Below are positions 1-64,000 of a DNA stretch of 64,000 nt, in pieces. The stretch is from Octopus sinensis (Eukaryota). Both the position numbers and the translations under genes were made by a program. The stretch is taken from positions 12,152,001 to 12,216,000 of the forward strand of contig NC_043025.1 of assembly GCF_006345805.1 (NCBI RefSeq). The letters are read 5' to 3'. The notes below the pieces were generated by a model that saw only the letters and a list, made by a program, of their open reading frames with translations, ran no database searches and was not told the origin of the DNA. Position 1 is the first letter of the stretch; each line of letters opens with the position of its first letter.

Positions 1-683
1 TAAGTGACGGGGACGTAAACACACCAGCATCGGTTGTCAAGCGATGCTAGGGGGACAAACACAGACACACAAACATATACACACACATAAATATATATAT
101 ATACATATATACGACAGGCTTCTTTCAGTTTCCGTCTACCAAATCCACTCACAAGGCTTTGGTCGGCCCGAGGCTATAGCAGAAGACACTTGCCCAAGAT
201 GCCACGCAGTGGGACTGAACCCGGAACCACGTGGTTGGTTAGCAAGCTACTTACCACACAGCCACTCCTGCGCCTATATATATATATATATACACACATA
301 TATATATACATATATACGATGGGCTTCTTTCAGTTTCCGTCTACCAAATCCACTCACAAGGTTTTGGTCGGCCCAGGGCTATAGCAGAAGACACTTGCCC
401 AAGATGCCACGCAGTGGGACTGAACCCGGAACCACGTGGTTGGTTAGCAAGCTACTTACCACACAGCCACTCCTGCGCCTATATATATATATATACACAC
501 ATATATATATATACATATATACGATGGGCTTCTTTCAGTTTCCGTCTACCAAATCCACTCACAAGGTTTTGGTCAGCCCGGGGCTATAGCAGAAGACACT
601 TGCCCAAGATGCCACGCAGTGGGACTGAACCCGGAACCACGTGGTTGGTTAGCAAGCTACTTACCACACAGCCACTCCTGCGC
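1..683 (-). mobile_element. tRNA-derived SINE family A, three head-to-tail partial copies (about 205-bp period)
   Basis: Reverse complement of ggcgcaggagtggctgtgtgg (A box)...ggttcagtccc (B box), separated by (TA)n. Confidence 0.85.
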
Positions 684-685
684 TT

Positions 686-950
686 GTAGGCAAAGAACTT
701 TTTAATGTAGTTTCTCGGTATTTTCCAGCCAACCATAAAGACCAGAGAGTCTTCAATAGGGTTAGCTGTTCTTGTGACCAAGAACCTAAACTTGAATGTC
801 AATGAAAGGATATGGAACCATTGCAAATAAGAGTTGACCATAGGTAATGTATCGGCTGAGAGACATTGTAAGTATAATAAAATATATTAGATGGTCTGGT
901 AGTTGCAAAGATATTAAATTGTTTACAATATCCTTGCGAAGACCTGTTGA
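686..950 (+). mobile_element. Possible Penelope-like element remnant (RT to GIY-YIG linker)
   Basis: VGKELFNVVSRYFPANHKDQRVFNRVSCSC resembles the PLE motif IGKxFLxLIDKHFPxxHxLHKIFNRNTVKVSYSC. Confidence 0.45.
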
Positions 951-959
951 GGCAAGTAA

Positions 960-1494
960 AATCAGAATCAAAATCGCTCAAAAATCAATGGAAATTGTAG
1001 TTGTGATACAAGTGCCGGTGGCACATAAAAGAACCATCCAAACGTGGCTGTTGCCAGCCTCCCCTGGCACGTAAAAGAACCATCTGAATGTGGCCGTTGC
1101 CAGCACCGCCCCGACTGACCTCTATGCCGGTAACACATAAAAAGCACCAACCGATCATGACCGTTACCAGCCTCCCCTAGCACGTAAAAGAACCATCTGA
1201 ACCTGGCCATTGCCAGCGCCGCCCCGACTGACCTCTATGCCGGTGGCACGTAAAAAGCACCAACCGATAGTGACCGTTGCCAGCCTACCCTGGCACTGTG
1301 CTGGTGGCACGTAAAAAACAACCCACTACACTCACGGAGTGGTTGGCGTTAGGAAGGGCATCCAGCTGTAGAAACACTGCCAGATCAGACTGGAGCCTGG
1401 TGCAGACTCCTGGCTTCCCAGATCCCGGTCGAACCGTCCAACCCATGCTAGCATGGAGAACGGACGTTAAATGATGCTGCTGATGATGATGATA
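960..1494 (+). mobile_element. SINE-like family B: internal 50-60-bp subrepeats (tggcacgtaaaaagcacc), ggcgttaggaagggcatccagc block, (GAT)n tail
   Basis: Other copies at about 4820-5085(+), 43090-43445(+), 49705-50365(-), 51783-52490(-), 53491-53635(+), 55770-56200(+), 56560-57110(-), 58215-59256(+). The short-repeat tail suggests retroposition. Confidence 0.8.
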
Positions 1495-1756
1495 GGTTTA
1501 AAAACAATAAATTAAACAAAGATACAATTGATAATCCAACAATTTATTCGCATAATAATACAACCTAATATTCTATGAATATAATAACATAAATATTAAA
1601 AAAACCCAAAAAAGCCAACAATTTGTTTCGACTTATATATATTTTTTGATATATAAACAATTTAATCCCTTTAAATAAGCTGTCCCTTCACACAGAATTT
1701 CATCTATCTTCAAACCATTGGCTCTGATGAGACTTATACAAGGGAACTGAAATGTT

Positions 1757-2143
1757 TACTCTTACTCTTTTACTTGTTTCAGTCATTTGACTGCGGCCAT
1801 GCTGGAGCACCGCCTTTGATCGAGCAACTCGACCCCGCGACTTATTCTTTGTAAGCCCGGTAGTTATTCTATCGGTCTCTTTTGCCAAACCGCTAAGTTA
1901 CGGGTACATAAACACACCAGCATCGGTTGTCAAGCAATGCTAGGGGGACAAACACAGACACACAAACATACATATATACGACGGGCTTCTTTCAGTTTCC
2001 GTCTACCAAATCCACTCACAAGGCATTGGTCGGCCTGGGGGCTATAGCAGAAGACACTTGCCCAAGATGCCACGCAGTGGGACTGAACCCGGAACCATGT
2101 GGTTGGTAAGCAAGCTACTTACCACACAGCCACTCCTGCGCCT
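1757..2143 (-). mobile_element. SINE family A, near full length
   Basis: Pol III A/B-box head, gatagaataa...ggggtcga core, 3' tail ggcggtgctccagcatggcc...gaaacaagtaaaagag. Confidence 0.85.
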
Positions 2144-2211
2144 ATGTATCAAAAAAAATATCACACTAATGGTAGTACTCCAGCATGTCCACAACCTATG
2201 AATGAAGTTGT

Positions 2212-2252
<41 letters not shown>

Positions 2253-2779
2253 GAGCTGTGAACTTAATCTTGGTCTGCTTGGCATCCTTCCTCATGTTCC
2301 TGAAATTCATATCTACAGCTTTATCGGTATATTTACCTTCTCTTGGATGTTACTAATTGATTTGAGAACTTTACATTGTTGGAAAACCTATATGAAATTA
2401 CCTGAAGATTACTTGACATATTATATCTGCTGTAATATTTGCAGCTTGAATAAATTGTTGTAGTATGAAACAATTGTACTAAATTACCAGATCCATTCTT
2501 GTTGCTTATTTATGGTTATATATATATGTATATATATTGAAAATATTCATTATAGGTATAAATAAACAGGTATAAAAATGGAGAAAATATGTTAAAATCA
2601 AAATTGGATTTAATACATATGAACGCTTCAAAAGACAATACAAATATGTCAGAAGAAATTATAATAATTAAAGTTATTTTTGCTCACGTATATGTATATA
2701 TATGTGTGTGTGTATGTATGGAGAATTCACAAAAAAAACAAAAGATGAAGACAGGTGGTGTAGACAACAAACAGATGTA

Positions 2780-2826
<47 letters not shown>

Positions 2827-2899
2827 ATTATTTGAGGGAATGTTATTCCTAACTTACAGGGAAAAATTCAATTTAGAAATACTAAATCAAATTTCACAA

Positions 2900-2900
2900 A

Positions 2901-2969
<69 letters not shown>

Positions 2970-3005
2970 GAATGAATGAATGTATATATATATATGAATG
3001 AATGA

Positions 3006-3037
<32 letters not shown>

Positions 3038-3084
3038 GAATGAATGTGTATATATATATATATATATATGAATGAATGTATGTA

Positions 3085-3125
<41 letters not shown>

Positions 3126-3250
3126 AATGAATGTGTATATATATATATATATATGAATGAATGTATGTATATGTATATATATATATGAATGAATGTATGT
3201 ATATGTATATATATATATGAATGAATGTATGTATATGTATATATATATAT
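2900..3250. repeat. (TA)n/(TGAA)n compound microsatellite
   Basis: Direct inspection. Confidence 0.95.
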
Positions 3251-3378
3251 AACCAGAATAGTACCAACTATAAGCACGCATGTGCAGAAGGTAGCGTGAT
3301 ACTAAAGATACGTTATGACAAAAGTACGGATAATTTAATACTTCCCCTCTTTTTATATATATATATATCACTCTTAAT

Positions 3379-3520
3379 GGAGGCGCAATGGCCCAGTGGT
3401 TAGGGCAGTGGACTTGCAGTCATATCGCGATTTTGATTCCCAGACCAGACATTGTGAGTTTTTATTGAGCGAAAACACCTAAAGCTCCACAAGGCTCCGA
3501 AAGGGGGTGGAGGCGGATGC
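3379..3520 (+). mobile_element. tRNA-derived SINE family C head
   Basis: ggaggcgcaatggcccagtggttagggcag A box and a degenerate B box; relatives at 35688(+) and 28465-28830(-). Confidence 0.7.
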
Positions 3521-3743
3521 TGCCATAGGTACTTGCGTTTGTCCTATTTTTCCGAATAGGACAAGAAAAAGGTGACCCGAGATTTCAAGAGAGACGAGTT
3601 TCTTTAGAGTAATGTGGCTATTGATGCAGAAAATTTAACGAGAATGAACCGAGATATTTTAAAACGTCTTTAGAATTGTCAAAGAAAAGAAATAGTGAGT
3701 CACCATTTGAATGAATCTAGTGTGAGAAACCGGATTTACGCAA

Positions 3744-4130
3744 TCTCTCTCTATATAAACGGCAGTTTGTCTGTGTGTGTTTCTGTGTGTCTGTTTGGTT
3801 GTACCCTCACCCTGACCACGGCTTTCAACCGATTCTGATGAAACTTGACACACACATAGCCCAATGTCATAATTCAAAACTAACGCAGCGAAAATTTTGA
3901 AAAGTTCCCCCAGTTCTGAAAAAGATCGATAAATTCGACATGGGGTCGACAATCAGAAACACAAACCACAGATGGTCTAGGGGACGCAACTCGACCTTTT
4001 TAACTATCAAAAAAAATTTACCATCATTTTTTTCCCCATTTTTTTGCTATTTTTTGGCTATAACTCTCTAAAAATGCTTATATAGTTATTTCCCTTACAA
4101 ACCCGAGCAACGCCGGGCGATACTGCTAGT
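3744..4130 (+). mobile_element. Non-autonomous Helitron-like element
   Basis: 5' TC, subterminal GC hairpin cccgagcaacgccggg, 3' CTAG then T, no TSD. Confidence 0.75.
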
Positions 4131-4339
4131 TATATATAAGTGTATATATGTATAAATATATATTATATATAATTGTATATATATGTATAAATATATATTA
4201 TATATAATTGTATATATGTATAAATATAGATATGTGTACAGAGTGCAATTGGTAAATTGTTGCCATTTAAATTTTTTTCTTTTGTGCACACGCATTGTTT
4301 GTTTTTTGATTTTTGTTTACTACACAGTATAGTAGGGTC

Positions 4340-4815
4340 AGTTGGGCACTGTCTGTTTGAAAAAACAGCATCATGAGGCAATTCACTGCCAGAAATTTGG
4401 AAACGACATGCTGTATTGCCTGGCATTCATGCTGAATCCTCCAATGTGAACACTTCAGATTGTTTGGATGTCAATCCGAGGACAGCGTAGAAGATTCGGA
4501 AAAAGCCGAATGAGTCTAGTGGTAATTATGAAGGTATGGCAGCTCGGAGAACTCGCTCTGGTGAGAAAAGAACCCTTGAATTTGTCGGTGACATCCAGGT
4601 CATGATCGACAATGATTCTTCTAACGCTGCCAGGGAAATAGGAGCGTCCAGACTTTCTTATCAGCAGGTATCGCATACAGACATTCGGTATTCCTCAATC
4701 AAGATGAGAAACGGTCAGTTTTTATCCCTAGCCATCAAGGACCAAAAAATGACTGCACTATGAAGCTTTTCAAGAAAATCTAGCATTCCCTACGACTGAA
4801 CGTGCTTTCCTTTTT
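4340..4815 (+). mobile_element. Tc1/mariner-like transposase N-terminal remnant
   Basis: RTLEFVGDIQVMIDND...AREIG...DIRYSSIKMRNGQFLSLAIKD; the last 65 bp or so are repeated at 5216-5285. Confidence 0.6.
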
Positions 4816-5460
4816 CTTGAGCCTCGCCTGGCCCCCGTGCCGGTGACACGTAAAAGCACCATCTGTTCGTGGCCGTTTGCCAGCTCTGTCTGGCACCTGT
4901 GCAGGTGGCACGTAAAAAACACCCACTACACTCACGGAGTGGTTGGCGTTAGGAAGGGCATCCAGCCGTAGAAACACTGCCAGATCTGACTGGGCCTGAC
5001 GAAGCCTTCCAGCTTCACAGACCCCAGTTGACCCGTCCAACCCATGCTAGCATGGAAAGCGGACGCTAAATGATGATGATGATGAAGAAAAATTTCTAGG
5101 CGCAGGAGTGGCTGTGTGGTAAGTAGCTTGCTTACCAACCACATGGTTCCGGGTTCAGTCCCACAGTGTGGCACCTTGGGCAAGTATCTTCTACTATAGC
5201 CTCAGGCCAACTAAAGGACAAATAACAACTGCACTATGAAGCTTTTCAAGAAAATCTAGCATTCCCATCGACTGAACGTTGCTTTGTGTCGAGTCTAAGA
5301 AACGTAAGGGTCTTGATAACATTCTATTGGAGTTACCTGGCGTTACCTGTCGTAAATGGCAATTTAAGCTTATTCAGGACATCCGAATGAAACCAAATTC
5401 CGGATCTATCATCTGGTACTATGATCCGATAGGCAACTCGGGTAAGACCTATTTATCACA

Positions 5461-5856
5461 TTACTCTTTTACTTGTTTCAGTCATGTGACTGCGGCCATG
5501 CTGGAGCACCGCCTTTAATCAAGCAAATCGACCCCGGGACTTATTCTTTTTGTAAGCCCAGTACTTATTTTATCGGTCTCTTTTAGCCGAACCGCTAAGT
5601 AACGGGGGACGTAAACACACCAGCATCGGTTGTCAAGCAATGCTAGGGGGACAAACACAGACACACATATACATATATATATATACATATATACGACGGG
5701 CTTCTTTCAGTTTCCGTCTGCCAAATCCACTCACAAGGCTTTGGTCGGCCCGGGGCTATGGTAGAAGACACTTGCCCAAGGTGCCACGCAGTGGGACAGA
5801 ACCCAGAACCATGTGGTTGGTAAGCAAGCTACTTACCACACAGCCACTCCTGCGCC
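5461..5856 (-). mobile_element. SINE family A inserted into the viral Rep
   Basis: Full head-to-tail copy splitting Walker A from the rest of the helicase. Confidence 0.9.
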
Positions 5857-6026
5857 TTTGTTATATACAAACCTTGCATGGCCTCCGTCTAGAAAATGGT
5901 AGGTCCACTGATCTGAAATATATGCATGATGGCCACAAGATCGTTACCTTTGATTATACACGATCTCAAGAAGATCACATAAACTATGAAGCCCTCGAAA
6001 GTATTAAAAATGGCCTTCTCTGCTCT

Positions 6027-6123
6027 ATGAAGCATGTACCTGTTGTGAAGCATGTACCTGTTGTGAATTATGTACCTGTTGTGAAGTATGTACCTGTTGT
6101 GAAGTATGTACCTGTTGTGAAGT
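6027..6123 (+). repeat. In-frame 18-bp tandem repeat (about 5 copies, K[HY]VPVV) inside Rep
   Basis: gaagcatgtacctgttgt repeated with small variants. Confidence 0.9.
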
Positions 6124-6183
6124 CCTTTCCTATACCTCATGTTGTAGTTTTTGCCAACTTCCCTCCAGACCTTAACAAGATTT

Positions 6184-9100
6184 CAGAAGCTTGGAACGAT
6201 TGCATTAAAAAAAAATTTTTTTTAAGGGTCCAGAAAGAATTCAGCAAATAAATTCAAATTCTGAAATTTATCTAAAAATGCCTGTTAACAGGGTGACACG
6301 AATTCAATAAATTTGATGACTAAAATTTGGAGATGATCTCGACACGGTCAACAAAAATGGTTATACAGCATTACATCATGTTGTGATTGGGTAAGTTTAG
6401 AATGAACATTGCACAATCAAAGCCTTGGCTGAGGGGGCAACATAGATGTCTGCAACATGTTAAAAGAGGGAGCAGATATTAAAACAAGATCCATCCAAAT
6501 TTGATGACAAAATTTGGAGATGATCTCAACGTGGTAAACAAAAATGGTTAGACAGCTTTCCATTATGGTGTGATTGGGTAAGTTTAGAATGAACATTGCA
6601 CAATCAAAGAATTGGCCGAGAGGGCAACATAGATGTCTGCAACATGTTAAAAGAGGGAGCAGATATTAAAACAAGATCCATCCAAATTTGATGACAAAAT
6701 TTGGAGATGATCTCAACGTGGTAAACAAAAATGGTTAGACAGCTTTCCATTATGGTGTGATTGGGTAAGTTTAGAATGAACATTGCACAATCAAAGAATT
6801 GGCCGAGAGGGCAACATAGATGTCTGCAACATGTTAAAAGAGGGAGCAGATATTAAAACAAAATCCAACAAGGGTTATACAGCTTTATATCATGCTGTGA
6901 TCGGGTGAGTTTAGAATGAACATTGTTCAATCAAAGCCTTGGCTGAGAGGGGATGAACATGCCCCATTGAGAGAGTGCTTTGATACATGTCAATCAGGGT
7001 AGGGCAAACTGAAGTGTTGCTCCGACTGAGATCCACATAGAGGTCTTAAACATGTTAAAAGAGGGAGCAGATATTAAAACAAGAGACACAAAGGGTTATA
7101 CAGCTTTACATTGTGCTGTGATCGGGTGAGTTTAGAATTAACATTGCACAATCAAAGCCTTGGCTGAGAGGGGATGAATGTGCCCCATTAAGATAGTCTA
7201 TTGATACATGTCAGTCAGGGTAGGGCAAACTGGAAAGTTGCTCCGACTGAGATCCACATCCCAGAATGAATGCAGACAAGTGTGACATGACATCAGTCAG
7301 ATGTAGAAGGGGTTGCATCTCTCCAGATCGGAGACAAAGGGGTGGGTGAAGCCCCCTAATGCACGTAAATATCACGTAAAAGCACCCACTACACTCACGG
7401 AGTGGTTGGCGTTAGGAAGGGTCCTGAAGGAATTCAGCAAATAAATTCAAATACTGAAACTTATCTAATGATGCCTGTTAACAGGGTAACACGAATTCAA
7501 TAAATTTCATGACAAAAAGGGTCATACAGCATTGCATCATATTGTGATTGGGTAAGTTTAGAATTAACATTGCACAATCAAAGCCTTGGCTGAGAGGGGA
7601 TGAATGTGCCCCATTGAGAGAGTGCTTTGATACACTTCAATCAGGGAAGAGCAAACTGAAGTGTTGCTCCTACTGAGATCCACATTCCTTTATGAATGGG
7701 GTCACCCAAGTGAGACACCACAGCAGTCAGAATTAGAAAGGGTTTTGGTCTGTCTAGATTGGAGACAAAGGAGTGGGTGAAACCCCGTAACGCTTGGTGC
7801 AACAACACAAGGGGAGAAATGAAGGGTGACTGCAATCAGTATAGGAAAAATAGATATCAGTGGATATTCACCAAACAGATGAAAATGGTGAAACATTACT
7901 CATGGCATCTTGTAAACAGGGCAACATAGATGTCTTAAACATTTTAAAAGAGGGAGCAGATATGAGAACAAAATCCAACAAGGGTTAGACAGCTTTACAT
8001 CATGTTGTGATTGGGTAAGTTTAGAATTAACATTGCACAATCAAAGCCTTGGCTGAGGGGGCAACATAGATGTCTTAAACATGTTAAAAGAGGGAGCAGA
8101 TATTAAGACACGAACCAACAAGGGTTAGACAGCTTTCCATTATGGTGTGATTGGGTAAGTTTAGAATGAACATTGCTCAATCAAAGCCTTGGCTGAGAGG
8201 GCAACATAGATGTCTGCAACATGTTAAAAGAAGGGGCATATATTAAAACATGAACCAACAAGGGTTAGACAGCTTTCCATTATGGTGTGATTGGGTAAGT
8301 TTAGAATGAACATTGCTCAATCAAAGCCTTGGCTGAGAGGGCAACATAGATGTCTGCAACATGTTAAAAGAGGGAGCAGATATTAAAACAAAATCCAACA
8401 AGGGTTATACAGCTTTATATCATGCTGTGATGGGGTAAGTTTAGAATGAACATTGCTCAATCAAAGCCTTGGCTGAGAGGGGATGAACATGCCCCATTGA
8501 GAGAGTGCTTTGATACATGTCAATCAGGGTAGGGCAAACTGAAGTGTTGCTCCGACTGAGATCCACATAGAGGTCTTAAACATGTTAAAAGAGGGAGCAG
8601 ATATTAAAACAAGAGACACAAAGGGTTATACAGCTTTACATTGTGCTGTGATCGGGTGAGTTTAGAATTAACATTGCACAATCAAAGCCTTGGCTGAGAG
8701 GGGATGAATGTGCCCCATTAAGATAGTCTATTGATACATGTCAGTCAGGGTAGGGCAAACTGGAAAGTTGCTCCGACTGAGATCCACATCCCAGAATGAA
8801 TGCAGACAAGTGTGACATGACATCAGTCAGATGTAGAAGGGGTTGCATCTCTCCAGATCGGAGACAAAGGGGTGGGTGAAGCCCCCTAATGCACGTAAAT
8901 ATCACGTAAAAGCACCCACTACACTCACGGAGTGGTCGGCGTTAGGAAGGGTCCTGAAGGAATTCAGCAAATAAATTCAAATACTGAAACTTATCTAATG
9001 ATGCCTGTTAACAGGGTAACATGAATTCAATAAATTTCATGACAAAAAGGGTCATACAGCATTGCATCATATTGTGATTGGGTAAGTTTAGAATTAACAT

Positions 9101-12100
9101 TGCACAATCAAGCCTTGGCTGAGAGGGGATGAATGTGCCCCATTGAGAGAGTGCTTTGATACACTTCAATCAGGGAAGAGCAAACTGAAGTGTTGCTCCT
9201 ACTGAGATCCACATTCCTTTATGAATGGGGTCACCCAAGTGAGACACCACAGCAGTCAGAATTAGAAAGGGTTTTGGTCTGTCTAGATTGGAGACAAAGG
9301 GGTGGGTGAAACCCCGTAACGCTTGGTGCAACAACACAAGGGGAGAAATGAAGGGTGACTGCAATCAGTATAGGAAAAATAGATATCAGTGGATATTCAC
9401 CAAACAGATGAAAATGGTGAAACATTACTCATGGCATCTTGTAAACAGGGCAACATAGATGTCTTAAACATGTTAAAAGAGGGAGCAGATATTAAAACAA
9501 GAGACGTCTGTGGTTAGACAGCTTTACATCATGCTGTGATCGGGTGAGTTTAGAATGAACATTGCACAATCAAAGCCTTGGCTGAAAGGGGATGAATGTG
9601 CCCCATTGAGACAGTCTATTGATACATGTCAGTCAGGGTAGGGCAAACTGGAAAGTTGCTCCGACTGAGATCCACATCCCAGAATGAATGCAGACAAGTG
9701 TGACACGACATCGGTCAGTTGTAGAAGGGGTTGCATCTCTCCAGATCGGAGACAAAGGGGTGGGTGAAGCCCCCTAATGCATGTCGCACAACACATAGAG
9801 AGAAATGAAGTGTGTCTGCGATCAGTCTGCGGAAAATAGAAATTGGTGGGAGGAATGCCATGTCACATATCGGGGGTTCAGAGGGTGGTTAGCACCGCTG
9901 GTGACGAAGGAGAGGTAGACACCAGCCCTGTGACCCTTCAAATATCAAAAAGGGAAAAATTGGCCACCCACTGGCTTGGACAATTTCAAAACAGAATAGA
10001 GGAGCAGTGATCTTCATATCTGGGATGGGGTCACAAGAAGAAATTCAGCGGGTAATGTGGATTAAGGGAACCAGACGCAAGGGGAAATGATGTCACACCA
10101 AGAAGCAGTGTGTTTAAACAGTCTCTTTGCTGGGCTGTCCAGTGCAGAAGGTGTGGCTGGGGAAGTATTCCTTTCTGACCAGGAGCTTGGACAGATTGCA
10201 TGCAAAAGAAAAAAAGAGAAAAAAAGGGTCCTGAAAGGATTCAGCAAATAAATTCAAATACTGGAATCTATCTAACGATGCCTGTTGACAGGGTAAAACG
10301 AATTCAATAAATTTCATGACAAAAAAGGTCATGCAGCATTGCATCATGTTGTGATTGGCTAAGTTTACAATTAACATTGCACAATCAAAGCCCTGGCTGA
10401 GAGGGCAACATAGATGTTATAAACATGTTAAAAGAGGGAGCAGATATGAGAACAAAATCCAACAAGGGTTAGACAGCTTTACATCATGTTGTGATTGGGT
10501 AAGTTTAGAATGAACATTGCACAATCAAAGCCTTGGCTGAGGGGGCAACATAGATGTCTTAAACATGTTAAAAGAGGGAGCAGATATTAAGACACAAACC
10601 AACAAGGGTTAGACAGCTTTCCATTATGTTGTGATTGGGTAAGTTTAGAATGAACATTGCTCAATCAAAGCCTTGGCTGAGAGGGCAACATAGATGTCTG
10701 CAACATGTTAAAAGAAGGGGCATATATTAAAACACGAACCAACAAGGGTTAGACAGCTTTCCATTTTGGTGTGATTGGGTAAGTTTAGAATGAACATTGC
10801 TCAATCAAAGCCTTGGCTGAGAGGGCAACATAGATGTCTGCAACATGTTAAAAGAAGGGGCATATATTAAAACACGAACCAACAAGGGTTAGACAGCTTT
10901 CCATTTTGGTGTGATTGGGTAAGTTTAGAATGAACATTGCACAATCAAAGCCCTGGCTGAGAGGGCAACATAGATGTCTGCAACATGTTAAAAGAGGGAG
11001 CAGATATTAAAACACGAACCAACAAGGTTAGACAGCTTTCCATTTTGGTGTGATTGGGTAAGTTTAGAATGAACATTGCACAATCAAAGCCTTGGCTGAG
11101 AGGGCAACATAGATGTCTGCAACATGTTAAAAGAGGGAGCAGATATTAAAACACGAACCAACAAGGGTTAGACAGCTTTCCATTTTGGTGTGATTGGGTA
11201 AGTTTAGAATGAACATTGCACAATCAAAGCCCTGGCTGAGAGGGCAACATAGATGTCTGCAACATGTTAAAAGAGGGAGCAGATATTAAAACACGAACCA
11301 ACAAGGGTTAGACAGCTTTCCATTTTGGTGTGATTGGGTAAGTTTAGAATGAACATTGCACAATCAAAGCCTTGGCTGAGAGGGCAACATAGATGTCTGC
11401 AACATGTTAAAAGAGGGAGCAGATATTAAAACACGAACCAACAAGGGTTAGACAGCTTTCCATTTTGGTGTGATTGGGTAAGTTTAGAATTAACATTGCA
11501 CAATCAAAGAATTGGCCGAGAGGGCAATATAGATGTCTGCAACATGTTAAAGGAGGGAGCAGATATTAAAACAAGAGACACAAAGGGTTATACAGCTTTA
11601 CATTGTGCTGTGATCGGGTGAGTTTAGAATTAACATTGCACAATCAAAGCCTTGGCTGAGAGGGGATGAATGTGCCCCATTAAGATAGTCTATTGATACA
11701 TGTCAGTCAGGGTAGGGCAAACTGGAAAGTTGCTCCAACTGAGATCCACATCCCAGAATGAATGCAGACAAGTGTGACATGACATCAGTCAGATGTAGAA
11801 GGGGTTGCATCTCTCCAGATCGGAGACAAAGGGGTGGGTGAAGCCCCCTAATGCACGTAAATATCACGTAAAAGCACCCACTACACTCACGGAGTGGTTG
11901 GCGTTAGGAAGGGTCCTGAAGGAATTCAGCAAATAAATTCAAATACTGAAACTTATCTAATGATGCCTGTTAACAGGGTAACACGAATTCAATAAATTTC
12001 ATGACAAAAAGGGTCATACAGCATTGCATCATATTGTGATTGGGTAAGTTTAGAATTAACATTGCACAATCAAAGCCTTGGCTGAGAGGGGATGAATGTG

Positions 12101-13745
12101 CCCCATTGAGAGAGTGCTTTGATACACTTCAATCAGGGAAGAGCAAACTGAAGTGTTGCTCCTACTGAGATCCACATTCCTTTATGAATGGGGTCACCCA
12201 AGTGAGACACCACAGCAGTCAGAATTAGAAAGGGTTTTGGTCTGTCTAGATTGGAGACAAAGGGGTGGGTGAAACCCTGTAACGCTTGGTGCAACAACAC
12301 AAGGGGAGAAATGAAGGGTGACTGCAATCAGTATAGGAAAAATAGATATCAGTGGATATTCACCAAACAGATGAAAATGGTGAAACATTACTCATGGCAT
12401 CTTGTAAACAGGGCAACATAGATGTCTTAAACATGTTAAAAGAGGGAGCAGATATTAAGACAAGAGACACAAAGGGTTAGACAGCTTTACATTATGCTGT
12501 GATCGGGTGAGTTTAGAATTAACATTGCACAATCAAAGCCTTGGCTGAAAGGGGATGAATGTGCCCCATTGAGACAGTCTATTGATACATGTCAGTCAGG
12601 GTAGGGTAAACTGGAAAGTTGCTCCGACTGAGATCCACATCCCAGAATGAATGCAGACAAGTGTGACACGACATCGGTCAAAAAGGGAAAATTGGCCACC
12701 CACTGGCTTGGACGATTTCAAAACAGAATAGAGGAGCAGTGATCTTCATATCTGGGATGGGGTCATGTGAAGAAATTCAGCGGGTAATGTGAATTAAGGG
12801 AACCAGACGCAAGGGGAAATGATGTCACACCAAGAAGCAGTGTGTTTAAACAGTCTCTTTGCTGGGCTGTCCAGTGCAGAAGGTGTGGCTAGGGATGTAT
12901 TCCTTTCTGACCAGGAGCTTAGACAGATTGCATAATAGGAAAAAAAGAAAAAAAAAAGGGTCCTCAAAGGATTCAATAAATAAATTCAAATACTGAAATT
13001 TATCTAAAAATGCCTGTTAACAGGGTAACACGAATTCAATAGATTTCATGACAAAAAAGGTCATACAGCATTGCATCATGTTGTGATTGGGTAAGTTTAG
13101 AATGAACATTGCTCAATCAAAGCCTTGGCTGAGAGGGGATGAGCATGCCCCATTGAGAGTGTGCTTTGATACATGTCAATCAGGGTAGGGCAAACTGAAG
13201 TGTTGCTCCTACAGAGATCCACATTCCATTATGAATGGAGACAGCCAAGTGTGACACCACAGCAGTCAGAAGTAGAACGGGTTTTCATGTGTCCAAATTG
13301 GAGACAAAGGGGTGAGTGAAACCCCGTAATCATGGTGCACAACACAAGGGGAGAAATGAAGGGTGGCTGCAATCAGTACTTGGAAAAATAGATATCAGAT
13401 GAATATGGTGAAACGTAACTCATGGCTGCTTGTAAACGGGGCAACATAGATGTCTGAAACATGTTAAAAGTGGGAGCAGATATTAAGACAAGATCCATCC
13501 AAATTTGATGACAAAATTTGGAGATGATCTCGACGTGGTAAATAAAAATGGTTAGACAGCTTTACATTGTGTTGTGATTGGGTAAGTTTAGAATTAACAT
13601 TTGCACAATCAAAGCCTTGGCCGAGAGGGCAACATAGATGTCTTAAACATGTTAAAAGAGGGGGCAGATATTAAAACAAGAGACAAAAAGGGTTAGACAG
13701 CTTTACATCATGCTGTGATTGGGTAAGTTTAGAATTAACTAAAAC
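6184..13745 (+). repeat. Ankyrin-exon-derived mosaic tandem array, block 1 (140-bp core unit plus interleaved modules; 1530-bp higher-order duplication)
   Basis: The unit reads GNIDV(L/C)NMLKEGADIKTRDKKG(*/Y)TALHHAVIG|gtaagtttagaattaac. About 28 donor-bearing copies. 6991-7960 recurs at +1530 and partly at about 11570-12500. Confidence 0.9.
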
Positions 13746-14530
13746 CTTCGGATCTGTTTGGTTTCAAAATTCCTCCCAATTCTAGAGTAGTGTAACATCC
13801 AAAGGTGAGGCATGCAAAAAGCACCACCCGGAGGTGACTGATGCCAGGGCGCCCTGGTAGACACCTGAATAGATTAGCAGTGATCTTTAGATCTGCGTGG
13901 GTTCATGTGAAGAAATTAAAGGGGCAATGAGAATGAGGACCAGAACCAAGAAGAAAGGATTTTCACATTACGAAGCATAGTATCTAAAGATTTCAGTCTC
14001 TTCTGGGTTGTCTCATGCAAAAGGTGTGGTTTGGGAAATTTCACATTTTGGCAAGAAGTTTAGGTAAAGTCCAGATAAACTTAATCAAATTTAGACAATG
14101 GCACTTACCTAACGAAGCCTGTGAAGTGGGTAACACAAGAATAATAAGTTTGAGGATAGAAGTTGGAGATGAGAGGAATCGGTGACAAAGACAATGAAAC
14201 AGCATTACATTATTCTGTGATTGGGTTAAGTTTAGAATTAACTAAAATCTCCAGATCTGAGTTTGTTTCTGAATTCCATCTAATTCTTGCCCAGTGAAAT
14301 ATTCAAAGATATGGCATGGAAAAAGCCCCACCCGAACATGACGAATGCCGGGGTCCCCTTACTATCTCCTGTATCGATCATCATCATCATCATTATCATT
14401 TAACGTCCGCTTTCCATGCTAGCATGGGTTGGACAGTTCAACTGGGGTCTGGGGAGCCCGAAGGCTGCACCAGGCCAGTCAGATCTGGCAGTGTTTGGCA
14501 GATAAATATCCGAATGTGATCAACACCAGC
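13735..14530 (+). repeat. Segment duplicated at about 18255-18930 (degenerate ankyrin-exon variant plus modules)
   Basis: Near-identical sequence from aaaccttcggatctgtttgg to gtgatcaacaccagctc. Confidence 0.85.
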
Positions 14531-14629
14531 TCCCTCAGGCTGGCTCCTTCGCTGATGGCACATAAAAAGCACACGCTACAGTCCGGAGTGGTTGGCATGT
14601 GGAAGGGCATTCAGCTTCAGGAACATTGC

Positions 14630-14780
14630 TGGATCCGATTGGAGGACGTCCACCACAGATGGCTTTGCTCTGTCGTAGATATCTAATGGAAGGAATCCAT
14701 CACCAACATTGAAGCGCTCAAGCAGGCCAACATCTGAGCATTGAAGACTTCCTGCTCTTCAGACAGCCTCAGGAGGGAAG
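14630..14780 (+). mobile_element. Degenerate RTE-like LINE RT C-terminal fragment
   Basis: LEDVHHRWLCSVVDI*WKESITNIEALKQA resembles the FHQRCLRxILxIxWxDxITNxEVL motif. Confidence 0.6.
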
Positions 14781-15069
14781 GCCATGTGAGAAGCATGCAC
14801 AAACCTAGATTGCCAAGGGATGTATTCGACAGCAAGCCCAGCTAAATCAAAAGGACACTCCCAACAGAAGAGTACCAGAGAACAGCTAAAATACCAGCTT
14901 ACCCTGGCAGAGATTTTCCCCACCCACAAAACAAGGTAGGAAGGAGTTGCAGCATAGAGTGGTGAGGTGAGAAACTGTATCCACACTACCGCAGGGGACC
15001 TTGAAAACACCCGAGCAAGTGCCACGGATGAGGAATTAACTAAAATCTCCAGATGTTTACTTTAATTAA

Positions 15070-17860
15070 TGAAATGTTTGCTTGTAAACAGGACGACACA
15101 GTTTCATGGGGACAAACTAATCTAATGATGGCCTGTAGAAAGGACGACAGTTTTATGGGGACGAACTCCTTTAATGTTTGCTTGTAAACAGGGCGACACA
15201 GTTTTATGGGGACGAACTCCTTTAATGTTGGCTTGTAAACAGGGCGACACAGTTTTATGGGGACAAACTCCTTTAATGTTGGCTTGTAAACAGGGCGACA
15301 CAGTTTTATGGGGACGAACTCCTTTAATGTTTGCTTGTAAAGAGGGCGACACAGTTTTATGGGGACGAACTCCTTTAATGTTTGCTTGTAAACAGGGCGA
15401 CACAGTTTTATGGGGACGAACTCCTTTAATGTTGGCTTGTAAACAGGGCGATACAGTTTTATGGGGACAAACTCATCTGATGATGGCCTGTAGAAAAGAC
15501 GACAGTTTTATGGGGACGAACTCCTTTAATGTTGGCTTCTAAACAGGGCGACACAGTTTTATGGGAACGAACTCATCTGATGATGGCCTGTAGAAAGGAC
15601 AAGAGTTTTATGTGGACAAACTCCTTTAATGTTTGCTTGTAAACAGGGCGACACAGTTTCATGGGGACAAACTCATCTAATGATGGCCTGTAGAAAGGAC
15701 AAGAGTTTTATGTGGACAAACTCCTTTAATGTTTGCTTGTAAACAGGGCGACACAGTTTCATGGGGACAAACTCATCTAATGATGGCCTGTAGAAAGGAC
15801 AAGAGTTTTACGTGGACAAACTCCTTTAATGTTTGCTTGTAAACAGGGCGACACAGTTTCATGGGGACAAACTCATCTAATGATGGCCTGTAGAAAGGAC
15901 AAGAGTTTTATGTGGACAAACTCCTTTAATGTTTGCTTGTAAACAGGGCGACACAGTTTCATGGGGACAAACTCATCTAATGATGGCCTGTAGAAAGGAC
16001 AAGTTTTTATGTGGACAAACTCCTTAATGTTTGCTTGTAAACAGGGCGACACAGTTTCATGGGGACAAACTCATCTAATGATGGCCTATAGAAAGGACAA
16101 GAGTTTTATGTGGACAAACTCCTTTAATGTTTGCTTGTAAACAGGGCGACACAGTTTCATGGGGACAAACTCATCTAATGATGGCCTGTAGAAAGGACAA
16201 GAGTTTTATGTGGACAAACTCCTTTAATGTTTGCTTGTAAACAGGGCGACACAGTTTCATGGGGATAAACTCATCTAATGATGGCCTGTAGAAAGGACAA
16301 GAGTTTTATGTGGACAAACTCCTTTAATGTTTGCTTGTAAACAGGGCGACACAGTTTCATGGGGACAAACTCATCTAATGATGGCCTATAGAAAGGACAA
16401 GAGTTTTATGTGGACAAACTCCTTTAATGTTTGCTTGTAAACAGGGCGACACAGTTTCATGGGGACAAACTCATCTAATGATGGCCTGTAGAAAGGACAA
16501 GAGTTTTATGTGGACAAACTCCTTTAATGTTGGCTTGTAAACAGGGCGACACAGTTTCATGGGGACAAACTCATCTAATGATGGCCTGTAGAAAGGACAA
16601 GAGTTTTATGTGGACAAACTCCTTTAATGTTGGCTTGTAAACAGGGCGACAGTTTCATGGGGACAAACTCATCTAATGATGGCCTGTAGAAAGGACAAGA
16701 GTTTTATGTGGACAAACTCCTTTAATGTTGGCTTCTAAACAGGGCGACACAGTTTCATGGGGACAAACTCATCTAATGATGGCCTGTAGAAAGGACGACA
16801 CAGTTTCATGGGGACAAACTCATCTAATGATTGCCTGTAGAAAGGACGAGAGTTTCATGGGGACAAACTCATCTAATGATGGCCTGTAGAAAGGACAAGA
16901 GTTTTATGTGGACAAACTCCTTTAATGTTGGCTTGTAAACAGGGCGACACAGTTTCATGGGGACAAACTCATCTAATGATGGCCTGTAGAAAGGACAAGA
17001 GTTTTATGTGGACAAACTCCTTTAATGTTTGCTTGTAAACAGGGCGACACAGTTTCATGGGGACAAACTCATCTAATGATGGCCTGTAGAAGGGACAAGA
17101 GTTTTATGTGGACAAACTCCTTTAATGTTTGCTTGTAAACAGGGCGACACAGTTTCATGGGGACAAACTCATCTAATGATGGCCTGTAGAAAGGACAAGA
17201 GTTTTACGTGGACAAACTCCTTTAATGTTTGCTTGTAAACAGGGCGACACAGTTTCATGGGGACAAACTCATCTAATGATGGCCTGTAGAAAGGACAAGA
17301 GTTTTATGTGGACAAACTCCTTTAATGTTTGCTTGTAAACAGGGCGACACAGTTTCATGGGGACAAACTCATCTAATGATGGCCTGTAGAAAGGACAAGA
17401 GTTTTATGTGGACAAACTCCTTTAATGTTTGCTTGTAAACAGGGCGACACAGTTTCATGGGGACAAACTCATCTAATGATTGCCTGTAGAAAGGACGAGA
17501 GTTTCATGGGGACAAACTCATCTAATGATGGCCTGTAGAAAGGACGACACAGTTTCATGGGGACAAACTCATCTCATGATGGCCTGTAGAAAGGTCAAGA
17601 GTTTTATGGGGACAAACTCCTTTAATGTTTGCTTGTAAACAGGGCGACACAGTTTTATGGGAACGAACTCATCTGATGATAGCCTGTAGAAAAGACGACA
17701 GGTTTATGGGGACGAACTCCTTTAATGTTGGCTTGTAAACAGGGCGACACAGTTTTAACAAACTTGTAGAAAGGGGTTGGAGTTGATTTCAACATGAGTG
17801 ACAAAATTGCTCCTACAGCTTTCAATGATGCCATGATTGGGTAGGGTCAGAATTAACTAA
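15070..17860 (+). repeat. Ankyrin-helix satellite: 51-bp monomer turning into a 100-bp (49+51) dimer, ending in the rest of the ankyrin exon and its donor
   Basis: Monomers translate GRTPLMFACKQGDTVLW / WGQTHLMMACRKD. The array runs into GVGVDFNMSDKIAPTAFNDAMIG|gtagggtcagaattaac at about 17760-17860. Confidence 0.9.
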
Positions 17861-18989
17861 AATCCTCAGATTTGCTTTAAAATTTCTTGCAATTCTCGAC
17901 TTGTGAAATATGAAAAATGCGGCACATAAGAAGCACAACCCGAAGGTGTTCGATGGCAGGGCCTCCTGAATAGAGTAGCAGCGATCTTTGGAGCTGGGGT
18001 GGGGTCATGTGAAGAAATGAAAGGGGCAATGAGAATGAGATGAGTTTGTCCTTACAAAAAAGGGGAAAAAAACTCCCCACTTACGGCTAATAAACTTAAT
18101 GAAATTTAGATGATAACACTCACCTAACGATGTCTGTGAAGTGGGTAACACAAGAATAATAAGTTTGAGGATAGAATTTGGAGATGATAAGAATCGGTGA
18201 CAAAGACAATGAAACAGCATTACATTATTCTGTGATTGGGTTAAGTTTAGAATTAACTAAAATCTTCGGATCTGTTTGGTTTCAAAATTCCTCCCAATTC
18301 TAGAGTAATGTAACATCCAAAGGTGAGGCATGCAAAAAGCACCACCCGGAGGTGACTGATGCCAGGGCGCCCTGGTAGACACCTGAATAGATTAGCAGTG
18401 ATCTTTAGATCTGCGTGGATTCATGTGAAGAAATTAAAGGGGCAATGAGAATGAGGACCAGAACCAAGAAGAAAGGATTTTCACATTGCGAAGCAGAGTA
18501 TCTAAAGATTTCAGTCTCTTTTGGGTTGTCCTTTGCAAAAGGTGTGGTTTGGGAAATTTTACATTTTGACAAGAAGTTTAGGTAAAGTCCAGATAAACTT
18601 AATCAAATTTAGACAATGGCACTTACCTAACGAAGCCTGTGAAGTGGGTAACACAAGAATAATAAGTTTGAGGATAGAATTTGGAGAAGATAGGAATCGG
18701 TGACAAAGACAATGAGACAGCATTACATTATTCTGTGATTGGGTTAAGTTTAGAATTAACTAAAATCTCCTGATCTGAGTTTGTTTCTGAATTCCATCCA
18801 ATTCTTGCCTGGTGAAATATTCTAAGATATGGCATGGAAAAAGCCCCACCCGAACATGATGAATGTCGGGGTCCCCTTACTAGCTCCCGTATCGATGGCA
18901 GATAAATATCTGAATGTGATCAACACCAGCTCACGACATCCTTCTAACCAGTATACGCTCCAAAAATTGGAAAAAGAAATAGCCTCTTA

Positions 18990-19800
18990 ACACCAAGCCA
19001 CAGTCGAACCAATTCTACTATATGGCTCAGAAACCTGGACGTTATCAAAGAAGCTTGAGAGGCGATTGGATGGAACCTACACTCGCCTCCTTATGAGAGC
19101 TCAAAATCTCTCGTGGAAGAGTCATCCAACCAAAGTACAAATATATGGAAAACTACCACCAGTATCAGCTCAGAGCCATAGGTTGCAGGGTTGTTGAGAT
19201 TTCAAACTTAAAATCTTCAAAGCCACAGTCGAACCAATTCTACTATATGGCTCAGAAACCTGGACGTTATCAAAGAAGCTTGAGAGGTGGTTGGATGGAA
19301 CCTACACTCGCCTCCTTATGAGAGCTCAAAATCTCTCGTGGAAGAGTCATCCAACCAAAGTACAAATATATGGAAAACTACCACCAGTATCAGCTCAGAG
19401 CCATAGGTTGCAGGGTTGTTGAGATTTCAAACTTAAAATCTTCAAAGCCACAGTCGAACCAATTCTACTATATGGCTCAGAAACCTGGACGTTATCAAAG
19501 AAGCTTGAGAGGCGGTTCGATTGAACCTACACTCGCCTCCTTATGAGAGCTCAAAATCTCTCGTGGAAGAGTCATCCAACCAAAGTACAAATATATGGGA
19601 AACTACCACCTGTGTCATCTCTTGTGAAAGGTAGGAGAGTCCAGTTTGCTGGACATTATTGTATAGCTGAAAACGAGGTAATTTCTACTCTTCTCCGCTG
19701 GAAGCCATCTATGCACGATACTAGAGGGTGCACACTCTCCTACCCTGATGTAATCTCCAGGGATACAAGCATCCAGCAACAGAATTGGTGATGACGTGAT
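18990..19800 (+). mobile_element. RTE-clade LINE RT C-terminal fragment, triplicated in tandem (225-bp period)
   Basis: KATVEPILLYGSETWTLSKKLERRLDGTYTRLLMRAQNLSW...; tatggctcag at 19021, 19246 and 19471. Confidence 0.85.
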
Positions 19801-20324
19801 GCAGATTCTATTACAGAAGTATGCATTGTTCATGATAATCAAGCCATCAACTTGTCTTCAATTGACTGGTAAGACAATGTTAGATTCCGGTGGAGATTTC
19901 TTAAGAGCTGCATACAGACCCAGTAGAAATAGAATTGTGGATGACACCATCGCGCAACCAAAACCATGACTTAGTGGGGATGAATCTGCCCTCTGAAGCA
20001 TTCCAGTATAAATGGAGACATCCATGTTTGGCCCCACAGCAGTCAGATTTAGAAGGGGTTAAATCTGTTCAGATAAGAGGGCAAGAATGGGTGAAGCCCC
20101 ATAATGCATGCCAGTTCACGTATCGTGTGTTTGGATGGTGGTTAGCGCCACTGATGAAAAAGCTGAGGGAGAGACCAGCCCTGTGACCCTGCGAAGATAA
20201 CAAAGGGAACATTGGCCACCCAAGGAGAGGAGCAGTGATCTTTAGACCTGGGGTGGTGTCACGTGAAGAAATGAATCGGGTAATGTGGATTGAGGGAACC
20301 AGACGCAAATTACATCCTAATAAA

Positions 20325-20500
20325 ATCAACGAAACATCTTCAAATGGTCAAACTCTCATGGTGACCTCTTGTTAGCAAGGTAACATAGAACTAATAAAGA
20401 CGATGTTAGGTGCCGGTGGAGATTTCTTTAACCAAATAAATTCAAATGGTTATACAGCTTTACATATGTTGTGATTGGATAAGAGTAGAATTAAATAAAA
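20325..20500 (+). pseudogene. Diverged full-length ankyrin exon remnant
   Basis: INETSSNGQTLMVTSC*QGNIELIKTMLGAGGDF...NGYTALH followed by a decayed donor (gataagagtagaattaa). Confidence 0.7.
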
Positions 20501-20849
20501 TTAAATAAAATGAGTGGACCAAAAGGAAGGGGAAATGATGTCACACCAAGAAGGAGTGTGTTTGAACAGTCTCTTTGCTGGGCTGTCCAGTGCAGAAGGT
20601 GTGGCTAGGGAAGTGTTCCTTTCTGATCAGAAGTTTGGGTCGATTGCATAAAAAGAAAGAAAATGAGGAAAAAATTAATTCAAGTGTAGAGAAAATTATC
20701 CAAAGAAATTCACAGAGTAAACTTACCTGATGAGTACTGGTTAGCAGGGTAACACAGACGTAACACACCTGTCGATAGGAGTTGGAGTTGACGTAAACGA
20801 GAGACACACCTGGGGATACAGTGTTACGTCATTGCTAAAATCCACACCT

Positions 20850-21140
20850 CCTTTGGACCTCTCCAGATGTGCGTACGGTAGAGTCATGCACTGCAAGTGC
20901 CCTGTAGAACCACGGTCCACAACATGGTTGTCATCATTTCTTTACGGGGTCAGACGTTTGGTTGCTGTACAGGAAGCAAGTCAGATGCAGGAGCACGTCC
21001 ACCACAGATGCCTTTGCTCCATCACAGAGTTCATCTCCTTGGAAGGAGGACACCACCAACAATGAAGCCCTCAAGCAGGCCCGCTTCTGTGCATTGAAGC
21101 CCTCATGCTCTTCAGACAGCCTCAGGAGGGCTCGGGTTGC
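20850..21140 (+). mobile_element. Degenerate RTE-like LINE RT C-terminal fragment
   Basis: LYG...LYRKQVR...EHVHHRCLCSI...WKEDTTNNEALKQA, with frameshifts. Confidence 0.6.
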
Positions 21141-21359
21141 ATTACACAGACATAGCGCACAGGACCTCCACGTTTGCCTGTATGCTAAATTCCTTGAATT
21201 CCCGAGCCACTCCTTACCAAAAGGGCCGTGTATCACATGGTTAGTAATTCCATACCATATTTGGAAATTTATTTTGCATCATTTCTTAAAGAAGTGAATT
21301 CATGATTAATCACCAATGCCAATAATAAATTTTAAAAAATGACTAGAATATAAATAGGC

Positions 21360-24300
21360 GAGCGAGTAAACGGGGTTACATATGTCCAGATCGGACACAA
21401 AGGGGTGGAGGAAGCCCCGTAATGCATAGTGCACACCGCAAGGGGAGAAATGAAGGGTGACTGCAATCAGTACAGGAAAAATACGTATCAGTGGATATTC
21501 ACCAAACAGATGAAAATGGTGAAACGTAACTCATGGCTGCTTGTAAATGGGGCAACATAGATGTCTTAAACATGTTAAAAGTGGGAGCAGATATTAAAAC
21601 AAGATCCATCCAAATTTGATGACAAAATTTGGAGATGATCTCAACGTGGTAAACAAAAATGGTTAGACAGCTTTCCATTATGGTGTGATTAGGTAAGTTT
21701 AGAATTAACATTGCACAATCAAAGCCTTGGCTGAGAGGGCAACATAGATGTCTTAAACATGTTAAAAGAGGGAGCAGATATTAAAACAAAATCCAACAAG
21801 GGTTATACAGCTTTACATTGTGCTGTGATGGGGTAAGTTTAGAATTAACATTGGACAATCAAAGCCTTGGCCGAGAGGGCAACATAGATGTCTTAAACAT
21901 TTTAAAAGAGGGAGCAGATATTAAGACAAGATCCATCCAAATTTGATGACAAAATTTGGAGATGATCTCAAAGTGGTAAACAAAAATTGTTAGACAGCTT
22001 TCCATTATGGTGTGATTAGGTAAGTTTAGAATGAACATTGCACAATCAAAGCCTTGGCCGAGAGGGCAACATAGATGTCTGCAACATGTTAAAAGAGGGA
22101 GCAGATATTAAAACAAGAGACAAAAAGGGTTAGACAGCTTTACATGGTGCTGTGATCGGGTGAGTTTAGAATGAACATTGCACAATCAAAGCCTTGGCCG
22201 AGAGGGCAACATAGATGTCTGCAACATGTTAAAAGAGGGACCAGATATTAAGACACGAACTAATGAGGGTTAGACAGCTTTCCATTATGGTGTGATTGGG
22301 TGAGTTTAGAATTAACATTGCACAATCAAAGCCTTGGCTGAGAGGGCAACATAGATGTCTGCAACATGTTAAAAGAGGGAGCATGTATTAAAACACAATC
22401 TAACAAGGGTTAGACAGCTTTCCATTATGCTGTGATGGGGTAAGTTTAGAATTAACATTGCTCAATCAAAGCCTTGGCTGAGGGGGCAACATAGATGTCT
22501 TAAACATGTTAAAAGAGGGACCAGATATTAAAACAAAAGATGTCTGTGGTTAGACAGCTTTACATGGTGCTGTGATCGGGTGAGTTTAGAATTAACATTG
22601 CACAATCAGAGCCTTGGCCGAGAGGGCAACATAGATGTCTGCAACATGTTAAAAGAGGGAGCAGATATTAAAACAAGAGACAAAAAGGGTTAGACAGCTT
22701 TACATGGTGCTGTGATCGGGTGAGTTTAGAATTAACATTGCACAATCAGAGCCTTGGCCGAGAGGGCAACATAGATGTCTGCAACATGTTAAAAGAGGGA
22801 GCAGATATTAAAACAAGAGACAAAAAGGGTTAGACAGCTTTACATGGTGCTGTGATCGGGTGAGTTTAGAATTAACATTGCACAATCAGAGCCTTGGCCG
22901 AGAGGGCAACATAGATGTCTGCAACATGTTAAAAGAGGGAGCAGATATTAAAACAAGAGACAAAAAGGGTTAGACAGCTTTACATGGTGCTGTGATCGCG
23001 TGAGTTTAGAATTAACATTGCACAATCAAAGCCTTGGCTGAGAGGGCAACATAGATGTCTTAAACATGTTAAAAGAAGGGGCATATATTAAAACAAAATC
23101 CAACAAGGGTTATACAGCTTTACATTGTGCTGTGATGGGGTAAGTTTAGAATTAACATTGGACAATCAAAGCCTTGGCCGAGAGGGCAACATAGATGTCT
23201 TAAACATTTTAAAAGAGGGAGCAGATATTAAGACAAGATCCATCCAAATTTGATGACAAAATTTGGAGATGATCTCAAAGTGGTAAAGAAAAATTGTTAG
23301 ACAGCTTTCCATTATGGTGTGATTAGGTAAGTTTAGAATTACATTGCACAAATCAAAGCCTTGGCCGAGAGGGCAACATAGATGTCTTAAACATGTTAAA
23401 AGAGGGAGCAGATATTAAAACAAGAGACAAAAAGGGTTATACAGCTTTACATGGTGCTGTGATCGGGTGAGTTTAGAATGAACATTGCACAATCAAAGCC
23501 TGGCCGAGAGGGCAACATAGATGTCTTAAACATTTTAAAGAAGGGACCAGATATTAAGAAAGAACGAACTAATGAGGTTAGACAGCTTCCATTATGGTGT
23601 GATTGGGTGAAGTTTAGAATAACATTGCACAATCAAAGCCTTGGCCGAGAGGGCAACATAGATGTCTGCAACATGTTAAAAGAGGGAGCAGTATTAAAAC
23701 ACAATCAAACAAGGGTTAGACAGCTTTCATTATGCTGTGATGGGTGAGTTTAGAATGAACATTGCTCAATCAAAGCCTTGGCCGAGAGGGGCAACATAGA
23801 TGTCGTAACATGTTAAAAGAGGGACCAGATATTAAAACAAAGAACTAATGAGGGTTAGACAGCTTTACAATGGTGCTGTGATCGGGTGAGTTTAGAATTA
23901 ACATTGCACAATCAAAGCCTTGCCGAGAGGGCAACATAGATGTCTGCAACATGTTAAAGAGGGAGCAGATATTAACACAAGACAAAAAAGGGTTAGACAG
24001 CTTTACATTATGCTGTGATCGGGTGAGTTTAGAATTAACATTGCACAATCAAAGCCTTGGCTGAGAGGGCAACATAGATGTCTTAAACATGTTAAAAAGA
24101 GGGCATATATTAAAACAAAATCCAACAAGGTTAGACAGCTTACATGTGCTGTGATGGGTAGTTTAGAATTAACATTGCACAATCAAAGCCTTGGCCGAGA
24201 GGGCAACATAGATGTCTTAAACATTTAAAAGAGGGAGACAGATCCAAATTTGAACAAAAGGAGATGACTCAAAGTGTAAAGAAAAATTGTTAGACAGCTT

Positions 24301-27300
24301 TCCATTATGGTGTGATTAGGTAAGTTTAGAATTAACATTGCACAATCAAAGCCTTGGCCGAGAGGGCAACATAGGTGTCTTAAACATGTTAAAAGAGGGA
24401 GCAGATATTAAAACAAGAGACGTCTGTGGTTAGACAGCTTTACATCATGCTGTGATTGGGTAAGTTTAGAATTAACATTGCTCAATCAAAGCCTTGGCCG
24501 AGAGGGCAACATAGATGTCTGCAACATGTTAAAAGAGGGAGCAGATATTAAAACAAGAGACAAAAAGGGTTAGACAGCTTTACATGGTGCTGTGATCGGG
24601 TGAGTTTAGAATTAACATTGCACAATCAAAGCCTTGGTCGAGAGGGCAACATAGATGTCTGCAACATGTTAAAAGAGGGGCATATATTAAAACAAAAGAC
24701 AAAAGGGTAGACAGCTTTACATTGCTGTGATGGGGTGAGTTTAGAATTAACATTGCTCAATCAAAGCCTTGGCCGAGAGGGCAACATAGATGTCTGCAAC
24801 ATGTTAAAAGAGGGAGCAGATATTAAACAAGAGACAAAAGGGTTAGACAGCTTTTACATGGTGCTGTGACGGGTGAGTTTGAATTAAACATTGCACAATC
24901 AAAGCCTTGGTCGAGAGGGCAACATAGATGTCTGCAACATGTTAAAAGAGGGAGCAGATATTAAAACAAGAGAAAAGTCTGGGTTAGACAGCTTTACATC
25001 ATGCTGTGATTGGGTAAGTTTAGAATTAACATTGCTCAATCAAAGCCTTGGCCGAGAGGGCAACATAGATGTCTGCAACATGTTAAAAGAGGGAGCAGAT
25101 ATTAAAACAAGAGACAAAAAGGGTTAGACAGCTTTACATGGTGCTGTGATCGGGTGAGTTTAGAATTAACATTGCACAATCAAAGCCTTGGTCGAGAGGG
25201 CAACATAGATGTCTGCAACATGTTAAAAGAGGGAGCAGATATTAAAACAAGAGACAAAAAGGGTTAGACAGCTTTACATGGTGCTGTGATCGGGTGAGTT
25301 TAGAATTAACATTGCTCAATCAAAGCCTTGGCCGAGAGGGCAACATAGATGTCTGCAACATGTTAAAAGAGGGAGCAGATATTAAAACAAGAGACAAAAA
25401 GGGTTAGACAGCTTTACATTGTGCTGTGATCGGGTGAGTTTAGAATTAACATTGCACAATCAAAGCCTTGGCTGAGAGGGCAACATAGATGTCTTAAACA
25501 TGTTAAAAGAGGGAGCATGTATTAAAACACAATCTAACAAGGGTTAGACAGCTTTCCATTATGGTGTGATTGGGTAAGTTTAGAATGAACATTGCACAAT
25601 CAAAGCCTTGGCTGAGAGGGGATGAGCATGCCCCATTGAGAGTGTGCTTTGATACATGTCAATCAGGGTAGGGCAAACTGAAGCGTTGCTCCTACTGGGA
25701 TCCACATTCCATTATGAATGCAGACAGCCAAGTGTGACACCACAGCAGTCAGAAGTAGAACGGGTTTTCATGTGTCCAAATTGGAGACAAAGAGGTGGGT
25801 GAAACCCCGTAATCATGGTGCACAACACGAGGAGAGAAATGAAGGGTGGCTGCAATCAGTACTTGGAAAAATAGATATCAGTGGATATTCACCAAACAGA
25901 TGAAAATGGTGAAACGTAACTCATGGCTGCTTGTAAAGGGAGCAACATAGATGTCTTAAACAAGTTAAAAGAGGGAGCAGATATTAAAACAAGATCCATC
26001 CAAATTTGATGACAAAATTTGGAGATGATCTCAACGTGGTAAACAAAAATGGTTAGACAGCTTTCCATTATGGTGTGATTAGGTAAGTTTAGAATTAACA
26101 TTGGACAATCAAAGCCTTGGCCGAGAGGGCAACATAGATGTCTTAAACATTTTAAAAGAGGGAGCAGATATTAAGACAAGATCCATCCAAATTTGATGAC
26201 AAAATTTGGAGATGATCTCAACGTGGTAAACAAAAATGGTTAGACAGCTTTCCATTATGGTGTGATTAGGTAAGTTTAGAATTAACATTGCACAATCAAA
26301 GCCTTGGCTGAGAGGGCAACATAGATGTCTTAAACATGTTAAAAGAAGGAGCAGATATTAAAACAAAATCCAACAAGGGTTATACAGCTTTACATTGTGC
26401 TGTGATGGGGTAAGTTTAGAATTAACATTGGACAATCAAAGCCTTGGCCGAGAGGGCAACATAGATGTCTTAAACATTTTAAAAGAGGGAGCAGATATTA
26501 AGACAAGATCCATCCAAATTTGATGACAAAATTTGGAGATGATCTCAACGTGGTAAAAAAAAATGGTTAGACAGCTTTCCATTATGGTGTGATTAGGTAA
26601 GTTTAGAATTAACATTGGACAATCAAAGCCTTGGCCGAGAGGGCAACATAGATGTCTTAAACATTTTAAAAGAGGGAGCAGATATTAAGACAAGAGCCAT
26701 CCAAATTTGGAGATGATCTCGACGTGGTAAACAAAAATAGTAATACAGCTTTCCATTATGGTGTGATTGGGTAAGTTTAGAATTAACATTGCTCAATCAA
26801 AGCCTTGGCTGAGAGGGGATGAATGTGCCCCATTGAGACAGTGCTTTGATACATGTCAGTCAGGGTAGGGCAAACTGAAGTGTTGCTCCTACAGAGATCC
26901 ACATTCCATTATGAATGGGGTCACCCAAGTGTGACACCACAGCAGTCGGAAGTAGAAGGGGTTTTCATGTGTCCAGATCGGAGACAAAGAGGTGGGTGAA
27001 ACCCCGTAATGCATGGTGCACAACACAAGGAGAGGAAATGAAGGGTGACTGCGATCACTACATGGAAAATATATCGGTGGATGGAATGCCGTGTCGCATA
27101 TCCGATGTCTTGATAATGGTTAGCTTCCTTGATGATAAAAGGGGAGGGAGAGACCAATCCTGTGATCCTGCGACGATAACAAAGGGAACATCGGCCACCA
27201 AAGTGGTTGGACAATTTCAAAACAGAATAGAGGGGCAGTGATCTTCAGATCTGGGGTGGGGGTCATAAAGGGAACATCGGCCACCAAAGTGGTTGGACAA

Positions 27301-28160
27301 TTTCAAAACAGAATAGAGTGGCAGTGATCTTCAGATCTGGGGTGGGGGGGGTCATGTGAAAAAATGAAGGGGGGTCATGGGGCTGGCACGAGAGGAGAGG
27401 ATGTCACACCAAGAAGCAGAGTGTTTCAACAGATTCTTGGCATGGTTGTCTGGTGCCAAAAGGTGTGTTTTGGGAAATGTGAACAGAGTCACGGGATCTG
27501 ACAAAGTTGATGCCTGCTTGTAAAAAAAGGCAACGTAGATGTAATAAACCATGTTATCGACATACACGATCCAAGAAAGATGGACGTATACAATGCCGTA
27601 AAAAAAAAACAAAAAAAACCCTACCAATACATTTTCAGGGCCACAAAATGAGAATCCTGGTTGAAGAAAAGGCCATAAGGGACAGCAAACATCAAACCAA
27701 TAACAAACCAAGGAAACACCTTAAAAGGGCATATAACCTGCCCCAATTACAAAAAGAATTATACATGTTAGTTGGCATCTTCCAGACTGATTCACATTTG
27801 ATATTCTCCCCACACAATTCATTTTCAACAATATACAGATACCTTTTCTTCTGCTGTGATTGGGTAAGTTTAGAATTAACATTGCACAATCAAAGCCTTG
27901 GCCGAGAGGGCAAAATGTGTGTTTTGGGAAATATTCCACTCTGACTAGAAGCTTGGATAGATTGCATTAAAAATATAAAAAAAAAGGTCCAGAAAGAATT
28001 CAGCAAATAAATTCAAATACTGAAACTCATCTAAAAATGCCTGTTAACAGGGTAACACGAATTCAATAAATTTGATGACAAAAAAGGTCACACAGCATTG
28101 CACCATGTTGTGATTGGGTAAGTTTAGAATTAACATTGCACAATCAAAGCCTTGGCTAAA
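21360..28160 (+). repeat. Ankyrin-exon-derived tandem array, block 2 (about 35 units of 140/187 bp)
   Basis: Same unit as block 1; exact 140-bp period, e.g. 22621/22761/22901. Confidence 0.9.
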
Positions 28161-28829
28161 ACCTTAAGTTTTAAGGTTTTATACCCAACAGGAATCTATC
28201 GTGTTCCCCCACACAATTCATTTTCAACAATATACAGATACCTTTTCTTCTGTCAGTTTTAAGGTTTTATACCCAACAGGAATCTATCGTCTTATATTTT
28301 CATCAACTGGATTTTTTTCTCAATATCTGCAGAGGGGCCAAATTCCTTTCTTATTCCAGATATATTTCAAGGTAAAAACTATTTTGGAGGACACATATCG
28401 GAGAGTGAAAATAGAGAAATATTGCCAAGAAATTTAGTTAAATCAAATATGCCGCAGCAATTCTACCAGCGGTATCGTGGCACTCTGTCGGTTATGATGA
28501 CGAGAGTTCCAGTGGATCCAATCAACAGAACAGCCTGCTCGTGAAATAAATGTGCAAATGGCTGAGCACTCCACAGACACACATACCCTTAATGTAGTTC
28601 TGGGGGAGATTCAGTGTGACAAAGATTGTGACAAGGGGCCCTTTGAAATACAAAAACAGGAAGGAAGAAAGAGTGAGAGAAAGTTGTGGCGAAGAGTACA
28701 GCAGGGGTCGCTACCACCCCCTGCTGGAGCTTTGTGGAACTTTAGATGTTTTCGTTCAATAAACACTCACAAAACCCAGTCTGGGAATCGAGACATGGTC
28801 CTATGACTGCAAGTCCGCTGCCCTAACTA

Positions 28830-28842
28830 CATATATATATAT

Positions 28843-28906
<64 letters not shown>

Positions 28907-28959
28907 ATATATATATGTATGTATATATATATGTATGTATATATGTATGTATGTATATG

Positions 28960-28994
<35 letters not shown>

Positions 28995-29320
28995 ATATAT
29001 ATATATATATTATGTATATATATATATATATGTATGTATATATATATGTATATATATTTATATATATATGTATGTATATATTTATATATATATGTATATA
29101 TATATATATATTTATGTATATATATATATATATATATTTATGTATATATATATACATATATATATATGTTATGTATATATATATATGTTTATGTATATAT
29201 ATGTTATGTATATACATATGTTTATGTATATATATATATATATTTATGTATATATATATACGTATATATATATTTATGTATATATTTATTAATGTATGTA
29301 TGTATGTATGTATATATGTG
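28830..29320. repeat. (TA)n-rich microsatellite
   Basis: Direct inspection. Confidence 0.95.
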
Positions 29321-29435
29321 ACTGAGGAGACTTATGGCTAAAGATTAGTGGTTATGAATTCCATGACAGATCAAAAAGTAACATGATGTTGATGAACAGA
29401 GAAAAAATGATAGAAAAGAAAAAAAAATATTGACA

Positions 29436-29640
29436 AAATAAAACTGGACCTATTCCTGTCAGGTATCCCAGATGAACCAACTTCACGGCAGGAGGTGCAG
29501 ATGAGGGCAGCTGCATCGAACTCTCTCATGCACCAAACGGCAATTGCTAAAAAGCATTCGTGAAGTATAAAATCATGTAGCAACACCGAATGGCGGTGCC
29601 CCAGCATGGCCACAGCTCGTGAGCTGAAACTAGATAAAAT
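29436..29640 (+). mobile_element. CR1/L2-type LINE extreme 3' end
   Basis: KIKLDLFLSGIPDEPT...RAAASNSLMHQ plus 3' UTR; second copy at 42510-42712. Confidence 0.7.
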
Positions 29641-29653
29641 ATAAAATATAAAA

Positions 29654-29686
<33 letters not shown>

Positions 29687-30651
29687 TTGAGGATGCTGGA
29701 AAATGGGTCCTAGTTCAAGTTAATGCTCCTTAATTGAAATACTGGAAGCATAGAGGCTGGCAGAATGGGTGTATAAAACCCTTGAACAAGATGTATAGTT
29801 CTGTGTCATGAAGTATTGGGTTGTCCACTCAATTTATTTCATCTTTATTAGTCGACACCTGTAATTGTTTTTTTCTTGTTTGTATCTGTAATTGTGTAAT
29901 ATTTTCTGTCTTTTTTTTTGGGGTCTTTGCTGTCTCCCAAAATATTTAATACTCTTAGCTTAGATTTTTGGAGCCAGCCAGATTCGAACAATCTCAAGTG
30001 TAACAGGTCGAAACTGTAAGGAAAATCCAGTAACTTGACTGATGAAAGAAGACTGAATGACCCTTCCTTGTTTTTTTTCCTGTCTATCCTTTTGTTGTTT
30101 CTCCTGTCTGAAGAGGCTGAAAATTCCTTTCTTATTCCAAATAACATTTGAAGGTAAAAAAAACATCTTGAACGCATATCAGACAGTGAAGTCAAGAAAT
30201 ATTACAAAGAAATTCAGTTAAATCAAATATTTTACAGAAACTCTTCCACAGATTTCTCTTCTGTATAAAAAAAACTTCCTTTAACCCTTTAGTGTTCGCA
30301 TTATTCTGCCAAAATTAATGCTTCTTCATCCTCATTGTTTTGAATTAATCAGGCATTATCTTGTAGCTATGAGATTTTGATGAGGTAGCTGTTAATTTTT
30401 AAAACGATATTGTAGGGCTGGTGTGAGAGACCAGATCTAGCCAGTTTGAACATAAAACAGGCAGAATATTTTTGGCCGGATATGGCTGGTTTAAATGCTA
30501 AAGGGTTAAACTTTCAAAGATGGTAATGTTGATGTATGTCTCGGATAAAAGTTTCTTTTATGCCATTGTCATCTGCTTTTCTGAAATAACAAAAGAAAAA
30601 GCTTCAGTTACAGAGGATAGAGCAGTGGAAATTGTAATATATTTCTAGAAT

Positions 30652-33345
30652 AGGCGCAGGAGTGGCTGTGTGGTAATTAGCTTGCTAACCAACCACATGG
30701 TTCCGGGTTCAGTCCCACTGCGTGGCATCTTGGGCAAGTGTCTTCTGCTATAGCCCCAGGCCGACCAATGCCTTGTGAGTGAATTTGGTAGACGGAAACT
30801 GAAAGAAGCCTGTCGTATATATGTGTATATATATATATATATATATGCATGGGTGTGTTTGTGTGTCTATTGCTTGACAACCGATGCTGGTGTGTTTACG
30901 TCCCCGTCACTTAGCAGTTCGGCAAAAGACACCGATAGAATAAGTACTGGGCTTACAAAGAATAACTCCCGGGGTCGATTTGCTCGACTAAAGGCGGTGC
31001 TCCAGCATGGCCGCAGTCAAATGACTGAAACAAGAGAGGAAGAGAGAATGAGCTTTTGCTATAAACCTTCAACTCCACAATTAAAACTTTACTTTTTAAT
31101 TCGGTAAGAAAATTACTTCTCTCTTTCTCTCTGATACTTGTTTCAGTCATTTGACTGCGGCCATACTGGAGCACCGCCTTTAGTCGAGCAAATCGACCCC
31201 GGGACTTATTCTTTTCTGTAAGCCCAGTACAAAAAAGAATAAGCTAGTCGTAAGTAGTCGATCCTACAACGACTTTTAACCCTACCCCTAACCTTAGTCT
31301 TTTTATAAAAATAATTTATTTACTTAGGCGAGTGCGCGCACCGGGACCCCTGTTCGCTAGTAGTATCAACTTTTCCCCGCATCTTTTTTGTGAGTGATTG
31401 ATTGAGGAAGATATATATATATATATACATACATACACTGCGTGACATCGTGAGCAGGGGTCACTGGGTTGACATCTATCTTGTGAGTGTACCTTTAATT
31501 CAAAAGGTTACAGTGCACAGTGTATGCATGTACACAGGAGTGGCTGTGTGGTAAGTAGCTTGCTAACCAACCACATGGTTCCGGGTTCAGTCCCACTGTG
31601 TGGCATCTTGGGCAAGTGTCTTCTGCTATAGTCCCGGGCCGACCAATGCCTTGTAAGTGGATTTGGTAGACGGAAACTGAAAGAAGCCTGTCGTATATAT
31701 GTGTATATATATATATGTGTGTGTGTTTGTGTGTCTGTGTTTGTTCCCCCAGCATCCCTTGACAACCGATGCTGGTGTGTTTACGTCCCCGTCACTTAGC
31801 GGTTCAGCAAAAGATACCGATAGAATAAGTACTGGGCTTACAAAGAATAAGTCCCGGGGTCGATTTGCTCGACTAAAGGCGGTGCTCCAGCATGGCTGCA
31901 GTCTAATGACTGAAACAAGTAAAAGTGTAAAAGAGTAAAGAGTATATATATCTTCAGAAATGTAAATAAACCCACGTGGTTTATAAGTGACAGTTATGCT
32001 ACTAGTATCGAAAGAAGTCCAATTTTTTTTTATTCACCATAAGGTTGAGAAAAAGAGGGGACAATACGGGGACAGAAAAAACAAACATTGGGGTCAGGGT
32101 ATCATTGAAAAGTTGTATTGCTGTGTGATATGCGAGAAAAACTAATTAATTAAAAAAATTAATTACGCTATCACTCCCTCTCTATCTCACTCACACACAC
32201 AGCAAAACACACCTCTCTCTCTCTCTCTCTCCTTCCCTCACAGACACACATACAGACAGCAACACAGGTACGCCCACTATCTCTCCCTCTTACACACACA
32301 CACAGCAAACTACCTCTCTCTCTCCCTCACACCCCCACCAACACAGACGCCCCTGTCTATTTCTCTCTCTCTCTCTCTCTCACTTTATGCCAAGGCCACA
32401 GAAATAAGTAAAACTTTTACAGAATTTACCGAAGAAAGGCTGAGGACGCTCGACCTTTATTCTCTTGAAAAACGCCGCCGCCGTGGTGATCTCATTCTCG
32501 CCCACAACATCATAAGCGGAAAGTGTAACCTCTCGAAAGAGCTGTTCTTCACTCCTGCTCCAGAGCGTCGGCTGCGGGGTCATTCCGAAAAGCTCTACCT
32601 GCGATGATTTCATCTCAATCGAAGGAGAGGGGCTTCCTCCGTCCGGGTTGCGGATCCATGGAACAAGCTGCCAGACGAGATGGTGAAGATGCCGACAACC
32701 GCTCGGTTCAAAGCCTCCCTGGACCTCAAGTGGCCTGAACTCTTTACATGAACACCACCCTGTACATAACTCCATGTCCCCCTACATGGCCTTGCTATTT
32801 GCTTTTGAGCCAAATTAACTAACTAACTTAACAGCTAATAGATTAGCTGTTCTAGTTTGGTCTTTCTGCAAGTCATATCGAAAGATAACCATATGGCGAT
32901 CTTGTAGATTACACACACACACACACACATATATATAGGCGCAGGAGTGGCTGTGTGGTAAGTAGCTTGCTTAAGAACCACATGGTTCCGGGTTCAGTCC
33001 CACTGCGTGGCACCTTGGGCAAGTGTCTTCTACTATAGACTCGGGCCGACCAATGCCTTGTGAGTGGATTTGGTAGACGGAAACTGAAAGAAGCCTGTCG
33101 TATATATGTATATATATATATATATATATGTGTGTGTTTATGTTTGTGTGTCTGTGTTTGTCCCCCTAGCATTGCTTGACAACCGATGCTGGTGTGTCTA
33201 TGTCCCCGTCACTTAGCGGTTCGGCAAAATAGACCGATAGAATAAGTACTGGGCTTACAAAGAATGAGTCCTGGGGTCGAGTTGCTCAATTAAAGGCGGT
33301 ATTCCAGCATGGCCGCAGTCAAATGACTGAAAAAAGTAAAAGAGA
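30652..33345 (+). mobile_element. Cluster of SINE family A copies (30652-31040, inverted partial 31136-31232, 31535-31942, 32937-33345)
   Basis: Same head and tail consensus in each copy. Confidence 0.85.
32385..32832 (+). mobile_element. CR1-type LINE 3' end
   Basis: RRGDLILAHNIISG...RLRGHSEKLYL...SVRVADPWNKLPDEMV...FKASLD, then a (TAAC)n tail. Confidence 0.8.
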
Positions 33346-33347
33346 GT

Positions 33348-33500
33348 ATACATACATACATACATACATATACATACACATATATATACATACATACACA
33401 CACACACATATATATATACATACATACACACACACATATATATATATACATACATACACACACATATATACATACATACACATATATACATACATATACA

Positions 33501-33540
<40 letters not shown>

Positions 33541-33994
33541 TACATACACACACACACATATATACATACACACACACATATAAACATACACACATATATA
33601 CATACACACCACACACACACACACATACATACACACATATACATACATACACACACACATATATACATACATACACACACCACACATATATACATACACA
33701 CACATATATATATACATACACACACACACACATATACATACACACACACACACACACACACACCACACACATACATACACACACATATATACATACATAC
33801 ACACACACACACACATATATACATACACACACACATATAAACATACACACATATATACATACACACACACACACACATACATACACACACATATATACAT
33901 ACATACACACACACACATATATACATACATACACAACCACACATATAAACATACACACATATATACATATACACACACACACACACACACATAT

Positions 33995-34061
<67 letters not shown>

Positions 34062-34182
34062 GCCGAAATTTGCTATGATGATTCGGTGTCTGACTGAAGA
34101 TTGAAGGCTTCGAATAATTTGTCTGTGTTCCGTGTTCGTCCCTTCCTGTATTTCATGTTCATTATATATAAAAACATTCATT

Positions 34183-34260
<78 letters not shown>
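33348..34260. repeat. (CA)n/(TA)n/(GA)n compound microsatellite
   Basis: Direct inspection. Confidence 0.95.
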
Positions 34261-34270
<10 letters not shown>

Positions 34271-34501
34271 TCATGAGAGGTAATGGTGTCAAGAAGACCT
34301 AAATGTGTCAGGTAATGCTGAGTAAGTGTTATGGACAGCCTATAGTTAATTAAGCTCCAGGTTCAGTGATTATACGAACCAAAGTCCAATGTAGGTCACA
34401 TATCAGCAGGTGTATATATATATATATATATATAAAAAAATTTTCAGAATCAGATAAAAATCCAAAGGTGTGAAAGATTTCAGAATATTTCTGAATAGGT
34501 T

Positions 34502-34867
34502 GGCAATCTTTCGTCTCTAGTAGACCTTTCCGTCGATTTCCGTAAAAAAAATTTTTTTTTTTTTTTACGTATGGGCTTGCGGGAACTTTTGAAGTAATGA
34601 GAGCGAAAGAGACTAAGAGAAAGCGATTGTATGACGAGGGAAGTTCTTTTGAAGTTACCGTGCATGGCAAGCATTGAGGTACATGTGTGTGTGTGTGTGT
34701 GTTTGATGGGGTGTGGGAGACAGACAGTATGTTGTGTAAGTGAAGTGCTTCTGTTAGTGTGTGTGAAGAGACAGAGTAATGTGTGAAAGAAAGAGATAAC
34801 TGGAATTTTTTACTCGGTGTATGTGTATATGTATGTATGCATGTATGTGTGTGTGTGTATGTATCTA

Positions 34868-34898
<31 letters not shown>

Positions 34899-35033
34899 GT
34901 GTGTATGTATCTATGTATGTGTGTGTGTGTATGATGTATATTATTACAAAAGTTCCCGCAAGCCCATATGTAAAAAAAAAAAAAAAATTTTTACGGAAAT
35001 CGACGGAAAGGTCTACTAGAGACGAAAGATCGT
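34502..35033. mobile_element. MITE with about 90-bp terminal inverted repeats
   Basis: ggcaatctttcgtctctagtagacctttccgtcg... versus ...cgacggaaaggtctactagagacgaaagatcgtc. Confidence 0.85.
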
Positions 35034-35300
35034 CAATAGGTTTAACAACTGTGACCGGGATATTTTTGGTTGTTTTGCTAAATTTTTCTTGAGAACATTT
35101 CTTAGTGGTAAGACCACAGCGGATCTATTTCTAGCATAAGGGTTGTCCACATAGTGGTTTCGCTCTAATACGTATATAATACAATTTTACTGTACCTTCA
35201 GTTTGGTTTTTTATATGCTAGACCACTGCTGTGAAATCGATGTTAATTAAATCAATATCTAATTTCTCACCTCATTTTAAATTCACATATATATATATAT

Positions 35301-35466
35301 AGGCGCAGGAGTGGGTGTGTGGTAAGTAGCTTGCTAACCAACCACATGGTTCCGAGTTCAGTCTCACTGCGTGGCATCTTGGGCAAGTGTCTTCTGCTAT
35401 AGCCCCGGGCCGACCAATGCCTTGTGAGTGGAGTTGGTAGACGGAAACTGAAAGAAGCCCGTCGTA

Positions 35467-35509
<43 letters not shown>

Positions 35510-36164
35510 TGCAGGAGTGGCTGTGTGGTAAGTAGCTTGCTAACCAACCACATGGTCCGAGTTCAGTCCCACTGCGTGGCATCTTGGGCAAGTGTCTTCT
35601 GCTATAGCCCCGGGCTGACCAATGCCTTGTGAGTGGATCTGGTAGACGGAAACTGAAAGAAGCCCGTCGTATATATGTATATATGTAGAGGCGCAATGGC
35701 CTAGTGGTTAGGGCAGCGGACTCGCGGTCGCAGTATCACGGTTTCGATTCTCAGACTGGGCGTTGTGTGTGTTTATTGAGCGAAAACACCTAAAAGCTCT
35801 ACGAGGCTCCGGCAGGGGGTGGTGATCCCTGCTGTACTCTTTCACCACAATGGCGGTGCCCCAGCATGGCCACAGCTCAAGAGCTGAAACTGGAAAAACA
35901 AAACAAAAACAAAAAATATATATATATATATATATGTGTGTGTGTATGTTTGTGTGTCTGTGTTTGTCCCCCTAGCATTGCTTGACAACCGATGCTGGTG
36001 TGTTTACGTCCGCGTCACTTAGCGGTTCGGCAAAAAGAGACCGATAGAATAAGTACTGGGCTTACAAAGAATAAGTCCTGGGGGTCGATTTGTTCGACTA
36101 AAAAGGGCGGTGCTCCAGCATGGCCGCAGTCAAATGACTGAAACAAGTAAAAGAGTAAAAGAGT
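35301..36164 (+). mobile_element. Tandem SINE A heads with a nested tRNA-SINE family C copy (35688-35900) before the SINE A tail
   Basis: Two A heads, then gaggcgcaatggcctagtggttagggcagcggactcgcg inserted in the (TA)n linker. Confidence 0.8.
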
Positions 36165-36293
36165 ATATATACATATATATGTATATATGTATATATATGG
36201 CACCGTCATGCTTTTAGCTGTCAGAAGTGAAAGTAGTCAACTTCGTATATTTATGTCGTCAGGTTTATACCTACGTTAATTTACGCCGTTTAT

Positions 36294-36805
36294 GGCGATC
36301 TTTCGTCTCTAGTAGACCTTTCCGTCGATTTCCGTAAAAAAAAATTTTTTTTTTTTTTGTTACATATGGGCTTGCGGGAACTTTTGAAGTAATATACATA
36401 CATATACACATACACACATACATAGATACATACACACACACATACATAGATATATACACACACACACACACATACATAGATAGATACATACACACACACA
36501 TAGATACATACACACACACATACATACATAGATACATACACCCACATACATAGATATATACACACACACACACACATACATAGATAGATACATACACACA
36601 CACATACATACATACACACACATACATAGATACACACACACACATACATAGATACATACACACACACACATACATACATATACACATACACCGAGTAAAA
36701 AATTTCAGTTATCTCTCTCTTTCACACATTACTCTGTCTCTTCACACACACTAACAGAAGCACTTCACTTACACAACATACTGTCTGTCTCCCACACCCC
36801 ATCAA

Positions 36806-36836
<31 letters not shown>

Positions 36837-37010
36837 CATCAATGCTTCACATGCACGGTAACTTCAAAAGAACTTCCCTCGTCATACAATCGCTTTCTCT
36901 TAGTCTCTTTCGCTCTCATTACTTCAGAAGTTCCAGCAAGCCCATATGTAAAAAAAAAAATTTTTTTTACGGAAATCGACGGAAAGGTCTACTAGAGACG
37001 AAACATTGCC
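36294..37010. mobile_element. Second copy of the same MITE, opposite orientation
   Basis: Same TIRs; the internal sequence is the reverse complement of 34600-34820. Confidence 0.85.
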
Positions 37011-37296
37011 AATAAGGCCAATAAATATATTCTTGCATTATTCATTATTGTTTTTAAAAAAGAAATCACACCAAATCTGCACAAATGACCACCGTCACCG
37101 CGATCACATACACCAATCATACATACGTGTGTGTGTGTGTGTGTATATATGTGGCTATATGTCTGACTAATGTGTGTATGTCTGTATTTATTGATTGTGT
37201 GTATAAGTAGTTATATGCTTATATTATCCATTATAGTAATATTTGTCTGTTGAAATCCGTTTTAAGGCGGTCAATAGTTTAATTAAAGATGTGTCT

Positions 37297-37328
<32 letters not shown>

Positions 37329-37798
37329 ACATGTGTATATATATATTTGTGTATACACATGTATATATACACATATATATATGTGTGTGAGTGTGAGTGT
37401 GTGTGCGTGTATGTATGTATGTATACAGGGTGTGAAGCATGAAGCATTTTATTGCGAGAAAGAAATATTTATAAGATGGTATAAGACTTCAAAAGAACAT
37501 ATTAGACTTTACAAAACTTTAACAAACTTTTGTAAGAGGCATAGAGAGTGTCGATATTAATGTTCAATACATAAAATTTAATTTCATTTTTACTGCCGCG
37601 TGAGCACCTCCTAAGGACTTTGAAGGGTTTGCTACCAAGTTTATCTGAAATATTTAGGGAGTTTCGTCTAATAGAACAATTAGGCCTACCGTTTCTTGCT
37701 GGGTCTTCGTCCATTGAGCCTGTGTTATCAAATCCCACACAGGGTCACCATGTGGAAGAACTGTATTTCGCAAAGTTCCATAGTATCTGTGTATGGGA

Positions 37799-38819
37799 CT
37801 ACTAGCGAACAGTGGTCCCGGTGCGCGCACTCGCGCTAGCTAGACATAAGTAGTCGATCCTACAACGACTTGCGCATAAGCTTGTATTTCAAGGCTGAAA
37901 ATTAAATAATATTTTAATATAATTAAATAATATTTTTCGAGCAAAGTAAATAATTTTTTAAACTAAGTAAATAAATTATTTTTATAAACAAACTAGGGTT
38001 AGGTTTAGGGTTAAAAAATTAGGTTTAGGATTAGAGATCTCTTTGATTTGAACGGCAGTTTTTTTTAAATAATTTCCACGTAACTAAACACTTTTAAATT
38101 TCGTATACTGATAGAATGTGTTTATAAAACATCTTTTTCTCTTGGCTTTACTGAGAAAATTCTATAGTTTGTAAGATATTTGTTGGGGATTTTTCTCTTC
38201 AATTTCTGCAATTTCAACTAATCACTGACGTCTATTGAGGTAAAAAGACAATCTGTGTCGTATGAATATGTCCCTCGTTTAAGAAACAGATTGGGTTTAT
38301 TTACATTTGTGAAGAAAAAAAAGATACCCTTCCTCCCACCCCTAACCCTAAAACAGATTGAAATGCAATAGATCGATTCTAGGGTCATAATTATGGGTGA
38401 CAATTTCATATGACACTGCAAGAAAAAACTGCCGGTCAAACCGAAAAGATCCTTTATTTTTTTTTTCCTAACCCCCAAACTTACCGAGAAAATTGATTAA
38501 AACTTTTTCTAATGGACTTTCCCTCTTTCTTCTGTCATTAAAACAACCAGTTGCTTAGAACCCTAACCCTAAAACAGATTGAAATGCAATAGATCGATAC
38601 TAGGGTCATAATTATGGGTGACAATTTCATATGACACCGCTAGAAAAAACTGCCGGTCAAACCGAAAAGATCCAATAATTTTTTAAACTAAATAAATAAA
38701 TTATTTTTTATAAACAAAGTTTAGGGTTAGGGATAAAAAATAAGGTTTAAGTTTAAAAAGTCGTTGTGGGATCGACTACTTACGTCTAGCTAGCTCGGAT
38801 GCTACTTGTTCGCTAGTAG
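37799..38819. mobile_element. TIR element (ctactagcgaaca...tgttcgctagtag) with nested GATCTTTTCGGTTTGA-type MITE pieces
   Basis: Inverted blocks ctagctagacataagtagtcgatcctacaacgactt / aagtcgttgtgggatcgactacttacgtctagctag; short relative at 31243-31363. Confidence 0.7.
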
Positions 38820-38859
38820 CACCGAAGAACAGTATTTTGGAAAAGTTTCATAGTATCTG

Positions 38860-39235
38860 TGTATTTGTTTCCATCTGGAAACAGCCATGTGGATTCTTCG
38901 ATGGCCCTGCACGATGTTGACACGTCGCAAGGTTGCCGACGACTACGGGGTAAATGTCTGACGCGTATCCGCCCCCAACGTACAGTTACATCCAACGTGC
39001 GCATGCGCGGCGGGACTTCTCGAATGTCGGCAGACATTTTGAAAGCCCCGTTTTATACGTCTACTGGCAGCTAAGCCCGGTTTCATCCATTCTGTTAGGA
39101 TGATGTGGCTGTGATCGCTTGCGGTTAGGCATAATCTATAACAGCTGGAGGTTCCAATCGAAACAGGGGACCCGAAACGATAAGGTTGACAAACGCTATG
39201 CGAAAATTTCCTGACCCCCCCCCCCCGTCAGAAAA
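38860..39235. promoter_or_regulatory. CpG-rich unique segment with NRF1-like (TGCGCATGCGC, 38998-39008) and GC-box (CCGCCCC, 38969-38975) motifs
   Basis: Locally high CpG density against a CpG-poor background. Confidence 0.35.
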
Positions 39236-39237
39236 CA

Positions 39238-40232
39238 GCTTCTAAGCAACTGGTTGTTTTAATGGCAGAAAAAAGAGGGGAAATTCCATTAGAAAGAGTT
39301 TTAATTGATTTTCTGGGTAAGTTTGGGGGTTAGGAAAAAAAAAATAAAGGATCTTTTCGGTTTGAACGGCAGTTTTTTTCTAGTGGTGTCATATGAAATT
39401 GTCACCCCTAATTATGACCCTAGTCTCGATCTATTGCATTTCTATCTGTTTAAGGGTTTGGGTTAGTTAGAGTTCTAAGCAACTGGTTGTTTTAATGGCA
39501 GAAAAAAGAGGGGAAATTCCATTAGAAAAAGTTTTAATTGATTTTCTGGGTAAGTTTGGGGGTTAGGAAAAAAAATAATAAAGGATCTTTTCGGTTTGAC
39601 TGGCAGTTTTTTCTAGCGGTGTCATATGAAATTGTCACCCATAATTATGATCCTAGTATCGATCTATTGCATTTCAATCTGTTTTAGGGTTAGGGTTAGT
39701 TAGGATTCTAAGCAACTGGTTGTTTTAATGATAGGAGAAAGAGGGAAATTCCATTAGGAAAGTTTTAATCGATTTTCTCGGTAAGTTTGGGGGCTAGGAA
39801 AAAATACAAACTACATTCCAATCTATACACCCGGTGTCACATGTGTGCCATTTGTCATGTGAATCCACCCAGCCGTTAGGCTGTGAACCTCAAGACAAGA
39901 AGGAATACAACGATCGCCCATGTCCAAATTTATATTATAGAATCTGCATTTGACTCAGCTTGTGATGGTTTTGGCTTAACCATCAACTTGAAAAAATTAG
40001 GGATCTTTTCGGTTTGACCGGCAGTTTTTTCTAGCGGTGTCATATGAAATTGTCACCCATAATTATGACCCTAGTATCGATCTATTACATTTCAATCTGT
40101 TTTAGGGTTAGGGGTGGGGGGAAGGGTATCTGTTTTCCTTCACAAATGTAAATAAACCCAATCTGTTTCTTAAACGAGGGACATATTCATACGGCACAGA
40201 ATGTTTGTTTTTTTTTACCTCAATAGACGACC
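39238..40232. repeat. About 234-bp tandem units of a MITE-like family with short TTAGGG motifs
   Basis: Units start near 39240, 39474 and 39707; related pieces at 38035-38673, 50669-51657 and 60045-60325. Confidence 0.7.
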
Positions 40233-40416
40233 CAATTCGTCTCGCATAAGCAGTGATCACGCAAGCCTTATGTCTACCCTCGATGCAGAGATATCTTGGA
40301 ATCTATTTATAAAGTAGGGGAAAACCCACTGTAAATGGCTTAGTTGGACGCGAAAAGGCTGTCTCTATCAATCTCTCTCATTCTCCCCCTTTCTCTCTAC
40401 ATATCTCTCTATATAA

Positions 40417-40812
40417 ACTAGCAGTATCGCCCGGAGTTGCTCGGGTTTGTAAGGGAAATAACTATATAAGCATTTTTAGAGGGTTATAGCCAAAAAATAA
40501 CAAAAAATGCGCTAAAAATGGAAAAAAAATTATGGTAAATTATTTTTAAAATCGTTGACTCATCAGACATTTTTAGAGAGTTACTTCCCTTATATAATAG
40601 CGAAAAAATGCATTAAAATGGAAAAAAATGATAGTAAATTATTTTTAAAATCGTAGACTCATCGTAGACGCGCGCTAATACCCAGAAGGGCTCGATATGA
40701 ATCACGACTATAAGATACCCGCTTTTGGTTAAACTGCACCGCAAAATGTGGGAGTAGTTAGGAATCTAAATCGTAGGAGACAGACACACAACTTCACTTT
40801 TATATATAAAGA
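40417..40812 (-). mobile_element. Non-autonomous Helitron-like element
   Basis: Same termini on the reverse strand. Confidence 0.75.
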
Positions 40813-40943
40813 TATACATTTCCAGTGGTCTAACGTGTAATATTTAGTCAAATAGATTATATATTAGTCATACGATATAGTGTATATTTAAACACAAGGA
40901 ATCCACTTATAAGGATTCTACACGCTAGAAAGAACAGCTAGGT

Positions 40944-40979
40944 TACATACATACATACATATAAACATACATACATACA

Positions 40980-41011
<32 letters not shown>

Positions 41012-41067
41012 AACATACATACATACACACATATATAGATACATACATACATATAAACATACATACA

Positions 41068-41099
<32 letters not shown>

Positions 41100-41530
41100 A
41101 ACATACATACATACATACATATATAGATACATACGTACATACACACATACATACATACATACACACATACATAAATATATACATACATACATACATTCAT
41201 ACATACATACATACATATATACATACGTACATACATACATTCATACATACATACATACATACATACATACATACATACATACATACATACATACATACAT
41301 ACATACATACATGCATACATACATACATACACACACATACATACATACAAACATACGTACGTACATACAAACATACATACATACACATACATACACACAT
41401 ACATACAAACATACATTTAAACATACATACATACGTACATACATACATACACACATACATACATACACATACAAACACACATTCATACATACATACACAC
41501 ATACATACATACACACACACACACACATAC
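40944..41530. repeat. (CATA)n microsatellite
   Basis: Direct inspection. Confidence 0.95.
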
Positions 41531-42051
41531 CTACATGCAAAGATCACATAGTTTTCTTTGTACCACAGAAGTACAGAGGTTATCTTAGAATCCATTTATA
41601 ACAGAGGGGAAATCCCATTGTAAATGGCTTCGCGGGACAAGAATATGCTCTCTCTAAACCTGTACAGAACTGCACCTTCCATTTTTTGCTGTTCATGTAC
41701 TGCTTAAAGGCCCGTTTCTTTCCTTCCAAGCTTACTGGTTAAACCATGTTTGTGTTACCCCAGTCAACAGCCTTATCATTACTGCTACTTTAAACTCTTC
41801 GGTTGCAAATTTTCTGTGAATAAAATTGTTCTTCTTTAGAATAGAAAAAAAAAGTCTATCTTTATTTCTTCTTTTTGCTGGTGTCTCAAATTTAGGGTAA
41901 ATCAGTGTTTCTCAAAGGGGAGGCCTAGGGGACAGTCGGACAAGTTGTTTTGAGAAAATTTGGTGTAAATGTTTGACAACTCAGCACTGTCCATTGGACA
42001 GGAGGCGTTTTGGTCATATATATATATATATATACATACATACATACATAC

Positions 42052-42095
<44 letters not shown>

Positions 42096-42098
<3 letters not shown>

Positions 42099-42490
42099 CG
42101 CAGGAGTGGCTGTGTGGTAAGTAGCTTGCTAACCAACCACATGGTTCCAGGTTCAGTCCCACTGCGTGGCATCTTGGGCAAGTGTCTTCTGCTATAGCCC
42201 AAGGCCGACCAATGCCTTGTGAGTGGATTTGGTAGATGGAAACTGAAAGAAGCCTGTCATATATATGTATATATATATGCGTGTGTGTTTGTGTGTTTGT
42301 CCCCCTAGCATTGCTTGACAACCGATGCTGGTGTGTTTATGCCCCCGTCACTTAGCGGTTCGGCAAAAGAGACCGATAGAATAAGTACTGGGCTTACAAA
42401 GAATAAGTCCCGGGGTCGATTTTCTCGACTAAAGGCGGTGCTCCAGCATGGCCGCAGTCAAATGACTGAAACAAGTAAAAGAGTAAAAGA
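42096..42490 (+). mobile_element. SINE family A
   Basis: Consensus head and tail. Confidence 0.85.
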
Positions 42491-42708
42491 TATATATATA
42501 TATATGTCTTTAAAATAAAGCTGGACCTATTCCTGTCAGGTATCCCAGATGAACCAACTTCACGGCAGGAGGTGCAGATGAGGGCAGCTGCGTCGAACTC
42601 TCTCATGCACCAAATGTTAATTGCTAAAAAGCATTCGTGAAGTAAAATCATGTAGCAACACCAAATGGCGGTGCTCCAGCATGGCCACAGCTCGTGAGCT
42701 AAAACTAG

Positions 42709-42750
<42 letters not shown>

Positions 42751-42850
42751 ATATATACATACATACACACACATATATATATATACATATAAATATATAT
42801 ATATATACCCCTATCTCATTTTATAATATATACATATATATATACATATG

Positions 42851-42882
<32 letters not shown>

Positions 42883-43047
42883 CATACACATATATATATA
42901 TACATACACATATATATATACATATATATATACATATATATATATGCATGTAATATAAACATGGTGTGTGTGTATATATATATTGTAATATATAATTATA
43001 TGATATATATATGTATATATATATATGTATATGTATATATATATGTG

Positions 43048-43081
<34 letters not shown>

Positions 43082-43549
43082 TATAATATACATCCGATCG
43101 TGGCCGTTGCCAGCCTCATCTGGCACCTGTGTCGGTGGCACATAAAAACACCATCCGAGCGTGGCCGTCTGCCAGCCTCGTCTGGCACCTGTGTCGGTGG
43201 CACATAAAAAACACCATCCGAGCGTGGCCGTCTGCCAGCCTCGTCTGGCACCTGTGTCGGTGGCACATAAAATCACCCACTACACTCTCGGAGTGGTTGG
43301 CGTTAGGAAGAGCATCCAGCTGTAGAAACACTGCCAGATCTGACTGGCCTGGTGCAGCCTTCGGCTCCCCAGACCCCAGTTGAACCGTCCAACCCATGCT
43401 AGCATGGAAAGCGGCCGTTAAATGATTATGATGATGATGATGATATATATATTATTTATATATATATACTATAAATATATATATATATATAATATATATA
43501 TATATATATAATTTATATATATATATTATATATATGTATATATATATAT

Positions 43550-43604
<55 letters not shown>

Positions 43605-43769
43605 ACAATTGCAGCGTGGAAGGTGTTTGTAAGCCATTTAAGAAACACACAAAGCCGTTTGATTCACTTCAACATTTAAGTTTAATTTGTCAAAATATTT
43701 TCGTCGCTTTGAGACCGCGACCTGTTCACTGACAAAGAATCCGTGCTGCATCTCAGATCAAGTCACTCG

Positions 43770-43813
<44 letters not shown>

Positions 43814-44447
43814 TTATATATATATAGTGATTTGTGTGTGTTTATTTAGCAAATAGATAAAAATAAAATGACCGTCTCGAATTACAATGTTAATTTAACA
43901 GTTAAAGGGCAATAAATCTTGGAGAATAAGTAGTATTATCTCCCTTGATTTTGTTAATCAAATATATTTAAGGCGGCAGAATGGCGAATAGAAACCTAGG
44001 CATTCTTTCGGTTTGACTCGACGATTCAATAACAAGGCTCTAGTTGGCCTGAGGCTATAGTAGAGGATACTTGCCCAAGGTGCCACGCAGTGGGACTGAA
44101 CCCGGAACCATGTGGTTCGTAAGCAAGCTACTTACCACACAGCCATACACATATATACAACGGGCTTCTTTCAGTTTCTGTCTACCAAATCCACTCACAA
44201 GGCTTTGGTCGGCCTGAGGCTATAACAGAAGACACTTGCCCAAGGTGCTACGCAGTGGGACTGAACCCGGAACCATGCTACTTACCACACAGCCACTCCT
44301 ATGCCTATGAGCAAAGGAGTGTCTGTCCAAGATTTGTATAATTTTATAAAATTTGTATAATTTTACCTAAAAAGGTTATTTTAACGTACTGATCTACTTG
44401 GTAAAATTATTAATTATTAATAATTTTACCCTTTTATTATTAATAAA

Positions 44448-46125
44448 GTCTGGCAGCTGACTTGGCAGACACCCATAAAATTATTAACCCTCTTACAAAC
44501 AATAACTCTGAGCACCTTTTCAAACTCCACCTGTCTAACACCCGTGGACATGTTTACAAAGTCAGAAAACAGCACGGCTCCTTCCATGACTTTAAGAAAC
44601 ATTTTTTCACGCTAAGAATTGCTGAAGCATGGAACAAACTGCTGGGATCAGTTGTTAGTTGTTGGAGCACTGCATCCTTCAAAACTTCCATGCTTTCTGA
44701 GATTCGCCAACACTACACCTGATCTTCTCCCCTCCATACACATGCTGAAGCATGGAACAAACTGCTGGGATCAGTTGTTAGTTGTTGGAGCACTGCATCC
44801 TTCAAAACTTCCATGCTTTCTGAGATTCGCCAACACTACACCTGATCTTCTCCCCTCCATACACATGCTGAAGCATGGAACAAACTGCCGGCATCAGTTG
44901 TTAGTTGTCGGAGCACTGAATCCTTCAAAACTTCCATGCTTCCTGAGATTCACCAACACTACACCTGATCTTCTCCCCTCCATACACATGCTGAAGCATG
45001 GAACAAACTGCCGGCATCAGTTGTTAGTTGTCGGAGCACTGCATCCTTCAAAACTTCCATGCTTCCTGAGATTCGCCAACACTACACCTGATCTTCTCCC
45101 CTCCATACACACGCTGAATCATGGAACAAACTGCCGGCATCAGTTGTTCGTTGTCGGAGCACTGCATCCTTCAAAACTTCCATGCTTCCTGAGATTCGCC
45201 AACACTACACCTGATTTTCTCCCCTCCATACACACGCTGAATCATGGAACAAACTGCCGGCATCAGTTGTTCGTTGTCGGAGCACTGCATCCTTCAAAAC
45301 TTCCATGCTTCCTGAGATTCGCCAACACTACACCTGATCTTCTCCCCTCCATACACATGCTGAAGCATGGAACAAACTGCCGGCATCAGTTGTTAGTTGT
45401 CGGAACACTGCATCCTTGAAAACTTCCATGCTTCCTGAGATTCGCCAACACTACACCTGATCTTCTCGCCTCCATACACATGCTGAAGCATGGAACAAAC
45501 TGCCGGCATCAGTTGTTGGTTGTCGGAGCACTGCATCCTTCAAAACTTCCATGCTTCCTAAGATTCACCAACACTACACCTGGTGTTCTCCCTGGAAACT
45601 GTTCAGTGACGTGCAACCAAGAGAATACCCTCCATCAGGCATTTGCCATATTCTGAACGCCTTACTTCTTCCCTGGGCATGGACACATTGAAACTTCGAC
45701 ATCTGCCAGCTGACTTGGCAGACACCCATAAAATTATTAACCATCTGACAAACAATAACTCTGAACACCTTTTCAAACTCCACCAGTCTAACACCTGTGG
45801 ACATATTTACAAAGTCAGAAAACAGCACAGCTCCTTCCATGACATTCGGAAACATTTTTTCACGCTGAGAGTTGCTGAAGCATGGAACAAACTGCCGGCC
45901 TCAGTTGTTAGTTGTCGGAGCACTGCATCCTTCAAAACTTCCATGCTTCCTGAGATTCGCCAACACTACACCTGATTGTCTCCCCTGCATACACACACAA
46001 GCATGTATCTGACTCATACACTGTTCACTTCCCAGACATTTCTACATCACTGCATATACTCTATACACACTTTCTGACAAGTTGTGGTGCACCTGAGCAC
46101 TGTATACAATAATTTCATTATTATT
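44448..46125 (+). mobile_element. CR1-type LINE 3' fragments with an 8x tandem 123-bp amplification (44621-45580)
   Basis: NTRGHVYKV...KHFFTLRVAEAWNKLPASVV...SFK; exact 123-bp period; inverted copy at 53209-53455. Confidence 0.85.
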
Positions 46126-46568
46126 ATACGACAGCAGCTAAATGTGGAGCGGGTGGTGACCTACAATTCGATATAAGAAACCCGGTTGTTTGTTCTACAC
46201 CAGCTAAAAATTACAGATCTCGAATTGCTGGTTTCAAACACAAGAAAAACATATTTATTACAATTGTTTGTTGGTGAAGTTATGAAGCGGTGGTGGTGAC
46301 GTTGGGGGTCGACATAATCAGTAAGATGAAGGAAAAAATGTCAAAAATGAAAGGTATGGTGTGAGAAAATAGAATGAGAAAAGAAATAAAATCAAGAAAA
46401 CGAAGCCCCTTGTTCCTCCCTAATTGTAGAAAGCTCGTTAAATAGAAGTGTTTAAGAACGAAATTACAAGAAAATACATCAAGGTCTGCAAGACAGCAAC
46501 TAAATGTGGAGCAGGTAGTGACCTACATCTTGAATTGCTGGATTCAAACACAGGAAAAACATATTTAT

Positions 46569-47152
46569 AGGCGCAGGAGTGGCTGTGTGGTAAGTAGCTT
46601 GTTTACCAACCACATGGTTCCGGGTTCAGTCCCACTGCGTTGCACCTTGGGCAAGTGTCTTCTGCTATAGCCCCGGGCTGACCAATGCCTTGAGAGTGGA
46701 TTTGGTAGATGGAAACTGAAAGAAGCCTGTCGTATATATGTATGTATATATGTATGTATATATATATATATATTACGTGGTGGCACGTAAAAAGCACCCA
46801 CTACACTCACGGAGTGGTTGGCGTTAGGAAGGGCATCCAGCCGTAGAAACACTGCCAGATTTGACTGGGCCTGATGAAGCCTTCTGGCTTCACAGACCCC
46901 AGTAGAACCGTCCAACCCATGCTAGCATGGAAAACGGACGCTAAACGATGATGATGATGATGATGATATATATATATATATATATAGGCGTAGGAGTGGC
47001 TGTGTGGTAAGTAGCTTGTTTACCAACCACATGGTTCCGGGTTCAGTCCCACTGCGTGGCACCTTGGGCAAGTGTCTTCTGCTATAGCCCCGGGCCGACC
47101 AATGCCTTGTGAGTGGATTTGGTAGACGGAAACTGAAAGAAGCCTGTCGTAC

Positions 47153-47210
<58 letters not shown>

Positions 47211-47590
47211 CGTAGGAGTGGCTGTGTGGTAAGTAGCTTGCTAACCAATCACATAGTTCCGGGTTCAGTCCCACTGCGTTGCACCTTGGGTAAGTGTCTT
47301 CTGCTATAGCCCCGGGCCGACCAATGCCTTGTGAGTGGATTTGGTAGACGGAAATGTGTGTGTATGTGTTTGTGTGTCTGTGTTTGTCCCCCCAAGCATT
47401 GCTTGACAACCGATGCTGGTGTGTTTACGTCCCCGTCACTTAGCGGTTCGGCAAAAAGAGGCCGATAGAATAAGTACTGGGCTTACAAAAAAGAATAAGT
47501 CCCGGGGTCGATTTGCTCGACTAAAAAATGCGGTGCTCCAGCATGGCCGCTGTGAAATGACTGAAACAAGTAAAAGAGTAAAAGAGAGAG
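46569..47590 (+). mobile_element. SINE A tandem cluster with a nested family B tail
   Basis: Three A heads; B segment 46775-46965 with a (GAT)n tail. Confidence 0.8.
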
Positions 47591-47849
47591 TATTACAATT
47601 ATTTATTGGTGAAGTTTTGAAGGGGGTCGATGCAATCTATAAGAGAAAGGAAAGAAATGTCAAGAAGGAAAGAAATGTCAAGAAGGAAAGTAAGGAGTGG
47701 TCGAGAAGGGGAGAAAATATGTGATTTCCCAAGGTGTGCAAGAATGCTGGCTAGCTTACTCATGCCTACACACTACAACACCCAGGTAACTTTAATCAGT
47801 CACACACATTCATAATGCAAAATACACACCCACATACATACATTACAAT

Positions 47850-47897
47850 ATATACACACACGCACACTCACACACACAGGTATTTACATAAAGCAGT

Positions 47898-47928
<31 letters not shown>

Positions 47929-47986
47929 GATATTCACATAAAGCAGTACACACACACACACACACACACACATATTTACATAAAGC

Positions 47987-48027
<41 letters not shown>

Positions 48028-48346
48028 ATTTACATAAAGCAGTACACACACACACACACACACACAGATTTTTACATAAACCAGTACACACACACAGATT
48101 TTTACATAAACCAGTACACACACACACACACACACACAGATTTTTACATAAACCAGTACACACATACATACACACACACACACACAGATTTTTACATAAA
48201 CCAGTACACACACACACACACACACAGATTTTTACATAAACCAGTACACACACACACAGATTTTTACATAAACCAGTACACACACACACAGAGGTATTTA
48301 CATAAATCAGTACACACACACACACACAGAGGTATTTACACAAACC

Positions 48347-48382
<36 letters not shown>

Positions 48383-48415
48383 TTTTTACATAAACCAGTA
48401 CACACACACACACGA
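47850..48415. repeat. Minisatellite: gatttttacataaaccagta core separated by variable (CA)n
   Basis: More than a dozen cores with variable CA spacers. Confidence 0.9.
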
Positions 48416-48499
48416 CAGTATAATTCCACACAGAGACACTTAAACTAAATCTACACACATATATATGTTCATATCCAAATTGACACTCCCATATCACTA

Positions 48500-48604
48500 G
48501 ACTTCTTCCTGGCAAAGTTTCACAAGTTCCTGCTGCTGTTTCTAACGACTAAAACTTCCAAATTATTCCTGAGATAGGAAATCGAAATCCAACAAGCAAA
48601 TCAG
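48500..48604 (+). promoter_or_regulatory. Candidate non-coding first exon / promoter-proximal region of the ANK-RING gene
   Basis: Unique sequence ending CAG|GTAAAT at 48604/48605. The acceptor before ATG 50531 needs an upstream exon, and splicing here puts an in-frame TAA upstream of the ATG. The 5' boundary is approximate. Confidence 0.35.
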
Positions 48605-48676
48605 GTAAATATTACTGTGATAATTGTTTTAATTAGTAATTTACATTGTAATAATTCTTTTATTAGACCTAATTAA

Positions 48677-49150
48677 GGTGGCGAACTGCCAGAAAAGTTA
48701 GCAACCCGGGCGAAATGCTTAGCAGTATTTCGTCTGCCGTTACGTTCTGAATTCAAATTCAGCCGAGGTCGACTTTGCCTTTCATCATTTCGGGGTCGAT
48801 AAATTAAGTACCAGTTACGCACTGGGGTCGATATAATCGACTTAATACCTATGTCTGTCCTTGTTTGTCCCCTCTGTGTTTACCCCCTTGTGGGTAGTAA
48901 AGAAATAGGTATTTCGTCTGTCTTTACATTCTGAGTTCAAATTCTGCAAAGGTCGACTTTGTCTTTCATCCTTTCAGGGTCGATAAATTAAGTACCAGTT
49001 ATGCACTGGCGTTGATATAATCGAATTAATACCTATGTCTGTCCTTGTTTGTCCTCTCTGTGTTTAGCCCCTTGTGGGTAGTAAAGAAATAGGTATTTTG
49101 TCTGTCTTCATGTTCTGAGTTCAGATTCCACCGAGGTGGACTTTGCCCTC
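48677..49150 (+). mobile_element. SINE family D, tandem partial copies
   Basis: gttctgagttcaaattc...gaggtcgactttgcctttcatcc...ggggtcgataaattaagtacc; also at 59727-60045(-). Confidence 0.75.
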
Positions 49151-50530
49151 TGTAGGAGCTATTGCCAAAGTCTGCACGGAATGAGGCTTTTAAGCTAGTT
49201 TTTTAATAAGTTTAGTGAAAGGGTGAGAATGGCCCTTCCTACGTGCCATTGGTTTACCAGGGTCTCCGAGAGAGCTGGGTAGCAGGAAGTGTCTTTGAAA
49301 TAGGAAAACTAACATGAATGCATACAACAGAGAAATTGTCTGCTAAAATGAGCCCAAGGGCCCAGGGGTGGTCCTAAGATAGGTGATATAGTAAGTCTGT
49401 CACTCAGGTAGGCCATGGTAGGATTTGAACATAGAGCCAGATGAATACCTCAAGGCATCTTGTCTAATGTCTAATGATTCCATTAGGCCAACACCTTAGA
49501 CTTGTATTTTATTTATTGACCCCTGAAGGAGAAAAAGCAAATTGACGTGACCAGGATTTGAACCCTGAATTTATAGAGCCAGATTAGCTGATGAACAGAT
49601 TATACATTCCATTATTTAGGGTTTAATTATAACCAATCAGACTGCAATTAGCAATGACTGTCAATAAGTTTATTAGCATCATAAAGAACATTCAATTATA
49701 AATAATCATCTTCATCATCATCGTTTAATGTCCAGTTTCCATGCTAGCAAGGGTCGGACGGTTCGACTGGGGTCTGGGAAGCCAGGAGGCTGCGCCAGGC
49801 TCCAGTCTGATCTGGCAGTGTTTCTACAGCTGGATGCCCTTCCTTATGCCAACCACTCCGAGAGTGTAGTGGGTGCTTTTTACGTGCCACCAACACAGGT
49901 GCCAGACGGGGCTGGCAGTGGCCACGATTTGTTGGTGCTTTTTACGTGCCACCAACACAGGTGCCAGGGGAGGCTGGCAACGGCCACGATCGGTTGGTGC
50001 TTTTTACGTACCACCGGCACAGAAGCCAGTCAAGGTGGCGCTGGCATCGGACACATATGGATCGTGCTTTTTAGGTGCGAGGGGAGGCTGGCAACGGCCA
50101 CGATCGGTTGGTGCTTTTTACGTGCCACTGGCACGAAAGCCAGTCAAGGTGGCGCTGGCATCGGCCACATATGGATCGTGCTTTTTAGGTGCCAGGGGAG
50201 GCTGGCAACAGCCACGATCGGTTGGTGCTTTTTACGTGCCACTGGCACGAAAGCCAGTCAAAGACCTACGGATGGTGCTTTTTACGTGCTACCGGCACAG
50301 ATGCCAGGGGAGGCTGGCAACGGCCACGATTGGTGCCACCAGCACGGAAGCCAGTCAAGGTGTCAATTCAACTATAAATGATACTTTAGATAAACTGAAG
50401 ATTCCAATATTCGTGTCATTTTATGTGGGGTTTTAGAACCATCATCTTCTATCTATTGTTCTTTACCTCATTTTATAAGTTTTTTTGAAGCTGTTTTTCT
50501 TTCTTTTTTCACTTCTTTTATTCAAAAGAC

Positions 50531-50614
50531 ATGGATATTCATAAGATTATTGAGAAAATTGATGGAGGGGACATAGAAGGTGCCAAAAACTTGATAAAGA
50601 AATATTCAGATGTA
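50531..50614 (+). CDS. ANK-RING gene coding exon 1 (MDIHKIIEKIDGGDIEGAKNLIKKYSDV)
   Basis: Strong polypyrimidine tract and AG at 50527-50528, ATG at 50531, donor GTAAGT at 50615, phase 0 matching the next exon. Confidence 0.75.
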
Positions 50615-53600
50615 GTAAGTATTTCTGTTTATGGCCTTTTCAGGCTTAACTATTTGTTTATTAACTTGGGATCTTTTCCGTTTTTTACCTCAATAGACGT
50701 CATTGATTGGTTGAAATTGCAGAAATTGAAGGAAAAAAAGAACAACAAATATCTTACAAACTATAGAATTTTCTCAAGAAAGCCAAGAGAAAAAGATGTT
50801 ATATAAACACATTCTACCAGTATACGAAGTTTAAAAGTGTTTAGTTAGGTGGAAATTATTTAAAAAAAACTGCCGGTCAAAACCGAAAAGGTCCTGTTTC
50901 TTAAACGAGGGACATATTCATATGGCACAGAATGTTTTCACCTCAATAGACATCATTGATTGGTTGAAATTGCAGAAATTGAAGAAAAAAAACAACAAAT
51001 ATCTTACAAACTATAGAATTTTCTCAAGAAAGCCAAGAGAAAAAAGACGTTTTATAAACACATTCTACCAGTATAGGAAGTTTAAAAGTGCTTAGTTACA
51101 AACTGTTTTAGGGTTAGGGTTAGTTAGAGGTGGGGGAAGGGTATCTTTTTTTCTTCGCAAATAGACGTCATTGATTGGTTGAAATTGCAGAAATTGAAGG
51201 TAAAAACCCACAAATATCTTACAAACTATAGAATTTTCTCAATAAAGCCAAGAGAAAAAAGATGTTTTATAAACACATTCTACCAGTATACGAAGTTTAA
51301 AAGTGTTTAGTTAGGTGGAAATTATTTTAAAAAACTGCCAGTCAAACCGAAAAGAACTTAGTATTATAATCACTTACAGAACCTTTTTCCCAAATTTTAA
51401 GCCCCCCAAAAAATTTGGGGGTTCCTTATATACGTTAAAATAGGGTAATTCGAGATACTCGGCTGCTATTTCTAGCACGTCCAGTGACCAGTTAGCGGCT
51501 ATATCGTTGCCTTGTTGCTGTCAATTATAGAATTTTCTCAATAAAGCCAAGAGAAAAAGATGTTTTATAAACACATTCTACCAGTATACGAAGTTTAAAA
51601 GTGTTTAGTTACGTGGAAATTATGTTAAAAAACTGCCGGTCAAACGGAAAAGATCCACGGTGAATAATAAATAACATATGTGTGTGTGTGTGTTTTCATC
51701 TTTTTTCTCTATCTTTCTTTCTTTTTCATATCCTTCTTTTTTCACTCATGCATCTTCCTTCCTCTGTCTGTCTCTCTCCTTTATCATCATCATCATCATC
51801 ATCGTTTAACATCCGCTTTCCATGCTAGCATGGGTTGGACGGTTCGACCGGGGTCTGGGAAGCCAGAAGGCTGCACCAGGCTCCAGTCTGATCTGGCAAT
51901 GTTTCTACAGCTGGATGCCCTTCCTAATGCCAACCACTCCGTGAGTGTAGTGGGTGCTTTTTATGTGCCACCTGCACAGGTGCCAGACGAGGCTGGCAAA
52001 CGGCCACGATCGGATGGTGTTTTTTACGTGCCACCTGCACAGGTGCCAGACGAGGCTGGCAAACGGCCACGATCGGATGGTGCATTTTACATGCCACCGG
52101 CACGGAGGCCAGTCGGGGCGGCACTGGCAACGGCCACATTCGGATGGTTCTCTTACATGCCATCGGCACAGGTGCCAGACGAGGCTGGCAAACGGCCACA
52201 ATCGGATGGTGCATTTTACATGCCACCGGCACGGCACTGGCAACGGCCACATTCGGATGGTTCTCTTACATGCTACCTGCACAGGTGCCAGACGAGGCTG
52301 GCAAACGGCCACGATCGGACGGTGCTTATTACGTGCCACCTGCACAGGTGCCAGATGAGGCTGGCAAACGGCCACGATCGGATGGTGTTTTTTACGTGCC
52401 ACCGGCACAGAGGCCAGTCGGGGCGGCACTGGCAACGGCCACGTTCGGATGGTTCTCTTACATACCATCGGCACTGGTATCACAGCTACTGGTATCCTTC
52501 AAATGTCTTCACTTTCTTCACTTCAGGTTAACCAAACAAATTCATGGGGCAAAACTTATATGATGGCCGCTTCCGAATATGGCAACAGAGATTTAATAGA
52601 CTTGTTGATTGAAGCTGGGGCCGGTTTGGACACAAGCGACAAAATAAATGGCTATACTGCCTTACACTACGCTGTGGAGAAGTAAGTTCAGAATTAATTA
52701 AAATAATAATGTAATAATAATAATGAAATCTTTATATATAAAAGAGAGGTGTGCTGTCTGTCTCCTACGATTTAGATTCCTAACTACTCCCACATTTTGC
52801 GGGTATGTTATAGTCGTGATTCATATCGAGCCCTTCTGGGTATTAGCACATGTCTACGATGAGTCTACGATATTGAAAAATATTTACCATCATTTTTTTC
52901 CATTTTCATGCATTTTTTCGCTATTATATAAGGGAAGTAACTCTCTAAAAATGTCTACGGTGAGTCAACGATTTTAAAAATAATTTACCACCATTTTTTC
53001 CATTTTAATGCATTTTTTCGCTATTATATAAGGGAAGTAACTCTCTAAAAATGTCTACGGTGAGTCAACGATTTAAAAAAAAATTTACCATCATTTTTTT
53101 CCATTTTTAATGCATTTTTTCTGCTATTTTTTGGCTATAACTCTCTAAAAATGCTTATATAGTTATTTCCCTTACAACCCGAGCAATCCCGGGCGATACT
53201 GCTAGTTATTGTATACAGTGCTCAGGTGCACCACAACTTGTCAGAGTATATGCAGTAATGTACAAATGTCTGGAAAGTGAACAATGCATGAGTCAGATAC
53301 ATGCTTGTGTGTGTATGGAGGGGAGACAATCAGGTGTAGTGTTGGCGAATCTCAGGAGGCATGGAAGTTTTGAAGGATGCAGTGCTCCAACAACTAACAA
53401 CTGATGCCGGCAGTTTGTTCCATGCTTCAGCGTGTGTATGGAGGGGAGAAAATCATATATATGTATATATGTATATGTATATATATATATAGGAAGGGCA
53501 TCCAGCTGTAGAAACATTGCCAGATAAGACTGGAGCCTGGTGCAGCCTTCTGGCTTCCCAGATCCCCGGTTGAACCATCCAACCCATGCTAGCATGGAGA

Positions 53601-54459
53601 ACGGACGTTATACGATGATGATGATGATGATGATATATATATATACATATATATATATGCATATACATACATATTATATATTATATATATATAATATATA
53701 CTTTATTTTAAGCAGCAGAAAATTCAACAAAATCTGTTACTCTGAGTTTCTCGTTGCCGTTCATCAGACAGTTTTTCTAGCAAAAACTGTCTGATGAACG
53801 GCAACGAGAAACTCAGAGTAACAGATTTTGTTGAATTTTCTGCTGCTTAAAATAAAGCATATTACTCTACCACTGGTATTTGAGTACTCCTTTTTCCACC
53901 TTCGGGTGTGTATACACATGTACAGTTTTGCATGCTTAATTTCTATTTCACGGGCACCAGTCTGTGTTTACTGTAATTTTTATGTCAATGTGTTCGATGC
54001 TTCTGTTTTCTTACTCCCAGGCGTCAACGTGATGCCGTGGCCAGCATGATATCCTGGGGTGTCGATGTCAACAAGCGGGACATATTTGGCGACACGCCCC
54101 TCCATTTGGCCGCAAGGAAGAGAGACGAATGGAAAGACGGGGTTTCAGCCTTATTGACCCCAGGAAAGAGCAGGCTGCAAGTGAGTGGCTCTGTGTGTAT
54201 ATGTGTGTATATATGCAGCGGTGAATATGGTTACCCTTTTACTTGTTTCAGTCATTTGACTGCGGCCATGCTGGAGCACCGCCTTTTTAGTCGAGCAAAT
54301 CGATCCCCCACCCACCCAGGACTTATTCTTTGTAAGCCTAGTACTTATTCTATCAGTCTTCTCTTGTTGCCGAAGCGCTAAGTTACGGGGATGTAAACAC
54401 ACCAACATCGGTTATCAAGCGATGCTGGGGGGACAAACACAGACACACAAACATATACG

Positions 54460-54515
<56 letters not shown>

Positions 54516-57500
54516 ATATATATATATATATACACATATATATAGATATATATATATATACATATATATACATACACATTCAAAATGTGACCTCGTGTGT
54601 ACCGTTGGCAATTTTTTTTCCTCTGTCTTCCCTTCTCTGGATCTTTCCTTCTCCTATGTTTCCGAAGAAGAGCTCCGCTCGAAACGTTAAACCCTCCTTC
54701 TTTCCTGAGCATCCAATAATACTATATTTGTTCCACGTCCTCGCGTTGTTGTGTTTTTTGTGCTTTCTTGTTTGGATTAACTATATATATATAACGGGAA
54801 GCTTTATGAAAATAAACAAAAGACGAAGGCAGGTGGAGTACAAACAAATAAATGTATTAGTATGGCGCTCAGGAATTGAAATAGAACAAGTCTTATACGT
54901 TTTGAGCCTACGCTCTTCGACAGAAAGATACACAGAAAAGAAACAAGGAGAGAAACAAGGAGAGAAAAAAAAATGCGTGTAGGAGCTAACGATCTATCAT
55001 GCACATATATATATGTATGTATGTATGTATATATATACAACGGGCTTCTTTCAGTTTCCGTCTACCAAATCCATTCACAAGGCTATAGTAGAAGGCACTT
55101 GCCCACGGTGCCATGTAGTGGGACTGAACCCGGAACCATGTGGTTGGTAAGTAAGCTACTTACCACACAGCCAAATTAATTACCCCACCATCCTACCAAT
55201 CATTCCGCTTGTTTAATTAATCTGATTTATTTCCTTGTCCCTTTTTATTCTCCCCCACCCCCCACCTCACTTCTAGTCACTAGTTTTTAATTTTTTTGTT
55301 ATTTTTTTTTTCCTTCAGATCAATCAAAAAAACAACATTGGTCGCACACCTCTGCATCTGGCTTGTTCCTGGGGACGCACAGACACTGTCCGCCTCTTCT
55401 TGAGTCACACAGAGATAGATGTCAATGTGATGGACAATTCTGATGACACACCTTTACACCGGGCAGTTCAAGAGTAAGTCTCCATTGATCTGGAAAATCC
55501 AAATCTGTTTTTTTTTTTTAAGTTTATAATGTTTTTTTTATTTATTTATTGAGTCATTCATGTCTTACTCCCACCATGGGGCTTCGTCCTACTCTCTTTC
55601 CCATTGTAATGATTCTGTACTCTCTCTTTTACTCTTTTACTTGTTTCAATCATTTGACTGTGGCCATGCTGGAGCACCGCCTTTAGTCGAGCAAATCGAC
55701 CCCAGGACTTATTCTTTGTAAGCCTAGTACTTATTCTATCGGTCTCTTTTGCAGAACAGTGGCTTTTAAGTACCATTGGCACAGGGGCCAGTCAGGCAGT
55801 ACTGACATCGACCACGCTTGAATGGTGCTTTTTATGTGCCACAATCACAGGAGCCAGTCAGGCGTACTTCCGTGCCAGTGGCACGTAAAAGGCCACCATT
55901 TCAGCGAGATCGTTACCAAAGTCGTCTTACTGGCACCTGTGCTGGTGGCACGTGTAAAATGATTCAAGCGAGGTCGTTGCCAGTACCGCCTGACTGGCCC
56001 CTGTGCTGGTGGCACATAAAAAGCACCCACTGCACTCTCGGAGTGGTTGGCATTAGGAAGGGCAACCAGCTGTAGAATCTCTGCCAAATCAAGATTGGAG
56101 CCTGGTGCAACCATCTGGTTCACCAGTCCTCAGTCAAAATCGTCCAACCCATGCTAGCATGGAAAGCGGATGTTAAACGGCGATGATGATGATGATGATT
56201 CTCCCACACACACACACATGCATTTGTATACATAGATGAAGTATTCCAGAAGTTTTCACTTTATCTGTTGAGACTCTCGCTTTTTACTCTTTTACTTGTT
56301 TCAGTCATTTGACTGTGGCCATGCTGGAGCACCGCCTTTAGTCGAGCAAATCGACCCCGGGACTTATTCTTTGTAAGCCCAGTACTTATTCTATCAGTCT
56401 CTTTTGCAGAACGGTGGCTTTTAAGTACCTCTGGCACAGGAGCCAGTCAGGCGTACTGACATCGACCATGCTCGAATGGTGCTTGTATATATCATTGTAC
56501 TATGTAGAGTGTATATCAACTATATGTGTGTGTACGCGCATGTATATAGTTCACCCCTTCATCATCATCATCATCATCATCATCATCGCCGTTTAACGTC
56601 CGCTTTCCATGCTAGCATGGGTTGGATGATTTTGACTGAGGGCTGGCGAACCAGATGGCTGCACCAGGCTTCAATCTTGATTTGGCAGAGTTTCTACAGC
56701 TGGATGCACTTCCTAACGCCAACCACTCCGAGAGTGTAGTGGGTGCTTTTTACGTGCCACCAGCATGGGGGCCAGTCAGGCGGTACTGGCAATGACCTCG
56801 CTCGAATCGTTTTACACATGCCACCGGCACAGGTGCCAGTGAAGCGAAGTTGGTAACAATCACGTTCGAATGGTGCCCTTTAAGTGCCACCGGCACGCAA
56901 GACGGTTAGCTGCTCTGTCAACGATCACACTCGGATGGTGCTCTTGGGACCCTACTAGCACAGGGCACAAGTGCCAGTAAGGCGACACTGGCACCCTCAA
57001 ATAGTGCCCTTTTATGTTCCACTGGCACAGAAGCTGGTTAGCCGCTCTGTCATCGATCACACTCGTATGGTGCTCTTTGCACCTTGCCAGCACGGACGCC
57101 AGTCATCGAATTTAATTTTGGTTATGTTAGTAGAAACTACTTTTAGTAACAAATTTTGAAAGAAGTGGCATAAAACCTCAACCCAAAGCAAAACAAACCC
57201 ATCTATTCCAAGCATGGGACATGACCCCTTCTGGGAACGGTAAAGGACTCGGGGACGGTCTGATCACAAGATAGGTCTTCAGATCAGGCCAGTTGGCTGC
57301 TCTGGCAATGATCACGCTCGGATGGTGCTCTTGGCACCCTACTAGCACAGGCACAAGTGCCAGTAAGGCGACGCTGGTAACGATCACACTCGAATGGTGC
57401 CCTTTAAGTGCCACTGGCACGGAAATAGGTAATAATCAATATATGTGGTTCTTGATGTAATTAGGTTATAGTGACCTAATTACTTTTGTTTTCGCTAATT

Positions 57501-57658
57501 AATCCCTCTCTCTCTCTCTCTTTCGGAGAGGCACTGAGCAGCTATACACACACGGCAGTAACTCCCACCTACCGAATTCAATCACAAAGCTTTGGTCGGC
57601 TCGGGGCTATAGTGGAAGACACCTGCCCAATGGTAGGGGGACAAACACAGACACACAA

Positions 57659-57734
<76 letters not shown>

Positions 57735-60700
57735 TACGACGGGCTTCTTTCAGTTTCCGTCTACCAAATCCACTCACAAGGCATTGGTCGGCCCAAGGCT
57801 ATAGTAGAAGACACTTGCCCAAGATGCCAGGCAGTGGGACTGAACCCGGAACCATGTGGTTGGTAACAAGCTACTTACCACACAGCCACTCCTGCATATA
57901 TATACATATATACGACGGGCTTCTTTCAGTTTCCGTCTACCAAATCCACTCACAAGGCATTGGTCGGCTCGGGGCGATAGTAGAAGACACTTGCCCAAGG
58001 TACCATGCAGTGGGACTGAACCCGAAACCATGTAGCTAGGAAGCAAGCTCCCTAACCACACAGCCATGCCCATCTAATAATTATCATATCAATCTTTGTA
58101 ATGTTTGTCTTTTTTATGCTTTTCTTTTAGGAAACGCTGTGAAGTGGTGACTTTGCTGCTTACCCAGGTTAGCTCACACATACATATTATATACACTCTC
58201 TAGTATTTCATTGATCTGTTTCAAAATGAAAATGAAAATCAAAATCAAAATCGAAATCGAAATCGAAATCTCTCAACATCAATGGAAATTGTAGCTGAGA
58301 TACCAGTGCTGGTGGCATGTAAGAGAACCGTCCGAACATGGCCGTTGCCAGCGCCGTCCCGATTGGCCTCTGTGCCGGTGGCACGTAAAAAGCACCAATC
58401 CGATTGTGGCCGTTACCAGCCTCGTGTGGCCCCCGTGCCAGTGGCACATAAAAAGCACCATCCGATTGTGGCCGTTGCCAGCCTCGTCTGGCACTCGTGC
58501 GGTGGCACGTAAAAAGTACCATCCGATCGTTTGCCAGCCTCCTCTGGCACCTGTGTTGGTGGCACATAAAAAGCACCCACTACACTCTCGGAGTGGTTGG
58601 CGTTAGGAAGGGCATTCAGCTGTAGAAACACTGCCAGATCAGACTGGGCCTGGTGCAGCCTCCTGGCTTCCCAGACCCCAGTTGAACCGTCCAACCCATG
58701 CAAGTATTGAAAACGGACGCTAGACGATGATGATGATGATGATGATGATCAAAGTACCAGTCAAGGCGGGCATCGGCCTAGTATGGATGGTGCTTTTTAC
58801 GTGCCAGGGTAGGCTGGCAACGGCCAGGATCGGTTTCACGGGCACAGAAGCCTGCTTGCATGCCACCAGCACGCAAGCCTAAACTGGCTTCCGTGCTGGT
58901 GGCACGTGAAAAGCACCAACCGATCATGGCCATCGCCAGCCTACCCCGGCACATAAAAAGCACCAACCGATCGTGGCCATTGCCAGCCTCCTCTGGCACC
59001 TGTGTCTGTGGCACATACAAAACACCATCCGAGTGTGGCCATTCGCCAGCGTCGTCTGGCACCTGTGTTGGTGGCACATAAAAAGAACCCACTACACTCA
59101 CGGAGTGGTTGGCGTTAGGAAGGGCATCCAGCTGTAGAAACACTGCCAGATCAGACTGGAGTCTGGTGCAGCCTCCTGGCTTCCCAGACCCCAGTTGAAC
59201 CGTCCAACCCATGCTAGCATGGAAAGCGGACGTTAAACGATGATGATGATGATGATGTCTTTAATACACACCCTTAACGAGTTATAGAGGGACCTGTGGA
59301 AAGTTGACTTCACTGACGAATGTCAAATGTATTTGATCTGTTTGATCAAGTACCCAGAAAAAGACAGTAATGACACATTGACATGAACCCTAATTTTTAT
59401 TTTTTCTGTTTTATATTTTTATCTCCACAAAGGACGCAGTAAAACTGAATATCAAGAACCGTAAGAAAATGACCCCGTTACTCGAAGCTGTCTCCGGGGG
59501 TCACCTCGGGATGATTCGCCAGCTTCTAGCCAGAGGAGCAGACGTAAATGCTGTTGATAGAAATGGCAATAACTGTCTGCACCTCGCTGTGGAGAAAGAG
59601 GTGTTTCATTCCGAGGGTGAAACCCTAAGCATTTTAGACGAGGTAAGTTTTAAAATTGTTTGTGAATATGTGTGATGTCTGTTTAAAACTGACTCAGTTC
59701 CCATCCATCAACCCTAACCTCCATTACCTATTTCTTTATTACCCACAAGGGGCCAAACACAGAGGGGACAAACAAGGACAGACAAAGGGATTAAGTCAAT
59801 TACATCGACCCCAGTGCGTAACTGATCATTAATTTATCGACCCCAAAAGGATGAAAGGCAAAGTCGACCTCGGTGGAATTTGAACTCAGAACATAACGGC
59901 AGACGAAATACCTATTTCTTTACTACCCACAAGGGGCTAAACACAGAGAGGACAGACAAAGGGATTAAGTCGATTATATCGGTCCCAGTGCATAACTGGT
60001 ATTAAATTTATCGACCCCGAAAGGATGAAAGGCAAAGTCGACCTCGTGGAAATTATTTTAAAAACTGCCGGTCAAACTGTAAAGATCCAAACGAGGGACA
60101 TATTCATATGGCAAGAATGTTCTTTACCTCAATAGACGTCAGTGATTGGTTGAATTTGCAGAAATTGAAGAAAAAACAACAAATATCTTACAAACTATAG
60201 AATTTTCTCAATAAAGCCAAGAGAAAAAGATGTTTTATAAACACATTCTACCAGTATACAAAGTTTAAAAGTGTTTAGTTACGTGGAAATTATTTTTAAA
60301 AACTGCCGTTCAAACCGAAAAGGTCTATAATTTGTTTATCTATAACTAGCAGTATCGCCCGGCGTTACTCAGATTTGTAAGGGAAATAACTATATAAGCA
60401 TTTTTAGAGAGTTACTTCCCTTATATATGCCAAAAATGCATTAAAAATGGGGAAAATTGATGGTAAATTTTTTTTTAAATCGTAGACGTGTGCTAATACC
60501 CGGAAGGGCTCGATATGAATCACGACTATAAGATACCCGGTTTTGGTTAAACTGCACCGCAAAATGTGGGAGTAGTTAGGAATCTAAATCATAGGAGACA
60601 GACACACACACAACTTCACTTTTATATATAAAGATATATATTTGTGTAATATTCTACCCATTTTGTATTTCATCATTTGTAGTGTTGCATTGAACTCAAA

Positions 60701-63564
60701 CTGAACGAGGAAAACAGGCTCTCTGGCATAGTGGTTGCCAGTTATCTAGCTCACCAGGGAGCCAGCTTTTACCATATTAACAACAAGAAGAAAACCCCTT
60801 TGGATCTCATCAAAAATCGAAACTTAAAGGAAAACTTACAAACTTTTTTACTATCACAGTAAGTATTCACTGGTAACGACAAGATAAACCAGTACATCTT
60901 CTATTTTGGACATAATGCAGTAGTGGCTGTGTGGTAAGTAGCTTGCTTACCAACCACATGGTTATGGGTTCAGTCCCACTGCATGGCACCTTGGGCAAGT
61001 GTCTTCTGCTATAGCCTCGGGCCGACCAAAGCCTTGTGAGTGGATTTGGTAGACGGAAACTGAAAGAAGCCTGCCGCATATATATATATATATATGCAGG
61101 AGTGGTTGTGTTGTACGTAGCTTGCTTACCAACCACATGGTTATGGGTTCAGTCCCACTGCATGGCACCTTGGGCAAGTGTCTTCTGCTATAGCCTCGAG
61201 CCGACCAAAGCCTTGTGAGTGGATTTGGTAGACAGAAACTGAAAGAAGCCCGTCGTATATATGTATATATATATATATGTGTGTGTCTGTGTTTGTCCCC
61301 CTAACATCGCTTGACAACTGGTGTGTTTACGTCCCCGTAACTTAGCGGTTCAGCAAAAGAGTCCAATAGAATAAGTACTAGGCTTGCAAAGAATAAGTCC
61401 CGGGGTCGATTTGCTCGACTAAAAAGGTGGTGCACCAGCATGGCCACAGTCAAATGACTGAAACAAGTAAAAGAGAAATAAAAGAGAATCGTATTTATAT
61501 TTTTGTTTTTAGATTTCTCTCATTCTTCAGGTGTGATTCTAGGGGTAGGTGTGAGAGGTTGGATCTGGTTGATTTGAGTGTTGAACAGGTAGAATATTTG
61601 GGCCAGGTATGGCCGGTTTAGTTGCTAAAGGGTTAAAGAAGAATTTATGATGTATTCTTGCTGGTCTCTGTAACGCCTCATTTTATTCTGTGCTGTAAAC
61701 ATGTACACAGTGTAATATCTTTATATATAAAAGAAAAGTTGTGTGAGAGTCTGTCTCCTACGATTTAGATTCCTAACTACTCCCGCATTTTGCGGTGCAG
61801 TTTAACCAAATTCGGGTATCTTATAGTCGTGATTCATATCGAGCCCGTCTGGCTATTAGCGCGCGTCAACGATGAGTCAACGATTTTTTAAATAATTTAA
61901 CATCATTTTTTATTCCATTTTAATGCATAAAATGCATCGTATGTCGATGGCGGCGGAGTTGGTGTCCACGCTCACAGCTGCACCTGTTTGCTTCTTCCCC
62001 TTCCCTCCCTCGTGAAGCTGTGGGGAAGGGAGTGTAAAGAAATCAACGTCGTAATGCGTTGTCAAGGAAACCAGCGTTCTTTTAGAACAACGACTTCATG
62101 GCTTGAAGACACCAAAACAAAAATGGCTAAGAAAGCCCGAATTTATAAGGGAAGTAACTCTCTAAAAATGCTTATATAGTTATTTCCCTTACAAACCCGA
62201 GCAACGCCGGGCGATACTGCTAGTCTATATATATAAAAGAAAAGTTGTGTGAGAGTCTGTCTCCTACGATTTAGATTCCTAACTATTCCCACATTTTGCA
62301 GTGCAGTTTAACCAAAAGCAGGTATCTTATAGTCGTGATTCATATCGAGCCCTTCTGGGTATTAGCGCGCGTGTACGATGAGTCTAGGATTTTAAAAAAA
62401 ATTTACCATCAATTTTTCCCATTTTTAATGCATTTTTTTGCTATTATATAAGGGAAGTAACTCTCTAAAAATGTCTACGATGAGTATGATTTAAAAAAAT
62501 TTACCATCATTTCTTTCCTTTTTTAATGCATTTTTTTGCTATTATATAAGGGAAGTAACTCTCTAAAAATCTCTACGATGAGTCTACGATTTAAAAAAAA
62601 ATTTACCATAATTTTTTCCCATTTTTAATGCATTTTTTTGCTATTATATAAGGGAAGTAACTCTCTAAAAATGTCTATGATGAGTCTACGAAATTAAAAA
62701 AAAATTTACCATAATTTTTTTCCATTTTTAATGCATTTTTTTGCTATTATATAAGGGAAGTAACTCTCTAAAAATGCTTATATAGTTATTTCCCTTACAA
62801 ACCCGAGCAACACCGGGCAATACTGCTAGTTTGTTATAAACGAATGTTATTGGTGAGGTCTGTTTCTGCTTTATCGCATAGGTTACCATGTCTGTTTTGC
62901 GAAGACAAAGAGGCGACCGTCACCTTCCATCCATGCGGACACTGTGTGCTGTGTTTGGAATGCTGTCCAAAACATCTACCAAAGCGATGCCTCAAGTGCC
63001 GGCAACCTGTATCTGGCAGAAGTGGATTTGGTGAGAATACTATTCAATGATCTGTCTGTTTGTCTCGTTGACTTTGTGGTGTAGAATAATGTACTTTATT
63101 TTGTCGTGTAGATCCTGATCTGTCATAATACTCTTTGTCTCCTACGATTTAGATTCCTAACTACTCCCACATTTTGCGGTGCAGTTTAACCAAAAGCGGG
63201 TATCTTAAAGTCGTGATTCATATCGAGCCCTTCTGGGTATTAGCGTGCGTCTACGATTAGCCTACGATTTTAAAAATAATTTACCATAATTGTTTTCCAT
63301 TTTTTCCATTTCTACGATATAAAAAAAAAAAAAATCATTTTTCCGCATTTTTAATGATTTTTCCTCGGGTTATATAAGGGAAGTAACTCTCTAAAAATGC
63401 TTATATAGATATTTCCCTTACAAACCCGAGCAACGCCGGGCGATACTGCTAGTATTTTATAAAGATAAAGAAATGCTACTTCAAAGCATAAATCTTGGAA
63501 ATATTTATTTCAGATGGTCCAAAGTTGTCTGACAAGGCAGTTCAAACAGTGGCAGAGCCAGATG
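50531..63564 (+). CDS. Spliced ankyrin-repeat + C3HC4 RING E3 ubiquitin ligase-like gene (Mind bomb/MIB2-like C-terminal half); 9 exons, 3' end beyond window
   Basis: Hand-spliced exons 50531-50614, 52527-52681, 54021-54180, 55319-55473, 58131-58167, 59433-59642, 60683-60858, 62882-63030, 63514-63564. All introns are GT-AG with compatible phases (0,2,0,2,0,0,2,1,1) and there are no stops in 1177 nt. Motifs: GYTALHYAV, GDTPLHLAA, GRTPLHLAC, DDTPLHRAV, MTPLLEAV, GNNCLHLAV, KTPLDL, then a RING. Confidence 0.9.
51783..52490 (-). mobile_element. SINE-like family B with expanded internal tandem subrepeats, ending about 40 nt before exon 2
   Basis: (CAT)n at the left end, about 9 subrepeats. Confidence 0.8.
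52527..52681 (+). CDS. ANK-RING gene exon 2 (VNQTNSWGKTYMMAASEYGNRDLIDLLIEAGAGLDTSDKINGYTALHYAVEK)
   Basis: cttcag acceptor, GTAAGT donor at 52682, ankyrin consensus. Confidence 0.9.
52729..53206 (+). mobile_element. Non-autonomous Helitron-like element in intron 2
   Basis: TC...hairpin...CTAGT. Confidence 0.75.
53701..53857. ncRNA. Perfect 76-bp inverted repeat containing a minimal type I hammerhead-ribozyme-like motif (53787-53824)
   Basis: Arms 53701-53776 and 53782-53857 are exact reverse complements; motif ctgt-CTGATGA-acggcaacga-GAAA-ctcagag-TA-acag. Confidence 0.6.
54021..54180 (+). CDS. ANK-RING gene exon 3 (RQRDAVASMISWGVDVNKRDIFGDTPLHLAARKRDEWKDGVSALLTPGKSRLQ)
   Basis: ctcccag acceptor, GTGAGT donor, ankyrin motif. 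Confidence 0.9.
55319..55473 (+). CDS. ANK-RING gene exon 4 (INQKNNIGRTPLHLACSWGRTDTVRLFLSHTEIDVNVMDNSDDTPLHRAVQE)
   Basis: Poly-T tract and cag acceptor, GTAAGT donor; absent from the ORF track. Confidence 0.9.
58131..58167 (+). CDS. ANK-RING gene micro-exon 5 (KRCEVVTLLLTQ)
   Basis: ttttag acceptor, GTTAGC donor; 37 nt bridges phase 2 to phase 0 and supplies the second ankyrin helix. Confidence 0.8.
59433..59642 (+). CDS. ANK-RING gene exon 6 (DAVKLNIKNRKKMTPLLEAVSGGHLGMIRQLLARGADVNAVDRNGNNCLHLAVEKEVFHSEGETLSILDE)
   Basis: acaaag acceptor, GTAAGT donor, overlaps ORF 59469-59675. Confidence 0.9.
60345..60634 (-). mobile_element. Non-autonomous Helitron-like element
   Basis: Same termini on the reverse strand. 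Confidence 0.75.
60683..60858 (+). CDS. ANK-RING gene exon 7 (CCIELKLNEENRLSGIVVASYLAHQGASFYHINNKKKTPLDLIKNRNLKENLQTFLLSQ)
   Basis: ttgtag acceptor, GTAAGT donor; VASYLAHQGA...TPLDL resembles the last ankyrin repeat of Mind bomb proteins. Confidence 0.85.
60917..61480 (+). mobile_element. SINE A (duplicated head) in an intron
   Basis: Consensus match. Confidence 0.8.
61718..62830 (+). mobile_element. Two head-to-tail Helitron-like elements (junction CTAG|TC at 62223/62224)
   Basis: The second copy has 88-90-bp internal tandem repeats; a third copy lies at about 63135-63453. Confidence 0.8.
62882..63030 (+). CDS. ANK-RING gene exon 8, C3HC4 RING (CLFC...PCGHCVLCLECC...CLKC)
   Basis: gcatag acceptor, GTGAGA donor, IAP/MIB-type RING spacing. 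Confidence 0.9.
63514..63564 (+). CDS. ANK-RING gene exon 9 (DGPKLSDKAVQTVAEPDG)
   Basis: tttcag acceptor, GTGAGT donor, phase 1-1, open frame. Confidence 0.65.
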
Positions 63565-63650
63565 GTGAGTATAAAATAAGGGTACATAACTATGTTGGCC
63601 CATAGAACTCCAAAAGGAACATAGGGGTGGTTTCCCGGTCCCTCTGGCAT

Positions 63651-64000
63651 ACTCTTTTACTCTTTTACTTGTTTCGGTCATTTGACTGCGGCCATGCTGG
63701 AGCACCGCCTTTAGTCGAGCAACTCGACCCCGGGACTTATTCTTTTTTATAAGCCCAGTACTTATTCTATCGGTCTCTTTTGCCGAACCGCTAGGTGGCG
63801 GGGACGTAAACACACCAGCATCGGTTGTCAAGCAATGCTAGTGGGACAAACACAGACACACAAACACACACACATACATATATATGCAACGGGCTTCTTT
63901 TCAGTTTCCGTCTACCAAATCCACGCACAAGGCTTTGGTTGGCCTGAGGCTATAGTAGAAGACACTTGCCCAAGGTGCCACGCAGTGGGACTGAACCCAG
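63651..64000 (-). mobile_element. SINE A in an intron, cut by the window end
   Basis: Consensus match. Confidence 0.85.

What the first reader, a model, noticed from the sequence alone, without database searches (positions are those of the whole stretch)
5288..6190. Endogenous nanovirus/alphasatellite-like CRESS virus Rep in a likely cephalopod genome
Seen: after removing a 400-bp SINE insertion the two halves join in frame and show SF3 helicase Walker A (DPIGNSGKT), Walker B (IVTFD), the YEALESIKNG..S.K.P segment and motif C (HVVVFANFPPD), with no stop codons in the viral part. Established: this motif set is typical of Nanoviridae/alphasatellite-like Reps. The host SINE inside it argues for true integration rather than contamination. 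Inference: a fossil of an ssDNA virus infecting this lineage.
Basis: partly seen in the sequence, partly recalled or inferred. Interest (0 to 1): 0.75.

Follow-up and report, generated by a model that had tools for sequence, protein, structure and literature searches.

The report
Fossil ssDNA virus gene in octopus
A broken piece of a small circular DNA virus's replication gene sits in what is most likely an octopus chromosome, at the same spot in independent sequencing data, and likely records an ancient infection of octopuses by relatives of a marine virus family whose true hosts are not established.

Summary
Real. Window 5282-5461 and 5862-6184 encode consecutive parts of the helicase half of a CRESS-virus Rep, split by a high-copy host SINE. 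There is no endonuclease half, capsid or origin nearby, and both ends are cut, so it is most likely a dead endogenous viral element. Contigs from four studies bridge the right virus-host junction (4 of 4 runs) and the left one (3 of 4), under two to three organism labels, which argues against contamination. Each half, placed separately, joins a well-supported clade with Octopus vulgaris and O. bimaculoides Rep-derived proteins (54% identity to the nearest). The 'nanovirus/alphasatellite' label is not supported: the closest classified viruses are Anicreviridae (same order, Mulpavirales), 2.1-2.3 kb Rep+capsid circles from a marine snail, a shrimp and dragonfly larvae. Family membership is unresolved (weak backbone). 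The SINE gives a rough minimum age of about 11 Myr (6-18). CRESS fossils in molluscs are known; I found no cephalopod report in my searches, but could not see one key survey. Main value: germline evidence that an Anicreviridae-like lineage likely infected octopuses more than once.

The parts
5282..5461 (+). Left part of the Rep fragment: end of the region before the helicase, and Walker A (motif name from established knowledge). Cut at its 5' end; no endonuclease domain upstream.
   Evidence: tblastn of P0001 residues 35-95, 54%, E 2e-17; groups with P0001 in a tree, SH-aLRT 95; none of 10 longer relatives aligns further upstream
5461..5857 (-). Host SINE inserted into the Rep fragment (strand inferred from its inverted match to the copy at 5098-5216 and its simple-repeat tail)
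   Evidence: many copies in the window; inverted repeat I1; summed contig depth mostly 1e5-1e7 against 5-55 in the viral parts; 13 of 340 sites differ from the majority of 8 other copies
5858..6184 (+). Right part of the Rep fragment: Walker B, the NY..IE.IKNG segment and motif C; cut before the D-R columns that are invariant in relatives
   Evidence: tblastn of P0001 from residue 95, E 5e-30; invariant D180/R181 in a 63-row alignment; host repeat starts near 6184; Octopus clade 100/97
6028..6123 (+). In-frame 18-nt tandem expansion (5.3 copies) of a viral hexapeptide; copy number differs between samples
   Evidence: 24-residue gap against P0001; one contig of run X2 skips 6034-6069, two units
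5214..5285 (+). Left host flank: 72-bp second copy of 4737-4808
   Evidence: 90% identity; family D2
4820..5216 (.). Two host interspersed-repeat pieces (4820-5088 and 5097-5216) upstream of the viral fragment
   Evidence: multiple 84-92% copies in the window
6184..6500 (+). Right host flank: start of a long region of tandem units with ankyrin-repeat-like frames
   Evidence: Pfam Ank hits, below cut-off at 6780 and 7854, above it at 15129

Best explanation
This is a cut-down, SINE-interrupted piece of a circular ssDNA (CRESS) virus Rep helicase gene lying in what is most likely an Octopus chromosome, likely captured in the germ line of an ancestor from an Anicreviridae-like virus that likely infected octopuses, and likely inert today. 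Shown: Rep identity, the host SINE inside it, host DNA on both sides, the same junctions in independent data sets, membership of an Octopus clade of Rep-derived sequences, absence of endonuclease, capsid and origin in the window. Inferred: viral DNA replicating in a germ-cell nucleus was joined to the chromosome by non-homologous repair or Rep nick-joining; deletions or neighbouring repeats then cut both ends; a SINE (roughly 11 Myr ago) and an 18-nt slippage array followed; the piece has since drifted neutrally. It is likely a separate insertion from the other Octopus copies.
For: Best hits are Octopus proteins (P0001 CAI9733846.1, P0003 CAI9729859.1, P0258 XP_014788809.1), then viral Reps; Atlas feature and structure hits are Cressdnaviricota clusters; the P0001 model matches viral Reps at E down to 3e-20 and cellular ATPases only at E about 1e-3. 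Of 24 runs listed 4 were laid: the right junction is bridged in 4 of 4, the left in 3 of 4; run X2 (organism B) differs at 10 of 644 letters and by two repeat units, so the locus is inherited and older than the split of those samples. Each half separately joins the Octopus clade (97 SH-aLRT; 100/97). Nearest classified: four Anicreviridae (right half 70-93 bits against 46 for the amesuvirus; taxonomy). 29 of 32 conserved residues kept and no stop in 133 codons fit neutral decay of 2-6.5% (P no stop 0.35-0.75), but 15% decay is unlikely (P<=0.02 for so few changes), so most of the 30-46% protein difference from P0001 arose under constraint, as in a virus.
Against: No exogenous member of the Octopus clade was found (only seed-word matches or none), so the donor virus is not seen. 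The tree backbone is weak (74/92 for the group holding 3 of 4 Anicreviridae; the fourth falls elsewhere; bootstrap not settled) and rests on the helicase only, with no nanovirus, alphasatellite or smacovirus row. Contigs reach only 9-25 letters into the SINE, below the tool's 31-letter bar, so the SINE junctions are not formally bridged. Run X5 does not cover the left part. One run may be the window's source. No whole genome was available, so copy number and synteny with other copies are untested. Host genus rests on homologues and repeat content, not on a name.
Confidence: 0.75

Rival explanations
1. The copy is a host duplicate of one older insertion that octopuses kept as a constrained (co-opted) helicase gene family; this copy later decayed.
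For: All Octopus-named relatives lack a Viral_Rep domain by Pfam, keep 32 of 32 conserved residues and share a C-terminal tail found in no other of 329 fetched proteins; P0258 and P0003 are 93.8% identical in the core and 84.9% in the tail across two species.
Against: Unnamed clade members P0027/P0029 extend upstream into linker-like sequence and end early, as decayed insertions would; the tails of P0001 and P0003 are only 31% identical; the window flanks are repeats, not a gene context.
Confidence: 0.13
2. The virus infected a parasite or symbiont of the octopus, or came with food, and its DNA entered the octopus germ line by accident.
For: Hosts of these invertebrate-associated viruses are not assigned (PMC4498126, passages); protist parasites host other CRESS families (PMC9615429, passages).
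Against: At least three distinct Octopus sequence types form one clade of 6-8 rows; repeated germline entry is easier for a virus that replicates in octopus nuclei (inference).
Confidence: 0.07
3. The donor was a larger DNA virus or mobile element that had captured such a Rep.
For: Close relatives P0006-P0008 and P0025 lie on 55-1900 kb contigs of unknown nature; a 19.6 kb virus record carries a 39%-identical Rep; Rep capture by poxviruses is published (PMC10193959, passage).
Against: No other long frame of non-repeat character near the fragment; the best IMG/VR matches to both halves are mostly 2.1-2.3 kb circles.
Confidence: 0.04
4. Assembly contamination or a plant nanovirus/alphasatellite sequence.
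For: Helicase motifs resemble those of nanovirus Reps; BBTV Rep matches the fold at E 3e-13.
Against: Host SINE inside, junction-bridging contigs from four studies; nanovirus and alphasatellite Reps rank 30, 46 and 49 of 50 shown, at 26-31% identity.
Confidence: 0.01

Closest known systems
Anicreviridae (Mulpavirales): Dragonfly larvae associated circular virus-10, Littorina sp. associated circular virus (Rakkovirus canuewis), Palaemonetes grass shrimp associated circular virus (Otevirus soksuewis), Tentweb spider associated circular virus 1
   Same: Highest-scoring classified Reps for both halves; 42-61% identity to the helicase of the Octopus paralogue, 138-167 bits; 3 of 4 lie in the same weakly supported group as the Octopus clade.
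   Different: The Octopus clade is a separate branch (100/97) with its own C-terminal tail; here only a dead helicase fragment remains; those viruses are known from metagenomes with no assigned host.
Octopus Rep-derived predicted proteins CAI9733846.1 and CAI9729859.1 (O. vulgaris), XP_014788809.1 (O. bimaculoides)
   Same: Same clade; the first is sister to this copy (99/88); UniRef already auto-labels two of them as Rep or SF3 helicase.
   Different: They are long open frames of 266-310 aa keeping 32 of 32 conserved residues; this copy is cut, interrupted and only 51-59% identical to them by BLAST.
Nanoviridae master Rep and Alphasatellitidae Rep
   Same: Same fold and motif style (single-Asp Walker B; recalled); Nanoviridae belong to the same order (recalled).
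   Different: 26-31% identity in the fold search (a different method from the BLAST figures); single-gene components, whereas the close relatives here are two-gene circles (same contrast drawn for a marine clade in PMC4498126).
Published CRESS endogenous elements in invertebrates (Aplysia in PMC3198968; mollusc and crustacean elements clustering with nanoviruses in PMC4573495)
   Same: Rep-derived fossils in animal, including mollusc, genomes.
   Different: No cephalopod and no link to Anicreviridae in the passages seen; their sequences were not compared here.

Membership tests
Cressdnaviricota Rep-derived sequence | SF3 helicase with Walker A, Walker B and motif C homologous to CRESS Reps | tested here: met
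Cressdnaviricota Rep-derived sequence | N-terminal HUH endonuclease domain | tested here: not met
   no upstream match for 10 longer relatives in the window; present in the exogenous relatives (PF02407), so read as truncation
Endogenous viral element | Joined to host DNA in independent data | tested here: met
   right junction bridged in 4 of 4 runs, left in 3 of 4
Endogenous viral element | Orthologous insertion in related taxa | tested here: met
   same junctions under organism labels A and B, right part also C; labels are coded, so their taxonomic distance is not known
Endogenous viral element | Empty pre-insertion site in an outgroup | not testable with these tools
   no eukaryote genomes held
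Anicreviridae | Rep falls inside the family's clade | tested here: inconclusive
   nearest by score; group with 3 of 4 members only 74/92 and the four are not one clade in the helicase-only tree; 4 of 9 genera sampled
Anicreviridae | Monopartite circular genome with Rep, capsid and nonanucleotide origin | tested here: inconclusive
   true of the relatives; absent from the window (no nonanucleotide at 3500-8000; best of 8 capsids E 0.12 far away)
Nanoviridae / Alphasatellitidae | Rep most similar to nanovirus or alphasatellite Reps | tested here: not met
   26-31% identity, ranks 30-49, against closer Anicreviridae and unclassified Reps; no such row could be put in the trees
Nanoviridae / Alphasatellitidae | Single-gene component of about 1-1.4 kb, plant host (recalled) | tested here: not met
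   closest exogenous relatives are 2.1-2.3 kb two-gene circles; host here is an animal
Amesuviridae | Rep groups with Yerba mate-associated circular DNA virus 1 | tested here: not met
   lower scores and a separate branch in all trees
Smacoviridae | Rep groups with smacoviruses (similar Walker A, recalled) | not tested
   no named smacovirus Rep was returned by any search

The most novel reading that the evidence does not exclude
Octopuses host their own lineage of Mulpavirales viruses, which entered the germ line several times over more than 10 Myr, the first host-anchored animal lineage beside Anicreviridae; and one endonuclease-less copy (O. bimaculoides XP_014788809.1 / O. vulgaris CAI9729859.1) has been kept under selection as an octopus gene, possibly a dominant-negative antiviral helicase.
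Probability: 0.2. Interest if true: 0.75.

Novelty: new member of a known kind. Interest (0 to 1): 0.45.

Why it matters
Most CRESS viruses have no known host, and those pulled from marine invertebrates could be food or passengers (PMC4498126, PMC9615429; passages). A fixed, datable germline fossil ties an Anicreviridae-like lineage to octopuses, puts an animal host in the order that holds the plant nanoviruses, and gives a probe for finding the living virus in octopus data, which matters for cephalopod aquaculture. The class of object (Rep fossil in a mollusc) is already known, and this copy itself is likely inert, so interest is moderate.

Tried and rejected
Pfam on the two halves found no Rep family. 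Own-genome search: no genome held. An alignment query to viral contigs had no conserved stretch; a single protein was used instead. Searches for an exogenous member of the Octopus clade: P0001 in viral contigs, 0 of 11 candidates confirmed; P0258 in metagenome contigs, 2 of 70 passed but rest on one 7-residue seed and were rejected. Atlas search with the tail of P0258: no usable hit. Searching with the amesuvirus Rep to collect named nanovirus or alphasatellite references returned 37 proteins, none so named. PDB sequence search hit only the endonuclease part of the alignment. Rfam at 4300-6400: one chance hit, E 0.48. P0207 is a repetitive bacterial-type protein, a chance hit; L002 and L006 were short weak matches and were not followed. 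Expression: run X3 is only guessed to be RNA and is contigs, so it shows nothing about transcription. The missing left part in X5 (depth about 5) is no evidence of absence. Two careful tree searches did not finish and gave quick trees; the finished one used 41 hand-picked rows. P0002 (near copy of P0258) was dropped from the trees; P0150 and P0096 from the left-half tree; P0150, P0029 and P0096. Earlier findings of the scan: none.

Full report
Observation. Pfam does not see them, but a search with the right part returned 1 protein of 2273 candidates, P0001, at E 7e-29: Octopus vulgaris CAI9733846.1, labelled 'Replication associated protein' by UniRef. Laid back on the window, P0001 matches 5282-5464 (residues 35-95) and 5862-6197 (95-183), 54% each, and nothing else below E 1.5. 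Between them lies a repeat of about 400 bp with many 84-91% copies in the window. An in-frame 18-nt array at 6028-6123 adds 24 residues. Viral similarity stops near 6184, where a host unit shared with positions near 10180 and 27947 begins, so the fragment ends before the D-R pair that is invariant in 63 aligned relatives (its role as arginine finger is recalled). Ten longer relatives and eight capsids of related viruses find no endonuclease or capsid remnant in the 64 kb, and no nonanucleotide lies at 3500-8000.

Is it in the host genome? No whole genome was held. Of 24 public runs listed, 17 hold half or more of the sampled words, under three coded organism labels (part of that share is SINE). 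I laid 4 of them, from 4 studies. Single contigs cover 5228-5484/5485 in X1, X3 (organism A) and X2 (organism B), bridging the left virus-host junction; contigs cover 6094-6256/6260 or 6070-6259 in all four, bridging the right one. Depth in the viral parts is 5-55 against mostly 1e5-1e7 in the SINE. X2 differs at 10 of 644 letters and lacks two repeat units. Against: the contigs reach only 9-25 letters into the SINE, X5 (depth about 5) lacks the left part, only 31 pieces were displayed, and one run may be the window's source. The locus is therefore inherited and shared between at least two organism labels. The host is most likely Octopus, on the homologues and the repeat content; I did not decode the labels.

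Relatives. With P0001 residues 20-190, 164 of 222 candidates passed E<=1e-5. The top ones are O. bimaculoides P0002/P0258 (XP_014788809.1), O. vulgaris P0003 (CAI9729859.1) and an unnamed Logan protein, then unnamed Reps, many with Pfam Viral_Rep, and a protein of the snail Batillaria attramentaria (P0096). The Atlas gives Cressdnaviricota clusters. Each half was placed separately: the left half is sister to P0001 (SH-aLRT 95) in a 7-row clade (97), the right half likewise (99/88; clade 100/97; 41 rows). Four clade rows (P0004, P0027, P0029, P0150) are unnamed and are octopus only by inference.

Which family? The best IMG/VR matches to a close full-length relative are 2.1-2.3 kb circles with ambisense Rep and an arginine-rich second gene, and a (C/T)AGTATTAC motif. 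Exact look-up names four of them, and NCBI taxonomy puts all four in Anicreviridae, order Mulpavirales. They outscore the amesuvirus reference for both halves (right 70-93 against 46 bits; left 36-40 against 32). Banana bunchy top virus Rep and two of its satellite Reps rank 30, 46 and 49 of the 50 fold matches shown, at 26-31% identity. Membership of Anicreviridae is not shown: the group holding the Octopus clade and 3 of the 4 has only 74/92 support, the fourth lies outside, the bootstrap had not settled, and no nanovirus or smacovirus row was available.

Age and state. The inserted SINE differs at 13 of 340 sites from the majority of eight other copies in the window. At 0.0036 substitutions per site per Myr (rate quoted in PMC13282606, passages) that is about 11 Myr, range 6-18, a rough minimum for the viral piece. 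The fragment keeps 29 of 32 conserved residues, while P0001, P0258 and P0003 keep 32 of 32. With no stop in 133 codons this fits neutral decay of 2-6.5%; 15% decay would rarely leave so much (P<=0.02). The open frames are thus no sign of function, and most of the distance to P0001 arose under constraint, which favours a separate insertion from a related virus over a decayed duplicate (inference). Expression was not shown.

Mechanism. Inferred from established knowledge: CRESS viruses replicate in the nucleus by rolling circle and encode no integrase; pieces enter chromosomes by non-homologous repair or Rep nick-joining, and become heritable in germ cells. Here later events cut both ends, and a SINE and a slippage array interrupted the rest. 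Without endonuclease, origin, capsid or a complete helicase it is predicted to be inert. Confidence: endogenous CRESS Rep about 0.97; the whole account, with octopus as true host and an Anicreviridae-like donor, 0.75.

What is known. Rep fossils are reported in Aplysia (PMC3198968, passages), and mollusc and crustacean elements cluster with nanoviruses and environmental sequences (PMC4573495, passages). Definitive hosts of the marine invertebrate-associated viruses, including the Littorina and grass-shrimp ones, could not be assigned (PMC4498126, passages); a review table lists invertebrates and vertebrates for Anicreviridae (PMC11945456, one passage). A preprint notes that groups beside Nanoviridae show only the Viral_Rep domain in domain searches (10.1101/2022.03.09.483724, passages), as seen here. 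No cephalopod CRESS element appeared in the listings of searches (top 20-25 rows each; 'Anicreviridae' is in 2 papers), nor in term searches of PMC6011040, PMC9615429, PMC10193959 and PMC13282606; PMC13475009 and PMC11532311 gave only taxonomy passages. I read no supplements and could not see Zhao, Lavington and Duffy 2021 (cited in PMC9615429), a eukaryote-wide survey that may list Octopus. UniRef's automatic names already flag two paralogues.

Verdict. A real endogenous CRESS Rep fragment; a new member of a known kind, with a corrected family assignment and useful host evidence. The livelier lead is the intact pair P0258/P0003 (core 93.8%, tail 84.9% identical), which may be co-opted orthologues or two recent insertions; this was not resolved. 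Interest 0.45.

Noticed in passing
P0258 (O. bimaculoides XP_014788809.1) and P0003 (O. vulgaris CAI9729859.1): Endonuclease-less Rep helicase frames of 310 and 266 aa, 93.8% identical in the core and 84.9% in a 120-aa tail, 32 of 32 conserved residues kept. Candidate co-opted gene; orthology untested.
   Followed up: partly
P0001, P0003, P0004, P0258 C-terminal tails: A tail with a cysteine pair and a predicted final helix is shared only within the Octopus clade among 329 fetched proteins; no Atlas hit.
   Followed up: partly
window 6184-28200: Long region of tandem units (periods 100, 140, 187, 221, 280, 327, 420 bp) whose frames hit ankyrin-repeat models; looks like amplified, decaying ankyrin exon-intron units.
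   Followed up: partly
window 4330-4810: Broken frames resembling the start of a Tc1/mariner transposase (recalled resemblance; Pfam gave no such hit); its last 72 bp recur at 5214-5285, directly before the viral piece.
   Followed up: partly
P0096 (Batillaria attramentaria, BaRGS_018034): A predicted snail protein carries a piece of the same kind of Rep helicase (63% to P0001 over 86 aa): a likely second mollusc fossil, outside the Octopus clade.
   Followed up: partly
P0006-P0008, P0025, P0263 (ENA): Close Rep relatives on contigs of 55-1900 kb; P0263 has an arginine-rich, capsid-like start fused to a Rep. Possibly fossils in other eukaryotes; context not obtainable.
   Followed up: no
L086 (OP947160.1, Pinkberry virus LS07-2018-MD00) 14523-15416: A 19.6 kb virus record with two annotated replication-associated proteins, one 39% identical to P0001.
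   Followed up: partly
window 53977-54381: Short frame with a weak ankyrin-repeat hit (E 0.0003, below cut-off), possibly a host exon.
   Followed up: no

Follow-up and report, generated by a model that had tools for sequence, protein, structure and literature searches.

An array of ankyrin exon copies upstream of an ANK-RING-DEATH gene

The window is the whole stretch of 64,000 nucleotides that was analyzed, C29:12,152,001-12,216,000 of the Octopus sinensis genome, and it holds a long array of exon copies and an intact gene of the ANK-RING-DEATH type (Table 1). Exon 1 of the gene lies at 50531-50614, exon 2 at 52527-52681, and exon 3 begins at 54021; the death-domain exons are outside the window, past its end. 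The protein, P0001, is labeled "MIB2-like" (Octopus sinensis) in its source and, according to Pfam, consists of ankyrin repeats, one RING of the C3HC4_3 type (327-370), and a death domain (417-488). Mind bomb proteins carry MIB_HERC2-ZZ-MIB and REP domains and multiple RINGs. P0001 resembles MIB1 and MIB2 in that a RING of the C3HC4_3 type comes after its ankyrin repeats, but it differs from them in its single RING and C-terminal death domain, and no N-terminal MIB, ZZ, or REP domain was detected in it by Pfam. Compared over its full length, P0001 is closest to other Octopus proteins. Mib is not mentioned in PMC8166818.

The ANK-RING-DEATH family is large. At least 47 exon-2 matches were found genome-wide (150 candidates scored), and a query of exons 6 to 8 matched 147 of 150 scored candidates, retrocopies included. 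An immune role for the family is our inference, drawn solely from its domains and its expansion. Inverted paralogs flank the window at C29:12,139,100-12,144,830 (−7 kb) and 12,256,700-12,269,200 (+116 kb), and the left one looks truncated, with exons 1, 2, and 4 alone recovered. On contig C619, two exon-2 copies lie 3 kb apart. Among paralogs, the first ~36 to 100 nt of intron 2 are apparently more conserved than exon 2, hinting at fast protein change or at an intronic element. Within the titles and the beginnings of abstracts that the searches covered, we found no published description of the family expansion, of the arrays, or of octopus densovirus relics.

An ungapped scan of the + strand with the donor region of one copy detected 66 copies between positions 6376 and 28135, while a family exon-2/intron profile detected 68 copies that reach the donor region, 60 of them with a GT(A/G)AG donor. 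These counts agree with the 65 to 70 donor-bearing copies estimated in an earlier reading of the letters without database searches (the sequence-only reading). The reverse strand has no match to a 14-nt donor pattern. The array unit aligns significantly to exon 2 and the intron start of the neighboring gene (z = 23.5, 500 shuffles), as that reading had proposed; among other exons of the gene, z is 7.2 for exon 4 and at most 1.1 for exons 3 and 6 (500 shuffles). The phase-2 donors, the quoted peptides, and the acceptor at 54021 were likewise as claimed, and phase 2 at the position of the unit also holds for exon 4. The reading had noted no other amplified exon. A blastn comparison of the array with the rest of the neighboring gene and with the downstream paralog indeed returned exon 2 only, and tblastn with the remaining protein parts gave weak generic ankyrin matches only, among the matches listed; however, ~9 nt of exon 1 are present in the array as well. 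The 22-kb array itself was confirmed, but it is a mosaic and not a plain series of exon cassettes: 11,792 of its 21,977 bases derive from exon 2 and its intron, and 5,301 are retroelement-derived (matching one retroelement copy).

Across positions 17760-28800, contigs of four runs from four studies, one run being possibly the source of the assembly, cover 25 to 29 of 30 bins, and this part of the array is therefore no assembly artefact. Indels within 23.3-25.1 kb are possibly sequencing errors. Three of eight runs that we guess to be RNA (their RNA or DNA status is a guess) cover the array, in contigs that carry no strand. Common SINEs are scarcer in the array and at C29:13.00-13.04 Mb than in the surrounding DNA.

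Table 1 Features of the window (positions counted from its first base) and of the two sister loci (chromosome coordinates)
Feature	Position	Strand	Remarks
Transposase fragment, high-copy	4491..4760	+	HTH_23 on a relative
Endogenous CRESS-DNA-virus Rep C-terminal relic	5282..6197	+	SINE-split; adjoins left end of array
Whole array	6184..28160	+	Mosaic; its exon-2/intron-2 copies fall into at least 6 diverged lineages; also holds LTR-integrase and LINE pieces
LTR-retrotransposon integrase, longest 3'-end piece	9548..10193	+ (sense)	Old, dispersed element
IQQ lineage	10230..10375	+	End of exon 1 fused to an exon 2 that has an internal deletion; intron start follows
140-bp tandem run	10350..11664	+	Exon 2 without its 5' third, followed by 17 nt of intron and 28 nt of integrase
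QTD lineage, full-length exon-2 copy	12358..12523	+	Stop codon; without acceptor
LNQ lineage	14070..14311, 18588-18829	+	Opens with an exact 10-nt end of exon 1; exon 2 and ~85 nt of intron 2 follow
100-bp satellite	15100..17911	+	26.6 copies, from 5' part of an exon-2 copy
LINE 3' fragment, high-copy	18991..19785	+ (coding)	
INE lineage	20316..20501	+	Exon-1 end joined to exon 2, then intron start
Older LINE fragment	20835..21140	+ (coding)	Second copy near 14640-14780
Second tandem block	21550..26790	+	140/187-bp
Neighboring ANK-RING-DEATH gene, intact	50531..63565	+	P0001, 508 aa; RING exon ~62883-63030
Sister locus on C29	C29:13.011-13.07 Mb		~57 kb; minus-strand matches only
Sister locus on C14	C14:52.345-52.379 Mb		34 kb; minus-strand matches only

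Lineages, repeat units, and spacers

The lineages of the array are as distant from each other as paralogs are. In the QTD copy, integrase DNA is joined precisely to the first exon base, and further IQQ copies lie at 6230, 7423, 8953, 11915, 12962, and 27989. To judge from its sequence, the 140-bp unit is a cassette of ~463 bp minus a deletion between two AGGG microhomologies. The 100-bp satellite continues into the remainder of the same exon and its intron. Nested higher-order repeats within the array are 98.4 to 99.4% identical, and identity between the stretch 19779-20431 and the C29:13.02 Mb sister locus is ~96%.

In a tree of 38 rows, from which most near-identical copies were omitted, the backbone is without resolution and monophyly of the array is not rejected (p-AU 0.19). 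Codon positions were compared for three pairs of lineages, which were picked after viewing from 15 tabulated pairs, the remaining ones being mostly flat: QTD and SDK differ by 15, 6, and 23 changes at positions 1, 2, and 3 (Fisher P = 1.4e−4), IQQ and SDK by 16, 7, and 19 (P = 0.008), and the bias between QTD and IQQ is not significant. Change within lineages is flat across codon positions. Given that the third-position excess between QTD and SDK is expected of separate coding parents, the pattern favors derivation of the array from at least two such parents.

Beyond the intron start, the spacer DNA resembles dispersed copies, with 65 to 75% identity. One dispersed copy has weak matches to rve (E 0.006) and Integrase_Zn (E 0.013) just upstream of its spacer-like part, and all spacers map to a single segment of ~700 nt at the 3' end of the integrase, on the sense strand. 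The integrase pieces stand on both sides of the gene piece in permuted order, late coordinates before it and early ones after it. No LTR was identified at the array. An antisense LINE was rejected as the source of the spacers in favor of this sense-strand LTR integrase.

The LINE fragment at 18991..19785 is presumably RTE-like, by its motifs, and the transposase fragment is presumably Tc1/mariner-like. Pfam searches of 91 of the 134 open stretches between 4.3 and 30.5 kb returned ankyrin and two marginal matches only, and the transposon and Rep labels therefore rest on relatives elsewhere in the genome. The Rep relic has four relatives on C3, C16, and C19 (63 to 71% identity), of which the C3 relative matches Viral_Rep (E 2.7e−23); a search of the Rep frame against the PDB gave nothing significant.

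The paralog family, and not the neighboring gene, as the source

To compare the array with its possible sources, exon 2 was taken from 28 paralog loci. The descent from exon 2 that the sequence-only reading had proposed was borne out for the paralog family. The intron-start and phase match is real but is not specific to the neighboring gene: the array matches 13 to 16 of the first 17 intron bases in all 28 paralogs. Over 36 bases, the neighboring gene matches 22, whereas 24 of the 28 paralogs match 27 or more. Across 25 array and sister-locus rows, the neighboring gene ranked 3rd to 28th of the 28 paralogs and was never first. Its longest perfect exon-2 match to the array is 9 nt, the lowest of the 28 and within the range of shuffled sequences (9 to 12). 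The proposed link of the array to the neighboring gene is thus contradicted, and derivation from the ANK-RING-DEATH paralog family is well supported by these comparisons. Exon identity between the array lineages and living paralogs is 64 to 75%, and among the best candidates scored we found no close living parent, none exceeding ~77%.

The array copies lack what a usable exon needs at its 5' side. No copy has an acceptor, and profiles of the acceptor and of the whole of exon 1 match the real gene only. A polypyrimidine tract is absent from all copies, although several retain the first exon base. We parsed 50 copies between the GNID codons and the donor. The reading frame is open in 8, one of which is garbled, stops interrupt 26, and indels disrupt the other 16, of which 5 lie in the stretch that possibly holds sequencing errors. 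Because there is no acceptor and 42 of the 50 are broken, the copies are not usable exons, and with 0 acceptors and 8 open copies the array does not have the makeup of a Dscam-like array of mutually exclusive exons.

An exon 1|exon 2 junction suggests an RNA intermediate

Several array copies begin with some 9 nt from the 3' end of exon 1, fused precisely to exon 2. In six of the eight junction variants tested, a score for the end of exon 1 peaks exactly at the start of exon 2 and at none of 12 neighboring offsets, and the level of this score is reached at 0.2% or less of window positions. Junction-positive are the IQQ, LNQ, and INE lineages of the window and two sister-locus variants, where the register of IQQ and INE follows from a gap-free exon alignment and that of LNQ depends on the junction itself; the QTD and IIQ lineages show no exon-1-end signal. 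A donor follows exon 1 in each of the 20 paralog exon-1 matches that were recovered, that of the neighboring gene among them. The joining of exon 1 to exon 2 therefore suggests an RNA intermediate. Intron 2 is retained for 17 to ~85 nt, contrary to a mature mRNA template; a transcript with only part of its introns removed would be needed.

A search with the junction pattern recovered a sister-locus copy only. Searches with junction-spanning peptides recovered tandem intronless family copies comprising exons 1 to 4 at C14:52.365-52.378 Mb, and tandem intronless copies from exon 6 to the death domain are present at C1:41.735-41.763 and C1:107.080-107.102 Mb. We propose that the array probably began with RNA-mediated capture by template switching, possibly from more than one paralog, followed by amplification at the DNA level. 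A reverse transcriptase would capture partly spliced ANK-RING-DEATH transcripts, switches between templates of transposon, viral, and host origin would build a chimera, and tandem duplication would then amplify it. The exon-1 match is only ~9 to 10 nt long, and the junction variants may come from one event. A few bases seem, by eye, to be shared at the presumed switch points.

Two sister loci share a single-orientation layout

Between 4.5 and 28.2 kb of the window, all five independent pieces (transposase, Rep relic, ANK/integrase chimera, and two LINEs) face the + strand, a co-orientation that is weak by itself (1 in 16) and comes from a post hoc test with a limited query set. An L1 piece directly left of the window faces the minus strand. 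The same kind of layout extends over longer distances at the two sister loci. The locus on C29 contains a near-complete L1, IS1595/Merlin, Parvo_NS1, Rep, RTE, Helitron, integrase, and ANK pieces, together with a 293-bp satellite in 47 copies that joins the end of exon 2, its intron, and an array-type integrase piece and that adjoins the Parvo_NS1 relic; exon-6 (129-bp repeats) and RING pieces are also there, on the minus strand. The locus on C14 contains Merlin, L1, Viral_Rep, three NS1 relics, a near-complete Tc1, and spliced ANK copies. Plus-strand elements lie immediately outside both mosaics, whose flanks are mixed, and local SINEs, used as a control, are balanced in orientation (26/23 and 15/11). 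By its contents, the C14 locus makes a better candidate for a piRNA cluster than the window does.

The flank common to the C14 and C29:13.02 Mb loci is NS1-like. At sister loci, an NS1 relic, with 75 to 79% protein identity to one on C14, runs into an exon-1-end|exon-2 junction, and three kinds of RNA appear to have been stitched together there. A compact copy of the array components, 93% identical, lies at C29:13,295,184-13,300,159; this further sister locus has both orientations, which speaks against the single-orientation reading, and it could make an imperfect hairpin if transcribed.

A prediction set beforehand was half borne out in three further blocks, two on C1 and one on C20: almost all elements are co-oriented, one ANK piece is inverted, and none of the three has viral relics. 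The C1 blocks (C1:41,735,000-41,763,000 and C1:107,079,000-107,103,000) hold tandem spliced copies of the 3' half of the family gene, and a separate exon-6 piece there retains an intron start. The C20 block (C20:20,120,000-20,165,000) has repeated exon-7 pieces amid plus-strand LINE and LTR fragments.

Weighing the explanations

As one of two options, the sequence-only reading had offered a reservoir of ankyrin variants for ANK-RING ligases; for the neighboring gene, the copies would serve either as alternative 5' exons, with splicing to the acceptor at 54021, or as gene-conversion donors. The shared strand, the compatible phase 2, and the 60 canonical donors would fit such a role, but the array lacks acceptors and a start exon, most copies are broken, all three annotated isoforms of the neighboring gene share its own exon 1 as their start, and no GT..AG joint occurs among the joints listed for contigs. 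Conversion donors fare no better, since only 9 identical nt of exon 2 argue against recent conversion. We consider a reservoir of this kind very improbable. The reading had also suggested an exon-born satellite of decayed paralogs, and of this idea the family ancestry stands. Its DNA-level form, in which the LTR-interrupted exon 2 of a decayed paralog was tandemly duplicated as DNA and exon-1-like bases arose by chance, would account for the donor with up to 85 nt of retained intron 2, for the paralogs that flank the window, and for array monophyly not being rejected. It is nevertheless improbable, because the exon-1-end signal stands in exact register, the acceptor and polypyrimidine tract are missing even from copies that hold the first exon base, no other exon lies nearby, and spliced family copies are present elsewhere.

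If the fragments did arrive through RNA, the array may still be inert, with jumps of the reverse transcriptase giving one orientation and unequal crossing-over inflating passive satellites. The neutral divergence within lineages, the proportion of broken copies, the near-identity of the nested repeats, and the absence of viral relics from the C1 arrays are all in keeping with inertness, which we regard as a serious possibility while leaning against it. It poorly explains a co-oriented near-complete L1, near-complete Tc1, Merlin, and Helitron over 34 to 57 kb. DNA transposons insert in either orientation. In favor of a mechanical cause, copy-choice recombination has been proposed to explain the co-polarity of LTR elements and endogenous viral elements in Aedes (10.1101/127498, in the part of the text available). 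The best explanation, which we hold tentatively and would not yet call probable, is that retro-captured and tandemly amplified fragments accumulated in a locus of the uni-strand piRNA-cluster type. The layout agrees with such a locus in the window (5 of 5 pieces) and in the minus-only matches over 34 and 57 kb, and viral relics stand at the left edge of the array (Rep) and at the sister loci (Parvo_NS1 and Viral_Rep) but are absent from the three further blocks.

Small RNAs as a possible product of the array

Small RNAs cut from a transcript antisense to the array would be directed at transposons and viruses as well as at some of the paralogs. Minus-strand transcription of the array into piRNAs seems to us quite possible, if short of an even expectation. 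The sequence-only reading had listed a small-RNA source among its options, but had not noted the spliced exon 1|exon 2 junction, the integrase spacers, the viral relic, or the sister loci. In the light of these, a source of small RNAs, aimed at paralogs other than the neighboring gene, would be the most plausible function of the array. Perfect stretches shared with the array reach at least 16 nt in 17 of the 28 paralogs and at least 22 nt in 6, with 26 nt in the paralog at C29:12.268 Mb and 22 to 24 nt in five others. These matches fall mostly in conserved TALHYAV codons and therefore may merely reflect conservation; with exon identities of 64 to 75% to living paralogs, the targets are short. 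That the array functionally silences paralogs by way of these conserved codons is conceivable on sequence grounds and, in our estimate, unlikely. As far as the consulted parts of the reports go, molluscs produce piRNAs in soma and germline alike, and coding mRNAs take part in ping-pong (PMC6128900), and octopus piRNAs are reported with no loci named (PMC12479628).

Comparison with known systems

A close parallel is Pxyfem of Plutella xylostella, which, in the portion of its description that we drew on (10.1101/2022.04.04.486979), lies in a transposon graveyard and consists of tandem partial host cDNAs fused to pieces of LTR retrotransposons. The array shares with it the tandem, multi-copy pieces of host gene and LTR retrotransposon. 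Pxyfem has three exon junctions, one target gene, and demonstrated small RNAs, whereas the octopus array, known from sequence alone, has a single short junction, retains an intron start, stems from a family of 47 or more members, and includes several lineages and viral relics.

Clusters rich in endogenous viral elements in Aedes and flamenco in Drosophila carry viral relics or transposon fragments in one orientation over tens of kilobases, according to the sections seen of 10.1101/127498 and 10.1101/2022.08.22.504762. The octopus loci resemble them, in layout alone, by their one-orientation relics and transposon fragments. They differ from what those sections describe in that the relics come from ssDNA viruses (CRESS Rep and parvoviral NS1) and in that host gene fragments dominate and have been amplified into satellites.

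LTR-mediated retroposition, as outlined in the text seen of PMC5131818, places a partial mRNA copy in the ORF of an LTR element, with short similarity at the junctions and possibly multiple parents. The exon-exon junction (six of eight variants, ~9 nt) and the integrase on both sides recall such retrocopies. Unlike the retrocopies of that account, the array has permuted instead of collinear element coordinates, only one ~700-nt segment of the element, no LTR identified, retained intron 2, and tandem rather than dispersed copies.

Implications

Even if inert, the loci show that one gene family has repeatedly undergone retro-capture and become satellites, at no fewer than five other sites. These loci also provide coordinates for candidate piRNA clusters of the flamenco/Aedes type with viral relics in a cephalopod, and they draw attention to a large ANK-RING-DEATH family that is filed in databases as "MIB2-like" and under similar names. 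If the array makes antisense piRNAs, these would match the paralog at C29:12.268 Mb and five others, and not the neighboring gene. It is a rather less likely, broader conjecture that several uni-strand piRNA clusters of the octopus repeatedly trapped its own ANK-RING-DEATH transcripts together with RNAs of ssDNA viruses and amplified them as satellites. If this is true, one small-RNA system would serve both as viral memory and as dosage control of a signaling family of 50 to 100 members.
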